Shown: positions 1 to 64,000 of the stretch, one piece after another | Numbering within the stretch: the first letter of the stretch is position 1 | Layout of the letters: each line of letters starts with the position of its first letter | IMG/VR virus record: IMGVR_UViG_3300042502_001233 | Coordinates: 62,001-126,000 of that record | Length of the DNA: 64,000 bases | Reading direction: 5' to 3' (one strand) | Notes under the pieces: model-generated | What the model was told of the DNA's origin: nothing | Database searches by the model: none | What the model saw: the letters and a program-made list of their open reading frames with translations, nothing else | Program-made: the position numbers and the translations under genes

Positions 1-300
1 ACCAACCCTAACTTGTTTATGACCTTGGTTGAAATGACGACCAAAGATATCATGAAAACCTCTAAACATATCATCTGGGTTGCCTCTGTTATCTGAATTG
101 TGTCCAAATCTGTCATATTTTGCTTTTTTATCATCATCGGACAAAACTTCATAAGCTTCAGACACTTCTTTGAACTTATCTTCATCACCACCCTTATCTG
201 GGTGTAACTCTTTGGCTAGCTTTCTATAAGCTTTCTTGATTTCATCTTGTGAAGCGCCTTTGGCTAACCCTAAAACCTCATAATAATCTCTTTTACTCAT
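1..300 (-). CDS. dnaJ: DnaJ-family chaperone, N-terminal J domain (truncated by window edge; absent from ORF track)
   Basis: Manual translation from ATG at 300: [55 protein letters not shown]...; J-domain with HPD motif. Confidence 0.95.
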
Positions 301-320
301 GTGTAATCTTTATTTTTATG

Positions 321-328
321 CAAATATA
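321..328 (-). promoter_or_regulatory. Bacteroidota-type -7 promoter element (TATATTTG) upstream of dnaJ
   Basis: Matches TAnnTTTG, 20 nt upstream of the ATG. Confidence 0.6.
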
Positions 329-358
329 CTTAAATTTATAATATAAAACAAATAATTT

Positions 359-1012
359 ATGAAATACCGCGTAATTTTAACATCCAATGGTGAATACAAG
401 AAAACTCTACATATAAGTAAGACCAGAGAAACAGCCTTTAAGAACTTTCACAAGATAAAAGATGAAAACAAAGTGTATTTTCCTAAAAAATTCATAAATA
501 GCCATGGTATTAGACCAGTTAAATATGAAATATGTATCACTAAACCAACTGAAGAAGGTGATGTGTTTAGAACGCGTAGAGATGACTATGGAAAATTGTA
601 TACTGAACCACCATTGGGTGATTGGACTATTCTACATTCTGATAATTTTGAAATAGAAGAAACATTTTACATATATGGTTACGAAGAAAAAGAAAGACCT
701 ACTATTACTGAAATAGTTAAACGTCTTATGGTTAACGCTCACTCGAAAAAGATTGTGAAACAAGTTATCGTGGTTTATAATAAGTTAATCATATACAATG
801 AAGAACAATTTGATTTGGTTTTGTGTAAAAACCTAGAAGAAGCTCAAAGATTGCACCATACACTAGCCAAAATAGTAAAAAAGCAAAAGATTAAAAGTTT
901 ATTGTTTATGGGCACCGCTTCAAAAGCGAATATAGGGCGTTTATACGATTTAATTCACGATGAAACAGGTTGGTCGTACAGAAAGATAAGAAGAACCAGT
1001 ACAAAACCTTAA
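359..1012 (+). CDS. Hypothetical protein (217 aa)
   Basis: Long ORF with ATG, divergent from dnaJ; no recognised motif. Confidence 0.8.
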   Translation: MKYRVILTSNGEYKKTLHISKTRETAFKNFHKIKDENKVYFPKKFINSHGIRPVKYEICITKPTEEGDVFRTRRDDYGKLYTEPPLGDWTILHSDNFEIEETFYIYGYEEKERPTITEIVKRLMVNAHSKKIVKQVIVVYNKLIIYNEEQFDLVLCKNLEEAQRLHHTLAKIVKKQKIKSLLFMGTASKANIGRLYDLIHDETGWSYRKIRRTSTKP

Positions 1013-1638
1013 AAAAGTAAAATACAACTAGTTGGTCTAATGGTTAGTTTTATATCCATCAATTCATCTGATGAGTAATCTAACTCACCAAAATCTATTC
1101 GACTAACAAAACCTCTGATAACCCATTCTTCAACCAAGTCACCAACTGGACCCAATAATTGTATTCTATATTCAAATTCTCTATTGGTGTAAGAACTACC
1201 AACTCTCAAAAATAGTTCGTGCATTCTTTCAGCCATTGATGGTCCGATTGGGTCTCTAAAAATTATTTCGATATCTTCCCATTCCACTCTACCATTATTA
1301 AACGTAACACTAGGCCTAACAGTTGTTTTTACAACTTGATGAGGAATTTCAAATTCGTCTGGGAATAACAACATAAATCTATTAGGTCTTTTAGGTTCAT
1401 AAAAACTAGCTAGGTTAGGTTTGCTCCAAAATTTATCTAGGTTTTCTAAATCATCAATTTTGTTTGAAATCCATTGTTTAACTACTTGTTCAGAAATAGA
1501 TAATTCTACAGAAAAAATAAGTGTAATCTCTTCTGCAATATGTCTACCATAATCTTTACCACCAAAATGAGTGTGAACTATGTTTGAATCACCCAACACA
1601 TAGTTCATATCCATATAATCAAACAATCTTTTTTCCAT
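1009..1638 (-). CDS. Tail tube (T4 gp19-like) domain protein with unrelated N-terminal extension
   Basis: C-terminal part KRPNRF...WEDIEIIFRDPIGPS...LLGPVGDLVEEWVI...IDFGELDYSSDELMDIKLTIRPTSCIL resembles gp19-like tube proteins. Confidence 0.65.
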   Translation of the reverse strand: MEKRLFDYMDMNYVLGDSNIVHTHFGGKDYGRHIAEEITLIFSVELSISEQVVKQWISNKIDDLENLDKFWSKPNLASFYEPKRPNRFMLLFPDEFEIPHQVVKTTVRPSVTFNNGRVEWEDIEIIFRDPIGPSMAERMHELFLRVGSSYTNREFEYRIQLLGPVGDLVEEWVIRGFVSRIDFGELDYSSDELMDIKLTIRPTSCILLF

Positions 1639-1826
1639 TATTTAAACAAACCTTCAAGTTTTCCAACTAGTACCGAAATCCTAGCATCATTTTTTCTTAT
1701 TTGTTCTTCTAAGTGTGGTGGTATGTTACCAGCAAATTCAGATTTTATTTTAGAGTTTTGTCTTTGAAGCGCATCGCTTTCTCTAAGACATTCTTCATAT
1801 ATCGCAGCTTTTTGGTCGTTATTCAT
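1638..1826 (-). CDS. Hypothetical protein (62 aa, likely start MNNDQK)
   Basis: Overlap-coupled to both neighbours; helical composition. Confidence 0.6.
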   Translation of the reverse strand: MNNDQKAAIYEECLRESDALQRQNSKIKSEFAGNIPPHLEEQIRKNDARISVLVGKLEGLFK

Positions 1827-2157
1827 TTTTATCACATTTACAGTTACCACCGCATTCGCATGGTTTATTTTCAGTTTCTTCGTCTTCAACATCGATATCA
1901 GTATCTATTGAAAATTGTTCTTTTATATCTTCAACCATTTGGTTAATTTTTGCCATATCAGCCTCAGCTATGATTGATGGGTTGATACATTCTACTCTTT
2001 CTTCACCTTTGGTAGGAATAAAGAATGCCATAGCGTTAGAATTTTTTTCAGCTAACATATGATTTACAGATTCAGCAAAAGGTTGAATAATTTCTTTGAT
2101 TTTCATCATTTCAGCATCCAAGTAAAATACAAGGATAAGTGGATATTGGTTTTCCAT
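1819..2157 (-). CDS. Hypothetical protein with C-terminal CECGGNCKC Cys cluster
   Basis: ORF in operon context; acidic linker followed by a 4-Cys tail. Confidence 0.75.
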   Translation of the reverse strand: MENQYPLILVFYLDAEMMKIKEIIQPFAESVNHMLAEKNSNAMAFFIPTKGEERVECINPSIIAEADMAKINQMVEDIKEQFSIDTDIDVEDEETENKPCECGGNCKCDKNE

Positions 2158-2160
2158 AGT

Positions 2161-2403
2161 TTATTGTTTATAATTTGTTATTTCTTCAACATAATTTGAT
2201 ATATCGTCACTGTTTGGGATAGTTTTGAAATGTGTTACTAAATATTCTGTAACTACCAAGGATTTCTCGGTTTGACCTAAAACTTCTCTACATGCGATGT
2301 TTTTACCATCAATGTTTATATATATTAAGTATTCGCTAATATAGTTTTTTCCTTTTTTTCTACTGTAAAATCTATCAATTTCTTTTACTATTATTTTTGT
2401 CAT
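2161..2403 (-). CDS. Hypothetical protein (likely start MTKIIV)
   Basis: ORF track 2161-2421; the internal ATG at 2403 lies downstream of a TATACTTG promoter-like element at 2419-2426. Confidence 0.6.
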   Translation of the reverse strand: MTKIIVKEIDRFYSRKKGKNYISEYLIYINIDGKNIACREVLGQTEKSLVVTEYLVTHFKTIPNSDDISNYVEEITNYKQ

Positions 2404-2460
2404 AAAATTTATTTTAAACAAGTATAACGAAAAACAATAAATATGTAAATGATATAAATA

Positions 2461-2490
2461 AAAAAAGCCCCATTGCTGGAGCTTTCTTTT
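2461..2490 (-). terminator. Rho-independent terminator
   Basis: Minus strand AAGCTCC-agcaat-GGGGCTT hairpin followed by a U-tract. Confidence 0.75.
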
Positions 2491-2493
2491 TAT

Positions 2494-2694
2494 TCGATTT
2501 GTCTACAAGATGCGGGGGCATTTACTTCTAAACCCAGTTACGAAGTTTCTCTCGATTCAAAAAATTTTAGAGGTTACAAGAGAGGACCTACGTTAAATAG
2601 TGTATCTGAATATTTGTAGTTTTTTTGTTTGCTGCATACAACTTTTAAGCGACAAATCTAGTTAAGACACGGAGCAGTTTCCCACCCCGCACTT
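2494..2694 (-). ncRNA. Candidate structured non-coding RNA downstream of the TROVE-like gene
   Basis: ORF-free, GC-enriched 200 nt with complementary segments 2496-2503/2651-2658, 2511-2517/2685-2691, 2524-2528/2542-2546, 2549-2553/2580-2584, 2599-2605/2636-2643 and a GAAA-capped hairpin at about 2667-2692; followed by a terminator. Confidence 0.5.
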
Positions 2695-2698
2695 AGTT

Positions 2699-4135
2699 TT
2701 AAACAGTTACGCAAGCGTAACGTTCTGAGCCGATAACAGACATCATCATTGAGTATGGTGTCATCTCTTTACCCGCTAGCAAGCTAGTCAATAAAGATGG
2801 TGAGAAACCACTCACTAAAGCAGTACCGTTTTTATCAAACTGAACTGGTTTGTTGTTATCACCTCTTGACTGAATGTTCCAGTATACAACTTTAGGCATA
2901 GCATAACCAGCTTGAGAGTATTTGGCTTCAATCATTTGTTGTGCAGTTGGGTTCCAACTTCCACCACCAGCGTAGTTGAATTCCATATCCGAAAGGATAA
3001 GAATCATTGTTGGCATTTCTTCTTGAGAAACTTTAGAAGCTCTCGCTTTGTCAAGTATCAAGTTGAACACCGCTTCGATGTTGGTAGACATTGCCCACTC
3101 AGCACGTCTCAATTGGTTGTATCTCTCACTAAGAGAACCTTTCAAGATTTGAAGCGAAGGACGACTTGAGAAAGTCACAAACGCATCTTGGAAAGGACCA
3201 ACGTTTCTTTCTGAAATGTATAACCCCAAAGAGATTGCTACATCCATACAAGTTACACTAGCGCTACCACCAGCTGAACAAGACATTGAACCTGACACGT
3301 CAACAACTGGCAAGAATTTCTCGTTGTTGTTTTCCATGTAGTTAGGTAGTGCACCCCATTGTGCGTTAGCACCTTTAGTGTTACCTTGGTTCAAGCTTTT
3401 GATAATGTCGTATGGGTATACGGCACCAGCGTTTATTTTTGTTTCACCTTTTTCAACAGAGTTAAGGTATTCTTGGAAACGAACCAAGTCATTTTTAGAG
3501 AACGCTTTCATGTAGTCACTCATTGCTTTTGAAGGCAATTTAGAATACTCAATTTTAGAGAATTCTTTAGCACACATCAATTGCTCAACGGTGTTAGAGT
3601 TTTCTACTAACATTTTACGGTAGTCTTTTGGTGACATACCCATGTGTTTTCTCAAAGCTGTCGCCCATCTTTTTTTCTCACGATTACCTACGTTTGGACG
3701 TGGCATCCATTTAGCGCAAAGACCATTTTTATTAGCCAACGCACTAGCGATTAACTCCAAAGCATCTTTTTCCAAAGGTGTACCTACCAATACAAGTAAG
3801 TCATCCCATCTACCGAACTCGGCAATCAAGTGTAAATTTTTACGCAAAGCGTCTGTACGGTTAGCCGCAAGATACTCTATGATATCTCTGAAGATTTTTC
3901 TTTCTCCAGCTCCACCACGAACGTCACGTGCCCAGAACAACAAACGCATTGCTGTTAATGAGTTCTCACCAAATGCTTTCGTGAATACATTGATAAGACG
4001 TTGTTTATCTTGCCCTCTCATAGCACCAATCTGGAAGAATAAATCCACACATAGGTTTAATGATGAAGAGTTAGTAGACATACCGTTTTCAGTCAATGAA
4101 TCTTTAGTTTGCATAGCATTTAATAATGTACTCAT
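2699..4135 (-). CDS. DUF2828 / TROVE (Ro60)-like protein with C-terminal VWA domain
   Basis: TENG..N.SS...CVDLFF, RDVRGGAGER, FGRWDDL, AKWMPR, VVDVSGSM (MIDAS-like), ILSDMEF, VSGFSP motifs; likely start MSTLLN at 4135. Confidence 0.85.
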   Translation of the reverse strand: MSTLLNAMQTKDSLTENGMSTNSSSLNLCVDLFFQIGAMRGQDKQRLINVFTKAFGENSLTAMRLLFWARDVRGGAGERKIFRDIIEYLAANRTDALRKNLHLIAEFGRWDDLLVLVGTPLEKDALELIASALANKNGLCAKWMPRPNVGNREKKRWATALRKHMGMSPKDYRKMLVENSNTVEQLMCAKEFSKIEYSKLPSKAMSDYMKAFSKNDLVRFQEYLNSVEKGETKINAGAVYPYDIIKSLNQGNTKGANAQWGALPNYMENNNEKFLPVVDVSGSMSCSAGGSASVTCMDVAISLGLYISERNVGPFQDAFVTFSSRPSLQILKGSLSERYNQLRRAEWAMSTNIEAVFNLILDKARASKVSQEEMPTMILILSDMEFNYAGGGSWNPTAQQMIEAKYSQAGYAMPKVVYWNIQSRGDNNKPVQFDKNGTALVSGFSPSLLTSLLAGKEMTPYSMMMSVIGSERYACVTV

Positions 4136-4171
4136 AATAATAAAATTTTTGATTGTTAATTTTTGATAATG

Positions 4172-4204
4172 CAAAGATACTACTTTTTATATATGCTTGT
4201 CAAG
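4172..4204 (-). promoter_or_regulatory. Bacteroidota-type promoter (TATCTTTG -7, TTGACA-like upstream element)
   Basis: caaagata at 4172-4179 and cttgtcaag at about 4196-4204 on the plus strand. Confidence 0.65.
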
Positions 4205-4220
4205 TTTTTTTTCGTTTTTT

Positions 4221-4820
4221 TTATAAAAAATTTCTAACGTACTGATTTCTATGGTACTTACATATCCCATATTCTTTAATTGCGACTATATGTTGAGGGC
4301 TAAGATACCCTTTATTACCATCCCAAAGGTATATTGGATACAATTTATGTAACTTGGTCATGTATTCATCTCGTCTAACTTTAGCTACGATAGCAGCCGC
4401 AGCTATACAAGTATACGTATCATCACCTTTAGGTACAAGTGTTACTGGAATGTCTTTTGTCCATTTATCCCATACAGTACCATCAACAAGGATTTGTTCT
4501 GGTTCAATTGTTAAACCATCAAGACATCTGTGCATTGTTTTAAACGTTGCTGGGTTAATACCCAAATCGTTTATGTCTTGAATAGTACTGGCCAAACAAA
4601 CAACATCCAGCGCGTTATCTAAAATAAGTTTATACGCATCGTTACGTTGTTTTTCGGTAAGTTGTTTGGAATCTCTTATAAGTTCAGACTTGAATCCTTT
4701 TGGCATGATTACCGCTGCCGTCACAACTGGACCAGCACCACAACCTCTACCTACTTCATCTAACCCAGCAACATAATCATAGTCACCGAAATCCTCAAGA
4801 ATTTTTTTTATCTTAGCCAT
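4221..4820 (-). CDS. rnhB: Ribonuclease HII
   Basis: GLDEVGRGCGAGPVV, DSKQL, LVDG, KGDD...IAAAAIVAKVRRD, NKGY motifs. Confidence 0.95.
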   Translation of the reverse strand: MAKIKKILEDFGDYDYVAGLDEVGRGCGAGPVVTAAVIMPKGFKSELIRDSKQLTEKQRNDAYKLILDNALDVVCLASTIQDINDLGINPATFKTMHRCLDGLTIEPEQILVDGTVWDKWTKDIPVTLVPKGDDTYTCIAAAAIVAKVRRDEYMTKLHKLYPIYLWDGNKGYLSPQHIVAIKEYGICKYHRNQYVRNFL

Positions 4821-4838
4821 TTTATTATATTAATACGG

Positions 4839-4846
4839 CAAAGATA
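4839..4846 (-). promoter_or_regulatory. Bacteroidota-type -7 element (TATCTTTG) upstream of rnhB
   Basis: Exact TAnnTTTG match 18 nt upstream of the ATG. Confidence 0.6.
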
Positions 4847-4858
4847 CTAAATTAAACC

Positions 4859-5089
4859 TTATACTCCAACTATTTTATAAAGTTTTACAACAATACCAGC
4901 AATCTCAATCTCAAACTCATCATCATAAGTTATAAAGTTCGCTGTTGGATTGTTTTTATAAAACAAAACTTCATTGATTTTTCTATACTCATGTTCTGGT
5001 AGTGTATATGACAACATCAACCCTTTCTTTTGTATTCTTTCGTCAGCAATTATTACCGACACTGTTTCTATTAATTGTTCGTAATTCAT
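4859..5089 (-). CDS. Hypothetical protein
   Basis: ORF adjacent to the upstream gene (1 nt gap). Confidence 0.7.
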   Translation of the reverse strand: MNYEQLIETVSVIIADERIQKKGLMLSYTLPEHEYRKINEVLFYKNNPTANFITYDDEFEIEIAGIVVKLYKIVGV

Positions 5090-5090
5090 A

Positions 5091-5303
5091 TTAAAATTTT
5101 GTAAATATTTTTTTTATTGATGTCATTATTTTTTGACCAAGGGTTGGTTTTTTAATGATAGGTTTTGGTTTCTTTTTTATTTCTTCACCTAAACCAGATT
5201 TAACTTCTTCCACAAATTGGGCTTTTTTTAAAGCTGTCTTGTATTTTTCAGCAAGTATTTCTTTTTCTGCTTGCGCAATTTCTCTATTGTTAGTTACACT
5301 CAT
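5091..5303 (-). CDS. Hypothetical basic protein
   Basis: ORF with ATG; Lys-rich amphipathic C-terminus. Confidence 0.7.
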   Translation of the reverse strand: MSVTNNREIAQAEKEILAEKYKTALKKAQFVEEVKSGLGEEIKKKPKPIIKKPTLGQKIMTSIKKIFTKF

Positions 5304-5395
5304 ATTTTTTTTGTTTTAAATATAGTTATTGTTTTTATTTTTGTAAATAACAAAAATATTTGTATATAAATATTGACTATTTTGTACATAAACCG

Positions 5396-5403
5396 TATAT
5401 TTG
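5396..5403 (+). promoter_or_regulatory. Bacteroidota-type -7 element (TATATTTG) for the plus-strand membrane protein
   Basis: TAnnTTTG 10 nt upstream of ATG 5414, with TTGACT about 20 nt further upstream. Confidence 0.6.
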
Positions 5404-5413
5404 AATAAAAATT

Positions 5414-5749
5414 ATGGTTACAATACTTTTTATTCTGATTTGTTACGGTGCATGTAACAATATTATTTACGGTTCACTTTTTGAAGGATTTAGAAATTTT
5501 TTAGCTAAATTCGGACAAGGTGGTTATAGTTTATATAAGTTATTCACATGTTTTATGTGTTTAGGTACTTGGATGGGTTTTGCTGTTTCAGCGTTAATGG
5601 CTCATTTCTCTTACGCGCATTTAACCCCAATGGGTTCTATTGGTGTGGATAGTTTATACTTAATGATTTTTTTAAATGGATTGGTTTCAGCTGGCGGTGT
5701 CTGGCTGATGCATACTCTACAGGAAGCTCTGGAAGGGGTTTCAGCTTAA
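5414..5749 (+). CDS. Small membrane protein, DUF1360-like
   Basis: Three hydrophobic segments; LFTCFMCLGTW (CxxC-x3-W) motif. Confidence 0.6.
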   Translation: MVTILFILICYGACNNIIYGSLFEGFRNFLAKFGQGGYSLYKLFTCFMCLGTWMGFAVSALMAHFSYAHLTPMGSIGVDSLYLMIFLNGLVSAGGVWLMHTLQEALEGVSA

Positions 5750-5763
5750 TGTTTTTGTTTAAC

Positions 5764-5794
5764 AAAAAAAGCCTCAGAAATGAGGCTTTTTTTA
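5764..5794. terminator. Bidirectional rho-independent terminator
   Basis: AAAAAAAGCCTCA-gaaa-TGAGGCTTTTTTT between convergent genes. Confidence 0.85.
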
Positions 5795-6472
5795 TTTAGG
5801 GGGTAATTCAATTTTACTCCTGTTTGATTTTGGTTTCTTGTTGTCAAGATATTTTCTATTGCGCTCGGCCCTAGCCTCTTCTTCCAACATTTCTAATTCT
5901 TCTTCAGAATATTCTATTGGGTTACCATTTTCATCTACATAAGCTATGTGGTTAATGCTATTTATTTCATCTTGTGTGTCATAATCGCTGTAACCATTAA
6001 AACTATCTGGGTCTGTTACAATTATCACTTCTTTTTCTGATTGTGGTTGAATAATTTCTTCCACTATCTCATCGTCAATGTTTAAATCGAAATCATTTAA
6101 TTTTGGTACCAATTCTTCGTCAGAAAATGAAAACTTCAATCGAGTTAATTTCTCCAAAGAGTTTTGTTTAAAGATGTTTTTTAGTTCTTCAACTTTTAAT
6201 TTCAAAAGCTCATGTTTTTTTTCTCGCTCTTGATTCATTTTGATTGTTTTACCAACAAACCCTAGTAATTCGTCAACACCAATATTAGGTGCATCACTGT
6301 AAACCATAAAATAATTCAAAGATTCATCACCTTTAATTGTTTTTATTGTTTGGTCTGTTTGCACCGTCCAACCTTCTTTAAAAACTGCATCTATAACTGG
6401 TACTCCTTCTACATATCTAATACCTACTATATATGGTTGAAGCGCGTCTAATGTTTTTTGTATGTTTGACAT
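5792..6472 (-). CDS. Hypothetical protein
   Basis: 226-aa ORF; acidic central region. Confidence 0.8.
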   Translation of the reverse strand: MSNIQKTLDALQPYIVGIRYVEGVPVIDAVFKEGWTVQTDQTIKTIKGDESLNYFMVYSDAPNIGVDELLGFVGKTIKMNQEREKKHELLKLKVEELKNIFKQNSLEKLTRLKFSFSDEELVPKLNDFDLNIDDEIVEEIIQPQSEKEVIIVTDPDSFNGYSDYDTQDEINSINHIAYVDENGNPIEYSEEELEMLEEEARAERNRKYLDNKKPKSNRSKIELPPK

Positions 6473-6481
6473 ATTTTATTT

Positions 6482-6697
6482 TTAAATTGTAATACCTGTA
6501 AAAATTGCAGATAGTGCGTATGCAAGGGATAAACCTAACAAGAACAATGATTTGTTTGAAATAATGTACTTGCTTGTTTGACCTTCTTCATTGGTTTTGA
6601 ACATTGCTTGGATAAAATAATATCCATGTCTAAACACATTGAATATTGATAACAAGAATAACACTACCAATAATTTGTTAAGTATCGTCTCTAACAT
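6482..6697 (-). CDS. Small membrane protein (2 TM)
   Basis: Two hydrophobic stretches. Confidence 0.7.
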   Translation of the reverse strand: MLETILNKLLVVLFLLSIFNVFRHGYYFIQAMFKTNEEGQTSKYIISNKSLFLLGLSLAYALSAIFTGITI

Positions 6698-6705
6698 AAT
6701 GTTTG

Positions 6706-6885
6706 TTATTTTGCTTCTTTGTTCTTAGCAGAAACGTCTTGTCTCAAAGTTTGAGCCAAAGCTTTAATGTCTTGTAAACCTTTTCTAAGTCTTACACCAG
6801 CAGCTTTGTTGCTTTTTTCATAAAATTTAGTCGCATCTTCTTCTAATGCAATTACTAATCCTTTTAATTCGTTAAATTCATTCAT
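6706..6885 (-). CDS. Histone H1-like Hc1-family protein (59 aa; absent from ORF track)
   Basis: Manual translation MNEFNELKGLVIALEEDATKFYEKSNKAAGVRLRKGLQDIKALAQTLRQDVSAKNKEAK; the KFYEK.NKAAG.R.RK pattern is characteristic of Bacteroidota Hc1-like proteins. Confidence 0.85.
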   Translation of the reverse strand: MNEFNELKGLVIALEEDATKFYEKSNKAAGVRLRKGLQDIKALAQTLRQDVSAKNKEAK

Positions 6886-6887
6886 TG

Positions 6888-7124
6888 TTAATCGTTTTTT
6901 TGTTCAATGTTATTATTGTTATTATTGTTTAGCATAGTTTGGAGTTTAGCCACACTGGCTTCGTTATTAGCTATGCTAGCTAATATCATTTTAATCGAGC
7001 TAGATTTTTGGTCTATAGTTTCACTCGAATTAATTGTTTGTTCTAGTCTATCTTCCAATTTCATTTTATCGGTAGTTAGTTCTAAAAGTACTACGTTAAA
7101 TAATCTTTCTGTATTCATAAGCAT
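6888..7124 (-). CDS. Hypothetical coiled-coil protein
   Basis: Heptad-like pattern; poly-Asn tail. Confidence 0.65.
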   Translation of the reverse strand: MLMNTERLFNVVLLELTTDKMKLEDRLEQTINSSETIDQKSSSIKMILASIANNEASVAKLQTMLNNNNNNNIEQKND

Positions 7125-7162
7125 AAAACTACTATAAAAAAATTAAAAATAAATAGTAAAAC

Positions 7163-7642
7163 CTAATTTTTTTGTGTTTTTAGCGACATTTCCATTAATC
7201 GATAGATTTCTAGGAAGGTATCAATGTCTGCATTGGTCTTTAATTTGTTATAATCGAAGATGTCTAACCATAATTTTAATATAGTGTTATCCGTGTAATC
7301 TGATTTGTTTTTTTCTTTGTTAAAATAAAACACTTCGAACATAAATTCTGAAAAATACTCCATAATTCTTTCATTTTCAAAATAAATACCTTCTTCTTTG
7401 AAAATATCTATTGTTCGATTCCAGCACCAATTAAAATGGTTAGATTGTTCTTGTGGTGGTGTAACATCGTCACCCATATATGTATCAAAAACAGTAATCA
7501 ATAGCGATTGTACGAAATCACTATAAAGTTGACATTTCTCATACTTTATATTATTTTTATTATAGACCATAGATATCGCTTCCCAACTCATTGGGTTATT
7601 AATGTACGCTAAAAAACTTAACTTATTGTACTTATCATTCAT
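7163..7642 (-). CDS. Hypothetical protein
   Basis: 159-aa ORF with ATG. Confidence 0.75.
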   Translation of the reverse strand: MNDKYNKLSFLAYINNPMSWEAISMVYNKNNIKYEKCQLYSDFVQSLLITVFDTYMGDDVTPPQEQSNHFNWCWNRTIDIFKEEGIYFENERIMEYFSEFMFEVFYFNKEKNKSDYTDNTILKLWLDIFDYNKLKTNADIDTFLEIYRLMEMSLKTQKN

Positions 7643-7699
7643 CTTATTATTTTATTATTAATATAAGGCAATAAGGTGAAAAATAAAGTTTATTTAGAA

Positions 7700-8314
7700 T
7701 TATGCGGTTAACCAAGTATAATATCTTTTGGTCAATGATAATCTATCAGCTAACCCCTTGGTACCACCATTTATTCTTCTGGTCAAACTTCTTATTATTT
7801 TATCATTAACACCTAAATCACATATAGACCATAATTTATTAGTATTAAAAAAGAACATAGCCGATTCAAAAGAAAAATTAGTTGCAACTAAATCTGGGTT
7901 AGCCATTATTTCTGGTCTTTTTATTGAATCTGAAAATAATTTATAATTATTTTTACCAGTTAATTGAATAGCACCTCTACCTCTATATGTCCAACCTTCT
8001 TTTGACGCTTCATTACCGTTACCCATTCTGTTTCCATAAACTCTTGAAGCTATTTTTACTGGTTGTCTTGCGTACTCATTAACATTGTCTTTGGTAAAAT
8101 ATTTTGGAAAAGTTTTTAACAATCCAGTGGCGGAATAGTTTAAATTTTCTGTGAATGATTGAAAACCACCAGTCTCGTGAGATAGCTGACCGAAAAAGTG
8201 TGCCGCTCTTTCTGGTGTTAATTTAAAATACGTCATAGCTGCTTTTAATGTTTTTGGACCAAATGACCCATCAGCTGTAACACCTAATTTTTCTTGTAAT
8301 TTGATTAAACTCAT
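7700..8314 (-). CDS. Glycoside hydrolase family 19 endolysin with N-terminal peptidoglycan-binding segment
   Basis: LQEKLGVTADGSFGPKT (PG-binding), FFGQLSHETGGF...ENLNY, YRGRGAIQLTGKNNY, INGGTKGLADR. Confidence 0.9.
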   Translation of the reverse strand: MSLIKLQEKLGVTADGSFGPKTLKAAMTYFKLTPERAAHFFGQLSHETGGFQSFTENLNYSATGLLKTFPKYFTKDNVNEYARQPVKIASRVYGNRMGNGNEASKEGWTYRGRGAIQLTGKNNYKLFSDSIKRPEIMANPDLVATNFSFESAMFFFNTNKLWSICDLGVNDKIIRSLTRRINGGTKGLADRLSLTKRYYTWLTA

Positions 8315-8362
8315 TGTTTTTGTTTTTAAAAAATATTATACCCATAAATATCTTAAAAACAA

Positions 8363-8390
8363 AAAAAGCTACCCATTGAGTAGCTTTTTT
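8363..8390 (-). terminator. Rho-independent terminator
   Basis: AAAAAAGCTAC-ccattga-GTAGCTTTTTTT downstream of the 552-aa gene. Confidence 0.8.
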
Positions 8391-8410
8391 TTATTTATTT
8401 TTATCTTATA

Positions 8411-10069
8411 TTATTTGAATAATTCATCAACATTCATTGGTGCAAAATCAATACCGTTTAATTTAACACCTTCATTCATGCTAACATGTTTTTTAGCGTC
8501 AGCAGCTTGTGGTACACTTACTTTATCCCATTCACCAGTTTTTGGAGCTGGAGCATAAGTAGTATTTGATGGATTACCATGAGCAGCAGCTTGTTTTACA
8601 TCCATTTGGTCCCATTCTCCTTCACCTTCTGATTGGTCACCTAACCCCATACCGATTTTAGAGTCACCAGTAGTTCCAACGTGAACATTTTTCTTAGCTT
8701 CTGGAGCTTGTTTTTTAACTTTTTCTAACGAATCAGCTGAACCTGTTTTAGCAGCTGGCGCTTTGGTACCTTTATCTGTCGATACAGAACCTTCTACGTG
8801 TTTTTTAGCGTCAGCAGCTTGAGATACCTTCTCGTCAGTTTTTTTCTCAGAAGCTTTTTTACCTTCGATGTCTTCAGCTTCCATTAATATTTTAGTTTTG
8901 TCCCAGATTTTTCCGAAAGTAGCATTTTCTTCAATTCTTGATTTACCCTTAACAAGACCCAAAGTGTCTTGAGATTTGTAACCCATAAGGTGTTTCATCT
9001 TTTGCATGTCTTCGTTAATCATTGTTTTATCTGAAGCTGTTAGAACTACCGCTCTACCTTCAGATAATGTTCCTTCCCAACGCATTGTGTATGACTCATT
9101 TCCATCAGTCATTTCAAATACTTTGTTATCAACTCTATATGATTCAGGAATCATTTTTAAAGCGTTACCAACGCCATTGAATTCTTGTTTGAATTTAAGT
9201 CTTTTCATCGATTCTTTTTGTGTTTGTTTTGTATTATTATCGTTATGGTTAACTACTTGGTCATTTTTATCTAATGTTTGAATATTTACACCACCTTTTG
9301 TTTTTGTTGGTACTTTATAATCTTTACCGTTTGGTAAAAATTGAACACCTGTAGCAATAGTTTTTCCACCTCTTTTAACATCAAATTTGTTTTTTGTGTC
9401 AACTTTATTTTCAGTAGAAATTTCTCTGTTAGTTTTTTCGTAAGCATCACCTGATGCATCAGCTTGTTCCATATCATCTGGGTCGTCCTTTTTGTCTTTA
9501 TTTTCATTAAGTGCTGAAAAACTTGACATAGGTGCGTAATCATCTGGCACTACTTCAAAATCATCACCAAAGCTAATAACACCTTTAACAGCGTCTTGTC
9601 TTTTCTTGTGAGAAGCTTTGATTGCTTTAACCAAGTTTTTACCAAAATCTGGACCAGTAAACCCTTGTTGTTTTGGAACAACGTTAGCCCATTCTGGGTT
9701 GTTACCCATAGTAGAATCTCCTTCAATAGCTTTTTTAGCTCTATCTTTGAACATTTTGTTTGGGTCTCTGTCATACTCAATCATTTCTTGACCATTCATA
9801 TCTTCCATTTGTTGATGATATGTTTGTTCGTTGTCGTCGTTGTAGTTGAATTTGTTTTGTGGCATCTCTTTGGTTCCCTCAGCTTGTTTCTTAACAGACT
9901 TGTCATAATCTTTAAGATTATCTTGCATGTCTTTGATACCAGCTTTGTTTTCTTTTCCAGATTTTGTACGTATAGCGTTTGTGACTGTGATGCCTGGGGT
10001 ATCGGTAGTCGGTTTAGCTTCGTTCAAGAATCTTTCAACCAAAAAATCTTTTATTATTTTTTTATCCAT
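8411..10069 (-). CDS. Hypothetical low-complexity protein, possibly an internal virion protein, with C-terminal QAADAKKHV repeats
   Basis: 552-aa hydrophilic ORF; GATATTTAT motif upstream; repeats SQAADAKKHVEG / PQAADAKKHVSM / KQAPEAKKNVHVG. Confidence 0.7.
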   Translation of the reverse strand: MDKKIIKDFLVERFLNEAKPTTDTPGITVTNAIRTKSGKENKAGIKDMQDNLKDYDKSVKKQAEGTKEMPQNKFNYNDDNEQTYHQQMEDMNGQEMIEYDRDPNKMFKDRAKKAIEGDSTMGNNPEWANVVPKQQGFTGPDFGKNLVKAIKASHKKRQDAVKGVISFGDDFEVVPDDYAPMSSFSALNENKDKKDDPDDMEQADASGDAYEKTNREISTENKVDTKNKFDVKRGGKTIATGVQFLPNGKDYKVPTKTKGGVNIQTLDKNDQVVNHNDNNTKQTQKESMKRLKFKQEFNGVGNALKMIPESYRVDNKVFEMTDGNESYTMRWEGTLSEGRAVVLTASDKTMINEDMQKMKHLMGYKSQDTLGLVKGKSRIEENATFGKIWDKTKILMEAEDIEGKKASEKKTDEKVSQAADAKKHVEGSVSTDKGTKAPAAKTGSADSLEKVKKQAPEAKKNVHVGTTGDSKIGMGLGDQSEGEGEWDQMDVKQAAAHGNPSNTTYAPAPKTGEWDKVSVPQAADAKKHVSMNEGVKLNGIDFAPMNVDELFK

Positions 10070-10083
10070 TTTTAAAGTTTTAT

Positions 10084-10093
10084 TATAAATATC
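10084..10093 (-). promoter_or_regulatory. Putative phage late-promoter motif GATATTTATA
   Basis: Same motif recurs 5-40 nt upstream of many structural genes and the inserted endonucleases. Confidence 0.55.
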
Positions 10094-10140
10094 TATATTT
10101 TATGTAAAATCTATGTAAATACCTATTATCTATCATTTTT

Positions 10141-12606
10141 TTATCTGTTATCAACACGTGTGTCAATTTTATCAATAATAAATTGAGATACTTTAGATAT
10201 AATTTCTAAATTGTTTTGAATTCTGTCTTTATTAGCCTTCCATAACGCTAAATAAGTAGCATGGTGAGCTACTGGGATTCCATAGTGTTTCAACACAACA
10301 TAGGAAACACTTTCAGCTTGTAGTTCTTGTAACTCATTTTTAGTTCTACCTTCACCATTATCTATATAATATATTGACGATTTTTTCCAGTGCATCAACT
10401 CATGCGCTATTTCGTGAATCGTTGTTGATAACCTAGCAGCACCTGTAACGTCTGAAGAAATATTTATATGGTCACCAGCACTGTATCCTTTTTCACCACC
10501 TTTGGCATCACTTTGTGTTACTCTAATACCCAAATCAGCAGCTACTTCAGTTACTGCGTTATATAACATATCAGCAGTTTCTGATGGTGTGTTATCACCC
10601 CACCATTGTGGTGTGTCAGGAACATCACCTCTTTCATCAATTGGTTCGGTATCACTAATATCAAAAACGTTTACCGCTTTAAATCTAGTTATTTGTGGTC
10701 TATTTGTCATACCCATTTGACCCATCAATTCAGTTGTTTCATCATCGTATTGAGTCATTTCTGGTTTACCAGCTGGTGCTAATATTTTAATTGCTTTTGA
10801 ACCTTTTTTAACTCTTCTAAATTTTGATTCCCACAATTTAAATGAACCAACTTTTGTTGCGTCAGGTTTTTGGATGAATATTAACATTCTATTATAAAAA
10901 CTGTATCCGTGAAATTTAGAGAAGAATGTTAAATATCTTCTAATTTCAGCCGATAACGCAACTTCATCAGTTGCGTTGGCTAAATCCATAATGTATTGGT
11001 CGAGCCTAGCTTTTAAAAAATCTTTATTGTCTGCTGATGAATTTTCAACAGCATCTTCCAAGTCTTCTAATTGGTCTATAATATATTCTGCTTTGTTAAC
11101 TAATGTAAGCGTTTTTTTAGCTATCTCTAATTTGTCAGCATCTATAACCCAATTAGTGCCATTCCAATTAAAACCATTTTGTTTTAAAACAGCTTTATTA
11201 TGAAATGTTTCTTGACTAGCCGCTCTACCTTCTAAATCTGACAAGACAATAAGTTTATTTTGAGTTTTATCGTGTTGTAGTTTTAAAGCTTCGCGAACTA
11301 TACCTTCGTTTAATGAAGGTGCGTTTATATTACCACTAGTTTTTCTTTGTTTTACAACATTATTTACCGCACCAGTACTACATCCACCATTTTGAGCTTT
11401 TTTGTTGTTATTTAGTTTTGTACAATCGTCGATATCAACAAACGAACCACCAGCCCATTGTGTTTTTTCTTCCGCTTTGGTTTTCTTTCGGTTTTTAGGA
11501 AAATTTCCATCTCTAGATATCCCAACAAACCCAGGGTTATCATACCCAATGTTGCCAGCATCAGCTGTATCCATTTCATAAACAACTTTAACATTTAATT
11601 TATCATCGTCAATTGGCATACCTTTACTAATAGGTCCAACACTCATTGGTGCTACAAAAGAACCACCAACACTACCAGCTGTAGTTGATTCACTTACCGT
11701 GTTTAACACGCTAACCAATTTTTTATCTTTGTCATATAAACCTAACAATTCATTTTTTAAAGAACCATCAATTTTTACAATATCGTATTCACCACTCATA
11801 AAAGCATCAGCACCTTCACCAACATTTGATGAAGCCATTACATCGTTGAAATATCTTTGTATTGCAGAATTATCCACTTCCCAATCATCATAATATTCCA
11901 TATCACCATCAGCATCGATAAACCCTTGTTTTTCTGCGTAATCTTCAAAATCATTTTTATTTATATTTGCATGGTTAAATGCAAACATATCATCACTAGT
12001 TTTACTTTTTAAAATTGAAAACTCTGTATTATTGTAAACTAATTCATAATTCTTATTATCTGGTTTATTACCTATTGACGATATTGGGTCTGGTCTATTT
12101 AATGGGTTGTTAGGGTCAAAATCTGAGCCTAACGGAGAGTTATCTTCTTGCATGTTGTGGTTTAACATTTCTGATAATGTTTCGTATATCGATTTTTTTA
12201 TTTCATCTGGCGTACCTAATGACTTAGGAATTCTATAGGTATTTTCTTTTGTGACAAATAGTCCTTTGCTTTCCAATGCTTCACATAAATCTTCATAAGC
12301 CAAATTGTTTTCTCCCCAATATTTTGAAAACTCTTCATTAACACCATAAACATATTTAATAAAATCTTCTACTTCGTTTATATTTAATTTTGGTATTGAG
12401 GTGTTTTTATTATCAATATTAAAATTATTTTTTTTAACAATCTCTTCTTCTGGTATATATTCAAAGTTTGAAATGTCTTTACCAGCAAAAGCTTTTTTAA
12501 AAGTTTTGTTAACTGGGTTTTTTGTATCAAAAGAAACACCTTCATTAATTAAACCAGCAGCTTTTAATTTTTGATATTGTTCTTTGGTTATTTTAATTTT
12601 TTTCAT
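10141..12606 (-). CDS. Large protein with C-terminal ArdC-like ssDNA-binding domain and HExxH metallopeptidase (MPTase/ImmA-IrrE-like) domain
   Basis: FHGYSFYNRMLIFIQKPDATKVGSFKLWE...VKKGSKAIKILAP...FKAVNVFDISDT (ArdC-N-like); TTIHEIAHELMH...ELQAESVSYVV...Y (MPTase-like). Confidence 0.8.
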   Translation of the reverse strand: MKKIKITKEQYQKLKAAGLINEGVSFDTKNPVNKTFKKAFAGKDISNFEYIPEEEIVKKNNFNIDNKNTSIPKLNINEVEDFIKYVYGVNEEFSKYWGENNLAYEDLCEALESKGLFVTKENTYRIPKSLGTPDEIKKSIYETLSEMLNHNMQEDNSPLGSDFDPNNPLNRPDPISSIGNKPDNKNYELVYNNTEFSILKSKTSDDMFAFNHANINKNDFEDYAEKQGFIDADGDMEYYDDWEVDNSAIQRYFNDVMASSNVGEGADAFMSGEYDIVKIDGSLKNELLGLYDKDKKLVSVLNTVSESTTAGSVGGSFVAPMSVGPISKGMPIDDDKLNVKVVYEMDTADAGNIGYDNPGFVGISRDGNFPKNRKKTKAEEKTQWAGGSFVDIDDCTKLNNNKKAQNGGCSTGAVNNVVKQRKTSGNINAPSLNEGIVREALKLQHDKTQNKLIVLSDLEGRAASQETFHNKAVLKQNGFNWNGTNWVIDADKLEIAKKTLTLVNKAEYIIDQLEDLEDAVENSSADNKDFLKARLDQYIMDLANATDEVALSAEIRRYLTFFSKFHGYSFYNRMLIFIQKPDATKVGSFKLWESKFRRVKKGSKAIKILAPAGKPEMTQYDDETTELMGQMGMTNRPQITRFKAVNVFDISDTEPIDERGDVPDTPQWWGDNTPSETADMLYNAVTEVAADLGIRVTQSDAKGGEKGYSAGDHINISSDVTGAARLSTTIHEIAHELMHWKKSSIYYIDNGEGRTKNELQELQAESVSYVVLKHYGIPVAHHATYLALWKANKDRIQNNLEIISKVSQFIIDKIDTRVDNR

Positions 12607-12608
12607 GA

Positions 12609-12860
12609 TTAATTTGCTTTGTTACTTAAACTATCTCTCCACAAACCTCTTTTAACCCATAAGGCTTTATAAAGTTGTGTGAGAACATTTTTTGTTATAT
12701 CAACTATTTTATCTTCTAATTCTTTTTCATTTTTAAGTCTATCTTTAACAATTTTTTCAATTTTCTTTTTGAATTCATTGCTATCCATATAAACTTTAAT
12801 CTCTTTAGAGACATCAGATTTTGATAGTGTTTCGTTTATTTTTTTACTATTTTTAGTCAT
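12609..12860 (-). CDS. Hypothetical protein (likely start MTKNSKK)
   Basis: ATATTTATA motif at 12875-12884 lies inside the longer ORF call, so the downstream ATG is favoured. Confidence 0.7.
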   Translation of the reverse strand: MTKNSKKINETLSKSDVSKEIKVYMDSNEFKKKIEKIVKDRLKNEKELEDKIVDITKNVLTQLYKALWVKRGLWRDSLSNKAN

Positions 12861-12894
12861 AGTGTAGTTTTTATTATAAATATTAAGAATAAAC

Positions 12895-12924
12895 AAAAAA
12901 AGCCCTATATAGGGCTCTTTTATT
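12895..12924 (-). terminator. Rho-independent terminator
   Basis: AGCCCTA-t-ATAGGGCT-type hairpin flanked by A/T tracts. Confidence 0.75.
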
Positions 12925-12937
12925 AAAGATATATTGT

Positions 12938-13660
12938 TTAAAAATCAAACATCAAACCAACACCTAATTGGCTGTTCGTGTTCACAGAACCCAACACGTT
13001 TAATTTTTTGTATCTAAAACCACCTAGGATTTCATAATTTTGTGTTGCTCTATCTGAAGTGGTATTATACTTGGCACCACCAAAATATTTCCAATTTTTT
13101 ATTTTTTGTTCAGCAACTGGTAATGTATGTACGTCAAGACTGTTAACTTCTACAAATTCGCTATCTGTTTTAAGCGTAGCTTTCCATATACCCTCTTTGG
13201 TCTCAGAAATAACCAAATCAAGACTTTGAGGTTGAAATTGGAACTTACCCTTACCTTGTTTGGTAGCTAGGCTTATACCGCCTGTATACTTCAAAGTTTG
13301 TTTTTCTTTGCTTGGGTAATAATCTTCAATATGAACGGAATCATTTTCAACAATTACGTTATCCATTGGTTTTTCAACATCTTTTTGTCTGTATTCAATT
13401 CTGGTGATTATCTTAGGGTTTTTAATATCCATTTCCAAATCTTTAATAATCTTAGCCATATCTCTTTTGGTAACTGTGTCGGCTACTAACTTTTCATATT
13501 GGTTATCACTTATTTTTTTAAGTTTGTCCATTTTAATTTCGTTTTTATGTAGTTCAGCTCTTAACCCTTCAGTTTCTCTATCTGAACTACACTTGGTTAT
13601 ATAAAAAGCCATAAAAGCAAATAACCCAGCAATAACTATTGTTTTAAAATCTAATTTCAT
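12938..13660 (-). CDS. Hypothetical protein with N-terminal membrane anchor and coiled coil, beta-rich C-terminus
   Basis: IVIAGLFAFMAFYITKC hydrophobic segment ending in Cys; alternating aromatic strands ending in ...GLMFDF. Confidence 0.7.
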   Translation of the reverse strand: MKLDFKTIVIAGLFAFMAFYITKCSSDRETEGLRAELHKNEIKMDKLKKISDNQYEKLVADTVTKRDMAKIIKDLEMDIKNPKIITRIEYRQKDVEKPMDNVIVENDSVHIEDYYPSKEKQTLKYTGGISLATKQGKGKFQFQPQSLDLVISETKEGIWKATLKTDSEFVEVNSLDVHTLPVAEQKIKNWKYFGGAKYNTTSDRATQNYEILGGFRYKKLNVLGSVNTNSQLGVGLMFDF

Positions 13661-13661
13661 A

Positions 13662-14195
13662 TTATTGATTGTTTTGTTTACCCATGTAATCTTCTTGTAA
13701 TTTTATCGCCCATTCATCTTCCCAATTTTGATAAAACCCTGGCAATTTTTTAAGCAACTCTGATAAATCTGGGTTTGACACGTTTTTAACAACTGGTTCT
13801 TTAAAACCATCTAACAACGATAATTCAAAATAAACACCAGAACGGTTTCCTTCGTTCATCCAACTACGTTCTAAATTAGGGTCGTTACCACCAGCACCAC
13901 TACCAATAGCTCCTTCCAAATACACAACACCCATATGTACGTTAGCATTTTTTTCATCAGTATATATCTTGAAGAACTTTATAGTAACTCTAGGGTTTAT
14001 CGCTTGTAATTTTTTCAATTCTTCACTGTAAACAGCATCACCTTTGTTAACATCCATAACTTCTTTTTCAACCATAGAATCTGATTGTTGTTCAGGTTGT
14101 TCTTCAGCTTCAGTTAATAATCTTGACTTGTAACCACCTCTCATGATATCCATCATTTTTTTGGTCATATCGTGTTCGTCAATTCTTTCTTTCAT
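13662..14195 (-). CDS. Hypothetical protein
   Basis: 177-aa ORF in operon; LLTEA motif. Confidence 0.75.
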   Translation of the reverse strand: MKERIDEHDMTKKMMDIMRGGYKSRLLTEAEEQPEQQSDSMVEKEVMDVNKGDAVYSEELKKLQAINPRVTIKFFKIYTDEKNANVHMGVVYLEGAIGSGAGGNDPNLERSWMNEGNRSGVYFELSLLDGFKEPVVKNVSNPDLSELLKKLPGFYQNWEDEWAIKLQEDYMGKQNNQ

Positions 14196-14201
14196 ATTAT
14201 T

Positions 14202-14813
14202 TTATTTTAATTCTAATTTATTTTTAAATTTTAGATAATCCCAACTTGGTGATAAATCAGTATAGTGTTTTTCAAGATTGCTTTTATATATAACACCTTT
14301 GTAATCAAAGAAATTATCAATTTTTGTATTGTGTGGTAACACAGCTTTTGGTATGTTGAATTGTTCGCAAAGCATTTTAACTAGCTCTAATGTTGATTCA
14401 AATTGTTCATCAGTGTATTTATCCCAATACTTATAGTTTCTCCATCGCCTTTCAGAAATATCAATTGGTTTATTATAAATATTACCAACCCATGTAATGT
14501 ATTCATTTTTTTCAATATCTTTAACCAACCAACCATTATTTTCTAACAATATAATGATTGACTTGTTATTCAACTCATCACTATCTAAAAATTCTGAAGA
14601 ATATTTAGGGTCAAAATGTTTATAAACAAAACCAGCCGCATCTATTGTAAATGCAGCTGTTTTTTTATATTTTCCGTTATATCTTTTTTTCCACCCTAGG
14701 AAATGTTTCATATCTGAATTAAAAGTATGTCCTATAACTATTTGTGTTTTTTCACTTTCAATCGGTGTAAAATTCTTTTCTGTTAAAGAATATGTTGTAT
14801 CATCTAAAACCAT
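14202..14813 (-). CDS. N-acetylmuramoyl-L-alanine amidase (Amidase_2)-like protein, possibly degenerate
   Basis: KTQIVIGHT, FTIDAAG.VYKHFDP, SIIILLEN.G, YTDEQFESTLELVKMLCEQFNIP, TDLSP.WD pattern. Confidence 0.7.
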   Translation of the reverse strand: MVLDDTTYSLTEKNFTPIESEKTQIVIGHTFNSDMKHFLGWKKRYNGKYKKTAAFTIDAAGFVYKHFDPKYSSEFLDSDELNNKSIIILLENNGWLVKDIEKNEYITWVGNIYNKPIDISERRWRNYKYWDKYTDEQFESTLELVKMLCEQFNIPKAVLPHNTKIDNFFDYKGVIYKSNLEKHYTDLSPSWDYLKFKNKLELK

Positions 14814-16045
14814 TAACTACGTCTAAAGTAATTGTTATTTTTATTTATAGGTTTTTCATTGGTGCCACTAACTTTTTGAATAGTGTTACCTTTTGGATAA
14901 GGTACGTTTACTGAAAACCCTCTATTTCTATCTTTAACTTCTTTGATGTCATCAAGTTTTATCTTACCATAAGTTTGTTGTTCCGCTGAAGGTAAAACAA
15001 CTTCTTCAATTTCTGGTTCTGGTTCTGGAATATCTTCTAGGATTGATTCTTCATTATCCACTATAGGTTCTATAGGTAAATCATCAAACTCTCTAGTAAA
15101 AACTCCAGGTGACTTAAATTTAGTGATATCAACATCAGGTTTAGTTTGTGCTCCAACGTTTTTTACTTCTTTAATTTTTCGCTTGTAATTTTTTATTTTG
15201 GTTAATATGGATTCTTTTTTTCTTTTTGCAACTTCTGGTTCTGGTATGTATTGACCACTTTCAATTTGAAATACTCTGTTTGTAATCAAAATCAACGCTA
15301 CAGCTAACGGGTCAAACACAAATATCAATAATAATATCAAATAGTTAACAACTTTTGCCATTGATACCCCAGTTAATTCTGCAATATATTTCAACGGACC
15401 AACCTCTGCTGCTACTTCACTACCAGATTTTAATTCTAGCGCTTTTGTGTTGTATACACTGATGGAATCCGATAAACTAGCATTTTTAATATTTAACACA
15501 TCTATATCTGTTGATAATTTTTGAATTTCAGTGTTGGCAGTTGAAATATCACCTCTAACACTGTTTCTAGCTCTATTTGAATTAGAACCGTCTAGTCTAG
15601 CTTCTTGTGTTGTTCTTAACCCACTTAATTGGTCAATACGTTTGTTTTTACTATCTATGATTTTTTGATTGTCTGCAACGCTTTTTTCAAATATTTGTTT
15701 TTTACCATCTAACACACTTAATTCACCTTCATGAATTTCTAGTTTGTTAGCGGTCTTTTGATAAGCATTTGAAAGGAAACCGTAAATACCAGCTGAGGTT
15801 ATAAGCATTAGTACAACAACACTAAACGTTAAGTAAGTTCTAAGCCCTTTAGCTAGTTTACCCCAATAAGTATGAAGAGCTGTTGTTGTAACAATTTTAC
15901 CAACTTCTAATACTGAAGCCATAATAATGACCGCAGTACTAGCGCCAGCGAATAATTGACTTAAACCCCAAACTGAGAAATAGGCTGCGCAACCAGCTAC
16001 TGATAACGCAAGCAATAACATAATATATTTAATCTTAAACTTCAT
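14813..16045 (-). CDS. Membrane protein with long coiled coil between TM segments
   Basis: Three N-terminal TM helices, heptad region, EVGPLKY, FVFDPLAVAL TM, acidic/Pro tail. Confidence 0.75.
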   Translation of the reverse strand: MKFKIKYIMLLLALSVAGCAAYFSVWGLSQLFAGASTAVIIMASVLEVGKIVTTTALHTYWGKLAKGLRTYLTFSVVVLMLITSAGIYGFLSNAYQKTANKLEIHEGELSVLDGKKQIFEKSVADNQKIIDSKNKRIDQLSGLRTTQEARLDGSNSNRARNSVRGDISTANTEIQKLSTDIDVLNIKNASLSDSISVYNTKALELKSGSEVAAEVGPLKYIAELTGVSMAKVVNYLILLLIFVFDPLAVALILITNRVFQIESGQYIPEPEVAKRKKESILTKIKNYKRKIKEVKNVGAQTKPDVDITKFKSPGVFTREFDDLPIEPIVDNEESILEDIPEPEPEIEEVVLPSAEQQTYGKIKLDDIKEVKDRNRGFSVNVPYPKGNTIQKVSGTNEKPINKNNNYFRRS

Positions 16046-16076
16046 AGTAATAAATATTACGATTATATAATTGTTA

Positions 16077-16910
16077 TTATTGGTTTATTAATTCTTGCAA
16101 TGTTTGTGTATGGTGTCTTAACTTTCTGATTGCTTTTTCTTTGATTTGTCTGATTCTTTCTTTTGTCAAATCATATTTATCACCAATGGCTTCAAGTGTC
16201 ATTGCTTCGTGTGTTATGTTCATTCCGAAATATGATTCAACAATCATTTTCTCTCTTTCATCCAACACACTTAATATTTTATTTAATTCGTCTTTAACTT
16301 TATCGTTAACCTCAATCTCATCAATGTTTAAAGTTAACGGTTCACTTACTAACAAATCAACAATTTCACCACCTTCTTCACCAATCAATTTGTTCAATGA
16401 AGAAGTTTTTGAATAATTTAATATTGATAAATCATTTTCTTCATTAAACATATCAACATAAATAGGGTCTGTTTCGTTTTCTTGTTCTGTATTTGACATT
16501 TCTTTATTCAATTTTGAAATTTTGTTAATAACGTTAGCTGGTAATCTTACTACTCTAGCGTTATCGTTAAGACTTTGAATAATTGATTGTTTTACCCACC
16601 ATACAGCGTAAGAGATAAATCTAAACCCTCTTTTATGGTCAAATCTGTGAGCAGCTTTGATTAGGCCGTAATTACCTTCATTTATCAAATCTGATAATGG
16701 AAGACCTTGCCCTTGATATTCTTTTGCGATTGAAATCACAAATTTAAGGTTGGCTTCCACCAACTCGGTAGTCGCTTTTGTATCACCTTTTTTTATTCTT
16801 TTTGCTAATTCTATCTCTTGACTAGGAGTCAAGATAATAGATTTTTTTACTTCTTTAAAATACTTTGAAACTGTGTCATCTGTACTATAATTTACATACT
16901 TTTTGTTCAT
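16077..16910 (-). CDS. RNA polymerase sigma-70 factor, RpoD-like (regions 1.2-4)
   Basis: YFKEV...LT..QEIELA (1.2), ANLKFVISIAKEYQGQGLPLSDLINEGN.GL..AA.RFD..RGFRFISYAVWW (2), TLEAIGDKYDLTKERIRQIKEKAIRKLR (4.2). Confidence 0.95.
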   Translation of the reverse strand: MNKKYVNYSTDDTVSKYFKEVKKSIILTPSQEIELAKRIKKGDTKATTELVEANLKFVISIAKEYQGQGLPLSDLINEGNYGLIKAAHRFDHKRGFRFISYAVWWVKQSIIQSLNDNARVVRLPANVINKISKLNKEMSNTEQENETDPIYVDMFNEENDLSILNYSKTSSLNKLIGEEGGEIVDLLVSEPLTLNIDEIEVNDKVKDELNKILSVLDEREKMIVESYFGMNITHEAMTLEAIGDKYDLTKERIRQIKEKAIRKLRHHTQTLQELINQ

Positions 16911-16998
16911 TAAAATTGTTCATACTTTTTCTTTTTTTGTTATGTTTAACTTATTAAATATACGACATATTGTTAATAAAGTCAAGGGTTTACGGTAA

Positions 16999-17526
16999 TT
17001 ATTTTACCAAAAACCCCAATATTTTTTTGTCATAATCTGTTAAGTTTTGAACACCTTTATCAATAATGTTGTCATACAATTTTTTCTTTTCTGTTTTGCA
17101 CATATTGTTGATGTCTTCTTGACTTAACTCGATAGTAACTGCTGTTGTTTCAGTACACGCACTAATTTTGTTTGTGTCTCTTTCACTATTGTTAATGGTT
17201 TTGATAGTGTTTAAAAAGTCTATCGTGTTTTCTCCAAGTATTCTATCGTTGTTTTCTTTTAAAAAACCGAATAACCCTTCGTGGATATCTTTTTTGTTGA
17301 TAAAAAACCCAGAATTCTCTTGGTCCAAATCAAAAACTAAAAAACTTCTATTATTTGATTTAAACCATTCGGATAGTTCCTTGGGTTCCATAAACGAAGT
17401 AAATGTAGCAATAACTATACCTTTTGCATCCAAAACGTTTGATTTTGACTCACTAACTTTATCTATTTCGGGGACAACACCTATTGTGTCTCCCATGATT
17501 ACTACGCAATAATTTCTGAATTTCAT
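16999..17526 (-). CDS. Hypothetical protein (likely start MKFRNY)
   Basis: TATATTTG element at 17545-17552 favours the downstream ATG. Confidence 0.7.
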   Translation of the reverse strand: MKFRNYCVVIMGDTIGVVPEIDKVSESKSNVLDAKGIVIATFTSFMEPKELSEWFKSNNRSFLVFDLDQENSGFFINKKDIHEGLFGFLKENNDRILGENTIDFLNTIKTINNSERDTNKISACTETTAVTIELSQEDINNMCKTEKKKLYDNIIDKGVQNLTDYDKKILGFLVK

Positions 17527-17575
17527 ATCATTTATTTTATAATACAAATATATTACTTTTTTGGGTAATATGCAA

Positions 17576-19816
17576 TTAATTAAACGTTATTTTAGAAATA
17601 TTATTTTCTTTAACTACAGTAACCACGTTTGTTGACCAATCTTTAACGATATCGTTGTGTGTGATAAAGAAGACGATATCATACATGTCTTTTACTTTAT
17701 CAAACAACAATTTTAGTTTTTCAAGATTCTCTGGAGCCACTTTACCCAACACTTCATCAAACGTGATGAAATTAGGCATAGGTAGTGTAGATAGTTTCCC
17801 TAACACAGCTCTTAAAGCTAGACTGGCAGCAGTTTTTTCTAACCCAGACCCAGATTTTAACAATTTAGAAACACCATCTTTAACTAATAAAAACTGAACA
17901 TCGTTCTTATCATTAATAAATATCTCGATTTCAAAATCTACAACATCTTCTAATAATCTTTGAACTTCTGAATTGATAATTGGGAGAACTGAGCGCAATA
18001 CCAATTTACTAATACCTTTCTTACCAACCAATTCAATGTATATCTTGAATATTTTATCAACTTCCTCTTCTTTTTTTATAGTTTCAATAAGTTTTGTTTT
18101 TATACCAATATGTTCCGCGTTGATTCTTAATTCACTTTGAACTCGTTCGAGACTTCTGATTGTTTCGTCTTTTTTATATTCTTTAACTGAAATATCTGTA
18201 ATAATTTTACTAACAGCTATTTCTACACTACGATTTAACTCTATCGCTTCTAAGTTTAATTTGTATTTTTTCAAATCATTCTTTTTAGCAACAATTTGGT
18301 TTCTTAATCCACCCATTTCAACTTCTAATCTGTCTATATCCAATTCCTTTTTACCAATTGAGTCAGCAATTTTTTTGGTTTCATTTAAACCTTCAAGTTC
18401 TTCAACACTTTTTAAAAGTTTATCAGTAAGTTCTTTTACTTCTTTGTTTATTTTTTCAATCTCAACCTCATGTTTAGCTATATGTGCTGAATTATCAACA
18501 TCATCTAATTTTCTGTTACATGATTGACAAATACCACCAGCAATTAAATCGGATACAACTTTTTTAAGTCTTTTTGATTCGGCTTCTTTAACTGCTTTAT
18601 CCATATTTAATTTACTACCTAATTTTGTCAACTCATGATGTCTATCTTCATCAAATTCAATTTTACCTATCTCTTCGATTTCACTTTTTATAGTTGTTAC
18701 TTTACCACTTAACTCAACACCTTTATCAATGAGTGTTTTAATGTCATCTTCAAGTCTTTGGGGGTTTAATTCTGAAATTGTTACGTCAATTTTCTCTTTG
18801 CTGTTTAAAAGAGCATCTTTTTCAGTTTTTAACTCTTCCAAAGATTGTTTAGTAGTTTCTAAAGTTTCGTTTAAATCACTTTCTAGTTCATTATAGTTCA
18901 CAATTTTTTCATTGTGGTCATCAATCTCTTGACCCAAAGTTATAACGTCGTATTCGTTAGATTTCTTCTTTTTAGAAAATTCATTGTACATCGTTCTAGC
19001 GATTGCTTCTTTCATTTCAAGAACTTCTAAACCAATAAGTCTAGTAAGTATCTTACCAGATTCAGTTGTTGTCAATCCAATCAATTCATCCAAGTTTTTT
19101 TCAGTAGCCAAAACCAACATTTCAAAATCTTTTTCGGTTCCGATGCTTTCTTTTAACTTTTTAGTTGTTTGTTTGGCATCTTCTTCATTTAATTCCTCTT
19201 CTTCACCATCTGGTTGAATTTTATAGTAGTTTACTTTGTTTACAACAGTCCAACCACCACCTTTTTTAGAAGTACGTCTCATTTTTCTTTCAATGATAGT
19301 CTCTTCACCTTCAATTTCAATCATTCCACGAACAACCAACTCATTCTTTTCAGAGTATGTGTTGAATATTTGCTCGTTGGTATCTGTTTTGGTTGTACTA
19401 CCATGAAGCAAAAACTTAATAGCGTCGATTGTAAGCGTTGTATTATGTGATACGATTCCATTGGTATAATATTGATGGACTTCGGCTACTTGAATATCGT
19501 ATAATGTATCTTTTTCTTTTAATAATTCAATAGTAGCAACAGCACTATCACCATCGTTTGTTTGAATCATCTCACCAACTTTTATCTCTTTAAGGACAAC
19601 AAACTCATCATCCGTTTTCTTTAAACGATGATAATCAGCACCTTCAACAAACATTCCGTTTTGAAGTTCACATCTATAAACATCAGCATTTTCTTCTGTA
19701 ATTCCACACCACTCAATGTCTTTATAACCATATGGTGTATCAACTTTAAATCCTAGGTCTCCGTATTTTTGGTAAATATTATTTAATTCACCAATTGTAA
19801 TTTCTTTATTCTCCAT
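17576..19816 (-). CDS. sbcC: SbcC/Rad50 (gp46-like) ATPase, C-terminal fragment preceded by split-intein C part
   Basis: After ...GIVSHN comes TTLTIDAIKF (end of Walker A), coiled coils, CQSC zinc hook, SGSGLEK signature, ITFDEVLG Walker B; likely start MENKEIT at 19816. Confidence 0.9.
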   Translation of the reverse strand: MENKEITIGELNNIYQKYGDLGFKVDTPYGYKDIEWCGITEENADVYRCELQNGMFVEGADYHRLKKTDDEFVVLKEIKVGEMIQTNDGDSAVATIELLKEKDTLYDIQVAEVHQYYTNGIVSHNTTLTIDAIKFLLHGSTTKTDTNEQIFNTYSEKNELVVRGMIEIEGEETIIERKMRRTSKKGGGWTVVNKVNYYKIQPDGEEEELNEEDAKQTTKKLKESIGTEKDFEMLVLATEKNLDELIGLTTTESGKILTRLIGLEVLEMKEAIARTMYNEFSKKKKSNEYDVITLGQEIDDHNEKIVNYNELESDLNETLETTKQSLEELKTEKDALLNSKEKIDVTISELNPQRLEDDIKTLIDKGVELSGKVTTIKSEIEEIGKIEFDEDRHHELTKLGSKLNMDKAVKEAESKRLKKVVSDLIAGGICQSCNRKLDDVDNSAHIAKHEVEIEKINKEVKELTDKLLKSVEELEGLNETKKIADSIGKKELDIDRLEVEMGGLRNQIVAKKNDLKKYKLNLEAIELNRSVEIAVSKIITDISVKEYKKDETIRSLERVQSELRINAEHIGIKTKLIETIKKEEEVDKIFKIYIELVGKKGISKLVLRSVLPIINSEVQRLLEDVVDFEIEIFINDKNDVQFLLVKDGVSKLLKSGSGLEKTAASLALRAVLGKLSTLPMPNFITFDEVLGKVAPENLEKLKLLFDKVKDMYDIVFFITHNDIVKDWSTNVVTVVKENNISKITFN
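19442..19816 (-). mobile_element. Split intein C part (125 aa) of sbcC
   Basis: ITIGEL, EGADYHRL (block B-like His), LYDIQV (block F), YYTNGIVSHN/T (block G, His-Asn followed by Thr). Confidence 0.9.
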
Positions 19817-20021
19817 CTTTTTTATATAAATTAATTTCTTCAATTTCAAATTCAATACCACGAAGTTTATCTTTAGATTCAATACGGTTATTAATTAAAT
19901 CAAACACAGTTTCAATTTGTAAAAAAGGGCTATCGCCACTAATTATTACTAGGTATTGTATTCTTCTATATGATTTTTGTGTATATTTATAAACACCTTT
20001 TTTAATTTTATTTATTTCCAT
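19806..20021 (-). CDS. Small hypothetical protein (71 aa) inside the sbcC interruption
   Basis: Overlaps the endonuclease stop by 14 nt and the IntC start by 11 nt. Confidence 0.55.
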   Translation of the reverse strand: MEINKIKKGVYKYTQKSYRRIQYLVIISGDSPFLQIETVFDLINNRIESKDKLRGIEFEIEEINLYKKDGE

Positions 20022-21024
20022 TTTTTAAAAATTTTTTACATTTATTTATTATCTCTTGTTTGTTTTTTTTATATTCGGAATCCCAAACAACTAAAACTTC
20101 AAAACCTTTATTATTAGCTATTAACATTTTTTGTTTATCTTTATCCCAAATATCTTTAGCTGTTAAGTCTTTTCTAAAAGGGTTTGGATAATCATCTTTA
20201 TCATATTTATTTGGATTACCATGATAATCATCACCATTATACTCAATTATTTTTTTATTTTTTAAGTCAGTAAAATCATATCTATAAAAACCATTATCAT
20301 CAGTTAAAACAAATTCACCACCTTTTTTTGCAAAAAGAAAATAATTAATATCATTAATGTCAACTTTTTCTATTAACGTATAAAACAACTCTTGACTTAC
20401 TTCGGAATAACCAGATTTTAATTTACCATTTTTATAAAGTGTTTTTTGCCATTTTATTTGTCTTTCATTAAACTTAACTAACCCTTCTTCTGAACCATAT
20501 TTTTTAATACAGGTTTTTAAACTAAACGTTTGTTGTCTTTTAGAAACCATTTGTTTACTTTCTTTATCATCAAAACCTTTATTTAACCAATATTGGATAT
20601 TAGCACTTCCAAGTTTACCAGCGGCACTTCTTTTACCTTCTCGTTCTCCCCATTTTTTAGTACCTTCTTTTTCACCAAACCTAGCTATACAACCTCTTAA
20701 AGAAACCATTTTTTGACCTTCAATTTGTAGTATCGCTTCTTCTTCGGTATAACCATTTTTAACCCAATATTCAATATTTACTGGTCTTAAAGTTCTAATG
20801 TGGTCTTCAATTTTGTTTTCATTTAAACCTCTATCTATCCAATATTGTTTTGAATAAGGTGAACCTTTTGGTATTACAATCCCTAAATTTTTTAACCTAC
20901 TAGTTATAACACTAGGGTCAACATTAAATCTTAGTGCTATCTTATTAGTAGATTCAAAATTCTCATTATACAATTTTAACATTATTTTGATTTCATCATC
21001 ACTAAATTCTTTTCTTTTTCCCAT
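20008..21024 (-). CDS. Free-standing Vsr-like (EDxHD/DUF559-type) homing endonuclease with N-terminal HTH and repeated YW..xG motifs
   Basis: IIEYNGDDYHGNP...WDKD..K...GFEVLVVWDSEY; repeats YWIDRG / YWVKNG / YWLNKG and SL..CI..(F/Y)G..EG. Confidence 0.8.
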   Translation of the reverse strand: MGKRKEFSDDEIKIMLKLYNENFESTNKIALRFNVDPSVITSRLKNLGIVIPKGSPYSKQYWIDRGLNENKIEDHIRTLRPVNIEYWVKNGYTEEEAILQIEGQKMVSLRGCIARFGEKEGTKKWGEREGKRSAAGKLGSANIQYWLNKGFDDKESKQMVSKRQQTFSLKTCIKKYGSEEGLVKFNERQIKWQKTLYKNGKLKSGYSEVSQELFYTLIEKVDINDINYFLFAKKGGEFVLTDDNGFYRYDFTDLKNKKIIEYNGDDYHGNPNKYDKDDYPNPFRKDLTAKDIWDKDKQKMLIANNKGFEVLVVWDSEYKKNKQEIINKCKKFLKNGNK

Positions 21025-21055
21025 TTTAACTTTTATATCTATAATTATTATTTAC

Positions 21056-21065
21056 TATAAATATA
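21056..21065 (-). promoter_or_regulatory. Late-type motif TATATTTATA upstream of the sbcC-inserted endonuclease
   Basis: Same core ATTTAT as structural-gene motif. Confidence 0.5.
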
Positions 21066-21100
21066 ACCGTTTAACCAAAAAGGTAAAGACAAAGAAATAA

Positions 21101-21682
21101 TTATTTTAGTTCATCTGGTAAAAAACCTAACTTTTTAATGATTTCATTTTTGTTAAATTGTATATTAACCTTAGTATCAGCTCTAACGCATTTACCACCT
21201 TGGTTAGCTGGAATAGAGTTAACGATAGTTAATCCATTTAAACGGCTAAAAGGTACGTAATTCTGTTCGCCAAAAGATAAGAAGTTATCAATCATAATCC
21301 ATTTGATGGCCCATGATTTATGTTGAATATTGTTTAGGTCAATATTTAGTTCACCGTTAACTCTTTCATCTAATGCAAGTATTCTTTTAAAATCAACATT
21401 TTTGTTATCTCTTTCAATAAGCTCTTTCATAAGGGCTCTTTGATAACTTATGTCCATAATGTTTTCAATACCAGCACCTGTAATCTCAACCATATCGCCT
21501 TTGTCAGTTTTTCTGACTGGACGATAGATTACGTTGATATTGTTTTTGTTAACCCCGTACTTAGTAGCAAAGTAAGTTTTGATTCTATTCTTTGCTTCAC
21601 GACTATAGTTGTGTGGTTGGTCTGACCATTCTACCTTAACTTTAGAATTTGGAGATAAAATTTTCATTTCGTTTTTCATCAT
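21101..21682 (-). CDS. sbcC: SbcC/Rad50 N-terminal fragment ending in split-intein N part
   Basis: IKWIMIDNFLSFGEQN...LNGLTIVNSIPANQGGK (Walker A start), then CVRADTKVNI..., then stop. Confidence 0.9.
   Translation of the reverse strand: MMKNEMKILSPNSKVKVEWSDQPHNYSREAKNRIKTYFATKYGVNKNNINVIYRPVRKTDKGDMVEITGAGIENIMDISYQRALMKELIERDNKNVDFKRILALDERVNGELNIDLNNIQHKSWAIKWIMIDNFLSFGEQNYVPFSRLNGLTIVNSIPANQGGKCVRADTKVNIQFNKNEIIKKLGFLPDELK
21104..21190 (-). mobile_element. Split intein N part (29 aa) of sbcC
   Basis: CVRADTKVNIQFNKNEIIKKLGFLPDELK; block A-like C-x3-DT-x-V immediately after the Walker A Lys. Confidence 0.85.
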
Positions 21683-21696
21683 ATTTTTTTTTATAA

Positions 21697-21704
21697 CAAA
21701 TATA
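21697..21704 (-). promoter_or_regulatory. Bacteroidota-type -7 element (TATATTTG) upstream of sbcC-N
   Basis: Exact TAnnTTTG match. Confidence 0.6.
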
Positions 21705-21779
21705 CGAAATATTTATTAAAAATACAATTAAAATCGTATTTTTTAATAAAACTAGATATTTATAAATAAAAACATTATT

Positions 21780-21950
21780 ATGAGAAAAAAACTAAATGAA
21801 TCAGATAAAAAAGTAAAATTAACCACGACAATAAACCCTAAGCTATATAATATTATATATAATAGAGAAACAAACTTATCAAAATATATTGAAAAATTAG
21901 TTTATAATGATTTAATTAAAAATAACGAAATTGAAACTTTTTATTTATAA
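21780..21950 (+). CDS. Small ribbon-helix-helix-like protein (56 aa; absent from ORF track)
   Basis: MRKKLNESDKKVKLTTTINPKLYNIIYNRETNLSKYIEKLVYNDLIKNNEIETFYL; strand-helix-helix pattern; GATATTTATA at 21755-21764; TAATG overlap with the HNH gene. Confidence 0.6.
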   Translation: MRKKLNESDKKVKLTTTINPKLYNIIYNRETNLSKYIEKLVYNDLIKNNEIETFYL

Positions 21951-22462
21951 TGGGGAAACCAAATCTATATAATACATACGAAGAACGATTGGAAGCTAGG
22001 AGAGAAACGGTAAGAGCTTATTATCAAAGAAATAAAGAAAAATGTGCTGAACGTAAAAAAATTTACAATCAAAAAAATAAAGTTGAATTGCAAAAGAAAA
22101 GAAACGAATATAGAAAAAAAAGAAAAGAAACTGATGAACTATATAAACTAACAAATTCAATTAGACGTAATATAAATAACGCATTTAAACGAAATGGGTA
22201 TAATAAAACATCTAAAACATTTGAGTTATTATCTTGTTCTTTTGAAGAATTCAAAACATATCTTGAATCATCGTGGGAATCATGGATGAACTGGGATAAT
22301 TATGGGTTATATAATGGAAAACCAAATTATGGTTGGGATATTGACCATATTATACCATCTTCTAGTGCAATGACAGAAGAGGAATTAATTAAATTAAACC
22401 ATTTTACTAACCTACAACCACTTTGTAGTTATATTAATAGAAACATAAAAAGGGATTATTAA
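21950..22462 (+). CDS. Free-standing HNH endonuclease
   Basis: GWDIDHIIP...LNHFTNLQPLCSYIN; basic N-terminal helix. Confidence 0.85.
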   Translation: MGKPNLYNTYEERLEARRETVRAYYQRNKEKCAERKKIYNQKNKVELQKKRNEYRKKRKETDELYKLTNSIRRNINNAFKRNGYNKTSKTFELLSCSFEEFKTYLESSWESWMNWDNYGLYNGKPNYGWDIDHIIPSSSAMTEEELIKLNHFTNLQPLCSYINRNIKRDY

Positions 22463-22519
22463 GTTTATACCCAATATACTTTGATTTTAGAGTACTGTGA
22501 AATTAATTGTGTGTCTGTA

Positions 22520-22924
22520 TTACTCACCATATAAATCTTTTTTCTTTTTATTTTTTTCTTGTTCTAATTCTATTTTTAGTTTCTTGTGTTCGATTTCAAG
22601 GTCACCCAACTCTTTTAATGCTTTGTCTTTAGCCTCAGAAGCTAATTTACCGTTTTTGTTTAGTTTATCAATTTCTTTTGTTAGTTTTTGCATTTCTTTG
22701 TTGTCGGAAATAAAAACTTCTTTTTCAACCGTTACTTCCACAATCTTTTCAACCTCTACAATCTTTTCAACAATTTTTTCTTTTTGTTCAAAAGGTGTAG
22801 AACCAAACTTTGTAGCTGTAAAACCTTGTTTTAAACACTTGGTAATAAACTCATCAATATTGGTTATGTTGTTGGCTCTACAGTAATCCCAGATTTCATC
22901 TTTAAGTTCTTTATTCACCTCCAT
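22520..22924 (-). CDS. Hypothetical coiled-coil protein with EKIVE repeats
   Basis: EKIVEKIVEVEKIVEVTVEKEV; DNA repeat caatcttttcaac at 22741 and 22759. Confidence 0.75.
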   Translation of the reverse strand: MEVNKELKDEIWDYCRANNITNIDEFITKCLKQGFTATKFGSTPFEQKEKIVEKIVEVEKIVEVTVEKEVFISDNKEMQKLTKEIDKLNKNGKLASEAKDKALKELGDLEIEHKKLKIELEQEKNKKKKDLYGE

Positions 22925-23141
22925 CTAACAAGCGTGTTACGTCTTCTTGCGTTTGGTGGAACAAACATATCTCTTGTGAGTGTTGGTCCACATATAGCGC
23001 TATAATTGGTTTGTCTACACGATAAATCATACTATCGTTATCACTAGGGTCTAAATACCCAACTTCTCCGTTCACAACTGACCATTCACCCATTTCCTCT
23101 GGTAATCCGTTAATGAACCCTTTTAGTTCGTTTAATGTCAT
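22911..23141 (-). CDS. Hypothetical protein
   Basis: TAATG-coupled to sbcD-C. Confidence 0.7.
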   Translation of the reverse strand: MTLNELKGFINGLPEEMGEWSVVNGEVGYLDPSDNDSMIYRVDKPIIALYVDQHSQEICLFHQTQEDVTRLLDGGE

Positions 23142-23371
23142 TATAAATTTGTTATTACCTCTGTCCCGTTTTCGAGGTCTTCAAGGGATTTTATTTTAAA
23201 TTGATAGTATGGTGATTTGTTATCAACATCGTGCTCTGTAAAGCTCTTAGAATCCAAATCCCACAATAAAAACCCATGTTTGGTTACATTCTCACCAAAG
23301 TTTTGTTGGATAAGACTAGAAGGCATAACAACTGGTATTATTTTTTTAATTTTAATTTTCTTTTTTTCCAT
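23141..23371 (-). CDS. sbcD: SbcD/Mre11 (gp47-like) nuclease, C-terminal fragment (76 aa, likely start MEKKK)
   Basis: IPVVMPSSLIQQNFGENVTKHGFLLWD corresponds to the (Y/M)xGSxxQxxFGE...KG region that follows motif V in SbcD. Confidence 0.8.
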   Translation of the reverse strand: MEKKKIKIKKIIPVVMPSSLIQQNFGENVTKHGFLLWDLDSKSFTEHDVDNKSPYYQFKIKSLEDLENGTEVITNL

Positions 23372-24281
23372 ATTCTTTAATTTTATTAAATAAAACATAC
23401 TTAAAATTTTTCTTTTTGATATCCGACTCCCAAAACCTAACCAAATTATAAGATTTGTCTTTAGCTAATTTATTTTTAAATTTATCATTTTCGACATTTA
23501 TTTGTTGTGTTTCAGTTAATATATCACTTTCATTATATTTTATTGGATTAACATGCCAATAATCACCATCAGCTTCTATTAACAAATTAAAATCGATTAG
23601 ATAAAAATCATAAGTTTTAAATTTATTTTCGTCATAATAAACATCATATTGTGTTTCAAATTTAACATTATTATCCATTAATAACTTACCAATTTTAACT
23701 TCAATACCGCTTTTTTTCATTTTTTTTAACCCATCTCTCATTAATTCAAATGACGTTTTACCGTATTTTTCTAAACATATGTTTTCCCTATTTTTTATTT
23801 GTTTTTCTAAAGTCAATATACATTCAACACCATATCGTTTTAAATTACTATTAATTCTTTTGTTATTAGATGTTTCATTAGTCCCCATCCAAAAACCATT
23901 ATCCTCAAAGAATTTTTCTTGACCAATTTTTACTTTTTCTTTATGTTCTTCGGTTTCCCATAATTTTTTAACCCTTTCAGAATTCCATTTTTTCCATTCA
24001 TCAGTATGTTTAATGTTATAAGCTGGGTTACCTTCTTTAAGATAAAGTTCTTTTTGGTGAGAATCTTTACAAACTCTAGAACAGTATTTTTTACCATTAT
24101 CTATTTTATTTGGTAATACTTCAAACTCTTTATCACATAATAAACAATTAATTTTAACTCTATCAACTTTTAACTTTTTATATCCAATATGTTGACATTC
24201 TATTGAACAATAAACTTTATTTTTAGTTTCTTTTTGACAATTTTTACAGTTATTCATTTCTCTAAATTTTTGTTGTATCAT
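23352..24281 (-). CDS. Free-standing Vsr-like (EDxHD/DUF559-type) homing endonuclease with N-terminal Cys-rich zinc-binding repeats
   Basis: CKNC...YCSIEC, CLLC...YCSRVC; YDFYLIDFNLLIEADGDYWHVNP...ND.FK...YNLVRFWESDI. Confidence 0.85.
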   Translation of the reverse strand: MIQQKFREMNNCKNCQKETKNKVYCSIECQHIGYKKLKVDRVKINCLLCDKEFEVLPNKIDNGKKYCSRVCKDSHQKELYLKEGNPAYNIKHTDEWKKWNSERVKKLWETEEHKEKVKIGQEKFFEDNGFWMGTNETSNNKRINSNLKRYGVECILTLEKQIKNRENICLEKYGKTSFELMRDGLKKMKKSGIEVKIGKLLMDNNVKFETQYDVYYDENKFKTYDFYLIDFNLLIEADGDYWHVNPIKYNESDILTETQQINVENDKFKNKLAKDKSYNLVRFWESDIKKKNFKYVLFNKIKEYGKKEN

Positions 24282-24289
24282 TATTTATT

Positions 24290-24298
24290 AATAAATAC
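24290..24298 (-). promoter_or_regulatory. Late-type motif GTATTTATT upstream of the sbcD-inserted endonuclease
   Basis: Same core as the structural-gene motif, within a 39-nt intergenic gap. Confidence 0.5.
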
Positions 24299-24320
24299 AA
24301 CAACAAAACTAAAAAGATAA

Positions 24321-25001
24321 TTATTCATCTAAAACCCACCCAATTTTTTCATATTCATATAATTCTTCTTCATATATTTCTTTAGTTTCCTTAAAAATTA
24401 AAACACCTCTTTTATGGATATCACCGCACATAACCATGTCACAACCTTTAAATATATCTAAATTATAACCATGTTCTATTTCGTAACCAATATCTGTAGT
24501 TGAACCAACTAATGGACCATGAAATAAACCTATATACGTTTTATCTTCACCAAACTGTACTCTAGCTGCTTCAATATCTGGCCTTGAATTACCTTCAAAA
24601 ATTGAATATACACACCAAACAACGTTGTCATCCAAATAACATTTAGATTCTTTGAAATAGTTTATTTCTTTGTCTGGAAGGAATTGTACCATTGGTGTGA
24701 TTGAATCCATACGGTCTTTGTTATTCTCTAACAAATCGTGGTTTCCAGCTATCATAACCACTGGGGCTATTTCTTCTAGTTTTCTAAGAAACCACGTACC
24801 AAGCAATAATTGCTCGTTTGAAATCACAATCTTTTGGTGAACCAAGTCACCAGCCACTACGATTCTAATTTCTTCTCTTTTGTAGTCAACCAATAAATCG
24901 GTTAAATCTGCCATAAGCGTTTTAAACACATCCAAGTACTCATCGTGCATTCGAAAAGTTCTTATGTGTATATCAGCTAAGTGAACTATCTTCTTTATCA
25001 T
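24321..25001 (-). CDS. sbcD: SbcD/Mre11 nuclease, N-terminal fragment
   Basis: All five metallophosphoesterase motifs: ADIH, AGD, GNHD, FHG, GDIH; ends in an acidic tail and a stop. Confidence 0.9.
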   Translation of the reverse strand: MIKKIVHLADIHIRTFRMHDEYLDVFKTLMADLTDLLVDYKREEIRIVVAGDLVHQKIVISNEQLLLGTWFLRKLEEIAPVVMIAGNHDLLENNKDRMDSITPMVQFLPDKEINYFKESKCYLDDNVVWCVYSIFEGNSRPDIEAARVQFGEDKTYIGLFHGPLVGSTTDIGYEIEHGYNLDIFKGCDMVMCGDIHKRGVLIFKETKEIYEEELYEYEKIGWVLDE

Positions 25002-25248
25002 TTTCTTCGTTGTATTTGTTTAATTTATAAGTGTATTTATCCATAATACCTATTCTATCTAATAATTCTTCTCTATCCATTAATAAAATAGATGCGATGC
25101 TTTCATGTAATAAAGCTACAGCGATAGCTTTGTCTGTACCATGTTTAATCTCATGAAGCAACGCTTCATGAAATTCATAATAACCATTATGAACTATTTT
25201 GTATAATTGTTCGTCGTTAAACGGTTCGTATAAACTTCTATTATACAT
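24973..25248 (-). CDS. Hypothetical protein
   Basis: Overlaps both neighbours in operon. Confidence 0.65.
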   Translation of the reverse strand: MYNRSLYEPFNDEQLYKIVHNGYYEFHEALLHEIKHGTDKAIAVALLHESIASILLMDREELLDRIGIMDKYTYKLNKYNEENDKEDSSLS

Positions 25249-26023
25249 TTTTCATAAGATTATAGTGGTGCATCTCAATAAGTTTTTTGGCCTCATGTTT
25301 AAGATACATTATTTGTATTTTTTGAAATGTCATCGTTGTTTTATCCCAATACCCAATACATATTTGTCTACATTTTCTGTGTGGAAATTCTAACTCATAC
25401 ATGTAAGCATATACACTCAACTGCAATGTATAAATTGACCATTGACATGCTTGTAAGTGGTCAAATGGTTTAAACAATGTTTCGTTTCCGAATGGGTTAA
25501 AGAAGTTGAATTCTCTGTTTGTTTTCCAATCCCAAACATCAAAAAAAGTGTCATCTATGTCAATAACTAAATCTGACATACCAGCCAACTCATATTGTTC
25601 AGCAAACATAATACGTTCTGGCCACATTGCAATACCTTCATCTATTTTTAGAGCTTCAAACCCGTCAATAACTTTCTTTTCAAATTGTCCATCTTCATCA
25701 TCTTTTGGGAAATACCATTTGTTGGCTAACAAATAACGTTCTACAATGTCGTGAACTTTGGTACCATATATATTGGCTTCGTCGTTAAGCATTTGCCAAT
25801 AATCTAATATTTGTTGTTGGTTTAAACCTATATAACGTTCTTGTTTGACTGTGTCTAATTGATTGACAATAGCGGCCGATACAGCCTCAGCGTCAAAGTG
25901 TGGTTCGATTGATGTAAGTGTAGTAGTAACCGACTTGTAAATTTTACCAGTGGTCCTATGATGATATTTGTGTTCTATCGGTTCCAGATATACTGGACCT
26001 TCCCATAATTTTGCTTTACTCAT
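25241..26023 (-). CDS. PD-(D/E)xK superfamily exonuclease (RecB/Cas4-like fold)
   Basis: SVTTTL, GTKVH, PERIMF...LAGMSDL, DWKT, YTLQLSVY motifs. Confidence 0.8.
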   Translation of the reverse strand: MSKAKLWEGPVYLEPIEHKYHHRTTGKIYKSVTTTLTSIEPHFDAEAVSAAIVNQLDTVKQERYIGLNQQQILDYWQMLNDEANIYGTKVHDIVERYLLANKWYFPKDDEDGQFEKKVIDGFEALKIDEGIAMWPERIMFAEQYELAGMSDLVIDIDDTFFDVWDWKTNREFNFFNPFGNETLFKPFDHLQACQWSIYTLQLSVYAYMYELEFPHRKCRQICIGYWDKTTMTFQKIQIMYLKHEAKKLIEMHHYNLMKNV

Positions 26024-26096
26024 TTATAATATTTTTTAATACAAATATACTACAAAATTGTTTATTTTGCAACTTTTATATGAATTATTTACTTGG

Positions 26097-27035
26097 TTAA
26101 TCTTTAAGTTTATGCGCGGTTTTTAAAAGTTTAACAATACCTTGGTTACCTAGTCTTTCGTATATCTTAGATGGGTCAAAACCTTCTGGTGGTCTAACTA
26201 TCCTAACTCTACCTTCCAAATCATAATTATCCAACTGCCTATATAGGTTTTGAGCATCTTGATAAGCGTCATCATCCAACACAACAACAACAAAAGACTT
26301 GGCTTTTTCTTGTAATAAATCAAATAATTTGTCAGAAACATATTTACCCAGTAGAGGTATTGAGTTCGGGGTTACTATATGGTCTGTGACACCTTCAACC
26401 AAATAGATTGTTGCGTCCCAATTAACTCTACCTTCATTGAAAACTATCTCTTGTTTTTCAGCGTCTGGGTTTAAGTATTTTATTTTTGTATATTTTTTGT
26501 CAAACCATCTGGCCACAAAATAGTTTAAGTTGTCGTCAACATCAAATGATGGAACGACAACTCTATTGTAAAAGTCTCCTTTGATTGTGTATCCTATGTC
26601 AAAATCTTTGATTATTTTATCTGTAATACCACGTTGATATAAATAATCTTTGGCTATTTCTGATTTGTAGTCTTTAAATGTACAGTCAGCTAGTTTCTTA
26701 TAACCCTCTGGTAGTTTTACAACAACTTTCTTCTGTTCTCTGTCTTTAAACTCATCAGGTTTTAATAAGAAATAATCCGCTAAATTTTTTTTGGTACCGT
26801 ATTTTTTGATTAGTTTTGAAATGGGTCCATGCATGTGGTTTGTATCGTGACAAACCCAACAGTTATAAACACCTTTGTCGTAATTAAGTTCTAGGTTTCC
26901 TTTTCCGTCACCGTTGACCAAACCTTTTTCAGCTGAACAAGCTGGACAATCAAAAGCGATTTGCCCAGTATCCTCATTATGCTTTCTAGGGTCACCTAAA
27001 AATGATTCGAATATGTCTACCAAATATAAACTCAT
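26097..27035 (-). CDS. DNA primase (zinc-binding domain + TOPRIM)
   Basis: CPAC...CWVC; RGI; FYNRVVVP; KYLN; VEGVTD; VLDDDA; DP. Confidence 0.9.
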   Translation of the reverse strand: MSLYLVDIFESFLGDPRKHNEDTGQIAFDCPACSAEKGLVNGDGKGNLELNYDKGVYNCWVCHDTNHMHGPISKLIKKYGTKKNLADYFLLKPDEFKDREQKKVVVKLPEGYKKLADCTFKDYKSEIAKDYLYQRGITDKIIKDFDIGYTIKGDFYNRVVVPSFDVDDNLNYFVARWFDKKYTKIKYLNPDAEKQEIVFNEGRVNWDATIYLVEGVTDHIVTPNSIPLLGKYVSDKLFDLLQEKAKSFVVVVLDDDAYQDAQNLYRQLDNYDLEGRVRIVRPPEGFDPSKIYERLGNQGIVKLLKTAHKLKD

Positions 27036-27055
27036 TTGGCAAAGATACTACTTTT

Positions 27056-27703
27056 TTAGGAAACTTGCAAATTACGTTTATTAATATACGCTAAACCACA
27101 AACATAAGCATCTGAAGTATCGAATGTTTCCTTTTTAAGTTTGTTGTTTTTGTCATAGAACCAAGTTACTTGTGGTTCCAATTCAGCGACTTTTTCCCAA
27201 AGAACATATTTCTTATCCACATCAAATGGATAAGCGCCAAACAACACAGGAGCGTTTTTAGCGATTTGTTTTTCATTTAGGTCTGTTCCATCCTTTTTCT
27301 TGGTACGAACCGCCATAAGGTCTGGAAATGCGTATTTACGTGCATCGTATGATGATATGAACTCTGGTACAATTCCAAGAGTATCGTAAACGGATTTTGA
27401 AATCATTCCGTTGAAACGTAAAAGGGTTGCGATAGTATAAACGTTATTAGATTGTAAAAGCGGTTCTTCAATGATTACATTGGTGATGCCGAAATCAGCA
27501 TAGTTAGATAAGAATTCTTTTTCGAAAATTTCTACTTTTCTAAATAATTCTTCCATTTTGCTTTCTGGTTTTGGTTTAACCTTAGGGGATACGTGGTGTA
27601 ACAATTTCAATTCAAGTTTGTCACCCAAGTCTTGAAATAATGCAATACCGATGGTTGAAGTTGACACGTCTAAAGCTAATAAAAATTCTGGTTCTTTTTC
27701 CAT
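27056..27703 (-). CDS. RuvC-like Holliday junction resolvase
   Basis: LLALDVSTSTIG, VIIEEP, DTSDA acidic catalytic motifs. Confidence 0.75.
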   Translation of the reverse strand: MEKEPEFLLALDVSTSTIGIALFQDLGDKLELKLLHHVSPKVKPKPESKMEELFRKVEIFEKEFLSNYADFGITNVIIEEPLLQSNNVYTIATLLRFNGMISKSVYDTLGIVPEFISSYDARKYAFPDLMAVRTKKKDGTDLNEKQIAKNAPVLFGAYPFDVDKKYVLWEKVAELEPQVTWFYDKNNKLKKETFDTSDAYVCGLAYINKRNLQVS

Positions 27704-27751
27704 ATTAAATTTTTATTACTAATTTAGACGTGTTTTTCAAAAAATAAAGTG

Positions 27752-28954
27752 TTACATAGTAATTTTTATCGATAAAGCTAAAAATTCATTAACATTTTTG
27801 GTAATGTGTCTATCCGTTTTAGCAACAGCGATAAGATTTCCAATGTCATCATACAACCCAACTTCACTAATTCTAGGTGTATTTCCAGAGCTAAAAGTTT
27901 TGTTAGTTGTTGAAGCGAACTCACCTCTATCTGCAATACAGTTGATTATTTGAAATACGTTTGTTGATACACTGTCTAAAGTTAATGTTGTTGCAGTTGA
28001 AGCTGATGTTGTAAAATTATTTACTATTGTTGGATGTGTGATTACTATAAAACCTTTATCCAAATATGCTAAACCTACTATCGTATCACCAGTTTGACCA
28101 ATATTAGTGTTGGTTTGCGCGTTAAATGTTTGTTTACCATTTAAACTAAATGGTCTGTTAAGTCCGTAACCTGTAGCCCAACTTAATGAAGGAACACCAC
28201 CGTTAGGTCTTAATATATTGTCAGAAAATAACATAGCAATATTTTGACCAAATTGTTTTGTAGTAACGTTTGTTTCGGATATTGTATTATCTAAAACATT
28301 CAAAGCTTGTTGATTGCTTTCAAAGGTAGAATACAAAGTATATGTACCACCACTAGTTGGTAATTCTAATTTAACTGTTTTACCGTCTATACATTCACCA
28401 AATGTTGAATTGTTAATTGCTACAACCAATATTTTATTTGTTGCAACACCACTATATGATGTATTTGAATAACCACCAAAATTTGTTGTTGTCGCTGTAA
28501 ATAAATTGAAATCCGATGTTGTTATTGGTAAACCAAAAGAACTGAACAAATTAACCATTTTATCACTAGTGTAATTTAAACTATTTATCACATTAAAACT
28601 AAGGTTTGTACCGCTAATTGTTGTTAAACCATTAGGTAATGTTTCCGAAAGAATGTTTACTGATTGTGACGATACTGGTTTGGTAATCATCCCACTAGTA
28701 TTTAAAATTAATACAGACTTTAAGGCTACAGCTGATGCAGTGCTATTGCTTGTTGTGTTACCAAAACCTATGTTACCATTAATAGCTGGCACTTCACCAG
28801 TGTTTAACAACAAAGATGTTTGGTAATTTGCGTCTGAATCACCTAAACTAAAAGTTTTGATTAATGAATTATTGGTAGACACCATTCTTTGTCTACCTAT
28901 TGGTGTTAACTTTGCTGTTAAACTAAGCGTTGTCGCTGTACTATTATATCCCAT
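27752..28954 (-). CDS. Putative tail/baseplate protein (tail-collar fibre DUF3751-like termini)
   Basis: KLTPIGRQ..., FSLGDSD.NY, ISEVGLYDDIGNLIAVAK; paralogous to 29592-31718. Confidence 0.6.
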   Translation of the reverse strand: MGYNSTATTLSLTAKLTPIGRQRMVSTNNSLIKTFSLGDSDANYQTSLLLNTGEVPAINGNIGFGNTTSNSTASAVALKSVLILNTSGMITKPVSSQSVNILSETLPNGLTTISGTNLSFNVINSLNYTSDKMVNLFSSFGLPITTSDFNLFTATTTNFGGYSNTSYSGVATNKILVVAINNSTFGECIDGKTVKLELPTSGGTYTLYSTFESNQQALNVLDNTISETNVTTKQFGQNIAMLFSDNILRPNGGVPSLSWATGYGLNRPFSLNGKQTFNAQTNTNIGQTGDTIVGLAYLDKGFIVITHPTIVNNFTTSASTATTLTLDSVSTNVFQIINCIADRGEFASTTNKTFSSGNTPRISEVGLYDDIGNLIAVAKTDRHITKNVNEFLALSIKITM

Positions 28955-28984
28955 TTTATATTTTATTAAAAATCCATACTTAAT

Positions 28985-29590
28985 TTATAAATTATTTCTT
29001 TTTACATCTCTGTTAATTTTGCTACAAAGAGGTTGAAGGTTAAAATAATGATTAAGTTTTATTATATCTGTTTCATTTATTGCAGATGATAAAGGAATTA
29101 TGTGGTCAATATCCCAACCAAACCCTTCTGTTCCATTGTATAAACCATGGTTATCCCAAGTCATCCAAGATTCAAATTTAGATTCCAAATGAGTTTTAAA
29201 TTCCTCAAATGAACAACCTAATATGTTTGCCGTTTTAGATGTTTTTTTAAATTTATATTTTTTAAACGAATTAGAAATTAGCGTTCTAATATTTTGAGTT
29301 AATTTATATAAACTGTCTATTTTTTTCCTATTTATTCTATAAATATTATTATTTATAATCTCTTTTTCTTTATTTTTTAAATAGTATTTTTTCCTATTTT
29401 CTTTAATTTTATTTGGATTATTAATATTATATGTTTTAACGTATTGAATAGGTTTATCTGGGTTTTTTTCTATCCAACTTCTTTTTTGTTTGTAAACTTT
29501 TTCTTTATTATTAACCACATACTTCTTTCTAGCTAATTTTTTAGCTTCTTTTTTTTCAGCTTCTGTATGATATTTTTTTACTCGACCCAT
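28985..29590 (-). CDS. Free-standing HNH endonuclease (paralog of 21950-22462)
   Basis: TSKT..ILGCSFEEFK..LES....WM.WDN.GLYNG...GWDIDHIIP...LNH..NLQPLCS.INR shared with the other copy; likely start MGRVKK. Confidence 0.85.
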   Translation of the reverse strand: MGRVKKYHTEAEKKEAKKLARKKYVVNNKEKVYKQKRSWIEKNPDKPIQYVKTYNINNPNKIKENRKKYYLKNKEKEIINNNIYRINRKKIDSLYKLTQNIRTLISNSFKKYKFKKTSKTANILGCSFEEFKTHLESKFESWMTWDNHGLYNGTEGFGWDIDHIIPLSSAINETDIIKLNHYFNLQPLCSKINRDVKRNNL

Positions 29591-29591
29591 A

Positions 29592-31718
29592 TTAAAAATC
29601 AAGAGATAATTCTATCATTATTGTGTTTCCATCACTTAAAGGAACTGGGTTAGATAGTTTACCAATACACACAAGGTTTTTACTACTATCATAAATCCCA
29701 ACTTCTGAAACTTTTATAGTTGGCGGGTTAGTTGCTGCATCAGTACTTCTACTTGGATTAGATGTAGTGTCGAATTGACTCGCATTAACTCTAATGTCGA
29801 ATATTGTTTTATATATTGTTGCTCCAATATATGTTGTTAAATTACCATAGAAAAATCTTTCGTCACCAAATTGTAAATCTGTCGGTGATGTGTTTGGTGT
29901 CATATTCAAAATACTAATAAGGTCAAAAGTTGTTGAACCAGTAGCTTTGTTTTTATCCAAGATAAATCCAATTGTTGATGAAGTTTGGTTTTCTAATAGT
30001 TTTGGGTCGATTGTTTCTCCAGCAACGCTAGTTATAGCTGTTGTTGTAAAATCAGCAACTTTCCAACTATCTGAACTTGGTCTCATACCTGAATCACCTA
30101 CTATTTGATAAACTAATTTGAATTTATCCGCATGGAAACCTAAACCATCATAACCAGCATCCTCAATTTTACGCATGTATGGTAATAAATCAGTTTCTTT
30201 AATTCTAAAAGCAATATCTTTAGATGATTGTGTATTGTTGGTTATTTTTATATATTTTTGACATGGCATAGCTGTTTGTAACCCAGCATTTGCGTTGTTT
30301 TCTAATATGTAAGTTAAATACATTGTCTCACCAACATTCAAAGCACCGCTAGACGTTGTGCCAGTAGGTGCGTTAAGAACCGCTGCTAATTCTGGAAGTG
30401 TCCAGTTTCTGTTTGATTTATAAGATATTGCTGACACAATTTCATCATCAGTAAACACAGCTATTTTTAATTGTGGATATATTTTACCAACAACTTGTGG
30501 TATTGATGGGGTAATATATTCTGGGTCTTCAATCAAGTCTATATATTCTAAATCAGTAGTGCCTAGTGTTTGAGTCGCACCAGTTGCTATAAACGCCATA
30601 CCTTGAGAAGTACCACTGGCTGTTGATGCACTATACTTATGATACATCATGTCAGGGAAATATACTTTAAAATATTTACCATTAAGTGTATCGGTATAGA
30701 AAAACTCACCATACAAATTAGAAATTGTATTATTTGTATAATGAAGGATAGATATTGATTTGCTTATTTCATCTGCATAACTTAAACCAACACCGTCACA
30801 ATTTGTTGTACCTGTAGTTGCTGAAGAATCACATCCAAATCTTAAGAAAGGATATTTTTGACCTAAATAAGTGTAAGAACCGAATTTAGTGTAATCTTCG
30901 TAAGTCGTACCAGTTATACCAGCTGGTGATTCACACCATACGTTATTCATGTTCCATACTGGTACATCATCACAAGTTACGTTGTTTGCAGAATCAAAAG
31001 ACAAAGTTCCAGTGTCCCAATATGCTGTTGTGTTACCAGTCGCTATTGTATCCCAAACTTCACCACCTCTATACACAATAATTTGTGAGTTAGATGAGTC
31101 GCCACTATAATTAGGTAAATTTCTATCAACAGTTACTGATGTACTAGTTTTTGTTTTAACTTTAAACCATAAATTAGGTAAAGCTCTAGTGTTTTCGTTT
31201 ACAATTAAACCACCACAATCATCATTAGCAACTTTTATTAAAATTATATCACCAACACTAAACCCAGAGGTTGCAGTTAAATTTAAAACAGTACCACCAG
31301 TCAACACACTATTTGCTATGTTTTCTGTGTATGCTATGTAAGTACTACCAGTTAAAGTTGTGAATACATTACCATTACGCATAAAAAAACCTCTTTCATC
31401 AGCAGCATTATTTACAACCGCTTTAACTACGTTAAGAACTCCAGCATCAATAGTTTGTAATGGGTCTGTAGTTGTTGATGGTTTGATATAGTATTGAATG
31501 TTAGGTTCTCTATCTACTGGTCTTAAAACCATACTAGATGCTGATAAAGTCACGTTAGCTGAGTTGGTATCAACAACTTGCTCTCTTTCGTAATTAAGTT
31601 CAGAATCACCAATAGCCCAAAAATTAAAATTTAATCTACCTAATGCTAATTGTTCTCTTCCAGTTTGTGTTAGTTTTATACTAACGAACGGACTTGTGCT
31701 TTTTATAATGTAACTCAT
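29592..31718 (-). CDS. Putative tail/baseplate protein (DUF3751-like termini)
   Basis: KLTQTGREQL, WAIGDSE.NY, VSEVGIYDSSKNLVCIGK; GATATTTATA motif at 31723-31732. Confidence 0.6.
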   Translation of the reverse strand: MSYIIKSTSPFVSIKLTQTGREQLALGRLNFNFWAIGDSELNYEREQVVDTNSANVTLSASSMVLRPVDREPNIQYYIKPSTTTDPLQTIDAGVLNVVKAVVNNAADERGFFMRNGNVFTTLTGSTYIAYTENIANSVLTGGTVLNLTATSGFSVGDIILIKVANDDCGGLIVNENTRALPNLWFKVKTKTSTSVTVDRNLPNYSGDSSNSQIIVYRGGEVWDTIATGNTTAYWDTGTLSFDSANNVTCDDVPVWNMNNVWCESPAGITGTTYEDYTKFGSYTYLGQKYPFLRFGCDSSATTGTTNCDGVGLSYADEISKSISILHYTNNTISNLYGEFFYTDTLNGKYFKVYFPDMMYHKYSASTASGTSQGMAFIATGATQTLGTTDLEYIDLIEDPEYITPSIPQVVGKIYPQLKIAVFTDDEIVSAISYKSNRNWTLPELAAVLNAPTGTTSSGALNVGETMYLTYILENNANAGLQTAMPCQKYIKITNNTQSSKDIAFRIKETDLLPYMRKIEDAGYDGLGFHADKFKLVYQIVGDSGMRPSSDSWKVADFTTTAITSVAGETIDPKLLENQTSSTIGFILDKNKATGSTTFDLISILNMTPNTSPTDLQFGDERFFYGNLTTYIGATIYKTIFDIRVNASQFDTTSNPSRSTDAATNPPTIKVSEVGIYDSSKNLVCIGKLSNPVPLSDGNTIMIELSLDF

Positions 31719-31775
31719 GTTTTATAAATATCTTTTGTTTTTATTTTAATAATAAATATCTAATAGTAAATAATA

Positions 31776-33245
31776 TTAGTATGAATTTATCGAATTAGTT
31801 GTAATTGTTATAGGCACTGTTTCACTGTAAACAATACTATTTAAAATATTACCACAAATCGTAGTATAATGTTTGGTGTTTTTAACTCTGTAATATAACT
31901 TTGTACCAGTTGTACCAGTTGCTATAAACGAATTGTTATAATGTTGACCACCCGAAAAATAATCAGTATTTCCAGTATAATAAAACGAACCAAAATTAAC
32001 ATCTGAACTAACTTCTAAAGTAAAATAACCATTATTGTTTGTTGGTGGGTTGGAAATATACCAACTGATAGTTGGGTTATTTGTATTTAACGCATTAACG
32101 ACATCAATTACTGGAAAATAAACAATTGTGATTATATCATTAACTACTATTTCACCTTCAAATATAATTCTTTTAGCGTTAGTTTTTGATTGGTAAAAAT
32201 CAATACCATTTGCCAAGGTAATACCATTTAACATTACAATCATAGTGCTAAAATTTTGCGGTGTTACTGAAGCATAGGCTTCATATTTGTTTGTGCTTGT
32301 GTTATAATAGATTAAATTATTACCTTGGTTGTTTGTAGCACCACTAACTATTGTAGTTGCCACGTTAATCACATCACTATTTAATACATTATCACCATTT
32401 GTTGTGTATATAATCGTAATTACATCATCTTTGGTTGTATAACCACTTAATGTTACAAGAGTGTTATCCACAGTATAATCTAAATCTTTAGCCAATACCA
32501 ATCCATTTAAAGTTAAAACAAAACTACCATAATAATTGTTGGGGATTGTAACTACGTTTGTTGGGTATGGACCTTCATAATCTGGGTCTGAATTAATAGT
32601 CCCATCATCAACCCTTAATATTGTTTGAGATAGCGAACCACTACTGATATAATTACTACCATTTGACGTGAACAATGGAGTTTCAGCTTCTTTAAACGCA
32701 ATAAAATAATAATCACTATTTCCGTTATATATACCATATTGTGTACCAAATACATTATTACCAGTGTATTGTTTTTTACCCATTTTATTCAAATAGTTAG
32801 TACACGCATCAAACGTATAGTAACCTTTTATTATGTAATCACCATCCAAACTTAAATTAGTGACTGGGATTGATTGTGTTGTTGCACTAGTAGCGCTAAA
32901 TGTTGAAAATTCTATGTTATTAGATTTATAAACAGCCGTTGATGAAAAACCAGAAAAATTTGGATTATATTTATATACTTGATATTGAAAAACAGCATTG
33001 TTTTGAATAAAACTATTAGTGTTTGCTGTGAATATAAATGTCATTGGTATAGATGAAGTATCGGCAGATAAAATATATGTATTACCACTTGTTGAACCAG
33101 TGCAGTCTATTTTAGAAGCGCCAGAAACTGAAAAACTAGGCGCGTTAAATATGCACATATCTGAACTCATATTAAAACTATTTATATCTTTATTTCTAAC
33201 ACCGTTGTATTCGTTTTGTATGTATATTCTCTCTTGATATCTCAT
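31776..33245 (-). CDS. Putative virion structural protein with tandem beta repeats
   Basis: LNGLVLAKDLDY...ITIIY / LNGITLANGIDF...ITIVY repeats; T/N/S-rich; structural cluster. Confidence 0.6.
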   Translation of the reverse strand: MRYQERIYIQNEYNGVRNKDINSFNMSSDMCIFNAPSFSVSGASKIDCTGSTSGNTYILSADTSSIPMTFIFTANTNSFIQNNAVFQYQVYKYNPNFSGFSSTAVYKSNNIEFSTFSATSATTQSIPVTNLSLDGDYIIKGYYTFDACTNYLNKMGKKQYTGNNVFGTQYGIYNGNSDYYFIAFKEAETPLFTSNGSNYISSGSLSQTILRVDDGTINSDPDYEGPYPTNVVTIPNNYYGSFVLTLNGLVLAKDLDYTVDNTLVTLSGYTTKDDVITIIYTTNGDNVLNSDVINVATTIVSGATNNQGNNLIYYNTSTNKYEAYASVTPQNFSTMIVMLNGITLANGIDFYQSKTNAKRIIFEGEIVVNDIITIVYFPVIDVVNALNTNNPTISWYISNPPTNNNGYFTLEVSSDVNFGSFYYTGNTDYFSGGQHYNNSFIATGTTGTKLYYRVKNTKHYTTICGNILNSIVYSETVPITITTNSINSY

Positions 33246-34015
33246 TATTCTGTAATTGTATTTGTTTCACAATTGTAATTAACATTGTCTGTTGCTTTAT
33301 AGTAACCCAAACCAGTAAGTGGACCACCAATACTTCCGTTACTGTAAACCAAGGACGTAGGAAAACCACTATTACTAGCTGTACTTAAAGAAAACACATC
33401 ATTTTCTGGATATATCAAATAAAAACCATTGTTGCTATTTGACCCTAAATTATATTCAACCAAAGATACTTGTGCTCTATAATTAACACCCAAATTCCAA
33501 AATGTTGTGTTTAAAAAATCCACAAAATCAGTGTATGTCAAACCAGTTGTTTTACCTGTACATGCTGATACGACTGTGTTGTTGGCTGGTATCCAATTTG
33601 CTGTTAATGAATTAACAGATGCAGACAATGGTGTTGTTATTTTTTCAATACCATTTATTACAAAACTATTTATAGTAAAAATAACTGTGCTTGGACCAGG
33701 ATAAATACCACAACTCAAACCCATCATATAATCTGGGCTTTCTTGCATGTTGTACCATGTAGCTTTTTTGTTACATGTGCTAAAATTTAATTCTTGTACC
33801 ACTTGATTATATTGAACTTGGTAACCGAATAAGTTTGGAATGGTCAACGCAGCAGTTTCTTCAGTATTTGATAAATTTTGTAGGAAGGCAGTAAACCCAT
33901 AAATTTGTATACAATCATTATTTTGAAGTTCAGCGTTTATTTTATTCGCATAGTTTATGTTACCAATTACATTGGTAACAAAATTCCCTTCTATATTCTT
34001 AATTAAGTTTAACAT
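33245..34015 (-). CDS. Putative virion protein duplicating the C-terminal domain of the 1137-aa neighbour
   Basis: WYNMQ.SP, VVSACTG.TTGLTYT.FVD.LN, AQVSLVE shared; ATATTTATA at 34019-34028. Confidence 0.7.
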   Translation of the reverse strand: MLNLIKNIEGNFVTNVIGNINYANKINAELQNNDCIQIYGFTAFLQNLSNTEETAALTIPNLFGYQVQYNQVVQELNFSTCNKKATWYNMQESPDYMMGLSCGIYPGPSTVIFTINSFVINGIEKITTPLSASVNSLTANWIPANNTVVSACTGKTTGLTYTDFVDFLNTTFWNLGVNYRAQVSLVEYNLGSNSNNGFYLIYPENDVFSLSTASNSGFPTSLVYSNGSIGGPLTGLGYYKATDNVNYNCETNTITE

Positions 34016-34026
34016 ATTTATAAATA

Positions 34027-34332
34027 TTATGGTATCATAATATTACCTAACTTATTTTCAGTAAAAAACACATTTACTTTTAAATTGGTTTTTTGTGATA
34101 TTATATCATTCAAATTAACATTTGATTTTCCTATTAAATTTACATCATAATCTGATTCTTCATCCCAAAACCCATGATTGAAGCTTCCAAAAATATATAT
34201 GTTAAATTTATCGTTTAATGTTTCTTCAATCGATTGTTTTATCGATTTAAAATTGTTTTGTTTGTCTATTGGTAAATCTGAAAAATTTTCTAAAACACCT
34301 CTAAAAAACCTTTCTCTACCTTTATGTATCAT
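34027..34332 (-). CDS. Minimal nucleotidyltransferase (Pol beta superfamily)-like protein (101 aa, likely start MIHKG)
   Basis: IYIFGSFNHGFWDEESDYDV fits hGS-x10-DhDh. Confidence 0.7.
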   Translation of the reverse strand: MIHKGRERFFRGVLENFSDLPIDKQNNFKSIKQSIEETLNDKFNIYIFGSFNHGFWDEESDYDVNLIGKSNVNLNDIISQKTNLKVNVFFTENKLGNIMIP

Positions 34333-34333
34333 C

Positions 34334-37300
34334 TTATTCATTAATTTCTTCAGTAAAACAATTGTAATTATTGGTGCTTCTGTATAAGTAATAACTTGAA
34401 TCAAAATCTTCAACAAACAAATTATTATTAGTGTATGTTAATATTGCTGGTGTTGGTCCATCACTTGTCGTTGTTATTGTAAACACATCATTCGTTGGGA
34501 AGACAAGATACATACCATTACCACTTTCGTTACCAATTGGTGTTCTTTCAACTAACGAAACTTCAGCTTTATAATCAACCCCAAAACTAACAAACATATT
34601 GTTTAATAAATCAACAAAGTTTGTATAAGTTAAACCAGTTGTTGTACCCGTACATGCAGATACAACTAAATTATCAGCAGCAACCCAATTTGTTGTTGCG
34701 TTAGTGACGAAACCAGATAATGGTGTTGTTATATATTCAGCACCGTTTATCATAAAGCTTTGAATTATATAATTAAAATCTGTTGCTGCCGAAATTGGAC
34801 CACATTTGAAGTGATTCATAAGGAATTCTGGGCTATCTTGCATGTTATACCATCCAGCTGTTTTTTCACAAGACACAACGTCTTCACAAAAATCACTATA
34901 TGAAATAATTGAATCACCGTTTATAACGTTAACGTTACCAATAAATTCAGAACCATAGTTAAATTGAGACAAACATACTCTACTAAAAGTTGTTATATTT
35001 GAACCAGTATTTAAAGCTGTTGTTGGTACATTACCAGTTGGAATATTTCTAGTAGTAACCTCAACAGTAGCACATTGCCCAGAAGAACCGTTTATTGGAC
35101 TTGGAACACCTAAAACGTTTAATGGGTCATTACAAAATATTGATGAATAAGGTTTATATTTTAATTTTTGTTGGTCGAACATGGTGTTTGTGTACACTTT
35201 AATACTACCCCATAATGTTGTTGACGGAATAACTTGTTCAATAAGGTCATCCCAATAGGTTGTGATTAAATTACTAAACTCATCCATTTTGTAATAATCA
35301 AAACCTAAACTAGATGTAGCACAATATTTATCGCTATTTAAATATCTATCATAAATCGCTCTAAGAGTTGGATAACCAGATAATATTTTTCTGGATTTTA
35401 CATCTATAAAATCACCCATTAAATATTCAAAATTTTCAATAGTTTTTACTTCGGTAATGTTGTCAGTTAAATAGGTAGAAAAATCTATATTGTTATCACC
35501 ATATGTAATAGTGTTAACATTACAACAATTTTCGTTTGTGTAATCAATTGCGTTATTTTCTAAATATAAAGTCCCACCACCAAAAGGTGAGTTAACATAG
35601 GGAATCCAACCATCTTCTGGTGGGTTTAAACCAATACTAGGATTAGATGATATACTAGTAATATTACCCGATATTACTGGAGGTGTAACAAAATTAGAAG
35701 TTTGAGTGGCAACCCAATCAGAACCATCGAAATATATTGTTAAATTTGAATTAAATATTGTAACTAGTTTTGTTGAAAACCATTTTTTTCCATTATATAC
35801 ACCCATATGTCGCATAGGGAAAAAATTAGATTCTGTGTTAATAGATTCATTAATCCACCTCACTTGAATACATGTTGAACCAGTTAATAAACATGGGTTT
35901 TCACTCATATAACACCAAACATCATATTCTACAGCTGATGCTATATTCATATTCAAATCAATTTCTTTGCTGTTGATAATTAATCTATCATCATTTACAT
36001 CATATTCTGTTTGACGAATAGGGTTTGTATCAAATACGTTTGTGATGTTAAAGTCTCTATAATCGTATTCAGTGTTGTTTAACCATGATTTTTTGTTATC
36101 TATTATTTTGGTTAAATTAAAACCTGGAGATTCATTTAATAGTATTGTGGAAACGAAACTATCTTCACATTCTCTCTGTAAAGTTATTTGGTCTATTAAA
36201 AGACAAAATACACCACAACTATTGTTTATATTGATACTTAATTTTATTTTCTTATTAGCTATTTGTGAAATTAAATCATCACCAGTTAATAATTGGTCAA
36301 ATGTAATCCAATTTGATGCTAATACTGTTGGTGATAATGCTGCGTTAAACGAATCGTAATCACTAGTAGTATCGTAACCAGATTGAGCAAATAACTCGTC
36401 GTAAATTGCATTTTTAACTGTTTCACAAACATTATCGTCTACAGTTTCTGGTAATTCTCCATTAGTGAATTCTGGATAAATCAATGGGGTACAACTATTT
36501 AGCGCTTCTGAAGCACCACAAACATAAAACCCACTATCGCTAGGGTGTTGTGTTAACCAGTTATACAAGCTTGTTGTTTGCAACCCAAATAATTGTAATG
36601 GTTGTACTGGAGTTAATGTATTATCATCATTAACCACGTCAATAGAAGCTGTTAATGTTAAATTTTCAAAATAATCTAAAATGTTTGTACAAGATGTGTC
36701 TACTATACCAATATCTATTGCTGATATTTGACCATTTAATTCATTAACAATTGCATCTGATTTTTGTTTAAGTATAATATTCTCGTTAATAGTTTTTTTT
36801 AACTCTGTTTTAGCACCAAAAGGTGTATCACACTCAACAATAATTTGATTATTACCTTGTTTAGCTAAATCATTGTTTAAATTATACATTTCAATGACGT
36901 GTTTACAAGTGTAACTACTTGGGTCACCTTCAATAAACCCAACATAATTATTTTCACCAATTATTTTTCTCCAATATTCTAACCCATCATTTATTATACA
37001 AAAAGTAGCAACCCTAGTTGGTAACGCAAAAGACATCGGTGCTAAATTACCAAATCCAGTTTTGCTAAACGCTGATTTTTGTTCACTATTTAAAGTTACT
37101 GTGTCAGCGCTAGTATTAGGTGCGATATCTGGTGATATTTGTTTTGAATTAGCGTCATATGGAAATAAATCGCAAACAATTGAATAATTGGTTTTAGAAT
37201 ATTCATCGGCCAAAGATGATAATTTATACGAAATTTGTTCTGAGTTTGATGTTTCTTCAGCTAGTTTATTTTTTAACGATATAAGTTCTTCGTTCTGACT

Positions 37301-37747
37301 TGTAGGAGATGTTTTATTATTATTAACAATTACATTTACCAAATCCTCACAGTTAAATTTAATGAGATAATTAAATTTAACACGTAATGAGCAATTTTCA
37401 TCACCACCAATATCAAAAATAGACCCATCGTTACCTTTAGGGTTTAAAACTATTTTAATATTTTGAATAGATTCATTACATGAGTTACTTTTTTCACGCC
37501 ATCTACATTTTTGTTCTTGTAAATCAAAATAATAACCTTGAGAGGTTGTCGGTACTGAAGGGTTTGTTGGGTCAAAAGTATCTAAAACTTTACAACATGG
37601 TTCAGATAATATAAACGGTTGGGGTACATTATTAATTTGTGTATAAACTGATATAGTACCATCCGTATTTTTAATTATCGAAGTCCCTTGAGTTGCAAAA
37701 TTTTTTTTACATTTTTTTGTTACCTCATCTAATGTGTATCTCGCCAT
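34334..37747 (-). CDS. Large putative virion structural protein (1137 aa)
   Basis: Cys/Asn/Thr-rich, structural cluster; ATATTTATA motif at 37759-37768. Confidence 0.65.
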   Translation of the reverse strand: MARYTLDEVTKKCKKNFATQGTSIIKNTDGTISVYTQINNVPQPFILSEPCCKVLDTFDPTNPSVPTTSQGYYFDLQEQKCRWREKSNSCNESIQNIKIVLNPKGNDGSIFDIGGDENCSLRVKFNYLIKFNCEDLVNVIVNNNKTSPTSQNEELISLKNKLAEETSNSEQISYKLSSLADEYSKTNYSIVCDLFPYDANSKQISPDIAPNTSADTVTLNSEQKSAFSKTGFGNLAPMSFALPTRVATFCIINDGLEYWRKIIGENNYVGFIEGDPSSYTCKHVIEMYNLNNDLAKQGNNQIIVECDTPFGAKTELKKTINENIILKQKSDAIVNELNGQISAIDIGIVDTSCTNILDYFENLTLTASIDVVNDDNTLTPVQPLQLFGLQTTSLYNWLTQHPSDSGFYVCGASEALNSCTPLIYPEFTNGELPETVDDNVCETVKNAIYDELFAQSGYDTTSDYDSFNAALSPTVLASNWITFDQLLTGDDLISQIANKKIKLSININNSCGVFCLLIDQITLQRECEDSFVSTILLNESPGFNLTKIIDNKKSWLNNTEYDYRDFNITNVFDTNPIRQTEYDVNDDRLIINSKEIDLNMNIASAVEYDVWCYMSENPCLLTGSTCIQVRWINESINTESNFFPMRHMGVYNGKKWFSTKLVTIFNSNLTIYFDGSDWVATQTSNFVTPPVISGNITSISSNPSIGLNPPEDGWIPYVNSPFGGGTLYLENNAIDYTNENCCNVNTITYGDNNIDFSTYLTDNITEVKTIENFEYLMGDFIDVKSRKILSGYPTLRAIYDRYLNSDKYCATSSLGFDYYKMDEFSNLITTYWDDLIEQVIPSTTLWGSIKVYTNTMFDQQKLKYKPYSSIFCNDPLNVLGVPSPINGSSGQCATVEVTTRNIPTGNVPTTALNTGSNITTFSRVCLSQFNYGSEFIGNVNVINGDSIISYSDFCEDVVSCEKTAGWYNMQDSPEFLMNHFKCGPISAATDFNYIIQSFMINGAEYITTPLSGFVTNATTNWVAADNLVVSACTGTTTGLTYTNFVDLLNNMFVSFGVDYKAEVSLVERTPIGNESGNGMYLVFPTNDVFTITTTSDGPTPAILTYTNNNLFVEDFDSSYYLYRSTNNYNCFTEEINE

Positions 37748-37796
37748 TTCTTTTTATTTATAAATATGTTTTTTTAATTTTTAATTTGGATAGTCA

Positions 37797-40472
37797 TCAC
37801 ACTCCAACTACTTCTGAAGGCATAAAATCCCAATCACAACATCTAGCCAAACCTTCAGCGCTATAAGCTTTATCTTGAAACATAGAGACCAAATTTGGGT
37901 AAAAAGCTAAATAAGCATTATCCACTATTTTACAACCCATACCTTGCAACCCAGTATATGGGTCAATAATTTGAATAGGTGTAGTCCATTGTGTTGGACA
38001 GTTAGTTCCGTCAGCAGTAACCAAAGTCGACGCACCAAGACCATAAAGTGTGGTAAAATCTAAATAATATTGACCACTACCGACATTAGGGTATTCTTTT
38101 GGAACATTTTTTATAATCCAATTACATGATACCATACAACCACAATTTGGTCTATTAAAACCACAACACACATAACCTGATTCAGACGCTACTAAATCAT
38201 TAATAGACCCATCAACTACACCGAATTCAGTATACATAGAGATACCACCTATTGTTTTACAACACTCTGACCCTATAAAAGAGGTTGTATTGGTTATTGG
38301 GATAGTGTTGCTAGTGTATATAGAACCATCTGGATTGTATTGGTATAAATTGAAAACATAATACCCACTTTCATTAAGTTCTGGTTCTTTTTCAAATGGT
38401 GGACAAGCTAAAGGTGGTTCAACACTTTTAGTCTTTTCTAAACAAATACTTAACATATCATCCTCATCAGTTGATGGACAACCACAAGCTGAAATAACTG
38501 TTTCTGGTTTTGGGTCAGTTTCTATCGTTGTTATTGCTGTAACACAACCATCTAAATCACTACCATCAGTGTTGATAATATCTACATATATTTCCCCGTC
38601 ATAATTAGTTATTTCACCATTATTGTAATTTGTGAATATATCGTAAGAACTTGTGGTTACCGTTTCAGAAGTTATTGTAAGTGGTGAAAAATTAGGTATA
38701 AGTGTTCTTAATTGTTCTAAATAAGCACTACCATTATCATAAGGACCAACGTGTGGGTTGTTACCTGTTTTAATGTCAATAACAGAATTAGCACCACCAG
38801 TTTCTCTATACCATAAACCAAAATTTTGAAAGTACATATTTTCCGTATCAGGTAAAAATCTAGGGTACCCATCTGAATCAATAGGGTATTCTGAGATATC
38901 CGTTGAAAGCTCGTTTAATTCCAAAATAGTTATAAACTTTTCAACATCTATAGGTCCATCCGCTTTGTATATATATTCATTAAATTTTACCAAACCATTA
39001 GGTGTTCCGATGAATCTTAGTAAAAACTCAACACTTTTTCTAGCACCTTTAGATTTCCAAAGCCATGGTGAATTTAATATTATCCTACGCCACATTTCGA
39101 TATCTGCTTCAACTGGAGTTAAACCAGATGATTGACCACTGTAACTAGATTCACCGCTTCTAACATAATTGGATAATAAATCATTATTATTTATTGACGA
39201 GATAAGTTCCCAACCCAAAACTCTAGCCAAATCTTTTAAATATTTATCTGGCATGTTATCTAATTTATCATAAGTAACTGTGTTGGCAAAAGAAATACCA
39301 TCAATAAATTTGTTTATATCATCAAAAGACCTACCATAAACATTTAAAAGTTTTGTAACTTTACCTTCAGATGTATCTTGTTGACGTTCATCCAAATAAT
39401 AAGGCAACGTATCAAAACCAGTTATAGCTTCAGTAACTAAAAATCTAGACATTAGGTTACTTCTAGTTAAATCATTGTTGTTTGCCAATTCTAACAAACC
39501 TGATACATAAGTAACATAATTGTCTGTGTCAAAATCCAAATTATAACCATCAGTTGTTGGCCACGTATATGATTTTGACGTATATAATAACACACCACTA
39601 TCTGTTCTTATTGGAAATGAAAATATAGAAGTGTATTTTGGGTAAGTCATTCTATTTAACAGATAATATTCAAATTCATCTAAACCGTTGTAAAACAATT
39701 CTTCATAAATGTTTTTAGGTTTTATATGATATGTAACTGTTTGTGGTACACCAGAAAATGGGTCACCTTTTACAACAAAATAAATATAATCATTTACCGT
39801 GTCAGTTGAACCTGTGAAATTAACTACATCATACTCAACATTGTTTAAATAGATGCAGTATGCTCCATAGTTAACTGTTAGGTTTCTAAGGTCATTTGTT
39901 TCATTAAAAGTGTTTTCCAAAGTGCCAGTGGTCAAATAATTAATGTTGTAAATATTTTTGATAAAATTAACATTAATTCTAAAGGAAGCTTCATCTAAAA
40001 GGTGGTTATATGAATAATTTTCATACGTATTACCTTGAGATTGAATGAAATCTGAATTTAAATAAATTGGTGTAAGGTATAAGGCTGCTGGCCAAGACAT
40101 GATAATTTTTTCCAACGCTACCCTAATGTATTCAGTCATAGAACCAAATTTAGCATAATAGTTTAAATTTGTTTTATCTAAGTTTAAATAAACACCAGTG
40201 TTATTGTTTAATAATGTTTCAGTTTGTGAAACATCTAAACCAATGTTTGATAAAGTAATAAAGTTGGAAAAACTATTTGTAATATAAGTTCTACTAAGTT
40301 TAGGGTCCAAGTTAGTGGTGATAGAAAAATTACCCATTGTAAACAATGGGGTTCCACCTTCACTAGTTAATTGTAAACCAACTAAATCTGGAGAAAAATT
40401 TCTATATTCTATATTACCATTGTACAACTCTTTTTTAGCATACCCCGATACTTTAATTTTTTTATCGCTCAT
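37797..40472 (-). CDS. Putative baseplate/tail protein with P2 gpI-like segment
   Basis: DKYLKDLARVLGW...LWKSKGARKSVEFLLRFIG resembles the gpI/gp7-type wedge motif. Confidence 0.6.
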   Translation of the reverse strand: MSDKKIKVSGYAKKELYNGNIEYRNFSPDLVGLQLTSEGGTPLFTMGNFSITTNLDPKLSRTYITNSFSNFITLSNIGLDVSQTETLLNNNTGVYLNLDKTNLNYYAKFGSMTEYIRVALEKIIMSWPAALYLTPIYLNSDFIQSQGNTYENYSYNHLLDEASFRINVNFIKNIYNINYLTTGTLENTFNETNDLRNLTVNYGAYCIYLNNVEYDVVNFTGSTDTVNDYIYFVVKGDPFSGVPQTVTYHIKPKNIYEELFYNGLDEFEYYLLNRMTYPKYTSIFSFPIRTDSGVLLYTSKSYTWPTTDGYNLDFDTDNYVTYVSGLLELANNNDLTRSNLMSRFLVTEAITGFDTLPYYLDERQQDTSEGKVTKLLNVYGRSFDDINKFIDGISFANTVTYDKLDNMPDKYLKDLARVLGWELISSINNNDLLSNYVRSGESSYSGQSSGLTPVEADIEMWRRIILNSPWLWKSKGARKSVEFLLRFIGTPNGLVKFNEYIYKADGPIDVEKFITILELNELSTDISEYPIDSDGYPRFLPDTENMYFQNFGLWYRETGGANSVIDIKTGNNPHVGPYDNGSAYLEQLRTLIPNFSPLTITSETVTTSSYDIFTNYNNGEITNYDGEIYVDIINTDGSDLDGCVTAITTIETDPKPETVISACGCPSTDEDDMLSICLEKTKSVEPPLACPPFEKEPELNESGYYVFNLYQYNPDGSIYTSNTIPITNTTSFIGSECCKTIGGISMYTEFGVVDGSINDLVASESGYVCCGFNRPNCGCMVSCNWIIKNVPKEYPNVGSGQYYLDFTTLYGLGASTLVTADGTNCPTQWTTPIQIIDPYTGLQGMGCKIVDNAYLAFYPNLVSMFQDKAYSAEGLARCCDWDFMPSEVVGV

Positions 40473-40480
40473 TACATAAA

Positions 40481-41410
40481 TTAAATTTGAGTTATATTAT
40501 TAAATGTTTTTGTAAAATCTATACTAGTTCTTTTGCTTCTAACTTCAAACAATGGTTTACCGCTAAATTGGTCTTTAATTTCATAAAGGTCGTATTGTTT
40601 GTAAATTTGATTACCAAAATTGTAAATTGTGTAAATACCGTCATCAAGACTTTTAGTTTGGTTACCAAACAACGCAAATGCCAATGTTTCAATATCATGT
40701 TCAACCATTTCAACTTCAATCATGATTGGGTTAAAGAACGTATTTGTAATAATAACTGGTTGGTTTGGTTGCCCTATGAAAGGTAACGCATTTGGTTTAA
40801 CATTGCTGGCAGATGCTGGTGATACAGTCGCGAAAGTCAATGTTGAATTATCGTTAAATCTATAACGGATAGCTTTTTGATTACTGTTTGTTAAATTTTG
40901 GTTAACTGGTTCTGCTCTGTTGTTAGAAGTGATAACTCTAAAAAAGTTATTTACTTTAGAGTCAATTGGGTTGTTTGAATCTAAATACTCAATTCTATAA
41001 CCAACCAAGCCATCATTTTCAAATTTACTTTGAAAAGCTACTGGAATTTGTGATAAGTCAAAAACTAACCCTTTTATATCTGGATATGCTGATAACACTC
41101 CAACATCAACTATTGTAGTTCTAATTTCAACTGGTTTAATTATTATCGTGTAAAACCCTTTATTACCAAATGTAGCTGTTGGTAATTTAAGTGTGTATAA
41201 ACCACCAAAAATTTGAAACCCAGTTAAATTTGATTGGTCTTTCAATGATTGTGGTGTGTCTACTTTAAATAACATAGTTGTTGAATCATCAATTTTAGTT
41301 AATGTTGTATCACCAATTGTATCTCTACTAGCTGTATAATGATAAAAAATTTCCACATCTGTTGGTGAAATGTCTGCTGGTCTAACTATACCGTATGTTC
41401 CGCTTGCCAT
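40481..41410 (-). CDS. Putative virion structural protein
   Basis: 309-aa beta-rich ORF in the structural operon. Confidence 0.6.
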   Translation of the reverse strand: MASGTYGIVRPADISPTDVEIFYHYTASRDTIGDTTLTKIDDSTTMLFKVDTPQSLKDQSNLTGFQIFGGLYTLKLPTATFGNKGFYTIIIKPVEIRTTIVDVGVLSAYPDIKGLVFDLSQIPVAFQSKFENDGLVGYRIEYLDSNNPIDSKVNNFFRVITSNNRAEPVNQNLTNSNQKAIRYRFNDNSTLTFATVSPASASNVKPNALPFIGQPNQPVIITNTFFNPIMIEVEMVEHDIETLAFALFGNQTKSLDDGIYTIYNFGNQIYKQYDLYEIKDQFSGKPLFEVRSKRTSIDFTKTFNNITQI

Positions 41411-41421
41411 ATTTTATTTAT

Positions 41422-41544
41422 TTAATTCTTTTTTATTTGTTTTGCCATTTCGTTAATTTCATACTCTGACATTTCTTGTAATTGTTCGATACATAATTTT
41501 CCGTGGTGAATCAAAAGGTAATGATTATTGTGTTTCTCCATCAT
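41422..41544 (-). CDS. Small protein (40 aa; absent from ORF track), possibly a gp51-like baseplate assembly peptide
   Basis: MMEKHNNHYLLIHHGKLCIEQLQEMSEYEINEMAKQIKKN; ATGA overlap with the upstream stop; fills the gap exactly. Confidence 0.5.
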   Translation of the reverse strand: MMEKHNNHYLLIHHGKLCIEQLQEMSEYEINEMAKQIKKN

Positions 41545-42434
41545 TGTTTATTTATTTTATAAAAACCATTTCCGTACCCACTTAATTGACCTAAATTTTT
41601 AATTTCGGAAAGTTTTAAATGTGAATCCATAACACTAGTTGCACCTCTATCAATAAATACATCGTTTTGTAGTTCTGGTCTAGAAATTATTCCAAATAGA
41701 AACTCTTCTTTGGTCAAAGCTGATAAAGATACGTTGGTTTGGTTCCACCCTTCACCAATATACCTAAAAGTTGTCAATGGTAAAGGGTTTGTGTCGCCAT
41801 TAACTACTTGTGCCCTAGTAATACCTGTATAATCTGCATATTGTAAACCGTATAGTTGGTTATTTTGGGCCAACGTAGAACCAGTTATAGCGTCAAAAAC
41901 ATATTTTGTTGGTTCACCGATAGAATACACTTGATTTACACCGCTAACACTAACACCAGCATAATTAACATAACCTTCAGTCGATATATTAAATCCAGGT
42001 CTATACACATCCGTATATGTTACCGAAGAATAAGCTCTAACATCTAATAATTTACTATCAGTAGCACCAGTTATTGGTTTGTTACCAAAATAATAATAAT
42101 AACTAGAATCTGAAAAACTTGGATACCTTAACGTAGCTCTTTCAGTAGGTGTTGCAAATAATGGTGATACATTAACATACATATTCGGTGTCATAAAAGG
42201 AAAAGTAAACCCAAGTCCTTGCAATTTACTAATCAACAAACTATTATTTGGTGGTGTAATTGGAGTTGTTTTTTGGGTATATGATATATCTGTAAATAAA
42301 CCCATATCATCAATATTTTGAGTAATCATGATATTAAGATAAAATGTTGTCGCTGTCATAACACCCCATGTAGGGCTGCTAGCATTTCTATCTATGCTTT
42401 CTTCTAAAAGTATTTTTCTTTTTATTATCTCCAT
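41541..42434 (-). CDS. Putative virion structural protein
   Basis: Coupled ORF in the structural operon. Confidence 0.6.
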   Translation of the reverse strand: MEIIKRKILLEESIDRNASSPTWGVMTATTFYLNIMITQNIDDMGLFTDISYTQKTTPITPPNNSLLISKLQGLGFTFPFMTPNMYVNVSPLFATPTERATLRYPSFSDSSYYYYFGNKPITGATDSKLLDVRAYSSVTYTDVYRPGFNISTEGYVNYAGVSVSGVNQVYSIGEPTKYVFDAITGSTLAQNNQLYGLQYADYTGITRAQVVNGDTNPLPLTTFRYIGEGWNQTNVSLSALTKEEFLFGIISRPELQNDVFIDRGATSVMDSHLKLSEIKNLGQLSGYGNGFYKINKQ

Positions 42435-43285
42435 TATATCGCTTTTACTTCATATAAATTAATTGTTGGTCCGTTACCAAAATAAGTTACGTTATTAACA
42501 CCGATAGGGTTAATACCTTGGTATTGGTCATCAACTTCATAATAATACCCAGTTAATGTTCTAGTTATCTTATATCTCGTATATAGTTCATGCACCAAAT
42601 TTTCAATATTTTGTGGTGTGTTTTTAACCATTAAATTAGTTTTTTTACCTGTTTTAGCATTGTTGAATGATGCTTTCATAAATAAATACTTTGTTTCACC
42701 AATATTTAAACTATCTTTGTAATAATATAAATGAAACCCCTCACCGAAACCTCTTTTGTTAATCAAAGGGTTTTCAACTGTGAATTTTATCGGTATTTGA
42801 TTTATAGGTTTCGGTAAACCTGTAGATAAAACACCAGTAGTACTAGTTAATAAATCATCTGGGGCTAACCTACAAAATAAAGTTGTATAGGCAACCAAGT
42901 TTTGAACCATAGGGTCATCTGAATCATAAAATGATAACCTTAAAAAACTTTGAGTAAACGAATTTTTACTAAATTTAACATCATCATAATTAAAACCAAT
43001 ATCACTATAAAAATTACCATAAACACCTACATTATTAAGTAATTTGATATCATATGTTAACGACGTAACTGGGTTGTCTGCTGGATTTATTGGTATAAAC
43101 CTAACTCTATCATAATTTAAAATTGGGTTTATAGCGTTTTCGGTTTCGGTTTCAACAAAAACACGTTCTATTAGTTCGGCAGTATCAACTAATTGATATT
43201 TCATACTAATAGGTATGTTGATAGTAGTGGTTGTTGAACTACTAGGTATCGTTGAAAGATTTATTTTGTAATTATTAACATACAT
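42434..43285 (-). CDS. Putative virion structural protein
   Basis: Coupled ORF in the structural operon. Confidence 0.6.
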   Translation of the reverse strand: MYVNNYKINLSTIPSSSTTTTINIPISMKYQLVDTAELIERVFVETETENAINPILNYDRVRFIPINPADNPVTSLTYDIKLLNNVGVYGNFYSDIGFNYDDVKFSKNSFTQSFLRLSFYDSDDPMVQNLVAYTTLFCRLAPDDLLTSTTGVLSTGLPKPINQIPIKFTVENPLINKRGFGEGFHLYYYKDSLNIGETKYLFMKASFNNAKTGKKTNLMVKNTPQNIENLVHELYTRYKITRTLTGYYYEVDDQYQGINPIGVNNVTYFGNGPTINLYEVKAI

Positions 43286-45068
43286 CGTCTGCTGAGTTTA
43301 CTATAAATTTGTCTGTTATTCTATCTCCAGATTTGTCTGAAGGGTATTTATCGTAAAATAAACCCCAAAGACCATATGGGTCTTGTCTTTTTATATTAAA
43401 ACAATAATTTTGATACATATAATGAGAATTATTTAAAAATGGGTAATCCAAAGGTTTTTCCTCTGATTCGTTAAACCCAATTGGTAATAAATCTCTCCAT
43501 ATATAACTATCTACCGAAGTTTTAATTGAGTAAATCGGTAATTCATCTACACTAGCTTCACCTTCTTCAACGTAGTTAGAAAATTCTCTAATTTTTATCA
43601 AATGATGTGCTTTATAGTAATAACCTTCTTGTCTTGGACCTAAAGTTACTGTTGACGTTAAACCATTAGCTCTTACCATATTCATTGTAGGTGCTGTTTG
43701 CCTATTTATAGTATTAAATCTGTGATGTACATCTGCCAAAACCGTTTCATTCAAAGTTGTTTTATTAAATTCAACCAAATCACCATAGAAGAATTGATTA
43801 CCAATTTGTACGTTGTTTTCCAAAGGTGTATTTGAAACGTATGGTAATAGTGGTGCGTTATGGATTCTGTTAATTACTGGCACATCTCTCAAATAAGTTT
43901 GTGCGTTGGTTTGAGTTAAATTAAATATAAATGGTGTTTCAATACCAGACTTAACTTGTGTAAATAAGAAATTACTATCTGTTTTTATCATTGTAAGATA
44001 TAATTCACTTAGTGGTCTATTTAGGTTATCAGTCAATTCCGAAACATCAATATCTTCATTAAAAACAAATTGAATTATTTGGTCATTAAAAAAATTCTCA
44101 CTAAATCCAGCTTGATATGTTTCATAATCATCAGTTTCAATTACTGGTGAATTTTTTGTTTTTATTTTTGTAAATAATCTAAAATAATATTCAGATTCAA
44201 CATCATTAACAATTTTTCTCATTCTAGAAGTGTTAGATATTGAACCAGTATTTGGTAGGTCAATCACAAAATAATAATCTTTTAAGTTTCCATTGTCTAA
44301 ACCTGTTCTAATAACCACATGGTCACCATTATAACCATTTGTACCAAAAATTCTAACTGTATCACCAATTTCTAAATTGTGTTTACAAGCCATACCTAAC
44401 GCTGTCATATTTCTAGTTGATTGGACCGCCAAAGTGTCATCAACAATTAACAAACCGTTACCATTGGTTGTGTCATAAACCATTTTATGTTTTGTGTCTG
44501 CACTAACTGGATATGTTATAGTCAATTCCCAATTTTTAACAAAATTTGGAAGTGTAGCGCTAGGATTAGCTACAAATGGGTGATAGTCTGGTAAAAAAGA
44601 AAATCTTTCTCTTTTAGGTTCCATATCAAAATAATTACATAACGAAGCAGATGCTATATTTGGGTTATAATAACCAAACCAACCATCTTTTTCTTTTAAA
44701 AAAGTTTTAAAAGCTAAATCGTAAGTTAAATCTTCATCATCATTAACACTTTGGTCTCTTGGATATGAACGGTCTAAAAATAAACCCTCATTAAACCCAG
44801 CATAGGTATATAAGTTGTTATTGTTAGGGTCGTTTAGATTAAACAACGTATTACTAACCAAAGGGTTTATAGTACCAATTATTCTATAAAACGTACAACG
44901 TTCTCTTTCTGTGTCAAAACGTTTTGCCACATCAACAATCTCATTTATCTGATTGGTTGGTAATAATCTCTCATCACCAACCATGTTGATTTTTAAATAT
45001 GTATCTGTGTTAACGTTATTTGCAGATGTTTGACTGTTTAGTCTATGTTGTGTTCTTTCTGTACTCAT
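43275..45068 (-). CDS. Putative virion structural protein
   Basis: 597-aa ORF in the structural operon. Confidence 0.6.
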   Translation of the reverse strand: MSTERTQHRLNSQTSANNVNTDTYLKINMVGDERLLPTNQINEIVDVAKRFDTERERCTFYRIIGTINPLVSNTLFNLNDPNNNNLYTYAGFNEGLFLDRSYPRDQSVNDDEDLTYDLAFKTFLKEKDGWFGYYNPNIASASLCNYFDMEPKRERFSFLPDYHPFVANPSATLPNFVKNWELTITYPVSADTKHKMVYDTTNGNGLLIVDDTLAVQSTRNMTALGMACKHNLEIGDTVRIFGTNGYNGDHVVIRTGLDNGNLKDYYFVIDLPNTGSISNTSRMRKIVNDVESEYYFRLFTKIKTKNSPVIETDDYETYQAGFSENFFNDQIIQFVFNEDIDVSELTDNLNRPLSELYLTMIKTDSNFLFTQVKSGIETPFIFNLTQTNAQTYLRDVPVINRIHNAPLLPYVSNTPLENNVQIGNQFFYGDLVEFNKTTLNETVLADVHHRFNTINRQTAPTMNMVRANGLTSTVTLGPRQEGYYYKAHHLIKIREFSNYVEEGEASVDELPIYSIKTSVDSYIWRDLLPIGFNESEEKPLDYPFLNNSHYMYQNYCFNIKRQDPYGLWGLFYDKYPSDKSGDRITDKFIVNSADDVC

Positions 45069-45079
45069 TTTTAATTAGA

Positions 45080-48000
45080 TTAAATTGGTGATGTTGTTGT
45101 AAATTGGCAACCAGAACTATCTGTTAGTACTGAAGACACAGCACCACCAGATGTTGGTGCTAGATAGCCTGGGAAAGTTGTTTGGTTTATCGACCCAACC
45201 CCACCAACTGGTGCTGGACCTTGATAAGGTACTGGTCCAGAGAAACCAGTGTAAGGTGGTAAACCACCTGTTATATACACCCAATATCTACTAAACCCAC
45301 TAGGTATACTAGAATTAGTTTGTTTAAGCCATTGAGCTGTCATAGCTTGTGTTGGCAATTGAATAGATGGTAATGTAATCGAGTTTGATTCACAACCAAC
45401 GTTATCAATAACTTTAACTATAGTTACTGCCACATTACTAGTGTTAGGTGGTAATTGAAACGGACATAGAATTTCTTGTAAATTGTTTGATACAGTAGTT
45501 GTAAACACTGGGTTTGGGTTAGCAACGCTTGGAGTTGGAAAAACCGTTGAGGTAGCACCAACTAATGCTGTTAACTTATATTCAACAAGATATGGTGCTC
45601 TATATGTCATACCTAATGCTAATTGGTTGATAGCAAATTTGAATTTAACTTTTCCAATAATACATTGCGCTGAGTTATTAATCGCAACACCTGTTATATA
45701 ATCTGTAGTACTAATTTCCAAAGGCATCAATGGTACTTTAACTTCATTTTTTGTAATCGAATAAAAATCACTAAAACAAGTACCAGCTGGGTTACAAATT
45801 CTAATTCTAAGTTCAGTATTAAAACTAACATTTGATGGTGAAGCTGGATAATTAACTGTATAATTCAAACCACCAATTGAAGTTGCGATTAAAGGCGTTT
45901 GTGATAGGTTAAATGTAGGATTACCATTTTCATCTTCTTCACCATCTTTACTTGTTTGAACATAAACAACCCCACCAAATGCTGGTAAATAAGCAGCAGC
46001 GCTAGATGTTGTCAATGCGAAAGTTATTGTATGAACTAATGGGTCACATTGTTTTTTTAATATATCAGCATTAGCCAACTCAATCTCCATTTCAGGGTTT
46101 TGTGTTGTCAAAGTATATGTTGATGTAACACTTTGACCTGCAATGTCGGTGGCTATCGCTGTATAAGTACCAACGGTAAGACCGCTAATATTAAAACCAA
46201 CAATAGATGAATCATCTACACTATTAGTTGTAGTGACAAATATTGGTTGATTACCACCTAAAACTGTATAGGTTGCGGTTCCAGAATCATCTCCAAAACA
46301 TAATGGGTTTACTGTTGATACACTCAAAGAAATTGGTGTTGCCCCACCAACTGCTAAGTTTGGTATAGTTACTGAATCACCATTTGAATCGGTTACTACT
46401 ATATAATAACCAACACCAGTGGTTCCAGATGTAATATCTACACACAATCCACCAATAATTATTGGTGTAGTAGTAACTAGTTGTGGTGACGTTGAACCGT
46501 TTATTGGCACTATTGAATCATTACTATGGTGAACGACGTAATAATATGTACCACTACCACCACCTATAGGTGATAAACTTATTTCACCATTACACGTAGC
46601 ACCAGAACTATCTCTAATAACATATGCATCAGCGTACAACGGTGTTGGACCTGATATTGTAAATGTTTGTGAAATAAGTGTCCCATTTGTGTCCTGAACA
46701 GTTATAATATAATCACCATCAGCTAAATTACCAATAATTGTTAAATTTCCAGTAGGTGATTCAATAACTGTACCAGTAATAAATGTTGCGTTAGGTCCAC
46801 TAATAGTATATGTGTAACTTGTACTAACACCATTAATAATCGAGAACGAAAAAGCACCATCGGTTGATGTGTTAGTGGTTGTTGCCGTAGTGCTGACAAT
46901 TTTAATCAAAAACTCTTGGGTTACTTCAGGGAAGCATCTTGTGAAAAATTTACTATTCATAAGGTCTAACCCAGTTGAACCAGGAACAATACCAAAATAA
47001 AAATAATATGAATGTTCTGGTTGTGAAAAACTAGAGTTTGTGTAACCACTACCTCTAAATTTCAAATAATCAGAACCATTAGCTCGTATTGTTGGTTGAC
47101 TTGGATTACAGAATTCATTACCACCAAAATTATACGTACTACAATTTGGTAAGTTAAAATCTGTAGAGTATGGATAGTTAGTAAACATGTTGTTTGTTGA
47201 AATATTCAAACCAAACAACACATCTCTAACAAATCTACTGTTACTTTCAATTTCTTGTGAACCAATAATATAATCTGGAAGTATATCGTTCCCATTAGGA
47301 GCTATATCTATTTCATCTAAATCAACACCAAATTCACAAATATGTCTAAAGTTTAAACATTGTCTATAATCAGACGTTAAACCAGCACAACTAATGTCAA
47401 AAAACAACCCTTCATTACCACCAATATCAACCTGACCAGAGGTTTCAATAATTCTTGCAGTTTCATCATACTCGTCTAATATAGGTGGCATTTTAAATGT
47501 TGTTGGTACTAAAAATGGTTGTATTTTAGGTATACCTTGCCAGTCACAATTAAATACCGAACCTAAATTTGTTATTTCAGTTGCGTATAATTTAAACGCA
47601 CCATTTTTTGTTGTTGGAGCATAGTAAAATTCACCTTTATATTTTTTTATTACACCTTCTCTAAAAGTAATACTTTTTAATTCATTTTGTGAATCACCAC
47701 CACCATTATAACATGTATCCAAAGCTACTTTTGTAACACAATTACTACCAGAGCAATCATTACTACAATATTTTTCTCTACGTCTTCGTCTTTTATATTT
47801 TAATAAATAAGCATATAGCGTTCCATTTATCCAATCATTATAAAAATCAAATTGAAATAAATTCATAGCTCTAGCTAACTCAAACGCAACACAATTTGAT
47901 AATTCAAATAAATCATCGTAAATTTTTGTGGGTGTACCAGCAGCACCAGCTTGTATTAATGCTTCTCGTCTACCATTCCTATCAGAACACCCAGGTATAA

Positions 48001-49654
48001 ACAAAGCTGAACTTTCATCATCAAAAGGACATGTAGCAAAAATACATGGGACCCAATAACTTTTATTACACCAATTTGGTCTTTTTATAACACCACCTAA
48101 ACCTATAAATTTTAATATACGCCTAATCGTTTTAATTATAGTACAAATAAGTCCAATAATAGCGTTAACAATAATCATAATAAGGTTAAGTATAGTTACA
48201 ACAACTTTATTTATAATAAAAATAACAAATTCCAAAACTTTCATTATCAAACAAATAATAAAAAATAATGGATTAAATTGTGTGTTGATTTTTGAATATG
48301 GAAATGGGTTTTTATCACCAACACAACTATCAATATCTTTGATAGCTACCATATTCCTATTTTTTACTGGTTTAACCAATACCGAGTTGGCTCTTTGAAA
48401 TCTAGTAATAAAATTTGAAACAGTGTATATTTTATTCCAATACATATCTCTGAAACTAGAGTCTTGTGTTTCAGTACTAAATTCATAATCTATTTCATTA
48501 ACCGATTTAGGGTTGTGTGGAACTAGATATTTTGCTCTAGTTCTAAGTCTTCCTAGGCTACCAGTTTCATCCAAGGATATTTTAAATCTAACACTTGTTC
48601 TAGTTGGAATACCTTTATTTGGGTCCTCGGATGGTACTAAATCTCCAAATTCGTTGGTTACTAGGTAATCTAAATTCATAGGTATTTGATACGCCCAAGC
48701 TCCCTTGTCGTCAATAAGTTTACCACCTTCAATATCTAATTTTTCAATATTTCCATCAATATTTTTTCTAATCATTTCAATAGTACCCTCACCCGTAGAT
48801 TGTTTACACAATTCACCCATATCTCTTCTAGGTCTACAGTTTTTATTAACACTATTTTTTTCGTTGTCACCAAAAATACTACCAGTAAAAATAGCACACG
48901 GTTTAATGTTGTAATTTAAATCAATATCTAAACGAGAAATACCTAATTCACAAGAATTTACATCACCCCAAAAAGGTTGTACATTAACTGATGAATTGGC
49001 TGATTTTATTTGAACTAAATTATCTAAATTTGTACCACCTTTAAACTTTGTAGAACTGTCAAACATAGCAACTGGTGAACCTTGGCTTATACTATCATAA
49101 GGTCTTTGAGATGCAATACCCATATCTGAAATATCAACATCAACGTGTACTGCATGATTACCTACTGGTAAACCAAAAAACATAAAATCACCAGCGTAAT
49201 TTGTGGTTGTTGTAAATTTATAGTATTTACAATAAACATCTAAAAGAGTTGAATTATCTAATATTTCTCTTTTGGTTGGAAAGGTACCGACTGGTGTAAA
49301 ACATTCATTATCTGTTTCTGAATTTCTTGGTAAAAGATTATATCTAATACCTTCTGAATCTTTATCTGTTAGAACCTCATACGGATATAAACCTTTTATT
49401 TCAGGGTTGTTAATATCTACATCATCAATTGGAATGAATATACTAACTTTGGCGTTTGGCACTCCAAAACCACTGTTAATTATTACTCTACCAACAACAA
49501 CACCATAATCAGAACAAAAATTTCTATAAGCTTCTTCCTGAGATATTTTCAAAGAAAGAACTTCAATAAAATCAAATTCTTGGTCTAGTTTTACTTTTAA
49601 ATATTTATCTGAACCATCTGGTGTGGTTCTAATTCTAATTGTTTTATTTGACAT
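45080..49654 (-). CDS. Very large putative baseplate/tail-tip protein (1524 aa) with internal hydrophobic helix and SprB-like repeats
   Basis: Ile-rich hydrophobic run at about 48085-48280; NPLCFGDDSGTATYTVLGG...SGLTVGTYTAIATD-type repeats at about 46100-46910. Confidence 0.65.
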   Translation of the reverse strand: MSNKTIRIRTTPDGSDKYLKVKLDQEFDFIEVLSLKISQEEAYRNFCSDYGVVVGRVIINSGFGVPNAKVSIFIPIDDVDINNPEIKGLYPYEVLTDKDSEGIRYNLLPRNSETDNECFTPVGTFPTKREILDNSTLLDVYCKYYKFTTTTNYAGDFMFFGLPVGNHAVHVDVDISDMGIASQRPYDSISQGSPVAMFDSSTKFKGGTNLDNLVQIKSANSSVNVQPFWGDVNSCELGISRLDIDLNYNIKPCAIFTGSIFGDNEKNSVNKNCRPRRDMGELCKQSTGEGTIEMIRKNIDGNIEKLDIEGGKLIDDKGAWAYQIPMNLDYLVTNEFGDLVPSEDPNKGIPTRTSVRFKISLDETGSLGRLRTRAKYLVPHNPKSVNEIDYEFSTETQDSSFRDMYWNKIYTVSNFITRFQRANSVLVKPVKNRNMVAIKDIDSCVGDKNPFPYSKINTQFNPLFFIICLIMKVLEFVIFIINKVVVTILNLIMIIVNAIIGLICTIIKTIRRILKFIGLGGVIKRPNWCNKSYWVPCIFATCPFDDESSALFIPGCSDRNGRREALIQAGAAGTPTKIYDDLFELSNCVAFELARAMNLFQFDFYNDWINGTLYAYLLKYKRRRRREKYCSNDCSGSNCVTKVALDTCYNGGGDSQNELKSITFREGVIKKYKGEFYYAPTTKNGAFKLYATEITNLGSVFNCDWQGIPKIQPFLVPTTFKMPPILDEYDETARIIETSGQVDIGGNEGLFFDISCAGLTSDYRQCLNFRHICEFGVDLDEIDIAPNGNDILPDYIIGSQEIESNSRFVRDVLFGLNISTNNMFTNYPYSTDFNLPNCSTYNFGGNEFCNPSQPTIRANGSDYLKFRGSGYTNSSFSQPEHSYYFYFGIVPGSTGLDLMNSKFFTRCFPEVTQEFLIKIVSTTATTTNTSTDGAFSFSIINGVSTSYTYTISGPNATFITGTVIESPTGNLTIIGNLADGDYIITVQDTNGTLISQTFTISGPTPLYADAYVIRDSSGATCNGEISLSPIGGGSGTYYYVVHHSNDSIVPINGSTSPQLVTTTPIIIGGLCVDITSGTTGVGYYIVVTDSNGDSVTIPNLAVGGATPISLSVSTVNPLCFGDDSGTATYTVLGGNQPIFVTTTNSVDDSSIVGFNISGLTVGTYTAIATDIAGQSVTSTYTLTTQNPEMEIELANADILKKQCDPLVHTITFALTTSSAAAYLPAFGGVVYVQTSKDGEEDENGNPTFNLSQTPLIATSIGGLNYTVNYPASPSNVSFNTELRIRICNPAGTCFSDFYSITKNEVKVPLMPLEISTTDYITGVAINNSAQCIIGKVKFKFAINQLALGMTYRAPYLVEYKLTALVGATSTVFPTPSVANPNPVFTTTVSNNLQEILCPFQLPPNTSNVAVTIVKVIDNVGCESNSITLPSIQLPTQAMTAQWLKQTNSSIPSGFSRYWVYITGGLPPYTGFSGPVPYQGPAPVGGVGSINQTTFPGYLAPTSGGAVSSVLTDSSGCQFTTTSPI

Positions 49655-50027
49655 TACTTATTTCTGTTATATCTTCTACGTTTACCGCATCAAATTCGTC
49701 TTCATCGAATTCTTCATCATCTTCGTAAATTTCTTCTTCATCATCTTCGTTATCAAAGGGGTCAAAACTCTCGTTCATGAATGAAAGTTTACTTGATACA
49801 CCAGCAATTAATTTTTTTAAATCTACTTGTTTATTTAAAACTAACATTTCAAACATAAACCAAAGAACAAAAGCATTTATAATTGGCATCATTAAAACTG
49901 CTAATGAAAACCCTAATGTTTTTGTAATAATTTTTACAATTATGTCTAATCCGTCTATTTTTGAAATTTCAATTGGTCCTAACGCACTTGTTTTTTTAGC
50001 GTTTTTAGTGTTACATCCACATCCCAT
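49644..50027 (-). CDS. Small membrane protein with MGCGC N-terminus and acidic tail
   Basis: Hydrophobic TLGFSLAVLMMPIINAFVLWFMF; TATATTTG at 50057-50064. Confidence 0.7.
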   Translation of the reverse strand: MGCGCNTKNAKKTSALGPIEISKIDGLDIIVKIITKTLGFSLAVLMMPIINAFVLWFMFEMLVLNKQVDLKKLIAGVSSKLSFMNESFDPFDNEDDEEEIYEDDEEFDEDEFDAVNVEDITEISNVK

Positions 50028-50092
50028 ATTAACTTTTTTTATTTATTTGTTATCCACAAATATAGTTATTATCTATGAATAAGGAAAGGTTA

Positions 50093-51913
50093 TTATTTAA
50101 CTCTAACCATGATATCTGTGTTTGGAAATTTTATTTCAAACATTGATGTTGGTTCACCGAAAATAGTGTAGTCACCACTGATGTCCACTTGTCTAGTTTC
50201 TGTATCTAAATAAGGTTGTGAAATCTCATTTAAACTATATTTACCGCTACCAACTTTATTATACACTCTAAGGTCGATAACATTAAGTACACCACCAACA
50301 TTGTTTATTGTTTCAATTAACGGTGAAAGATAAATATTATCACCCATATCAAATTTATTGATATCCATATAATCTTTAACATTTGTAATTACTTCTGTAA
50401 TAATTTGCGATTGTGGCATTTTTTTGTCAACATATAAATCAATCTCAAAACCTAAATTGATTATCTTACCGTTACTAACTGAAATATAATCGTTTAACAT
50501 TCTGTAATCTGACAAATATGTTGCTATGTTTTCTCTAAGAGCGCTAGTTGATTCATTACTTAATTTACTTGAAGCGTCTAACCCCATAACATAAACTTTT
50601 ACCTTGTTTTGTTCTTCAAAAACACCACATCTGAATGGTACACCGAATTGACCTGGCATTAGACCTATTCTAGATTGATAATCTTTGATTGTTACAGCTC
50701 TATTTTGTGCAGAAAAATTATATTTAACCATATATCTTATTTCTTCAACACTTGGTCCATTTCTACCCCCTAACGCTGGAAACGCATTATTGACTACTAA
50801 TGAATTTCTAACAGCAGCATTTATTGATTGATTACTACCATTTACACTCATATTAATAATACCAACATTTCTTAAAACGTTTGGTCCAACGTTTGTGTCC
50901 GAACCACCACCAATCCTATATTTAATATACATAGTTGTGTTAGCTGTTGGTGTTTCCCCTAATGAACTATTGTTGATAATATTACCAATTTGATTAACCA
51001 AAGGAATATTTGTATCAAAATCAGAAAGACTTGATGTATCTTTGGTACCTGCTCCAAATATTAATTTTGTGAAACCTAAATCTGTATATTCACTAATAAA
51101 TTTTTTTGTTATTGTTACCCATTTTCCTGGTTTTACACCAGAATTATCGGTTACCCTAGAATAATCTTCAATAAAAACTTTATTCTCAGCCAAAGCATCA
51201 ACTTCGAACCATCTGTTGTCAAAATTATAAAATTGACTAAATGAAGGTTCTGTGTTAAAGTTTGTACCATCAAGCGTAATAACCGATTCTATTGAAATAA
51301 CATTATTTTCTGGTAATACTATTTCGAAAAACGGTCTAACATCATTGATATTTATTACTTTTTTATAGGTTCTTGAGTAACCGTTAGTTACTATTTCTCT
51401 TTTGGTTATTGTATAGTTTGACAACACACCGTTAGAATTAAAATTTGGTAAAATAATTCTGTTTGGTATGCCGTTTATATTGAATGGATTACTAAAATCA
51501 ATATCGTTTGTGGTTTCAAAAATTTTACCACCACCAGATACTTGCGAACCAGCTCTAAGTAGTGGAGCATAAGATATATCAAAAGTATCACCTAAAACTG
51601 GGAGTGTAACGCTAAAATCAACTATTGTTACACTTGGACGTTTTCCTGGTATTTTTAACCCAAAGGTTCTAGCCATTGACAATACTGATTTTCTTTCTTT
51701 TGCGTAATCAATTTGTGTTTCTTGGAACATTCTATCGGTGTTATACGATAACATGTCTCCAACGGCCGCATTTAGTTCTAACAACATCATACCGACTGAT
51801 GCGTCATTAAAATCGCTAAGCACCTCTGGGTAATATTGTTTTACCATATCTACCAACCCAGCTCTAATATCGGCATAGTTTCTAGATGCGTAATTTATTC
51901 CTGTATTTGCCAT
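50093..51913 (-). CDS. Baseplate wedge subunit (T4 gp6 / Baseplate J-like)
   Basis: SRNYADIRAGL...DFNDASVGMMLLELNAAVGDMLSY.TD...E..IDYA.ERKSV; GG...SVEEIR...NFSAQNRAVT.KDY. Confidence 0.85.
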   Translation of the reverse strand: MANTGINYASRNYADIRAGLVDMVKQYYPEVLSDFNDASVGMMLLELNAAVGDMLSYNTDRMFQETQIDYAKERKSVLSMARTFGLKIPGKRPSVTIVDFSVTLPVLGDTFDISYAPLLRAGSQVSGGGKIFETTNDIDFSNPFNINGIPNRIILPNFNSNGVLSNYTITKREIVTNGYSRTYKKVININDVRPFFEIVLPENNVISIESVITLDGTNFNTEPSFSQFYNFDNRWFEVDALAENKVFIEDYSRVTDNSGVKPGKWVTITKKFISEYTDLGFTKLIFGAGTKDTSSLSDFDTNIPLVNQIGNIINNSSLGETPTANTTMYIKYRIGGGSDTNVGPNVLRNVGIINMSVNGSNQSINAAVRNSLVVNNAFPALGGRNGPSVEEIRYMVKYNFSAQNRAVTIKDYQSRIGLMPGQFGVPFRCGVFEEQNKVKVYVMGLDASSKLSNESTSALRENIATYLSDYRMLNDYISVSNGKIINLGFEIDLYVDKKMPQSQIITEVITNVKDYMDINKFDMGDNIYLSPLIETINNVGGVLNVIDLRVYNKVGSGKYSLNEISQPYLDTETRQVDISGDYTIFGEPTSMFEIKFPNTDIMVRVK

Positions 51914-51920
51914 AATAAAA

Positions 51921-52307
51921 TTATAAATTTATTGTTAAAATGTCTGATGATTCAAAAACTCCATCAGTTATTGTGTATTGTATTGTTACAACAACAGCGT
52001 ATTCGTTATCTGGTGACTCCTCTATTAGTAAATCATCCATCTGAAGATTAGGTAAGTATTTTTGAATTTCGTTGCTTATATCGGTTTTAATCGCTTCAAA
52101 CGTAATACCGTCTTCAGGTTCAAAAATGAATTTTAATAAATCTGTCCCAAAATCTGGTAAATATAATCTCTGACCTTTTCTGGTTAATAATAAATGAAGT
52201 AAATCAGCTTTAATTGCTTCGTTGTCGGTGTTGTTTAAATCTAAGAAAAATCCTTGTCTACTATCTTTAAATGGGAAATTAATATTTATGAATCTACCTG
52301 TTGCCAT
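51921..52307 (-). CDS. Baseplate wedge subunit, gp25/GPW-like
   Basis: INFPF...AIKADLLHLLLTRKGQRLYLPDFGTDL..FIFEP. Confidence 0.9.
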   Translation of the reverse strand: MATGRFININFPFKDSRQGFFLDLNNTDNEAIKADLLHLLLTRKGQRLYLPDFGTDLLKFIFEPEDGITFEAIKTDISNEIQKYLPNLQMDDLLIEESPDNEYAVVVTIQYTITDGVFESSDILTINL

Positions 52308-52366
52308 ATTGTTCTTTATTTGATAAATATTATAATAAAGTATTTTTATAAGTAAATATGTGAAAT

Positions 52367-52396
52367 AAAAAAAGGGTCCTTATTTAGGACCCTTTT
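52367..52396 (-). terminator. Rho-independent terminator after nrdA-C
   Basis: AAAAGGGTCCT-tattt-AGGACCCTTTT perfect stem. Confidence 0.85.
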
Positions 52397-52421
52397 AAAT
52401 AAATAAAATGAAAAATGAAAA

Positions 52422-53519
52422 TTAAGTTGAGCAACCGAAACATTCAAACTGGCTATCTTTTGGTTTTTCAGGTTGATTTGCAATTTGGCTACTAGCTAGT
52501 TTTGAATTTGCTTCTAATTTTGATTTTGTTCTAGTATAATATACACCAGTCTTTAGACCACCTTTCCAAGCATACATAAGTGCACTAGCTATTTTACCGT
52601 ATTTTGCATCAGAATGATATACGTTTAATGATTGTGATTGGTCAACATATTTGTTTCTGATGATTGATAAATCTAACAATACTCTTTGAGAAATTTCCCA
52701 AACATCTTTGTATCTAAATCTTATTTCTTCTGGTATTTCCACAATGTTTTGGATACTACCTTGGTTTTTAATGACTTTGTCAATAATAGTTGAAGTCCAA
52801 AGATTATTTTCAATTAGTTCATTAACCAAATATTTGTTAACAACCAAAAACTCACCTTGACCTACTCTTCTTGTAAATAAGTTAGCTGTGGCTGGTTCAA
52901 AAGATTCAAATACACCTAACAAAATTGCTGAAGACGCTGTTGGCATCAATCCTAACAATAAACTGTTGTACATTGGAATTGCTTCTCCTTCTGCTTTTGG
53001 TGACCACCCTTCAATATATGTTTCACCTTTTGAATAACGACTGCCTTCCCACGCTGGATAGTTTTCACCTTTTTCTTCAGCCAATAACATAGATTCAATA
53101 ACAGCTGTTTTATACATTGTTTCGAATATATCGTTATTCCATTGTTTAGCTTCTTCACTTTCAAAAGCAATTTTCTTTTTAGCAAAGAAATCAGCCAACC
53201 CAGCAACACCAATAGCCAAAGCTCTTTGGTCCATTCCAGCTTTCTCACTCCAACTGTCACTCCATTTGTTTTTGTCGATTACTTGGTTAAGCGCTCTAAC
53301 CAAAACTCTAGTTGTCTGTGCAATTGTTTCCAATGTATCGTGTTCGGCCAAATTAACTGATGCCAACGTACATTGTGGTGTGTATTTTGGTTTAGACGCT
53401 TGCATTACCTCAATACAATTGTGCACCAATATATCATTAGCGAAAAAATTATGATTATCTTTTATTGTTAAATCATAAACTGGTAACTTTGTTTCTATTT
53501 TTTTTATTTTAATCCCCAT
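52422..53519 (-). CDS. nrdA: Ribonucleotide reductase class Ia alpha subunit, C-terminal fragment preceded by split-intein C part
   Basis: ...LVHN then CIE (catalytic Cys/Glu), CTLASVNL, RALAIGVAGL, MPTASS, DQSQS, KTGVYYTR, C-terminal CFGC. Confidence 0.95.
   Translation of the reverse strand: MGIKIKKIETKLPVYDLTIKDNHNFFANDILVHNCIEVMQASKPKYTPQCTLASVNLAEHDTLETIAQTTRVLVRALNQVIDKNKWSDSWSEKAGMDQRALAIGVAGLADFFAKKKIAFESEEAKQWNNDIFETMYKTAVIESMLLAEEKGENYPAWEGSRYSKGETYIEGWSPKAEGEAIPMYNSLLLGLMPTASSAILLGVFESFEPATANLFTRRVGQGEFLVVNKYLVNELIENNLWTSTIIDKVIKNQGSIQNIVEIPEEIRFRYKDVWEISQRVLLDLSIIRNKYVDQSQSLNVYHSDAKYGKIASALMYAWKGGLKTGVYYTRTKSKLEANSKLASSQIANQPEKPKDSQFECFGCST
53418..53519 (-). mobile_element. Split intein C part (34 aa) of nrdA
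   Basis: MGIKIKKIETKLPVYDLTIKDNHNFFANDILVHN/C; blocks F and G. Confidence 0.95.
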
Positions 53520-53520
53520 A

Positions 53521-54561
53521 TTAATTTATTATTTCATTTATATTTGTTAATATTTTTTGTAGATAAATGTATTTTATATTATTTTCACTACAATATTTTT
53601 TAGCCGCTTTAATTTTCATTTCTTCATTTATTTTTCCTTTTTCACCTCTAATAAACCCTTTAATTTCTAATAATATTTTATGACCTTCATATTCAATAAG
53701 AAAATCTGGCAAATAAAGAGTACCATCTTCTTTTTGTATATAAAACGATTCATAACTATATTTAATTCCATTTAGTTCTAAAAATTCTATTGTCTTTAAC
53801 TCCCAAGAACTTCTATATCTAACAATAGTTTTATTTAAACAATTTTTAACTTTAATAAAACCAGTTTTAAAAAACTTTGTTTTACCCATATTTTCATTTC
53901 TAACAATACTAATACTTGATATTATGGACATCATTTCTGGATAAATTTTTTCCACATTTTCATCAGTTATTACAACATTTTTAAGTTTATCTCTAAAATT
54001 CAAATACGTTGATTCATCTAAATATTTATCAGATTTTAAAAATTTTTTAAGTTTTTTTATTTTAAAGTCTTTTGATTTTCTATTATTAGAATTAATTAAT
54101 TTATATAATTCTTTTATTTCACTATCTGTCTTATATAAAACATCTATTTTTTTATTTCTTAAAACCTTTATCTTAAAATCAATACTAGAATTTTGTTTTC
54201 TTTTTGTTTCTCTAAAATTATCACCTCTATTAATACCCTTCATTTTAATCTTCATATTTTCTGAATGTTCTGGTCTTAATTTATTTCTAAAACTAGAACC
54301 TTTCATAAAATTAGTTAAATTATCAGGCCAACCAAATCTACTACCTTTCCATATTTTTAAATTATCGTTTTTAGAATGTTTATTTTTAAAATCATTAAAA
54401 GTTAAAATATTATCTAGATATAAGTTTTTTAAAGCTTTGTATTTTTCATCATTACCATTTGTTATTTTTGTAATATAATTTATTAATTCAATTTCAAATA
54501 AATTAATAAAACATTCGTTATTTATTAAATCTTTTAATTTTGTTTGTTTTTTTATTATCAT
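53521..54561 (-). CDS. Free-standing TnsA-like PD-(D/E)xK homing endonuclease
   Basis: YRSSWE...YSYE......YLPDFLI....LLEIKG; GATATTTATT at 54575-54584. Confidence 0.8.
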   Translation of the reverse strand: MIIKKQTKLKDLINNECFINLFEIELINYITKITNGNDEKYKALKNLYLDNILTFNDFKNKHSKNDNLKIWKGSRFGWPDNLTNFMKGSSFRNKLRPEHSENMKIKMKGINRGDNFRETKRKQNSSIDFKIKVLRNKKIDVLYKTDSEIKELYKLINSNNRKSKDFKIKKLKKFLKSDKYLDESTYLNFRDKLKNVVITDENVEKIYPEMMSIISSISIVRNENMGKTKFFKTGFIKVKNCLNKTIVRYRSSWELKTIEFLELNGIKYSYESFYIQKEDGTLYLPDFLIEYEGHKILLEIKGFIRGEKGKINEEMKIKAAKKYCSENNIKYIYLQKILTNINEIIN

Positions 54562-54617
54562 AATCAGTTTTTCTAATAAATATCTAAAATTATTATAAAA
54601 ACCAATTTATGTATAGG

Positions 54618-56099
54618 TTATTGTAAAATTTTTAATATATCTGTTTCAAATAAATCTTTAGCCATTACATACCCTCTATTAATAGTATAAATTTGATGTT
54701 CTGGGGTACAAATTATCTTTTTATTTGATTCATAATCTGTTATCTCTAACACGTCAGCATTTTTGTTTGTCATAGCAGAAGCTAGTAACTCTTTATATTC
54801 AACAACATTGTTTTCAATATTAAAAGATTTTACCAAAATATTTTTATTTTCTTTAAATAATTCATTTAATGTTTTAATATCAGTTCTATGTTCTTCACCT
54901 TCTAAAATTATATCAATCAACGAATCTTCTGAGATACATAAGTTTGATTGTTTAATAGGGCCTATGTTATCTTGCATGTTACGTTTGTTCGCGTTATCTT
55001 TGAACATTACGTAAGGTCTACCACTTTCAACTTGTGATTTAACAATAGCATCAAAAATATCTTTAGGGTTAACTTTTTTACCCAACCCTAAATCAACAGC
55101 TTTTTGGTATTCAGCGTTGAATTTCTCACCATGTAAATTATATAACGGTTTTAAACCAGCTTTTTTAATGTCGTTAGGACAGAACAAATACCAATCCTCA
55201 CCTTTCTCCAATTTTTCCATAAACAAGTCGTTTACGATAATTGAAGTAAACAAATCTTTTGTTCTTAATTCAGCAGAACCAATAGGTAATGTTAATTCTA
55301 AGAAATCTATGATATCTCTATGCCATAATGACAAATACAATGCACAACTTCCAGAACGAGAACCTTGTTTGTAAAACCTCATTTTAGCTTGCACCATATC
55401 AGCTAATCTAACAACACCACCAGCATTACCTTGAAAAGACTCTACAATGCTTTCTTTACTACGAAGTGGGTCAATTAATAATCCAATACCAGAACCTTCT
55501 TTAGATGCCGAAGAAATCTTCTTAAGGGTTTCTTCGATACCTTCAAATGAATCATCTTCTAAGTGTGTAAGGTTACAGCTAATCATACCGTTTCTTTTAG
55601 GTATACCAGCGTTTGTATACGTAGGTGTGGCAAAGTTACCTCTTTTAGATTTTAATTCTTCTAATAATTCTTCTCTGTCAGCTTCATTATCTTCATGTAA
55701 ATGCATAGCTACTCTTTCGTACATACATGAAGGTAATTCTAATGGAGTTTTCTTTTCATCTCTCATTGAGTATTTACTCAAAAAAGTTGTAGCGGCAAAG
55801 AAGTCGTAGGTTAAATCTACTGGTTGTAATTCTTTACCTATTAATTTTGATTGGCGACTTAATAAAATACGACCACCCAGCAATGAATAGTCTGGGTGTT
55901 GTATAATTTTATCAGCAGCTTTGAAAGCGATAATCTCGTCGATTTCAGTTGTTGTGATGTTATCCGTAATCAATGGAATAACCTCTTGGAACAAAACGTC
56001 AGAATCAATTTTCAACCCTTTGGCTTGTGTTTTGATTCTCGTTAAAATTTTGTTAGGCGTAAAAGCCTGTGTCGATTTGTCTCTTTTTTGTATTTTCAT
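54618..56099 (-). CDS. nrdA: Ribonucleotide reductase alpha subunit, N-terminal fragment ending in split-intein N part
   Basis: ATP-cone-like N-terminus, ATPT..NAG, SCNL, GGGIG-like GSGIG, RSGSCALYL..WH, ESGRPY..FKD.AN, KQSNL, then CISEDS... Confidence 0.95.
   Translation of the reverse strand: MKIQKRDKSTQAFTPNKILTRIKTQAKGLKIDSDVLFQEVIPLITDNITTTEIDEIIAFKAADKIIQHPDYSLLGGRILLSRQSKLIGKELQPVDLTYDFFAATTFLSKYSMRDEKKTPLELPSCMYERVAMHLHEDNEADREELLEELKSKRGNFATPTYTNAGIPKRNGMISCNLTHLEDDSFEGIEETLKKISSASKEGSGIGLLIDPLRSKESIVESFQGNAGGVVRLADMVQAKMRFYKQGSRSGSCALYLSLWHRDIIDFLELTLPIGSAELRTKDLFTSIIVNDLFMEKLEKGEDWYLFCPNDIKKAGLKPLYNLHGEKFNAEYQKAVDLGLGKKVNPKDIFDAIVKSQVESGRPYVMFKDNANKRNMQDNIGPIKQSNLCISEDSLIDIILEGEEHRTDIKTLNELFKENKNILVKSFNIENNVVEYKELLASAMTNKNADVLEITDYESNKKIICTPEHQIYTINRGYVMAKDLFETDILKILQ
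54621..54938 (-). mobile_element. Split intein N part (106 aa) of nrdA
   Basis: CISEDSLIDI (block A), IICTPEHQIYT (block B TxxH), GYVMAKDL. Confidence 0.95.
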
Positions 56100-56112
56100 A
56101 TTTATATTTTAA

Positions 56113-57066
56113 TTAGAAGTCTTCATCAAACATACCATCAGTAGTTGTAGGTATTTCAACTCTTGTGTATTCACCATCTCTTTTCTCAAAGAAATTGTTT
56201 TTTGCCGATAAACCAATTCTGGCCATGTAATCCAACGGGTTTGTTACGTTGAATTCTAAATCACAACCAAAATCGTTAAGAACGATATCTGTTACGTATT
56301 GTACATAACGAACCATATCATCTTTGGTCATACCTTGTAAACCATCTGGCATGCTGTCTTCAACAAAAACCTTTTCAATTTCATAACACCCTAAGATGAT
56401 ATTTCTTAATTCTTCTTTTGAAAGTTTATAATCATCTTTCAAATAATTTTTGTATAAGTTAAGTGCAAACTCATAATGGAATGTTTCATCTCTAAGGATT
56501 AATTCATTCATACCACCCAATCCAGGCATTTTATTCTTGCTTCTAAACCAAAACACACCAGAGAATACACTAGCAAATGAAATCCCTTCAACACAAGCAA
56601 AAGCCACAAGTCTGTGACCAAAAGATGGGTGATGAATCCAATCTTCAGCCCATGAAGCTTTTTTAGCAACCGCTTGGTTGTTTTCCATGGAATTAAATAA
56701 TTCATCTCTTTCGATAAGGTTTTTTATGTATGTTTCAATCAATAAAGAATAACCATTCGCATGAACTTGTTCGATAAATGTTTGATGTCCATAGAAGTAT
56801 TGTGCTTCTAATAATTCAACTTCATTTAAGAAGTTTGTTGCTAAGTTATCAATAACCAAACCATCTGATATAGCAAAAAATGCTAAAATATTTTTTAGAT
56901 AAATTTTTTCAGCATCTTTCAACCCATCAAAATCATCCTTACTTAAATCTATTTCTTCCGCAACCCATGTTTGGGCTTCGGCTTTTTTATACATTTGCCA
57001 CAAGTCATTATGTATGACTGGGAAAATGGAATACCTTTTTTTTAGTGTACTGTCTTTTAAATACAT
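56113..57066 (-). CDS. nrdB: Ribonucleotide reductase class Ia beta subunit
   Basis: W..EEIDLSKD, FFA.SD, E.VH...Y, EGI.F...F, RDE..H motifs. Confidence 0.95.
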   Translation of the reverse strand: MYLKDSTLKKRYSIFPVIHNDLWQMYKKAEAQTWVAEEIDLSKDDFDGLKDAEKIYLKNILAFFAISDGLVIDNLATNFLNEVELLEAQYFYGHQTFIEQVHANGYSLLIETYIKNLIERDELFNSMENNQAVAKKASWAEDWIHHPSFGHRLVAFACVEGISFASVFSGVFWFRSKNKMPGLGGMNELILRDETFHYEFALNLYKNYLKDDYKLSKEELRNIILGCYEIEKVFVEDSMPDGLQGMTKDDMVRYVQYVTDIVLNDFGCDLEFNVTNPLDYMARIGLSAKNNFFEKRDGEYTRVEIPTTTDGMFDEDF

Positions 57067-57086
57067 TTTGTTAATTTTTTTATTTG

Positions 57087-58520
57087 TTATTCTTCTGTTA
57101 ATTTTATTGAATTAAGCATATCCGTACTCAATATATTAGTTCGAGCACCCATAACCTCATTAATTCTTTTTTGACTAAATTCTGCTTTGTCTTGTTTGTG
57201 TTCACTATTGGTTCTAGCTCCTTTGCTATCCCCCATATCAATTTGAATACTAGCGTTATCAAATCTGATATCTGTAAAAACAACACCATCTTTACCAAAA
57301 CGAGATTTAAGAATAGCCATAGTCGCTGTTCCGTCCTCTTTTTGGTCTAGTGTTTTGGCGATTGACACAATAAAGTGACCAATTTGCCCTTTTTTAATAG
57401 AACCACCCATTTGATTAGCATGTACTACGTCAGCACCAATAGATGTTCTATTACCTTGTACTGCGGTCCAACCAGCGATATCTAGCTCTGACAACAAACT
57501 TTCGTACTGTCTCATTACACTACCTTCTCCAGCGTTTATATCATCAAATTTTCTTGATGGTTCAACACAATCAATATAGTCCAACAACACCATATCTGGT
57601 TTAAAACCTTGTGCTGTTAATTTTCTGATGTATTGTCTAATCACTGGCATAGTTGTACCATCACTTGAAAACTTTTTAAGTTTTAACCCACCTTTTTTAG
57701 CTTTGATTTCAGCATCCATTTTGGCCGCCATTTCATAAATCTCTTCTTTGTGTAAAGACAAACTATTCAAGTCGTGGTTTGACCAACAAGATAAATGTTT
57801 TCTTTGAATTACCTTAGGGTTGTCTTCAAAAAAGATTTGTAAAACTTTATAACCCATGTTAACCGCTGTATTGGCTAATTTTGTCATCATGGTTGTCTTA
57901 CCAACACCAAACGGTGCTAATATAACACCTAATTCTGTTTTTGATAAACCACCATCCATAATTTCATCTAACCCTTTAATACCAGTTGGGATTGGTTTTC
58001 TGAAATCGTCTATAAGAACGTCTTTAATGTTGTCAAAGATATCCATACCATCATCTTTCATATCACCGTGTTCCAAAGCTTTACGAAGCTTTGACTCACA
58101 TTCGTGATAATCATTGATATCACCTCTATCAATGATTTTAGAAATCTCTTCGATTGTTTTCTTAACTTCTTTGTACTTACAAAAATTCATAGCGATTTCT
58201 TGTATTTTTAAAGAATCGTTTAAATCACTTTCTTCTATTTTTCTAAGTTGTCTACCAATTTGTTTAAGAACCATATCTGATTTAATTCCATCATATAATC
58301 TAATTTCTAAACTTGGTATATCTAGGTTAACTTCATCAATAGTTTTAGCATCTTTAATAGCTGCTACAATAGTTTTTAGAGCTGGGTCTTTAAAATAGTT
58401 TGGACTTACAATGTCCAAAATTGAATTAGCAAATTTTCTATCGCTAAGTATTTGCGCTATCAGCTTAATCTGATACGTATCCCCTAAATATGAAAAATCG
58501 CTCGTGTCTACTCTAATCAT
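57087..58520 (-). CDS. Replicative DNA helicase (DnaB/T4 gp41-like)
   Basis: APFGVGKTT Walker A, LLDYID Walker B, TAVQGNR, ILKSRFG; ATATTTATT at 58557-58566. Confidence 0.9.
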   Translation of the reverse strand: MIRVDTSDFSYLGDTYQIKLIAQILSDRKFANSILDIVSPNYFKDPALKTIVAAIKDAKTIDEVNLDIPSLEIRLYDGIKSDMVLKQIGRQLRKIEESDLNDSLKIQEIAMNFCKYKEVKKTIEEISKIIDRGDINDYHECESKLRKALEHGDMKDDGMDIFDNIKDVLIDDFRKPIPTGIKGLDEIMDGGLSKTELGVILAPFGVGKTTMMTKLANTAVNMGYKVLQIFFEDNPKVIQRKHLSCWSNHDLNSLSLHKEEIYEMAAKMDAEIKAKKGGLKLKKFSSDGTTMPVIRQYIRKLTAQGFKPDMVLLDYIDCVEPSRKFDDINAGEGSVMRQYESLLSELDIAGWTAVQGNRTSIGADVVHANQMGGSIKKGQIGHFIVSIAKTLDQKEDGTATMAILKSRFGKDGVVFTDIRFDNASIQIDMGDSKGARTNSEHKQDKAEFSQKRINEVMGARTNILSTDMLNSIKLTEE

Positions 58521-58584
58521 TTTTACCCTTATCTTATTTTTAAAAACTTTGTTATTAATAAATATGATAAAGTAGTATCAACTA

Positions 58585-59100
58585 CTACTTTATCAAAAAA
58601 TCTTTTTGAGATTTTTCCCAAACCTCTGTTTTACTGTCAATCGTGTATTTTTTTAAACTTAAATATTGTCTAATTTCACTCATAATCTCTGGAATTATTT
58701 CTCTAACATCAACCGCATATCTAATTTTTGGTTGAAACAGATTTCCACTGAATTCAGATTTAGCTACAGTACGTTCATCCACTTTAATTTCGAATTGGAA
58801 ATTGTCTTTCTTGTCAGAACCATTTCTAGCCGAATCTTCGTTTTGTAAGAAATAAGGATTGTAAGTATCCCATAAATAGGTTATTGATTTTCTCTTCAAG
58901 TGTCTTGGTATGATACCTTGAGAACTGTAATCACCATTATTTACACCAGTTATAGCGTTCATAAGGTCTTTTAATTCTATAGATTTTAATGAATCTTCAT
59001 TAAAATCATAGATGTTGAAGTAACGTTGACATATAATGTTTTCGTTAATGTAAAGTACGAATTGAAATCTCAATTCTTCATTTTTAATGTATTCACTCAT
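58585..59100 (-). CDS. Hypothetical protein
   Basis: 171-aa ORF in the replication operon. Confidence 0.75.
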   Translation of the reverse strand: MSEYIKNEELRFQFVLYINENIICQRYFNIYDFNEDSLKSIELKDLMNAITGVNNGDYSSQGIIPRHLKRKSITYLWDTYNPYFLQNEDSARNGSDKKDNFQFEIKVDERTVAKSEFSGNLFQPKIRYAVDVREIIPEIMSEIRQYLSLKKYTIDSKTEVWEKSQKDFLIK

Positions 59101-59104
59101 TTTT

Positions 59105-60157
59105 TTAAAATATTAAATTTTCTCTTTGTTTTAGTTGTTTAAATGGTGTTAGATAATCTTCATATCTGCTTTCACCAATAGTTATTCTTAACCCATCCTC
59201 GTTTATGTATTTGAATACTTTTTGGATATCTCTAACTGGTTCGTGTAACGTGCCTTCCATTAGATTATGTAATTCCTCGATACCGTCTTCGGTCATCATG
59301 GGTTGTTTTAGATTAACCAGAGCGTAGTTGATTTCGTAGATGTTTTCTCCTTGAACTCCATCAGTTACTCGGTTAATAATGTTGTCTAGTGCGACAAGCG
59401 GTTTCTGTTTTTTTGTTTTTCTTTGTTCTTGTAGTTGTTCTGCTTTTTCTAAAATTTCGGTTAAACTTACTTTTCTTTCACTCAATTCTGGAAATAGATT
59501 TACCAATGTTTTGGTTCCTACCCCTCGAATACCTTTTATACTATCAGCCGTATCACCAGTCATTAATTTGACCAACGCAGCATTTTCGTAATAATAACAA
59601 AAATACGAAGAAAAATTGGATTTATCAACATATTGTTTGAAATTTAAAAAATAAATTCTAACATTGTCGTCAATCAATTGAGCCATATCACTATCGTTCG
59701 TACAAATGGTTATTTTCTCGTTTTCTTTTTTGTTTAGGCAGTAATAAGCAATAAAATCATCACTTTCTATTATTTCGTGTTTTAATTGTCTAACATATAA
59801 CTCGTTTAGATACTCATAAGCGCGCTCTCTTTGCGATAATTCGGATTCATCGATAGGATGTGTCCCATTGATGTAATCTTTGCCTCTATCGCTCTTATAT
59901 GGATGATAAATTTCATATCTTAGTTTACCGCTAAAATTTCCATCCCAAAATACATAGACTCTATGGTATAAATCTTCAGTTAACAACATTCTAAGTGTTG
60001 TCATGAATTGAAATAAACCACCTATGTGTTGGCCGTGAATGTTGTAGGAGTCTTTGGCTCCGAAAAACCCTGTTTTAAACAGGGCGTTTCCGTCAACCAA
60101 TAGAGTATTTTGTGTTTTTTTAACTATTTCACCAGTTCTTGGTGGTCTTTTGTTCAT
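59105..60157 (-). CDS. 5'-3' exonuclease (PolA N-terminal / T4 RNase H-like flap nuclease)
   Basis: LLVDGNAL, WDG, YKSDR, ESDDFIA, DSDMAQL, GDTADSIKGIRGVGTKT (H3TH). Confidence 0.9.
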   Translation of the reverse strand: MNKRPPRTGEIVKKTQNTLLVDGNALFKTGFFGAKDSYNIHGQHIGGLFQFMTTLRMLLTEDLYHRVYVFWDGNFSGKLRYEIYHPYKSDRGKDYINGTHPIDESELSQRERAYEYLNELYVRQLKHEIIESDDFIAYYCLNKKENEKITICTNDSDMAQLIDDNVRIYFLNFKQYVDKSNFSSYFCYYYENAALVKLMTGDTADSIKGIRGVGTKTLVNLFPELSERKVSLTEILEKAEQLQEQRKTKKQKPLVALDNIINRVTDGVQGENIYEINYALVNLKQPMMTEDGIEELHNLMEGTLHEPVRDIQKVFKYINEDGLRITIGESRYEDYLTPFKQLKQRENLIF

Positions 60158-60180
60158 TATGAACTTTTTAAAGGTTAATA

Positions 60181-61290
60181 CTATTGTTTTTCGTAGGCAT
60201 CTGATTCTAGTTCAATTTCTTTAACTGCGAAATCTTCAAAAGTAGTACCTAACTTTTCGTTTATGAAATCTTTTTGAGATTTAACATAATCGTTCTTTTC
60301 AGCTGGATTAACAAATCCGTGTGGTGTAGAACAAATAGAACCCAATTGTTCTATTCCGTTAACGTGATTTTTAACACATTTTATGTCAGTCATAACACCG
60401 AATTGGTAATTTCTACCAGAGTTAACCGCTTCCAATTTTTTAGCTGATGATGTTGACATACCTCCCATGTGGAAAATCAATCTAACACCATATTTGAATC
60501 CTTCACCACCATTGTGCATTACAGTTGGTTGTCCAACAGCGTTTGGTCTTAACCAAATCTTTTGTACAGTAACAAATGTGTTAATGAACGGTGATGTCTC
60601 TCTTCTTGACGCTGGAATTCTAAAGTTAAGAATACTTTCAAAGCTTCTTTTCAATGCACCAGCTGTCCATTGGTTGTTGTTTGTGTTTGATACAGCGCCT
60701 TCGTAACATCCAATTGAACCAATTGAATCCCATACAAACGTGATGTTCATGTTTAGTTCACCTCTTGCTTGTTGGTCCATCAATTCATTCATGGCTCTAG
60801 CAATATCCTCAACAACTGGGATAAATCTTTGAGGTGATTGTGTCATTTTACCAGATTTGTAGTCGAAATTCGCATACATATCTACTAAATCTTGACCACC
60901 TAGATAAATAAAATCTTCGCCTTCGTAGTTGATAAGACCAGTTTCCTCGTCTACAGTTTCTTCATATTTGAAACCTACTAATCTAGCGTGTTCCCAGTTA
61001 AAACTACCTTCGGTGTCAAATATTACAATGTAATCACCTAGTAGTTGTGCACCAGCAATAGTTTCATAGATACTCGTTGATTTACCTACATCGGAGAACC
61101 CTCTAAATTGAGAGGTGTAACCTCTCGGAACTCCAGGCAATCCAACAGCATCATGAAAAGCTTTTTTGAAAGGAATCCAACTCATTTCTTTTTCTTTAAC
61201 GTTTTGTTTGCCTAATCCTAACGCGGCTTTGACAGACTTATTACTAAATGGTTTTTTTTCGATTGGTTTCTTTTCTGGTTTTTTACTCAT
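60181..61290 (-). CDS. RecA/UvsX-like recombinase
   Basis: GFSDVGKST Walker A, DTEGSF, VWDSIG Walker B, GGEGFKY, KNHV. Confidence 0.85.
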   Translation of the reverse strand: MSKKPEKKPIEKKPFSNKSVKAALGLGKQNVKEKEMSWIPFKKAFHDAVGLPGVPRGYTSQFRGFSDVGKSTSIYETIAGAQLLGDYIVIFDTEGSFNWEHARLVGFKYEETVDEETGLINYEGEDFIYLGGQDLVDMYANFDYKSGKMTQSPQRFIPVVEDIARAMNELMDQQARGELNMNITFVWDSIGSIGCYEGAVSNTNNNQWTAGALKRSFESILNFRIPASRRETSPFINTFVTVQKIWLRPNAVGQPTVMHNGGEGFKYGVRLIFHMGGMSTSSAKKLEAVNSGRNYQFGVMTDIKCVKNHVNGIEQLGSICSTPHGFVNPAEKNDYVKSQKDFINEKLGTTFEDFAVKEIELESDAYEKQ

Positions 61291-61326
61291 TTTTTTGTTT
61301 TATTTATAAAATTGTTATTTTAGAAC

Positions 61327-61356
61327 AAAAAAGAGCCAATTTCTCAGCTCTTTTTG
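61327..61356 (-). terminator. Rho-independent terminator after the SSB gene
   Basis: AAGAGC...GCTCTT stem with flanking A/T tracts. Confidence 0.65.
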
Positions 61357-61412
61357 TTTGTTTACCAGTTTAATATCTAGAAAGTTTAAAAAGGTAGAAT
61401 TATTTTACCGTT

Positions 61413-62309
61413 CTAAAAGGGCAAATCGTCTTCGTCTTCATCAGAGGTAACGCTAACTTCTTTAGCAACTGGTTCAGCTGCTTTCATAGTAGATTTTACG
61501 TTTTCCACACCCATAGTTAATTCAGACTCTAATTTTGCGTTCTCGTCAGCTTTAGCAGCGTCTTTAGCAACCCAACGTTTTTCGTCTTTGTCCCATACTG
61601 GTGTTTCACCTTTTACGATTAAATACAAGTAGTCGTAATTTCTAACAGAATATACGTCTTCCCATGTTCTTTCGTCAGAAGACCATTCAGCCATTTGTGC
61701 TGCGTTTTCTGACAGCGGACTTGAGTCCAAAGCTTGGATACCAGATACTACTGGAACGTCATTTTGATTTCTGTTAAGTGTGATTACTAAGTCACGACCA
61801 GTCTCTGGGTCTGTAATGTCTTTTTTCAAAGCACTCCATGCTGCAAAGATTTTGTCGTAAACTCCTTCTTTACGGAAATCGTGGTTAAATCTCCAGAATT
61901 TAACACCATCTGCTTCGTTGTCTCTGTCGATAACTTTAACAACATACATTAAACGTGCGTTAAATTTTTTAGCTAACTCTTTGTCAGAATCTTTTCCAGT
62001 CGCTTGTAATGCAGCTCTAGCTTCGCAGAAAGGACAGTCTTCACCTTTTTCATGTTTCAAACAAGGGTAAGTTTTCCATTCACCATCTACTAATACTTTA
62101 TGTGCATGCATTTCAACGAAAGGTGTTCCCCCATTGGTTGCTGGTAATATACGAATTGTTTTTGTACCAGTTTTAACTCCTTTTTCTAAAAAAGTGTTAA
62201 AGTAGTTTTTCAAATCGTAAGTTTTTGCTTCTGTTTTTTCGTACTTCGGAGCATTGTTCTTTTCGTACTGTGCCAACATTTCAGCTAAGGCATTTTTTTG
62301 TTCACTCAT
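61413..62309 (-). CDS. Single-stranded DNA-binding protein, T4 gp32-like
   Basis: IRILP, H.H...C...CPFCE zinc site, GRDLVI, acidic tail DEDEDDLPF. Confidence 0.85.
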   Translation of the reverse strand: MSEQKNALAEMLAQYEKNNAPKYEKTEAKTYDLKNYFNTFLEKGVKTGTKTIRILPATNGGTPFVEMHAHKVLVDGEWKTYPCLKHEKGEDCPFCEARAALQATGKDSDKELAKKFNARLMYVVKVIDRDNEADGVKFWRFNHDFRKEGVYDKIFAAWSALKKDITDPETGRDLVITLNRNQNDVPVVSGIQALDSSPLSENAAQMAEWSSDERTWEDVYSVRNYDYLYLIVKGETPVWDKDEKRWVAKDAAKADENAKLESELTMGVENVKSTMKAAEPVAKEVSVTSDEDEDDLPF

Positions 62310-62358
62310 TTTTAAAATTTATATATATTTACGTTATTTTCTTTGTTTGTAAGTTATG

Positions 62359-62453
62359 CAAATATACTAATTAAATTAACAAAAGTCAATATTTAAAATA
62401 GTATTTTTTTACTAATGATTTAAGTTTTTTTCAAAACTATTTTTACAAATATA
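62359..62453 (-). promoter_or_regulatory. Tandem Bacteroidota-type promoters upstream of the SSB gene
   Basis: TATATTTG at 62359-62366 and 62446-62453, each with a TTG-containing upstream element. Confidence 0.65.
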
Positions 62454-62502
62454 CGAATGTTTTTATCAAGTTGCAATATTTTTTATGAATATTTTTTAAA
62501 AT

Positions 62503-62528
62503 AAAAAAAGCCCCTATTAGGGGCTCTT
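62503..62528 (-). terminator. Rho-independent terminator
   Basis: AGCCCCTA-t-TAGGGGCT hairpin with minus-strand U-tract. Confidence 0.8.
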
Positions 62529-62544
62529 ATTATAATTTATTTGG

Positions 62545-63348
62545 TTAAATATCTTCTTCTTCATAATCGTCAGCATCAAAACTATTTCTTATTGACGAAT
62601 CACTGTAGGTTGAATCTATATCATCTTTTGTCAACACATATTCTTTTGGTTTGTCATCTTTACTCATTACATCATAAGCACCTTCTTTATCACTCCAATA
62701 ATCAGTTAACTTTTGAGAATATGGGTAAGAACTCAATGAACGCATTTCTAGTTTTTCAACTGGTGTTGGGTTTCTTTTGATTATTTCTTTTTCCAAACCA
62801 TCTATTTTAGCTGTAACCGCATCCATTCTACCTAATTTATTTTCCAAATCAGCTAATTTCTGCATCAATACTTGCGCTACTTTGCTAGATTCTTTTTCAG
62901 CGTTTTCAGCCGCTTCTTTTGCTTCTTCAGTTCCTTTTACAATTTGAGATACATCTATTTCAACAGAATCATCAGCTGGTTCTTCCATCGCTGGCTCGGC
63001 TGGTATGTCTTCAGCGCTTGGTTCTGCTGGTGCTTCATCACCACCAAAGCCAAAGTCTAAATCATCCTCAGCTGGTGTTTCATCTGCTGGCGCTTCTGCA
63101 TCTACTGGTGTTTCATCTGAAAGGCCAGTTTCCCCACCCATATCATTAACATCACCACCTTCAGCAGCATCTTGATTTGGGTCTGGAGCGTTAGGGTCTT
63201 CATCCGCTTCTTCCAAGTCAGTTCCTAGAATAAGTGGTTTTTCGTAATCAGACGTTTCTTTCTCAGTATAAAAACTATATTCATTCAACAGTCTGAATCT
63301 TTTAAGTTCTTCGTTAAGTAATTCAGGGTTTAACTTAGTTTTTTTCAT
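62545..63348 (-). CDS. Hypothetical acidic protein, possibly head-associated
   Basis: LLNEEL..F.LLNEY N-terminus, long D/E/P/A linker, coiled coil. Confidence 0.75.
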   Translation of the reverse strand: MKKTKLNPELLNEELKRFRLLNEYSFYTEKETSDYEKPLILGTDLEEADEDPNAPDPNQDAAEGGDVNDMGGETGLSDETPVDAEAPADETPAEDDLDFGFGGDEAPAEPSAEDIPAEPAMEEPADDSVEIDVSQIVKGTEEAKEAAENAEKESSKVAQVLMQKLADLENKLGRMDAVTAKIDGLEKEIIKRNPTPVEKLEMRSLSSYPYSQKLTDYWSDKEGAYDVMSKDDKPKEYVLTKDDIDSTYSDSSIRNSFDADDYEEEDI

Positions 63349-63548
63349 TAGAATAATAATTGTCTACCGTCTTCTGTTATAATTTTTTTGTTGATTCTTT
63401 CTAGAATACTTTTATCACCTTTGATTACACACACACCAGAGCTGCAATCTAAATTTGGGTCTTGGTTTTCAGTGTTAAGGAAACCTTTTAAAGCATCGTT
63501 AAGCTCATCAGATTTTTTTATTTGTTGTGTATTTTTTGATTGTTCCAT
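63348..63548 (-). CDS. Hypothetical protein
   Basis: TAATG-coupled; GATATTTATA at 63582-63591. Confidence 0.7.
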   Translation of the reverse strand: MEQSKNTQQIKKSDELNDALKGFLNTENQDPNLDCSSGVCVIKGDKSILERINKKIITEDGRQLLF

Positions 63549-63600
63549 AATTACTATTATTAAATATATTTTATGTTTTAATATAAATATCTAAAAATCA

Positions 63601-63999
63601 TTAAAAAACTCTGTTTATATTAAAAAGACATAGTTTATTATCGTTTATTAATATGAATTTATTCTGATATTCGGACCAATCTAGTTTAACGTTCTTATTA
63701 TCCATATTTCCTATTGAATCTGGGTATTTTTCTTCAATAAGTTTGTTCAACGCATTTATGGTATATAAAGCATTGCCTTTTTTGTGTATAATTACAGCGT
63801 TAGGAAATAAATTTTTAAGGTTTAATTGTTTACCATCCTCAATGGTTAACCTAAAAGTGATAATAACCTTTGATTCATCATCAAGGTTTTCGAAACAGAA
63901 AACTTTTTCTTTTTCGATGTTAAATTTGTTTTTTAAATAGCTAAGGAACCATTCAACCCTTTCAGGAAATATGAATGACGCTAGTAATATTGTTCTGTC
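63601..63999 (-). CDS. Hypothetical protein (5'-truncated; absent from ORF track)
   Basis: Open frame DRTILLASFIFPERVEWF...IIHKKGNALYTINALN...NRVF-stop. Confidence 0.7.
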   Translation of the reverse strand, partial: DRTILLASFIFPERVEWFLSYLKNKFNIEKEKVFCFENLDDESKVIITFRLTIEDGKQLNLKNLFPNAVIIHKKGNALYTINALNKLIEEKYPDSIGNMDNKNVKLDWSEYQNKFILINDNKLCLFNINRVF

Positions 64000-64000
64000 C

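What the first reader, a model, noticed from the sequence alone, without database searches (positions are those of the whole stretch)
2494..2694. Candidate structured RNA (Y-RNA-like partner?) directly behind the TROVE-like gene, with mutually exclusive folds
A 200-nt GC-enriched, ORF-free stretch lies between the DUF2828/TROVE stop and a terminator. Seen in sequence: perfect complements 2496-2503/2651-2658 and 2511-2517/2685-2691 that cross each other (pseudoknot topology). A local GAAA-capped hairpin (about 2667-2692) only forms on the minus strand via G.U pairs and competes for the same G-run. A bulged helix AGUUGUAU...AUACACU encloses GCAGCAAAC, and there are two further short stems. Ro60/TROVE proteins bind small Y RNAs encoded next to them (established). 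That this is a phage Y-like RNA or a switchable 3' RNA bound by a DUF2828 protein is inference.
Basis: partly seen in the sequence, partly recalled or inferred. Interest (0 to 1): 0.65.

Follow-up and report, generated by a model that had tools for sequence, protein, structure and literature searches.

The report
Phage Y-like RNA beside Ro60-like gene
The stretch behind the gene is a real, conserved, doubly pseudoknotted small RNA, and it carries the hallmark "stem plus CAGCAA" module of a large class of phage RNAs, absent from Rfam 15 and from the papers I searched, that travels with Ro60-shaped DUF2828 proteins, much as Y RNAs travel with Ro60.

Summary
Window 2495-2660, minus strand, encodes a roughly 165-nt structured RNA. 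It lies between the stop codon of a DUF2828/DUF7788 gene (2699-4174, minus) and an intrinsic terminator (2489-2460).

- **Conservation.** The RNA is kept directly behind the same gene in about 40 related viral contigs.
- **Structure.** Covariation supports an outer stem P1, a 5' bulge, an inner stem P2 followed by the conserved motif AUNCNGCAA, and two H-type pseudoknots.
- **Protein.** The predicted protein fold matches Ro60/TROVE rings, although sequence searches do not.
- **Shared module.** "7-bp stem + NNNCNGCAA ... stem + G" recurs on the gene strand in 1 to 7 copies near DUF2828 genes in 12 of 13 annotated phage groups checked. Examples are Felix O1-like, Listeria P100, and Mycobacterium, Staphylococcus, Bacillus and Campylobacter phages. 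Seven further copies sit in or near tRNA clusters of this 362-kb phage. Some of these carry YrlA-like tRNA-mimic domains, and one hits Rfam YrlA below threshold.
- **Control.** tRNA-rich phage T5 has no DUF2828 gene and no such module in its tRNA region.

The proposed mutually exclusive folds are not conserved. Neither Rfam 15 nor the papers searched describe this RNA class.

The parts
2699..4174 (-). Gene for a 491-aa DUF2828 + DUF7788 protein with a Ro60-like ring plus vWA fold and an intact MIDAS DxSxS motif (D292, S294, S296).
   Evidence: Pfam PF11443 at 2.7e-36 and PF25043 at 7.4e-51. PHROG 850 'RNA-binding protein'. AF2 model with pLDDT 74.8. Foldseek top 12 are all Ro60/TROVE, led by 9KOP at E 5e-8 and TM 0.56-0.59. 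Invariant residues.
4174..4203 (-). Sigma-70-like promoter (TTGACA, 18 nt, TATCTT) in front of the gene. It is the likely start of the gene-plus-RNA transcript.
   Evidence: Consensus scan, 10 of 12 matches. No promoter-like site lies between the gene's 3' end and the RNA.
2663..2695 (-). P0: a GAAA-capped hairpin right after the stop codon. In most relatives it is followed by a U run, so it looks like a terminator or mRNA 3' end. It is absent in several lineages.
   Evidence: Folds. In L002 all substitutions in it preserve or improve pairing, one pair on both sides; relatives' sequences also. Alignment A1.
2495..2660 (-). The conserved RNA core, covering the whole covariance-model match.
   Evidence: cmsearch with R1 gives 134.5 bits and E 1e-23. 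It is the only hit in the window and in the 362-kb genome.
2651..2658 (-). P1 5' strand, GAUUUGUC.
   Evidence: Pairs with 2496-2503. Cognate duplex energy averages -8.9 kcal/mol against -4.9 for non-cognate pairs over 32 lineages, with different helix sequences in different lineages.
2496..2503 (-). P1 3' strand, GACAAAUC.
   Evidence: coordinates.
2645..2650 (-). 5'-side bulge or internal loop (GCUUAA) between P1 and P2. It is A-rich and 2-6 nt long in sister RNAs.
2638..2644 (-). P2 5' strand, AAGUUGU (AAGAUGC in most relatives).
   Evidence: Pairs with 2507-2513. On alignment A3, 6 of 7 pairs show changes on both sides and 97.9% of cells are paired. RNAalifold finds the helix on a structure-blind MAFFT alignment.
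2629..2637 (-). J motif AUGCAGCAA (consensus NUNCNGCAA), the most conserved unpaired block and the candidate protein-binding site.
   Evidence: Invariant C, G, C, A, A columns in A1 and A2. The same motif follows a 7-bp stem in hairpin arrays next to DUF2828 genes in 12 of 13 phage groups.
2571..2589 (-). Pseudoknot 1, 5' part. S1 is AGGU (2589-2586) with ACCU (2574-2571). The S2 5' strand CUCUC (2584-2580) lies in the S1 loop.
   Evidence: RNAalifold finds S1, with A-U to U-A swaps in 5 of 13 sequences. S1 is 89.6% paired on the MAFFT alignment A2.
2549..2553 (-). Pseudoknot 1, S2 3' strand GAGAG, pairing with 2584-2580.
   Evidence: More than 12 different helix sequences occupy the same position in relatives, for example UUCCCAGCA/UGCUGGGAA, GCCGCUU/AAGCGGC, UGUCCAU/AUGGACA and UUGUUUCUA/UAGAAACAA. 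Cognate energy averages -7.7 against -4.8 non-cognate.
2516..2545 (-). Pseudoknot 2. S1 is CUUC (2545-2542) with GAAG (2528-2525). S2 is GGGU (2535-2532) with GCCC (2519-2516).
   Evidence: S2 was not part of the model used to align, yet all 4 of its pairs show changes on both sides (GGG/CCC to GAG/CUC, AGG/CCU, AGA/UCU) and 97.2% of cells pair. S1 shows such changes in 2 of 4 pairs. Slid controls pair at 44-55%.
2507..2513 (-). P2 3' strand GCAUCUU, followed by a conserved G at 2506.
   Evidence: The trailing G is kept in almost all modules.
2460..2489 (-). Intrinsic terminator that ends the RNA.
   Evidence: 13-pair stem and a T run. A terminator sits at the same place in all relatives.
2421..2449 (-). 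Promoter-like site (TTTACA, 17 nt, TATACT) of the next gene. It shows that the RNA is not a leader for that gene.
   Evidence: The TTTACA block is conserved in relatives.

Best explanation
Window 2495-2660 (minus strand) encodes a small non-coding RNA that is the cognate, Y-RNA-like partner of the Ro60-fold DUF2828 protein encoded just upstream.

**Shown**
- The RNA is conserved and covaries.
- Its 5' and 3' ends form a stem-bulge-stem (P1, bulge, P2). This carries the conserved 5'-strand motif NUNCNGCAA and encloses an effector domain made of two H-type pseudoknots.
- The basal module 'stem + NNNCNGCAA ... stem + G' is shared by hairpin arrays, YrlA-like tRNA mimics and larger RNAs. These sit on the gene strand beside DUF2828 genes across very distant phages.

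**Inferred**
- The RNA is co-transcribed with the gene from the promoter at 4203-4174 and ends at the terminator 2489-2460. It is probably trimmed 5' of P1, leaving the P0 hairpin as the 3' end of the mRNA.
- The DUF2828 ring binds the P2/J module, as Ro60 binds the conserved 5' strand of the Y RNA stem.
- The double-pseudoknot domain tethers the ring to, or decoys, another factor.
- The ribonucleoprotein acts in RNA or tRNA surveillance and repair, or in counter-defence during infection.
For: **1. Conservation and linkage**
- blastn finds the region at 64-73% identity behind the gene in loci whose proteins are only 70-82% identical.
- Model R1 hits once per locus, always on the gene strand just after the stop, in 43 of 81 sources.
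- Searching 2.9 million viral contigs from the RNA side with the 3' motif gives 25 hits. Of these, 23 lie downstream of a DUF2828 gene on the same strand. One is a truncated remnant behind the gene and one is a chance match inside coding sequence.

**2. Structure**
- P2 and both stems of pseudoknot 2 pair in 96.8% of cells, against 44-55% for slid partners. Twelve of 15 pairs change on both sides, and 0 of 500 shuffles reach these values.
- P1 and pseudoknot 1 stem S2 are supported by cognate versus non-cognate duplex energies.
- RNAalifold finds P2, pseudoknot 1 S1 and pseudoknot 2 S2 on a MAFFT alignment.

**3. Protein**
- The fold is Ro60/TROVE-like with an intact MIDAS motif.
- The genome has no canonical TROVE gene and exactly one DUF2828 gene.

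**4. Shared module**
- A stringent descriptor gives 22 hits on the gene strand of nine annotated phage loci. The controls give 0 on the opposite strand, 2 on reversed sequence and 0.3 on shuffles.
- Further copies occur in Mycobacterium, Staphylococcus, Enterococcus and Bacillus phages.
- Seven more copies lie on the minus strand of this genome, in or near tRNA clusters and outside any substantial minus-strand ORF.

**5. Link to Y RNAs**
- A sister RNA in the same genome matches Rfam YrlA at 41.2 bits, E 3e-8.
- A Felix O1-like copy folds as a basal stem plus V, T, AS and D arms.

**6. Negative control**
- Phage T5 has 25 tRNAs and no DUF2828 gene. Its tRNA region has no such module.

**7. Literature**
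- The Felixounavirus Bas63 homologue gp130 is Ro60-like, lies upstream of the tRNA genes, and counters the Ppl defence system (10.1101/2024.10.10.617714).
- In a P100-like phage, three abundant non-coding transcripts lie within 2 kb upstream of the homologue (PMC12282133). That interval holds three strong promoters, one of which heads the three-hairpin array.
Against: - There is no direct evidence of expression, processing or protein binding for this RNA.
- The conserved motif CNGCAA differs from the Ro60 site GNCGAA/GGUCCGA. The window RNA matches no Rfam family.
- The protein is Ro60-like only by predicted fold: pLDDT 74.8, TM 0.4-0.59, 11-16% identity. Sequence profiles do not reach TROVE, with E 0.82.
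- In the window itself P2 has a U.U mismatch and a G.U pair and is weak at -3.6 kcal/mol. The core fold has z = -1.5.
- Some DUF2828 loci have no RNA next to the gene: L037, L044, L049, L051 and GAP32. One keeps only a remnant (L096). The RNA is therefore not indispensable in cis.
- Most sister modules in this genome lie far from the gene.
Confidence: 0.7

Rival explanations
1. It is a cis-acting 3'-UTR element of the DUF2828 mRNA. It would act as an operator for autoregulation or as a shield against 3' exonucleases, not as a free trans-acting RNA partner.
For: - No separate promoter is found, so the RNA looks co-transcribed.
- In the Vibrio phages nt-1 and 1.081.O a single module sits about 28 nt before the gene's start codon, which looks like an operator.
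- Pseudoknots and a closing stem next to a terminator would resist exonucleases.
Against: - The same module occurs in many copies far from the gene, between tRNA genes and on tRNA-mimic RNAs.
- In most relatives a terminator-like hairpin (P0 plus a U run) separates the ORF from the RNA.
- In L003 a 1-kb mobile insertion separates the gene from the RNA, yet the RNA stays intact.
- This rival does not exclude protein binding and may operate alongside the main explanation.
Confidence: 0.15
2. It is a stable phage RNA that works without the DUF2828 protein. For example, it could decoy or sponge a host nuclease, PNPase or a tRNA-targeting defence. In that case it is only co-located and co-regulated with DUF2828 and the tRNA genes.
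For: - Sister modules sit in tRNA clusters.
- Phages such as T5 carry stable RNAs of unknown function among their tRNA genes.
- Some DUF2828 loci lack the RNA.
Against: - Linkage to the gene holds in lineages with no tRNA genes nearby. These include the IMG/VR loci and Aeromonas LAh_9, and in Mycobacterium Lumos and Staphylococcus BE22 the copies directly abut the gene.
- T5 lacks DUF2828 and also lacks the module in its tRNA region.
- An invariant single-stranded motif next to a stem is typical of a protein site, and the neighbouring protein has the fold of an RNA-binding ring.
Confidence: 0.1
3. It is a riboswitch-like or conformational-switch RNA, or a self-cleaving ribozyme, that uses mutually exclusive folds.
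For: - In the window, 2511-2517 is perfectly complementary to 2685-2691, with a duplex energy of -14.4 kcal/mol.
- AGUUGUAU can pair locally with AUACACU.
Against: - Neither alternative pairing is conserved in 32 lineages, and many lineages lack P0 altogether.
- The RNA matches no Rfam riboswitch or ribozyme family.
- The next gene has its own promoter after the terminator, so there is nothing downstream for a switch to control.
Confidence: 0.03

Closest known systems
Bacterial Y RNAs, especially YrlA (Rfam RF02553), with Ro60/Rsr, as in the Salmonella rsr-yrlBA-rtcBA operon and in Deinococcus Yrn1
   Same: - The RNA is encoded next to a ring-shaped Ro60-fold protein.
- The 5' and 3' ends form a stem-bulge-stem carrying a conserved 5'-strand motif.
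- The interior is a modular effector domain.
- Sister RNAs in the same genome and in Felix O1-like phages carry a T / acceptor-like / D tRNA-mimic domain and hit RF02553.
- Gene neighbours are RNA-repair or tRNA functions: RtcB and an HD phosphohydrolase in P100, an RNA ligase in GAP32, and tRNA clusters elsewhere.
   Different: - The protein belongs to DUF2828/DUF7788, not Pfam TROVE.
- The motif is NNNCNGCAA, not GNCGAA(N)G.
- The effector domain of the window RNA is two H-type pseudoknots, not a tRNA mimic.
- There is no Rfam match.
- Modules often occur as tandem arrays of 2-7 short hairpins.
Thermus phage phiLo Ro60 with Yrl1/Yrl2 (PMC12135203; PDB 9KOP, 9L5Y)
   Same: - It is a phage-encoded Ro60-type ring with adjacent small RNAs that have a stem, bulge, stem layout.
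- It is the best structural match of the window protein.
- The phiLo complex engages host PNPase, which gives a concrete model for the mechanism here.
   Different: - phiLo Ro60 is a recognisable TROVE protein and its Yrls use a CGAA motif.
- Sequence identity to the window protein is about 16%.
- The phiLo RNAs lie upstream of the gene and have no pseudoknots.
Abundant non-coding transcripts of the P100-like Listeria phage CKA15, and gp130 of Felixounavirus Bas63
   Same: - Both phages encode homologues of the window protein, 37-41% identical in their P100 and Felixounavirus relatives.
- The authors of both papers guessed that unidentified Y RNAs exist near the tRNA genes.
- The module arrays I found in P100 (L084 2662-2950) and in a Felixounavirus (L083 3249-4030) fit those guesses.
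   Different: - Neither paper identified the RNAs or the motif.
- The most abundant CKA15 transcript (CKA15_059-061) maps to another, larger RNA at about L084 1493-1984.
- The window RNA is a different, pseudoknotted member of the class.
Stable RNAs of unknown function in phage tRNA clusters (T5 RNA I, III, IV, 1, 2, 2H, 3)
   Same: They are small stable RNAs, some of them tRNA-like, interspersed with phage tRNA genes.
   Different: T5 has no DUF2828 gene, and these RNAs lack the stem + CAGCAA module.

Membership tests
Y RNA (Ro60-associated RNAs; Rfam Y_RNA RF00019 and YrlA RF02553) | Significant match to the family covariance model | tested here: not met
   There is no hit for the window at gathering score, and no Y RNA family appears at E up to 10 in 2380-2800. 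A sister RNA elsewhere in the genome hits YrlA at 41.2 bits, below the gathering score of 69.
Y RNA (Ro60-associated RNAs; Rfam Y_RNA RF00019 and YrlA RF02553) | 5' and 3' ends pair into a long stem with a bulge or internal loop that encloses a large internal domain | tested here: met
   P1 (8 bp), a 6-nt bulge and P2 (7 bp) close the RNA. The helices are supported by covariation.
Y RNA (Ro60-associated RNAs; Rfam Y_RNA RF00019 and YrlA RF02553) | Conserved Ro60-binding sequence on the 5' strand (GGUCCGA in animals, GNCGAA(N)G in bacteria) | tested here: not met
   The conserved 5'-strand block is NUNCNGCAA. The motif definition comes from PMC4201824.
Y RNA (Ro60-associated RNAs; Rfam Y_RNA RF00019 and YrlA RF02553) | Encoded next to a Ro60-type gene | tested here: met
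   The RNA lies immediately 3' of a gene whose product has a Ro60-like predicted fold. Linkage holds for 23 of 25 motif hits found by an RNA-first search.
Y RNA (Ro60-associated RNAs; Rfam Y_RNA RF00019 and YrlA RF02553) | Physically bound by the Ro60-type protein | not testable with these tools
   This needs RIP/CLIP or EMSA.
YrlA subfamily | tRNA-like domain with T arm, acceptor-like stem-loop and D arm | tested here: not met
   ARAGORN finds nothing in the window. The interior is two pseudoknots. Reading pseudoknot 2 as a T-loop conflicts with the covarying CUUC/GAAG stem.
Ro60 / TROVE protein family (for the neighbouring protein) | Pfam TROVE (PF05731) sequence match | tested here: not met
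   Only DUF2828 and DUF7788 match. The genome has no TROVE match. A profile search against PDB sequences gives E 0.82.
Ro60 / TROVE protein family (for the neighbouring protein) | Helical-repeat ring followed by a vWA domain with a MIDAS motif | tested here: met
   Full-length Foldseek matches go to 9KOP, 9L5Y, 2NVO, 1YVR and 9NEN at E 5e-8 to 2e-4. The DxSxS motif is invariant in 31 homologues. This rests on a predicted model with pLDDT 74.8.
H-type pseudoknot | Two helices in which the 5' strand of the second lies in the loop of the first, both supported by covariation | tested here: met
   Pseudoknot 2: both stems covary. Pseudoknot 1: S1, S2. The S2 evidence is register-free duplex energies, not column counts.
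Riboswitch or ribozyme families of Rfam | Match to a model, or conserved alternative structures | tested here: not met

The most novel reading that the evidence does not exclude
DUF2828 proteins and 'stem + CAGCAA' RNAs would form a second, phage-borne Ro60/Y-RNA-like system that has not been recognised. One ring protein would read a common basal module on a whole set of adaptor RNAs with interchangeable heads: plain hairpins, YrlA-type tRNA mimics, the double pseudoknot found here, and domains of 180-270 nt. Each head would direct the ring to a different RNA or enzyme. The system would serve tRNA and RNA repair, or would neutralise host defences such as Ppl. The double-pseudoknot head would then be a new protein- or RNA-docking fold.
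Probability: 0.4. Interest if true: 0.9.

Novelty: new variant of a known kind. Interest (0 to 1): 0.85.

Why it matters
- **An orphan family gets a partner.** DUF2828 proteins are in more than 700 sequenced phages, including workhorses such as Felix O1-like phages, P100/A511, KVP40-like and mycobacteriophages. They are mostly annotated 'hypothetical' or 'RNA-binding protein'.
- **Two papers left the RNA open.** One showed that a homologue counters a defence system, and another found one in virions next to very abundant unexplained RNAs. Both guessed at Y RNAs without finding them.
- **The question becomes testable.** A defined, searchable RNA module with a predicted binding site allows mutation of CAGCAA or P2, pull-down of the protein, and deletion of the arrays.
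- **Annotation is corrected.** Many small 'hypothetical protein' calls laid over these arrays are probably not genes.
- **The Ro60/Y RNA paradigm is extended.** It would now include a second protein family and new effector folds.

Tried and rejected
- **Rfam on the window and 19 related loci.** Nothing but tRNAs, plus one sub-threshold YrlA hit elsewhere in the genome.
- **ARAGORN on the window.** No tRNA or tmRNA.
- **blastn of the RNA against 50,697 phage records.** No match. The whole first 20 kb of the window has no near relative there either.
- **Model R1 on distant phages (nt-1, Felix-like, P100).** Only noise, with E above 0.1. The full RNA is confined to one clade of uncultured phages. 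Only the basal module is universal.
- **MAFFT alignments.** They misplace P1 and pseudoknot 1 stem S2 because of indels, giving 52% and 57% paired cells. I used register-free duplex energies instead.
- **A MAFFT alignment of short module hairpins (A5).** It split the 3' strands, so I built no model from it and used a descriptor with controls.
Tested and rejected.
- **A T-loop reading of GGGUUUAGAAG.** Rejected because GAAG covaries with the upstream CUUC.
- **Sequence-level kinship of the protein to TROVE.** Not detectable.
- **RtcB.** Absent from this genome.
- **CKA15's most abundant transcript.** It maps to a different RNA from the hairpin array.
- **The 158-nt ncRNA of Campylobacter phage NCTC12673.** It lies next to a DUF2828-like fragment but lacks the CAGCAA motif.
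- **Large protein searches.** Not needed and not used.
Full report
**Observation**

The gene next to the finding is on the minus strand (ORF 2699..4174, 491 aa), so the candidate RNA is the reverse complement of 2494-2698.
- The gene product matches Pfam DUF2828 and DUF7788 and PHROG 850 'RNA-binding protein'.
- A 13-pair intrinsic terminator lies at 2489-2460 (-). The next gene has its own promoter-like site at 2449-2421.
- A TTGACA/TATCTT site at 4203-4174 precedes the DUF2828 gene, and no promoter-like site lies between the gene's end and the RNA.
- Thermodynamics alone is weak: z = -1.5 for the 205-nt core, -3.15 with both flanking hairpins, and +0.26 for the plus strand.
- Rfam and ARAGORN find nothing here.

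**Relatives**

The window is part of a 362,018-bp uncultured jumbo phage, and no phage in GenBank is close to it.
- A protein-guided scan of IMG/VR returned 80 loci with 59-100% identical proteins.
- The non-coding stretch behind the gene is alignable by blastn at 64-73% identity in loci whose proteins are only 70-82% identical.
- MAFFT alignments show invariant blocks. One is AAAG-N-UG-N-AU-N-C-N-GCAA near the 5' end. The other is CUUC...GGG..GAAG-UAAA-..CCCC..CAUCUUG near the 3' end.
- A covariance model built on 13 sequences (R1) finds one hit per locus in 43 of the 81 sources. Every such hit is on the gene strand directly after the stop codon. It also finds a single hit in the window and in the whole genome (134.5 bits).
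- I then searched all 2.9 million viral contigs with a 23-nt degenerate 3' motif, without using the protein. This gave 25 hits.
  - 23 lie 130-225 nt behind a DUF2828 gene on the same strand. In one of them the distance is 1,238 nt because of a mobile insertion.
  - One is a truncated remnant 13 nt behind the gene.
  - One is a chance match inside a coding region.

**Structure** (coordinates)
- P0 is a hairpin at 2695-2663, straight after the stop codon. In the 98%-identical L002, all 4 substitutions in it preserve or improve pairing, one pair on both sides. In most relatives it is followed by a U run, and it is missing in several lineages.
- The core has these parts:

| Element | 5' strand | 3' strand |
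|---|---|---|
| P1 | 2658-2651 | 2503-2496 |
| 5' bulge | 2650-2645 | none |
| P2 | 2644-2638 | 2513-2507 |
| Unpaired motif AUGCAGCAA | 2637-2629 | none |
| Pseudoknot 1, S1 | 2589-2586 | 2574-2571 |
| Pseudoknot 1, S2 | 2584-2580 | 2553-2549 |
| Pseudoknot 2, S1 | 2545-2542 | 2528-2525 |
| Pseudoknot 2, S2 | 2535-2532 | 2519-2516 |

- On 35 distinct sequences, P2 and both stems of pseudoknot 2 pair in 96.8% of cells, against 44-55% when partners are slid. Twelve of 15 pairs change on both sides, and no shuffle out of 500 reaches these values.
- Pseudoknot 2 S2 was not in the model used for aligning, yet all four of its pairs covary.
- RNAalifold on a structure-blind alignment recovers P2, pseudoknot 1 S1 and pseudoknot 2 S2.
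- P1 and pseudoknot 1 S2 differ in length and register between lineages, so column counts on MAFFT fail. Register-free tests do show them. Cognate strands pair at -8.9 and -7.7 kcal/mol on average, against -4.9 and -4.8 for non-cognate pairs. More than a dozen unrelated helix sequences occupy the same topological positions.

**The protein**

An AlphaFold2 model built from 31 homologues has pLDDT 74.8.
- Its 12 best full-length PDB matches are all Ro60/TROVE proteins. Thermus phage phiLo Ro60 comes first (E 5e-8, TM 0.56-0.59), followed by Deinococcus Rsr and by frog and human Ro60.
- The vWA MIDAS motif DxSxS is invariant.
- Sequence methods do not connect the protein to TROVE.
- The genome has one DUF2828 gene and no TROVE gene.

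**The wider class**

Reading the flanks of annotated homologues turned up the same signature in very distant phages. It is a stem of about 7 bp, often starting A(A)G and ending CU(U). Three nucleotides and C-N-GCAA (mostly UUACAGCAA) follow its 5' strand, and a G follows its 3' strand.

| Phage | Copies | Position relative to the DUF2828 gene |
|---|---|---|
| Listeria P100 | 3 | Tandem, directly upstream |
| Felixounavirus | 4 | Between the tRNA genes just downstream |
| Klebsiella phage | 4-5 | Downstream |
| Aeromonas LAh_9 | 7 | Upstream |
| Campylobacter NCTC12673 | 2 | Between tRNA-Tyr and the gene |
| Sinorhizobium phiM12 | 1 | Just after tRNA-Lys, about 1.9 kb upstream of the gene |
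| Vibrio nt-1 and 1.081.O | 1 | About 28 nt before the start codon |
| Mycobacterium phage Lumos | 3 | Right after the gene |
| Staphylococcus BE22 | 3 | Right after the gene |
| Enterococcus phage | 1 | Before the gene |
| Bacillus Tsamsa | 3 | One among the tRNA genes, two before the gene |

- Only GAP32 had none within 2.5 kb.
- A stringent descriptor gives 22 hits on the gene strand of nine loci. Controls give 0 on the opposite strand, 2 on reversed sequence and 0.3 in shuffles.
- The more distant IMG/VR loci (L050-L080) carry a longer RNA, about 330 nt, that starts with the same module and contains a second one.
- The window's own genome has 45 tRNA genes, all on the minus strand. It also has seven further RNAs with the layout P1, bulge, AAGAUNN, UUUCWGCAA ... 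NNAUCUU, G, P1'. All are on that strand, in or near tRNA clusters, clear of any substantial minus-strand ORF.
- Two of these seven contain T, acceptor-like and D arms. One hits Rfam YrlA at 41.2 bits, E 3e-8, which is below the curated threshold.
- A Felixounavirus copy folds into the YrlA layout of basal stem plus V, T, AS and D arms.
- Phage T5 has 25 tRNA genes and several stable RNAs but no DUF2828 gene in its record. It has no such module in its tRNA region.

**Interpretation**

The layout, the genomic linkage, the Ro60-like fold and the sharing of one basal module between plain hairpins, tRNA mimics and this pseudoknotted RNA all point one way. These are the RNA partners of DUF2828 proteins, with the stem plus CAGCAA as the protein site. 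This is analogous to the 5'-strand GNCGAA or GGUCCGA site of Y RNAs (PMC4201824).

Gene neighbourhoods add context.

| Neighbour | Phage |
|---|---|
| tRNA clusters | Several phages |
| RtcB ligase and an HD phosphohydrolase | P100 |
| RNA ligase | GAP32 |
| RNase H | Vibrio phage 1.081.O |
| RNase HII | The window |

Published work also fits.
- Bas63 gp130 counters the Ppl defence system.
- phiLo Ro60 and its Yrl RNAs engage host PNPase.
- The CKA15 homologue is found in virions, next to very abundant non-coding transcripts.

These suggest a role in RNA or tRNA surveillance, repair or counter-defence. That role, the binding itself and the processing of the window RNA out of the gene's 3' UTR are all inferences. 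The function of the double-pseudoknot head is unknown.

**Limits**
- The fold assignment rests on a medium-confidence model.
- The descriptor selects for pairing, so its stems cannot be counted as covariation. Its weight lies in the strand, position and control statistics.
- Rfam 15 and the paper searches show no prior description of the motif. The searchable library does not cover all journals.

Noticed in passing
L003:4474-5545 (IMGVR_UViG_3300033074_001410): A cassette of about 1.07 kb is inserted between the DUF2828 stop codon and the RNA. It holds a GIY-YIG/NUMOD3 homing endonuclease on the opposite strand (4487-5236), a tRNA-like sequence (about 5300-5420), and a duplicate of the last ~40 codons of the DUF2828 gene. 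The RNA behind it (5577-5741) is intact.
   Followed up: partly
L096:1-60 (minus strand): This is a decayed copy. Only the 3' third of the RNA remains (the pseudoknot 2 3' half plus the P2 3' strand), starting 13 nt after the DUF2828 stop codon. The RNA can therefore be lost while the gene is kept.
   Followed up: partly
L050:4440-4800, and likewise L052-L080: A longer, GC-richer RNA of about 330 nt follows the DUF2828 gene in the more distant relatives. It begins with a module hairpin (UUGGUUCC-UUACAGCAA...GGAACCAG). A second module (GGAUCG-GUACAGCAA ... CGAUCC) then closes a domain of about 250 nt, followed by a terminator. Rfam has no match. In some loci a small ORF sits between the gene and this RNA.
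   Followed up: partly
L084:1010-1340 and 1460-2000 (Listeria phage P100): Two further non-coding stretches lie behind strong TTGAC...TA-AMT-type promoters. The second corresponds to CKA15_059-061, reported to take up to 67% of phage reads. Neither matches Rfam, and neither shows an obvious CAGCAA stem.
   Followed up: partly
L118:1611-1768 (Campylobacter phage NCTC12673, 7110-7267): The most densely transcribed feature of this phage is a 158-nt ncRNA. It lies directly next to gp012, a 211-aa fragment similar to the DUF2828 protein KVP40.0300. It contains a stem AGGUUAA/UUAACCU followed by G, but the loop starts UACGCAGAC, not the CAGCAA motif.
   Followed up: partly
L082:1460-1500 and L085:2460-2500 (Vibrio phages nt-1 and 1.081.O): A single short module (GACAUU-AUACAGCAA-20 nt-AAUGUC) sits about 28 nt before the DUF2828 start codon. 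The protein may therefore also regulate its own mRNA.
   Followed up: no
Genome C1: 203 and 361992 (minus strand); tRNA list: The same hairpin (GUUGUUU-AUACAGCAA...AAACAAU) occurs at both ends of the record. The 'linear' contig is therefore terminally redundant or circularly permuted. The genome has 45 tRNA genes, all on one strand, including a CUA-anticodon (amber suppressor-type) tRNA at 44350-44423.
   Followed up: no
L117:451-565 (genome about 360750-360864, minus strand): Rfam's tRNA model matches a 115-nt stretch at 47 bits that ARAGORN did not call. It may be an intron-containing or otherwise unusual tRNA-like RNA, and it lies between two YrlA-like RNAs.
   Followed up: no
window 4221-4820 (minus strand): An RNase HII gene (Pfam 1e-33) lies directly upstream of the DUF2828 gene on the same strand. 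A Vibrio phage has an RNase H-like gene directly downstream of its homologue.
   Followed up: no
L086:4039-4499; L123:4055-4144: Small 'hypothetical protein' CDS annotated over the hairpin arrays are probably not genes. In the Klebsiella phage they are MVUOKPPV_CDS0139-0141, on the opposite strand. In the Staphylococcus phage the one affected is BE22_0031.
   Followed up: no
L121:39590-39660 (phage T5, minus strand): A lone hairpin, UACUCUUA-UUACAGCAA-52 nt-UAAGAGUA, occurs in a phage without DUF2828. It overlaps a CDS on the other strand and lies next to a bidirectional terminator. It is probably a chance match.
   Followed up: no

What the first reader, a model, noticed from the sequence alone, without database searches (positions are those of the whole stretch)
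10141..12606. ArdC-like ssDNA-binding + HExxH metallopeptidase module fused to a long virion-type N-terminus
The C-terminal ~290 aa carry ArdC-N-like and MPTase (HEIAH...ELQAESV) motifs. This pairing is known from plasmid ArdC and phage/plasmid polyvalent proteins involved in early conflict with host defences (established). Here it is appended to ~500 aa beginning MKKIKITKEQYQKLKAAGLINEG, with several putative maturation sites, among late-motif genes. Inference: an anti-defence enzyme that is packaged in the head, released by proteolysis and co-injected with the DNA.
Basis: partly seen in the sequence, partly recalled or inferred. Interest (0 to 1): 0.65.

Follow-up and report, generated by a model that had tools for sequence, protein, structure and literature searches.

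The report
Capsid-targeted ArdC-like protein, jumbo phage
A giant lake-water phage of the T4 type encodes an ArdC-like DNA-binding metalloprotease fused behind a carrier module. Its N-terminal signal and cleavage sites resemble those T4 uses to load proteins into the head, so it is probably an injected counter-defence protein, but this is not proven.

Summary
The ORF is real: window 10141-12606, on the minus strand, 821 aa. The window lies in a 362-kb T4-superfamily jumbo phage from lake water, with host-type promoters typical of Bacteroidota.

Residues 507-820 are a two-domain ArdC-like protein. Pfam ArdcN scores above its cut-off. The model matches plasmid R388 ArdC at Z 11.4 over 238 residues. 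HExxH, the Glu helix and a Tyr are invariant in 81 relatives.

The protein is a fusion of two modules that also occur alone:
- an N module (1-435) with no known fold;
- a C module (436-821).

The packaging idea gains circumstantial support:
- A 22-residue N-terminal leader ends in a gp21-type [LI]-x-E motif. It sits on 4-5 unrelated ORFs in this genome and 2-4 in each of five related genomes.
- A disordered linker copies the predicted maturation site of the phage's own major capsid protein (E|STTAGS).
- A third conserved L-x-E|G lies exactly at the module junction.
- The genome encodes a gp21-family prohead protease.
- The operon uses the promoter class shared with the terminase and head-protease genes.

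Nothing shows directly that the protein is packaged, cleaved or active. ArdC in huge phages is already reported; the new part is the leader, carrier and cargo arrangement.

The parts
12896..12921 (-). Intrinsic-terminator-like hairpin with a T run that closes the upstream unit
   Evidence: 11-pair stem, 4 G-C pairs, T tail; sequence.
12869..12883 (-). Class-A ('late-type') promoter motif ATATTTATAATAAAA, 23 nt before the ATG of the 83-aa ORF
   Evidence: The 8-mer ATATTTAT is about 11-fold enriched upstream of genes and peaks 20-25 nt before start codons. The same class precedes the terminase large subunit, the head-protease operon, tail-side genes and homing endonucleases. Replication and metabolism genes carry TAnnTTTG instead.
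12609..12860 (-). 83-aa Lys/Glu-rich ORF of unknown function; its stop lies 2 nt before the ATG of the 821-aa gene, so the two are probably co-transcribed and coupled
   Evidence: An 83-aa ORF sits at the same place in the 338-kb relative L010. A metatranscriptome contig of a close relative spans 12540-12700 (weak).
10141..12606 (-). The 821-aa gene (P0001): leader, N module, linker, ArdC-like C module
12541..12606 (-). Residues 1-22: N-terminal leader (MKK-[IL]-K-I-T-K-E-Q-Y ... G-L-I-[KN]-E), a predicted amphipathic helix ending in [LI]-x-E|G. Proposed capsid-targeting propeptide
   Evidence: It is conserved in nearly all 120 homologues and duplicated in tandem in many. It is more conserved (0.62) than the next 60 residues (0.30-0.37). 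Helix at 8-16. It is found on 4-5 other ORFs of this genome and on 2-4 ORFs in each of 5 related genomes.
11692..12414 (-). Residues 65-305: folded part of the N module (helical domain about 76-155, alpha/beta domain about 175-300), no known fold or family
   Evidence: AF2 pLDDT 82-94 in these blocks. No convincing match in PDB (best Z 4.4), BFVD or ESM Atlas. No Pfam or PHROG hit.
11647..11700 (-). Residues 303-320: TVSE|STTAGSVGGSFVAP, a copy of the capsid protein's predicted maturation site. Proposed prohead-protease site
   Evidence: Own MCP reads LLTE|STTAGSSGSF. Its Glu60 aligns with T4 gp23 Glu65, whose bond to Ala66 is the known cleavage site (for the alignment; the T4 site is textbook knowledge). 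These are the only two ORFs in the genome with ESTTAG. The family consensus x-D-E|(T/M)-T-x-A-A-S-S-G-A-F is seen in about 60 of the ~120 listed homologues and in paired genomes. The site lies in the disordered stretch 307-361.
11326..11463 (-). Residues 382-427: highly conserved two-Cys motif (W-A-G-G-x-F-V ... C ... G-G-C-S-x-G), function unknown
   Evidence: Identity 0.76-0.78 in the family. It ends the stand-alone N modules, recurs at the C-end of P0108, P0110 and P0113 and precedes some stand-alone C modules. It is unique in the genome.
11302..11325 (-). Residues 428-435: N-A-P-S-L-N-E|G, a nearly invariant L-x-E|G exactly at the junction of the N and C modules. Proposed release site for the ArdC-like fragment
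   Evidence: P430 is invariant and A429, S431 and L432 nearly so. [LIVM]xE is kept in 25 of 28 sequences. Stand-alone N modules end here and stand-alone C modules begin at q432-439.
11092..11301 (-). Residues 436-505: small beta-beta-alpha-alpha-beta domain (E-T-F-x-N-K ... G-F-x-W-x-G-x-x-W) that always precedes the phage-type ArdC-like module; absent from plasmid ArdC
   Evidence: Only weak fold matches (Z under 5).
10597..11088 (-). Residues 507-670: ArdC-N-like (ssDNA-binding type) domain
   Evidence: Pfam ArdcN matches 558-648 at 27.6 bits, above the 22.6 cut-off. Structural alignment to R388 ArdC starts at model residue 72 against chain residue 8.
10144..10596 (-). Residues 671-821: gluzincin (ArdC / IrrE / MPTase-type) metallopeptidase domain. 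HEIAH is at 731-735 (nt 10402-10416), ELQAE at 761-765 (nt 10312-10326), and Tyr785 is conserved
   Evidence: H, E, H, E-L-Q-A-E and Y are invariant in 81 sequences. Fold matches are ArdC (Z 11.4), then IrrE/PprI (Z 7.5-8.0) on this domain. The residue roles follow R388 ArdC H201/E202/H205/E229/Y255 (PMC7213743) and rest on spacing, not on a residue-level superposition.
10078..10092 (-). Second class-A promoter motif, 23 nt before the next gene (552 aa, unknown, window 8411-10069); there is no terminator between the two genes

Best explanation
P0001 is most likely a late-made, head-packaged ejection protein of a T4-type jumbo phage.

Proposed sequence of events:
1. It is transcribed with a small upstream ORF from a late-class promoter.
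2. Its 22-residue N-terminal leader acts like the T4 capsid-targeting sequence and takes the 92-kDa precursor into the assembling prohead.
3. The gp21-family prohead protease then cuts after Glu at conserved [LIV]-x-E sites: E22|G23 removes the leader; E306|S307 (and perhaps E344) cuts the disordered linker; E434|G435 frees a 44-kDa fragment.
4. That fragment is the same unit that other huge phages encode as a free-standing protein: a small domain, an ArdC-N ssDNA-binding domain and a gluzincin metallopeptidase domain.
5. The fragment leaves the head with the DNA. In the newly infected cell it shields the incoming genome, by binding single-stranded or partly single-stranded DNA as plasmid ArdC does and/or by cleaving a host protein.

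Shown here: the ORF, the domains and fold, the modularity, the shared leader, the motif identity with the capsid protein, the presence of the protease gene and the promoter class.

Inferred: targeting, cleavage, ejection and the anti-defence activity.
For: 1. ArdC-like identity.

2. Modular build. The N module stands alone (498 aa, 72% identity) at the syntenic locus of a 338-kb relative. The C module stands alone in 586 proteins of about 400 aa in other huge T4-like phages. The breakpoints coincide with the proposed cleavage sites.

3. The genome is of the T4 type. It has Peptidase_S77 (gp21 family; 91.7 bits, cut-off 27) and a gp23-family capsid protein.

4. The leader is the best-conserved stretch of the variable N part. 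A profile of it finds 4 ORFs in the genome at E 1e-8 to 2e-4, each exactly at the N-terminus, plus a fifth by pattern. It also finds 12 ORFs of several unrelated sizes and families in five complete related genomes. All end in [LI]-x-E about 15-27 residues in, against 14% of all genes having such a motif at residues 17-28.

5. The capsid protein's predicted cleavage site (aligned with T4 gp23 Glu65) reappears in P0001's disordered linker, a seven-residue identity found nowhere else in the genome. Both motifs are conserved in relatives.

6. The class-A promoter is shared with the terminase, the head-protease operon and tail-side genes. DNA polymerase, helicases, primase and nucleotide-metabolism genes use the host-type TAnnTTTG promoter. 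An anti-restriction protein made late can act early only if it is carried in the virion.

7. Precedent. T4 internal proteins share only a capsid-targeting sequence that gp21 removes; IPI* is an injected restriction inhibitor; Alt (76 kDa) is packaged and processed (PMC3012670; PMC9026906). ArdC-N + MPTase proteins of phages have been predicted to be packaged and injected (PMC5512222).
Against: - There is no direct evidence of packaging, cleavage or ejection.
- The leader is twice as long as the 10-residue T4 CTS, and no homology to it was shown.
- The known head-core neighbours of the protease gene do not carry this leader. Three of the other leader-bearing genes lie in a tape-measure/baseplate block; T4 alt also lies beside baseplate genes.
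- The class-A promoter also precedes homing endonucleases and lies 45 nt upstream of DnaB, so 'late' is an inference from gene content.
- The complex prediction of protease with the linker gave no answer.
- The R388 ArdC protease activity is not needed for its anti-restriction effect, and its target is unknown (PMC7213743). The mode of action on a dsDNA phage genome is therefore open.
- A close relative keeps the N module without the ArdC part, so the N module has a role of its own that is not explained.
Confidence: 0.55

Rival explanations
1. The protein is late and cytoplasmic, and is not packaged. The ArdC-like module would work inside the producing cell. It could coat single-stranded regions of replicating or recombining concatemers, remove DNA-protein adducts before packaging (as Spartan/SprT-type relatives do), or cleave a host protein late in infection. 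The leader would be an oligomerisation or regulatory helix, and the [LIV]-x-E motifs would have no role.
For: The metallopeptidase fold is shared with IrrE/PprI and Spartan, which act on DNA-bound or regulatory proteins. The class-A promoter also drives non-structural genes such as homing endonucleases. There is no direct evidence for packaging.
Against: This does not explain four things: why the same leader heads 4-5 unrelated proteins per genome and always ends in the protease motif; why the capsid protein's cleavage site is copied in a disordered linker; why a conserved L-x-E|G marks the module junction; and why the domain breakpoints in the family fall at these sites.
Confidence: 0.2
2. 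The protein is carried in the virion but through the tail or baseplate, not the head interior. The leader would dock proteins to the tail-assembly machinery or the tape measure. The proteins would be expelled from the tail lumen at infection.
For: Three of the other leader-bearing genes (G000 140375-141349, 145125-147626, 147946-148356) lie among tape-measure-like, baseplate-hub-like and tube-like genes. P0001 is flanked by two peptidoglycan hydrolase genes, GH19 and Amidase_2.
Against: The leader ends in the motif of the HEAD maturation protease, and the internal site copies the HEAD protein's site. In T4 the head-packaged Alt gene also lies beside baseplate genes (PMC5512222), so position is not decisive. 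A 92-kDa globular multi-domain protein is an unlikely tail-lumen passenger.
Confidence: 0.12
3. The N module is the functional, possibly structural, head-internal protein. The ArdC-like part is an optional appendage whose metallopeptidase mainly serves self-processing of the fusion, as proposed for MPTase domains of polyvalent proteins, rather than attacking host defence.
For: The N module stands alone at the same locus in a close relative and in about 25 of the listed homologues. MPTase domains have been proposed to autoprocess polyvalent proteins (PMC5512222). R388 ArdC does not need its protease for anti-restriction.
Against: The C module is far better conserved than the N module (0.7-0.95 against 0.3-0.5 identity). 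It exists as a free protein with an intact active site in hundreds of phage contigs, where there is nothing to self-process.
Confidence: 0.1

Closest known systems
ArdC of IncW plasmids R388/pSa (PDB 6I89, 6SNA)
   Same: Same two-domain build: an ArdC-N ssDNA-binding domain followed by a gluzincin metalloprotease domain with HExxH, a Glu helix and a Tyr. It is the best structural match (Z 11.4, 238 of 265 residues). Pfam ArdcN scores above its cut-off.
   Different: Only 15-16% identity, and sequence and profile searches against PDB do not reach it. It is encoded by a phage, not a conjugative plasmid. It carries an extra 70-aa domain and a 435-aa N module with a leader. It is driven by a late-class promoter. 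Activity is untested.
ArdC genes of huge phages (bioRxiv 10.1101/2025.02.27.640493; 'ArdC-like MPTases' of group 3 jumbo phages, PMC7824862)
   Same: These are ArdC homologues with conserved key residues in phages above 200 kb from water and other habitats. This gene and the roughly 400-aa stand-alone C modules belong to that phenomenon.
   Different: In the parts I read, those reports describe presence and fold only. They do not mention a shared N-terminal leader, a carrier module, protease sites or a late promoter.
T4 internal proteins IPI*, IPII, IPIII and their capsid-targeting sequence
   Same: Otherwise unrelated proteins of one genome share only a short N-terminal propeptide. It ends in the prohead-protease motif (hydrophobic-x-Glu) and is removed in the prohead. 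IPI* is an injected restriction inhibitor (PMC3012670, PMC9026906). The same pattern is seen here by sequence.
   Different: The leader is 22 residues rather than 10, and no sequence homology was shown. P0001 is large and acidic (92 kDa, pI 5.1), whereas the IPs are small and basic. Nothing has been tested experimentally.
T4 Alt (packaged, processed, injected ADP-ribosyltransferase)
   Same: It is a large enzyme made late, packaged in the head, trimmed by gp21 and injected to act before phage gene expression. Its gene lies among baseplate genes.
   Different: The enzyme is different (an ART against an ArdC-like metalloprotease), and there is no homology.
Polyvalent proteins of phages and conjugative elements (Iyer et al. 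2017); P1 DdrB, N4 virion RNAP
   Same: ArdC-N plus MPTase is a core pairing in those proteins, which are predicted or known to travel with the DNA.
   Different: This protein is much simpler, with one enzymatic module only. The proposed release is by the prohead protease at T4-type sites rather than by the protein's own MPTase.

Membership tests
ArdC (ArdC-N + metalloprotease) | N-terminal ArdC-N ssDNA-binding domain (PF08401) | tested here: met
   Pfam ArdcN scores 27.6 bits against a 22.6 cut-off, residues 558-648. Structural alignment to R388 ArdC starts at its residue 8.
ArdC (ArdC-N + metalloprotease) | C-terminal gluzincin metalloprotease domain with HExxH, a metal-binding Glu on the next helix and a Tyr | tested here: met
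   H731, E732, H735, E761-L-Q-A-E765 and Y785 are invariant in 81 sequences. The fold matches ArdC, IrrE and PprI. Residue roles are assigned by spacing to R388 H201/E202/H205/E229/Y255.
ArdC (ArdC-N + metalloprotease) | Sequence-profile membership of the peptidase domain (Pfam MPTase-PolyVal or Peptidase_M78) | tested here: inconclusive
   15.9 bits against 27.5, and 16 bits against 22: both below cut-off. PHROG 7245 'anti-restriction protein' covers both domains at E 6.7e-19.
ArdC (ArdC-N + metalloprotease) | Binds ssDNA and relieves type I restriction in the recipient cell | not testable with these tools
   Needs EMSA and restriction-alleviation assays.
ArdC (ArdC-N + metalloprotease) | Encoded on a conjugative plasmid or element | tested here: not met
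   It is encoded in a 362-kb T4-type phage genome.
T4-type capsid-targeted (CTS-bearing) ejection proteins | A short N-terminal propeptide shared by otherwise unrelated proteins of the same genome | tested here: met
   4-5 ORFs in G000 and 12 ORFs in five related genomes, always at the N-terminus.
T4-type capsid-targeted (CTS-bearing) ejection proteins | The propeptide ends in the prohead-protease motif (hydrophobic-x-Glu), and a gp21-family protease is encoded | tested here: met
   All leaders end in [LI]-x-E. Peptidase_S77 scores 91.7 bits. The capsid protein site aligns with T4 gp23 Glu65.
T4-type capsid-targeted (CTS-bearing) ejection proteins | Sequence homology of the leader to the T4 CTS | not tested
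   No tool-derived T4 IP sequence was compared. The leader is 22 residues against 10 for the T4 CTS.
T4-type capsid-targeted (CTS-bearing) ejection proteins | Found in the virion in processed form and ejected | not testable with these tools
   Needs virion proteomics. The complex prediction gave no answer.
Polyvalent proteins (Iyer et al. 2017) | Several domains of disparate activity in one polypeptide of a phage or conjugative element, typically including ArdC-N and MPTase | tested here: met
   It has an ArdC-N domain, a metallopeptidase domain and at least three uncharacterised domains. With only one recognisable enzymatic activity, it sits at the simple end of the class.

The most novel reading that the evidence does not exclude
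The 22-residue K-I-T-x-E-Q leader may be a portable capsid-targeting signal of a whole clade of uncultured lake-water T4-type jumbo phages of Bacteroidota. If so, every ORF that carries it (4-5 per genome, including this ArdC-like fusion and a family of about 110-aa proteins) belongs to the injected proteome. The 'E|xTTxxSSGxF' stretch shared with the capsid protein would be an extended recognition or docking element of the prohead protease. That would give a sequence rule for reading injected counter-defence proteins directly from metagenomes.
Probability: 0.45. Interest if true: 0.75.

Novelty: new variant of a known kind. Interest (0 to 1): 0.6.

Why it matters
Proteins that travel inside the phage head act before any phage gene is expressed. 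They are a main route for overcoming restriction and other first-line defences, yet outside T4, P1, N4 and the phiKZ group they are known almost only from proteomics of cultured phages.

If this leader and cleavage-site grammar is real, it would do three things:
- identify the ejected proteins of a large group of uncultured freshwater jumbo phages from sequence alone;
- show ArdC, a plasmid anti-restriction protein, being delivered as a pre-made protein by a dsDNA phage;
- offer a testable signal for loading foreign proteins into heads of phages that infect Bacteroidota.

If it is wrong, what remains is one more ArdC homologue in a huge phage, which is already a reported phenomenon.

Tried and rejected
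- Plus-strand reading of the coordinates gives only stops; the gene is on the minus strand.
- Near-identity DNA search in cultured phages found nothing. A protein search there found only 8 weak hits, all to the C-terminal third.
- Sequence and profile searches of PDB sequences do not reach ArdC. Only the fold comparison does.
- N module: no Pfam or PHROG family. No fold match in PDB by Foldseek, PDB by VIA wide (best Z 4.4), BFVD, ESM Atlas by structure, or Atlas by features and structure. I do not claim a new fold, because the model is 435 residues long and the domains were not folded singly.
- Complex prediction of the prohead protease with P0001 288-330 returned 'no answer' (score 0.00). 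This is no evidence either way.
- tblastn with the 24-residue leader against cultured phages found no match; the query is too short.
- The 338-kb relative (L010) is not held, so I could not ask whether it encodes the C module elsewhere.
- I looked for alternative cargo on longer N-module proteins (P0099, P0100, P0103, P0026 and others). Pfam shows nothing beyond ArdcN and one DUF5661.
- The other leader-bearing ORFs and the head-core neighbours have no PHROG or Pfam family.
- I tested whether the 499-aa ORF upstream of a stand-alone C module (L011) is an N module. It is not; it looks like a Gly/Ser-rich repeat, fibre-like protein.
- Fine co-variation between the capsid-protein site and the N-module site across paired genomes was not seen. 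Both keep the same consensus but do not track each other residue by residue.
- The RNA run X24 holds only fragments of a roughly 93%-identical relative, as contigs. It cannot show a transcript start, strand or timing.
Full report
**What is there.** The coordinates hold one uninterrupted ORF on the minus strand: ATG at 12606, stop at 10141-10143, 821 aa, P0001. The window is bases 62001-126000 of a 362,018-bp IMG/VR virus record rated complete, with about 30% G+C. The genome encodes a gp21-family prohead protease (Peptidase_S77, 91.7 bits) and a gp23-family major capsid protein, so it is a jumbo member of the T4 superfamily. The nearest cultured capsid protein is that of Flavobacterium phage immuto, at 38% identity. 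The DNA recurs in lake-water metagenomes of many studies. Contigs from three other runs cross the middle of the gene without a difference, so the fusion is real.

**The C-terminal part.**
- Pfam ArdcN matches residues 558-648 above its cut-off. The two peptidase models are below theirs.
- PHROG 7245 'anti-restriction protein' covers 560-817.
- An alignment of 81 relatives shows H731, E732, H735, E761-L-Q-A-E765 and Y785 to be invariant.
- The AlphaFold model of 436-821 (pLDDT 78.9) has plasmid R388 ArdC as its best PDB match over both domains. Foldseek gives E 1e-6. VIA gives Z 11.4 with 238 of 265 residues aligned, corresponding to P0001 507-820.
- IrrE/PprI follow on the peptidase domain only (Z 7.5-8.0).
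- The spacing of the invariant residues fits the R388 catalytic set H201/E202/H205/E229/Y255 (PMC7213743).

Residues 436-505 form an extra small domain that plasmid ArdC lacks.

**Modularity.** Homologue mapping shows two modules.
- The N module (1-435) occurs alone as proteins of 460-500 aa. One is a 498-aa, 72%-identical protein at the exactly syntenic locus of a 338-kb relative: sigma factor, 417 aa, Amidase_2, 180, 240, 83, [498], 505, GH19.
- The C module (436-821) occurs alone in 586 proteins of about 400 aa at 50-60% identity. They lie on phage contigs of up to 710 kb with T4-type genes nearby.
- Many fused relatives keep the C part at 70-82% identity while the first 300 residues drop to 30-40%, with a breakpoint near residue 305.
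- The C part is much better conserved than the N part.
- The N module has no family and no recognisable fold.

**The leader.**
- The first 22 residues (M-K-K-[IL]-K-I-T-K-E-Q-Y ... G-L-I-[KN]-E) are conserved in almost all homologues. In many they are duplicated in tandem.
- They are better conserved than what follows and are predicted helical.
- A profile of the leader finds three further ORFs in this genome, each exactly at the N-terminus (E 1e-4 to 2e-4 among 1727 ORFs). A fifth was found by pattern only; the profile scores it at E about 40.
- These ORFs are of 112, 136, 324 and 833 aa, have no detectable family, and all have the class-A promoter.
- The profile finds 12 more ORFs in five complete related genomes, again N-terminal and of several sizes and families.
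- Every leader ends in [LI]-x-E. Only 14% of all genes have such a motif at residues 17-28. Part of this is built into the profile, but three hits were aligned only up to position 16, and the own-genome hits only over 12 residues.
- Some stand-alone C modules carry the same type of leader directly, for example P0133, P0184 and P0216.

This is the pattern described for the T4 capsid-targeting sequence: diverse internal proteins share only a short propeptide that gp21 removes (PMC3012670; PMC9026906).

**Cleavage sites.**
- The capsid protein's L-L-T-E60|S-T-T-A-G-S-S-G-S-F aligns with T4 gp23 F-L-T-E65|A-E-I-G-G. The T4 bond is the textbook maturation site.
- P0001 residues 303-320 read T-V-S-E306|S-T-T-A-G-S-V-G-G-S-F. 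These two ORFs are the only ones in the genome with E-S-T-T-A-G.
- The P0001 stretch lies in the only long disordered region of the model, 307-361.
- About 60 of the ~120 listed homologues carry x-D-E|(T/M)-T-x-A-A-S-S-G-A-F.
- In paired genomes the capsid site and the N-module site both keep the 'E|xTTxxSSGxF' consensus, without fine co-variation.
- Two more conserved sites lie in unstructured parts: V-Y-E344|M, and the nearly invariant N-A-P-S-L-N-E434|G. The latter is exactly where stand-alone N modules end and stand-alone C modules begin.
- Cutting at 22, 306 and 434 would give fragments of 32, 13 and 44 kDa.

**Expression class.** Two upstream motifs divide the genome.
- TTTG ... TAnnTTTG is the Bacteroidota primary-sigma type (my knowledge). 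It precedes DNA polymerase, helicases, primase, RNase H, a nuclease, PRPP synthase and a Lon-like protease.
- CTTTT-N13-ATATTTATAATAAAA peaks 20-25 nt before start codons. It precedes the terminase large subunit, the head-protease operon, tail-side genes, all leader-bearing genes and several homing endonucleases.

The P0001 unit runs as follows: terminator hairpin, class-A motif, an 83-aa ORF, then P0001 two bases after its stop. A further class-A motif serves the next gene. Calling class A 'late' is an inference from gene content. A phage sigma-70-family factor lies 3.5 kb upstream.

**Interpretation.** A late precursor is taken into the prohead by a CTS-like leader. It is cut by the gp21-type protease at the leader end, in the linker and at the module junction. 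The released ArdC-like 44-kDa fragment is then ejected with the DNA.

What it does there is inferred from plasmid ArdC. That protein prefers ssDNA and tailed duplexes, counters HsdRMS, and has a protease domain of unknown target that is dispensable in the one assay tried. Phage ArdC-N + MPTase proteins have been predicted to be injected (PMC5512222). ArdC homologues in huge phages are already reported (PMC7824862; bioRxiv 2025.02.27.640493). I found no paper in the library that reports ArdC in a virion proteome. The ArdC identity is therefore not new. The leader, carrier and cargo grammar and the capsid-site mimicry appear to be.

**Limits.** Packaging, cleavage, ejection and activity remain untested. 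The complex prediction gave no answer. The N module's own role is unknown. Some leader-bearing genes sit in the tail-gene block, as T4 alt does. I put 0.55 on the full packaged, processed and injected model, and above 0.9 on the ArdC-like domain assignment.

Noticed in passing
whole genome G000; in the window e.g. 26097-27035(-) primase and 4221-4820(-) RNase HII (class B) against 8411-10069(-) and 34334-37747(-) (class A): There are two sharply separated promoter classes. TTTG...TAnnTTTG, typical of Bacteroidota, sits on replication and metabolism genes. CTTTT-N13-ATATTTATAATAAAA sits on terminase, head-protease, tail-side and homing-endonuclease genes. This points to a Bacteroidota host.
   Followed up: partly
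window 16077-16910 (-): A phage-encoded sigma-70-family factor (PHROG 351, E 1e-61; regions 1.2, 2 and 4 in the orthologue of L010). It is a candidate reader of the class-A promoters.
   Followed up: no
G000: 10732, 31314, 41748, 207708, 208451, 210527, 239644, 352281 (gene starts; all outside the window): A second recurrent N-terminal motif, M-K-x-x-I-K-x-x-L-R-E, heads 8-9 otherwise different ORFs, several beside the head module. Most stand-alone ArdC-like proteins of other huge phages start with a similar M-K-x-L-I-K-K-x-L-x-E-A-L. Its meaning is unknown; it may be a second sorting signal.
   Followed up: partly
window 11326-11463 (-), residues 382-427: A very conserved two-Cys motif (W-A-G-G-x-F-V ... 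C ... G-G-C-S-x-G) moves around as a unit. It is found at the end of stand-alone N modules, before some stand-alone C modules and at the C-end of P0108, P0110 and P0113. No function is known and the model is poor there.
   Followed up: partly
window 52422-56099 (-): The ribonucleotide reductase large subunit is split in two ORFs: 54618-56099 matches profile positions 63-489 and 52422-53519 matches 488-795. A 346-aa endonuclease-like ORF (53521-54561) lies between them. It looks like a gene split by a homing endonuclease.
   Followed up: no
G000:220596-223595 (-), outside the window: The terminase large subunit is 999 aa. A middle segment (residues 489-673) matches an anaerobic-RNR PHROG. This may be an intein or an inserted domain.
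   Followed up: no
window 7700-8314 (-) and 14202-14813 (-): Two peptidoglycan hydrolase genes flank the locus on the same strand: GH19/endolysin-like PHROG 181, and Amidase_2. The arrangement is conserved in the 338-kb relative.
   Followed up: no
G000:212119-214008 (-), P0121: The major capsid protein is 629 aa. The Gp23 profile matches it in two pieces, leaving roughly 200 residues (about 100-330) as an insertion relative to T4 gp23.
   Followed up: no
G000: genes at 37077, 41748, 76813 (window 14813-16045), 95245 (window 33245-34015), 210527, 239644, 246013, 307683: In about eight genes the class-A motif starts only 12 nt before the ATG. Their mRNAs would then be leaderless or nearly so.
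   Followed up: no
G000:246013-246351 (-) and orthologues L168, L170, L178: A conserved family of proteins of about 110-130 aa carries the leader followed by a shared D-x-N-Y ... G-G-E-Y ... P-M core. They are small, like T4 internal proteins, and are good candidates for ejected proteins.
   Followed up: partly
window 10000-13000, runs X1-X24: The phage, or near-identical strains, is present in lake-water metagenomes of at least seven studies. A freshwater metatranscriptome holds fragments of a roughly 93%-identical relative of this gene.
   Followed up: partly

What the first reader, a model, noticed from the sequence alone, without database searches (positions are those of the whole stretch)
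23141..25001. sbcD split in two by an endonuclease with no intein: halves carry charge-complementary tails
The N gene holds all five phosphoesterase motifs and ends GDIHKRGVLIF-KETKEIYEEELYEYEKIGWVLDE-stop (9 acidic versus 3 basic residues in the last 23). The C gene starts MEKKKIKIKKI (6 Lys) and then resumes the conserved IPVVMPSSLIQQNFGE...KHG region that completes the nuclease fold. There is no Cys/Ser-start block A, no His-Asn end and no room for an intron core. Inference: the enzyme reassembles non-covalently through an acidic/basic peptide clasp. The hexapeptide IKIKKI also begins the nrdA IntC, which hints that the clasp could be a relic of split-intein association strands, although K/I-rich matches are common in AT-rich DNA. 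With sbcC also split, the SbcCD complex would be built from four gene products by two different rejoining chemistries.
Basis: partly seen in the sequence, partly recalled or inferred. Interest (0 to 1): 0.88.

Follow-up and report, generated by a model that had tools for sequence, protein, structure and literature searches.

The report
Phage sbcD split by homing endonuclease
A giant phage's DNA-repair nuclease gene (sbcD/Mre11) is cut into two genes by a selfish endonuclease gene, an arrangement already published in 2009; the two "charged tails" are the halves of a small structural module that is uninterrupted in related, unsplit enzymes.

Summary
On the minus strand lie an sbcD N half (24321-25001, 226 aa, all five phosphoesterase motifs), a free-standing endonuclease gene (23352-24281) and an sbcD C half (23141-23371, 76 aa). 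There is no intein and no intron. The tail charges are as stated.

The arrangement is not new. Dassa et al. 2009 (PMC2677866) described an SbcD-like gene fractured by a Vsr-like homing endonuclease. It had no intein, about 25 and 9 extra residues at the break, and an endonuclease/downstream-gene overlap.

The tails are not an invented clasp or a split-intein relic. Together they form a roughly 33-residue helix plus beta-hairpin module between GDIH and SSLIQQNFGE. Close relatives (302-303 aa) and distant ones, including about 1090-aa SbcD-SbcC fusions, carry it uninterrupted.

AlphaFold2 models a natural fusion at pLDDT 96.5 and puts the break in the hairpin turn. Most close relatives are 270 aa and lack the module. 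Mosaic identity and a tree show that module halves plus endonuclease entered such alleles repeatedly as one cassette. Decay forms also exist: endonuclease-free split genes, remnants and re-fused scars.

Non-covalent reassembly by strand pairing is plausible but untested.

The parts
24321..25001 (-). sbcD/Mre11-type nuclease, N half (226 aa plus stop). It carries motifs I-V: DIH, GDLVH, GNHD, FH, GDIH.
   Evidence: PF00149, 1e-10; phrog_100 SbcD-like; invariant motif columns; TIGR00619 sbcd, 1.6e-7, below cut-off.
24324..24392 (-). N tail, 23 residues (KETKEI...GWVLDE). In the model of a natural fusion, the corresponding segment forms the end of a strand, an acidic helix and the first hairpin strand.
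   Evidence: E200-211, H212-220, E224-227 in the L026 protein; dN/dS mostly below 1.
24343..24600 (-). Imported upstream flank (co-conversion tract). It is 67-77% identical to near-isogenic 270-aa alleles over 24421-24600, against a 90-98% background. It is 95-100% identical to the otherwise about 80%-identical L004.
   Evidence: (sliding identity).
24282..24320 (-). 39-nt spacer between the N-half stop and the endonuclease start. It holds no RNA family match and no terminator-like site.
23352..24281 (-). Free-standing homing endonuclease gene (309 aa). It has N-terminal Cys-rich repeats and a C-terminal Vsr-like (EDxHD-type) nuclease domain.
   Evidence: PvuRts1I-like_N, 1.2e-4; phrog_9084 homing endonuclease; TIGR00632 Vsr, 6.6e-4, spanning model positions 18-119 of 119; invariant D225, E236, H243, D266; best PDB fold matches Vsr 1cw0 and I-Bth0305I 3r3p.
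23367..23723 (-). Vsr-like nuclease domain of the endonuclease (about residues 187-305).
   Evidence: (pLDDT 83-94 over most of it).
23352..23371 (-). 20-nt overlap. The C-half start codon and its first codons lie inside the 3' end of the endonuclease ORF.
   Evidence: The same feature is reported for the published SbcD-like locus.
23141..23371 (-). sbcD C half (76 aa plus stop). It carries SSLIQQNFGE...HG and the last strands of the fold. The ATG at 23371 is the conserved start; the upstream ATG at 23398 is not conserved in other loci.
   Evidence: (invariant Glu; near-invariant S, Q, Q, G, H, G).
23339..23371 (-). C tail, 11 residues (MEKKKIKIKKI). It is the second hairpin strand and continues into the core strand IPVVMPSS.
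   Evidence: (E233-244 in the fusion).

Best explanation
The window comes from a roughly 362-kb uncultivated phage contig, IMGVR_UViG_3300042502_001233. Its Mre11/SbcD-type nuclease gene has been fractured by a free-standing Vsr-like (EDxHD-type) homing endonuclease gene.

The break sits in the turn of a beta-hairpin. That hairpin belongs to a helix-hairpin module of about 33 residues, lying between motif V (GDIH) and the conserved SSLIQQNFGE strand. The module was not made by the split, because other SbcD and SbcD-SbcC proteins carry it uninterrupted.

In this phage group the ordinary allele is 270 aa and has no module. The two module halves, the stop codon, the endonuclease gene and the new start codon travel together as one homing cassette. 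The cassette is copied into module-less alleles by break repair, together with a stretch of upstream flank.

After invasion the two halves are translated separately; the C-half start lies inside the endonuclease's 3' end. The following step is inferred. The halves reassemble without a covalent bond. The Lys/Ile-rich first strand of the C half pairs with the strands of the N tail next to its acidic helix. That pairing restores the hairpin and the last strands of the nuclease fold.

The cassette later decays. The endonuclease can be lost while the genes stay split, or deletions can re-fuse the gene and leave different scars.
For: Shown:
- Gene layout and tail sequences.
- The Mre11/SbcD fold of a natural fused relative. 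The AlphaFold2 model has pLDDT 96.5 and pTM 0.92. Its top PDB matches are Mre11 and SbcD structures (5dny, 3av0, 4tug, 6s6v) at E about 1e-9.
- The same model reads strand 200-211, helix 212-220, strand 224-227, turn 228-232 (the lowest-confidence block, 87) and strand 233-244. The split point maps to that turn.
- Uninterrupted modules with the same pattern occur in 302/303-aa close relatives and in 33-49%-identical proteins. At least 11 of the 150 best cluster representatives carry one, mostly about 1090-aa SbcD-SbcC fusions.
- Of 77 sbcD loci compared (71 from the viral-contig scan plus fetched contigs; some are duplicates), 59 carry the 270-aa allele without the module.
- Window against near-isogenic 270-aa alleles L077/L078 is 90-98% identical, but 67-77% in the 180 nt upstream of the cassette. 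Window against the more distant L004 is 95-100% in the same tract.
- In a tree of residues 1-150, split and module-bearing alleles nest separately inside well-supported 270-aa clades. At least 8 changes are forced.
- Cassette and host similarities disagree. L014 against L063 gives tails 77-79% and core 56-64%. Window against L014 gives tails 42-54% and core 79-81%.
- The endonuclease has the conserved E/D/H/D residues, and its predicted nuclease domain best matches Vsr and I-Bth0305I.
- Decay series. L012/L013 are split with no endonuclease (TAA, 4 nt, ATG). L073 keeps about 30 endonuclease codons. L004 joins exactly at an AAAAAAT microhomology. L005, L026, L001 and P0110 carry other scars.
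- L007/L008 carry a different, TnsA-like endonuclease at the same site.
- The same split, with the endonuclease or its remnant, occurs in an SbcD-SbcC fusion gene in L081/L083.
- Tails are under purifying selection. The acidic N tail (net -4 to -7) and basic C tail (+3 to +6) recur in divergent split alleles.
- Published precedent exists.
Against: - Reassembly of the halves was not tested.
- Homing activity and the endonuclease's target site are inferred from population patterns only.
- The direction of evolution for the uninterrupted modules is not proven. Some or all could be healed scars, because a split also occurs in the SbcD-SbcC fusion lineage.
- The Vsr profile match is below the curated cut-off, and PDB sequence searches found nothing.
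- No expression data are available.
Confidence: 0.72

Rival explanations
1. The module originated within the mobile cassette: read-through of the N half into inserted DNA, plus a new start for the C half. It was later shaped by selection into a clasp. On this view all uninterrupted modules in unsplit proteins are secondary, healed fusions.
For: - Close-relative fused alleles have different junctions and nest inside 270-aa clades.
- L004 is clearly derived from a window-like cassette.
- The C-tail start is encoded inside the endonuclease ORF.
- The split also occurs in the SbcD-SbcC fusion lineage.
Against: - Distant unsplit carriers (33-40% identity) have modules about as diverged as the rest of the protein. 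Their loop lengths vary, with 43-56 residues between the motifs.
- The module is modelled as a well-packed element at high confidence.
- This origin would need many independent in-frame healings across deep lineages.
Confidence: 0.15
2. One reading: the tails are extra residues added to hold the halves together as an acidic/basic clasp, possibly a relic of split-intein association strands.
For: - Charge complementarity is real and recurs across split alleles.
- Two true split inteins lie in the same window.
- IKIKKI is shared with the nrdA C-intein.
Against: - The same segments are continuous in unsplit, intein-free homologs.
- There is no nucleophile at the start of the N tail, no His-Asn at the end of the C tail, and no Cys/Ser/Thr after it.
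- Healed alleles keep the tails in the mature protein.
- The shared hexapeptide is a Lys/Ile strand in 30% G+C DNA.
Confidence: 0.05
3. The halves are rejoined at the RNA or translation level, by a self-splicing intron, trans-splicing, or ribosomal bypass or frameshift.
For: None was found. In the endonuclease-free split allele L012, only 4 nt separate the stop from the start, so a frameshift is conceivable there.
Against: - No intron family was found, even at E up to 10.
- About 950 nt of protein-coding DNA lies between the halves in the window.
- The tails are conserved as protein.
- The start codon of the C half is conserved in all split loci.
Confidence: 0.02
4. The split inactivated sbcD. 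The halves are decaying pseudogene pieces, or only the N half still works.
For: All metal-binding motifs are in the N half.
Against: - Both halves are intact in every complete split locus, across 53-92% identity.
- dN/dS is far below 1.
- The C half holds a family-invariant Glu and near-invariant residues.
- The split persists with intact ORFs after endonuclease loss.
Confidence: 0.05

Closest known systems
SbcD-like fractured gene from Lake Gatun metagenome (Dassa, London, Stoddard, Schueler-Furman, Pietrokovski 2009, NAR 37:2560; PMC2677866)
   Same: [quoted passage not shown] There is no split intein. About 25 extra C-terminal and 9 extra N-terminal residues sit at the break and were reported as absent from unsplit SbcD-like proteins. 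The endonuclease's 3' end overlaps the downstream ORF.
   Different: The published locus was a single metagenomic assembly. Its supplementary alignment is not held here, so sequence identity to this window could not be checked.

The paper states that the extra residues are absent from SbcD-like proteins. Here they are found uninterrupted in some unsplit homologs. An allele series is also documented: 270-aa, split, endonuclease-free split, remnant and re-fused forms.
Aeromonas phage Aeh1 nrdA split by the mobE homing endonuclease gene (work cited as refs 22-23 in PMC2677866)
   Same: A free-standing homing endonuclease gene splits an essential phage enzyme gene, without an intein or intron. The two products reassemble into an active enzyme. 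The endonuclease and the downstream ORF overlap.
   Different: The host gene (ribonucleotide reductase) and the endonuclease family (HNH type) differ. Function of the split enzyme was shown experimentally there and not here.
Aeromonas phage 25 DNA polymerase gp43 split by a GIY-YIG endonuclease gene (cited as refs 20-21 in PMC2677866)
   Same: A phage replication or repair enzyme is fractured by a free-standing endonuclease gene into two separately translated subunits.
   Different: The host gene and the endonuclease family differ.
I-Bth0305I, prototype of the EDxHD (Vsr-like) homing endonucleases (Taylor et al. 2011, PMC3239194; PDB 3r3p)
   Same: The endonuclease here has the conserved Glu/Asp/His/Asp residues. 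Its predicted nuclease domain matches 3r3p (TM 0.74 on the target) and Vsr 1cw0 best among all PDB chains.
   Different: I-Bth0305I is encoded inside a group I intron in recA, whereas this one is free-standing. The N-terminal DNA-binding part here is a set of Cys-rich repeats that was poorly modelled. No activity data are available.
Fractured genes with split inteins (same paper), as in this window's sbcC and nrdA
   Same: Same genomic layout: host N part, free-standing endonuclease gene, host C part.
   Different: Those halves carry intein pieces and are expected to be ligated covalently. In sbcC the extein junction GGK|TT matches unsplit relatives exactly. The sbcD halves have no intein features.

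Membership tests
Mre11/SbcD nuclease (calcineurin-like metallophosphoesterase) | Phosphoesterase motifs I-V (DxH, GD, GNH[DE], H, GxH) | tested here: met
   PF00149 at E 1e-10 on the N half. D, GD, GNHD, H and H are invariant columns across 80 homologs.
Mre11/SbcD nuclease (calcineurin-like metallophosphoesterase) | Mre11/SbcD three-dimensional fold | tested here: met
   Tested on the natural fused relative L026 (64-70% identical), not on the window's two pieces. The model has pLDDT 96.5. The top 47 PDB matches are all Mre11 or SbcD, best E 1.1e-9, TM 0.5-0.62.
Mre11/SbcD nuclease (calcineurin-like metallophosphoesterase) | Curated SbcD family score (NCBIfam TIGR00619 / NF041754) | tested here: not met
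   TIGR00619 scored 31.4 bits against a cut-off of 77.65. This is a divergent short (270-aa) phage form, so I file it as Mre11/SbcD-type by fold and motifs, not as an equivalog.
Mre11/SbcD nuclease (calcineurin-like metallophosphoesterase) | Partner SbcC/Rad50-type ATPase encoded nearby | tested here: inconclusive
   The downstream gene (786-791 aa when unsplit) has a GGKTT P-loop and long charged, Glu/Lys-rich stretches by eye, but no Pfam hit. Distant relatives are about 1050-1100-aa proteins with the SbcD domain at the N terminus.
Mre11/SbcD nuclease (calcineurin-like metallophosphoesterase) | Nuclease activity of the reassembled halves | not testable with these tools
   This needs expression and assay.
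Intein-less gene fractured by a free-standing homing endonuclease (SbcD-like case of Dassa et al. 2009) | N and C parts of one enzyme as separate ORFs with an endonuclease ORF between them, on the same strand | tested here: met
Intein-less gene fractured by a free-standing homing endonuclease (SbcD-like case of Dassa et al. 2009) | Extra residues at the break (about 25 upstream and 9 downstream), and the endonuclease's 3' end overlapping the downstream ORF | tested here: met
   There are 23-24 and 10-11 residues relative to 270-aa alleles. The overlap is 20 nt.
EDxHD / Vsr-like homing endonuclease | Conserved Glu, Asp, His, Asp catalytic residues | tested here: met
   D225, E236, H243 and D266 are invariant in 7 relatives down to 23% identity.
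EDxHD / Vsr-like homing endonuclease | Vsr-like nuclease fold | tested here: met
   The predicted domain has pLDDT 83-94 over most of it. Its best PDB matches are Vsr 1cw0 (E 1.7e-4) and I-Bth0305I 3r3p (TM 0.74). The Vsr sequence profile scored only E 6.6e-4, below cut-off.
EDxHD / Vsr-like homing endonuclease | Site-specific cleavage of the endonuclease-free allele, and homing | not testable with these tools
   Only indirect evidence is available: a co-conversion-like mosaic, scattered distribution on the host tree, and cassette/host incongruence.
Split intein | Cys/Ser at the first residue of the N piece; His-Asn at the end of the C piece, followed by Cys/Ser/Thr | tested here: not met
   The N tail begins Lys-Glu-Thr. 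The C tail ends Lys-Lys-Ile, followed by Ile-Pro. The tails remain in unsplit relatives. By contrast, the window's sbcC and nrdA pieces do show these features.
Group I / group II intron | Ribozyme core detectable by covariance model | tested here: not met
   No hit at gathering score in the window. Only three noise hits at E 7-8 in 23000-24700. L012 has 4 nt between the halves.

The most novel reading that the evidence does not exclude
The helix-hairpin module may act as a portable complementation adaptor that the endonuclease cassette carries with it. When the cassette homes into a module-less 270-aa sbcD, it installs the two interlocking strands that let the broken enzyme reassemble. This would be a chemistry-free counterpart of the intein or intron that usually mitigates endonuclease insertions, and selection would act on the selfish element to keep it.
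Probability: 0.3. Interest if true: 0.6.

Novelty: already known. Interest (0 to 1): 0.3.

Why it matters
The split sbcD with a Vsr-like endonuclease and no intein is a published arrangement, so the finding is not a discovery.

The re-analysis adds a population view. It shows one endonuclease cassette in every stage of its life cycle: invasion of intact alleles, replacement by another endonuclease, loss with the gene left split, and re-fusion with scars. It also shows that the 'extra' residues are a real structural module that hitch-hikes with the element.

This gives a concrete, testable case of how a gene can be broken into subunits and stay functional. It also corrects the published statement that the extra residues are absent from unsplit SbcD-like proteins.

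Tried and rejected
- Near-identity DNA search of 19000-27000 against the GenBank phage collection found no match. A protein search there found only 33-35%-identical jumbo-phage relatives.
- An intron was looked for and not found with Rfam.
- An intein was rejected by reading the junctions and by the unsplit relatives that keep the tails.
- The promoter and terminator scan was uninformative: 18 promoter-like sites against 15.6 expected, and no terminator.
- PDB sequence searches with the endonuclease, alone and as a 4-sequence profile, found nothing. Only the fold search worked.
- The first MAFFT alignment that mixed halves with full-length proteins misplaced the tails. I read the tails from motif-anchored extracts instead.
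- L065 was counted as 'split' in the tree, but it is a contig-end truncation.
- The supplement of the 2009 paper is not held.
A natural fused relative was folded instead.
Full report
**What is there.**
- Three consecutive minus-strand genes occupy 23141-25001.
- The first gene (24321-25001, 226 aa) is a calcineurin-like phosphoesterase (PF00149, E 1e-10; PHROG 'SbcD-like subunit'). It ends 29 residues after motif V (GDIH). Its 23-residue tail has 9 acidic and 3 basic residues.
- After a 39-nt spacer comes a 309-aa ORF (23352-24281).
- The third gene starts at the ATG at 23371, inside the last 20 nt of the second ORF. It reads MEKKKIKIKKI and then IPVVMPSSLIQQNFGE...HG.

**No RNA-level or protein-splicing element.**
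- Rfam finds nothing in the window at gathering score. In 23000-24700 at E up to 10 it finds only three noise hits.
- The junction residues lack every intein hallmark. The window's sbcC and nrdA pieces do show them: Cys at the start of the N pieces, and His-Asn followed by Thr or Cys at the end of the C pieces. The sbcC extein junction GGK|TT matches unsplit relatives exactly.

**The middle gene is a Vsr-like homing endonuclease.**
- Its C-terminal 120 residues give weak but full-length matches to Vsr (TIGR00632, E 6.6e-4) and to the Vsr-fold PvuRts1I N domain.
- Asp225, Glu236, His243 and Asp266 are invariant in relatives down to 23% identity. These correspond to the composite EDxHD motif.
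- An AlphaFold2 model is confident only in this domain. Its best matches among all PDB chains are Vsr (1cw0, 1vsr) and the I-Bth0305I catalytic domain (3r3p, TM 0.74).

**It is already in the literature.**
- Dassa et al. 2009 (PMC2677866) report a Lake Gatun metagenome locus. Two ORFs similar to the halves of an SbcD-like exonuclease flank a Vsr-like ORF, with no split intein.
- They also report 25 extra C-terminal and nine extra N-terminal residues at the break, and overlap of the endonuclease's 3' end with the downstream ORF.
- The window shows the same features. I could not compare sequences, because the supplement is not held.

**What the tails are.**
- The database search with the N half returned hundreds of close relatives. 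Among the best 120, about 64 are N halves ending in the same motif (...L..Y...GW.[IVL]D.). About 52 are unsplit 270-aa proteins in which GDIHKRQSFNHKG runs straight into IIIAYPSSLIQQNFGE with no charged segments.
- A few unsplit relatives contain the tails as one continuous stretch:
  - L026/L027 (302 aa) read ...KIGWVVDD-DKNSA-KINIKKVIP...
  - P0107 (303 aa) reads ...NKWTVEQ-QEINGF-VKVKKNIP....
- A search of 1.8 billion cluster representatives found uninterrupted inserts of the same pattern in proteins only 33-49% identical. Most of them are about 1090-aa SbcD-SbcC fusions. An example is P0215, with an acidic helix, GWKVIEV, a turn, then RRYRIRKRMP.
That condition is met.

**Structure.**
- AlphaFold2 on the natural 304-aa fusion from L026, with 80 homologs, gives pLDDT 96.5 and pTM 0.92. 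Its best PDB matches are all Mre11 or SbcD.
- The insert reads as a long strand (200-211), a helix (212-220), a short strand (224-227), a five-residue turn (228-232, the least confident block at 87) and a long strand (233-244) running into the core.
- Mapped onto the window, the N tail supplies the strand end, the acidic helix and the GWVLDE strand. The C tail supplies the Lys/Ile strand. The gene is cut in the turn.
- I infer from the order of these elements that the C-tail strand lies between two N-half strands. I could not inspect coordinates, and no multimer prediction was available.

**The module travels with the endonuclease.**
- Of 77 sbcD loci compared (71 from the viral-contig scan plus fetched contigs; some are duplicates), 59 are 270-aa alleles.
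- The window's own genome has near-isogenic relatives with the 270-aa allele (L077, L078). Identity is 90-98% along the gene and its neighbours, but drops to 67-77% in the 180 nt just upstream of the cassette.
- The otherwise about 80%-identical L004 is 95-100% identical to the window in that same tract.
- In a maximum-likelihood tree of residues 1-150, which lie outside the tract, split and module-bearing alleles sit separately inside well-supported 270-aa clades. At least eight changes are forced by supported branches. One 'split' row, L065, is really a truncated contig.
- Tail and endonuclease similarities disagree with host-gene similarities in both directions.
- This is the expected signature of homing with co-conversion of flanking sequence. 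Cleavage itself was not tested.

**Life cycle of the cassette.**
- L014/L015, L063 and L009 carry the same endonuclease.
- L007/L008 carry a different, TnsA-like endonuclease at the identical site.
- L012/L013 have lost the endonuclease completely but remain split: TAA, four bases, then ATG.
- L073 keeps only about the last 30 endonuclease codons.
- L004 (285 aa) equals the window with everything between two AAAAAAT repeats removed, so the helix remains and the hairpin is gone.
- L005, L026, L001-3 and P0110 are re-fused with other junctions.
- L081 and L083 show the same split, with the endonuclease or its remnant, in an SbcD-SbcC fusion gene. There the C piece is longer than 800 aa.

**Are the halves functional?**
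- Both ORFs are intact in every complete split locus.
- The C half contains a family-invariant Glu and several near-invariant residues.
- Tail dN/dS is mostly 0.1-0.4, against about 0.1-0.2 for the core.
- The acidic N tail (net -4 to -7) and basic C tail (+3 to +6) recur in alleles as distant as 45% identity.
- The split also survives loss of the endonuclease.
- These facts argue for two working polypeptides that associate. They do not prove it.

**The IKIKKI hint.**
- The hexapeptide occurs twice in the six-frame translation. The second copy is at the nrdA C-intein start.
- The equivalent strand in intein-free unsplit SbcD relatives reads KINIKKV, VKVKKN or VYKVLKK.
- The match is therefore best explained as two Lys/Ile beta-strands in 30% G+C DNA, not as shared descent.

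**Open point.**
- Did the module exist before the endonuclease arrived, or did it arise in the cassette and later heal into contiguous inserts?
- I favour the first. The reasons are the deep, diverged, length-variable modules in SbcD-SbcC fusions and the well-packed model.
- The split in a fusion-gene lineage keeps the second alive, at about 15%.

**Verdict.**
A non-covalent two-piece enzyme is likely. An invented or intein-derived clasp is not supported.
- The arrangement is already known. Interest is modest.

Noticed in passing
window 17576-21682 (- strand): sbcC is split at its P-loop (GGK|TT) by a split intein with an unusually short N piece (about 29 residues, starting with Cys) and a long C piece ending in His-Asn. 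A second Vsr/DUF559-like endonuclease gene lies between them at 20008-21024. Unsplit relatives (L004, L077; 786-791 aa) read NQGGKTTLTID across the junction.
   Followed up: partly
window 21683-22519: An insert of about 830 bp lies between the 134-aa gene and sbcC and is absent from L004. It carries plus-strand ORFs, including an HNH/endonuclease VII-like gene at 21950-22462 (phrog_1035). This is a third endonuclease gene within 4.5 kb.
   Followed up: partly
window 28985-29602 (- strand): A 205-aa ORF with the same DIDHIIP...N HNH-like C terminus as 21950-22462 sits between two large Asn/Thr/Ser-rich, probably structural, genes. Those genes are adjacent in L004 and L077.
   Followed up: no
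window 52422-56099 (- strand): nrdA is fractured by a split intein. The N piece is at the end of 54618-56099 and the C piece at the start of 52422-53519. A TnsA-like PD-(D/E)XK endonuclease gene lies between them at 53521-54561.
   Followed up: partly
L007 6720-7625 and L008: A different endonuclease occupies exactly the same sbcD break point as the window's Vsr-like one. It has a TnsA-like nuclease domain and Cys-rich N-terminal repeats. This suggests endonuclease replacement, or nuclease-domain swapping on a shared DNA-binding part.
   Followed up: partly
protein family: The SbcD of this phage group is unusually short (270 aa). Many of its 35-45%-identical relatives are single polypeptides of about 1040-1100 aa with the SbcD domain at the N terminus, apparently SbcD-SbcC fusions.
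   Followed up: no
L081 1138-2471: In one SbcD-SbcC lineage the gap between the halves also holds a 155-aa ORF and a DNA methyltransferase-like gene broken into two ORFs, upstream of the endonuclease. The break point therefore acts as a landing pad for further cargo.
   Followed up: no
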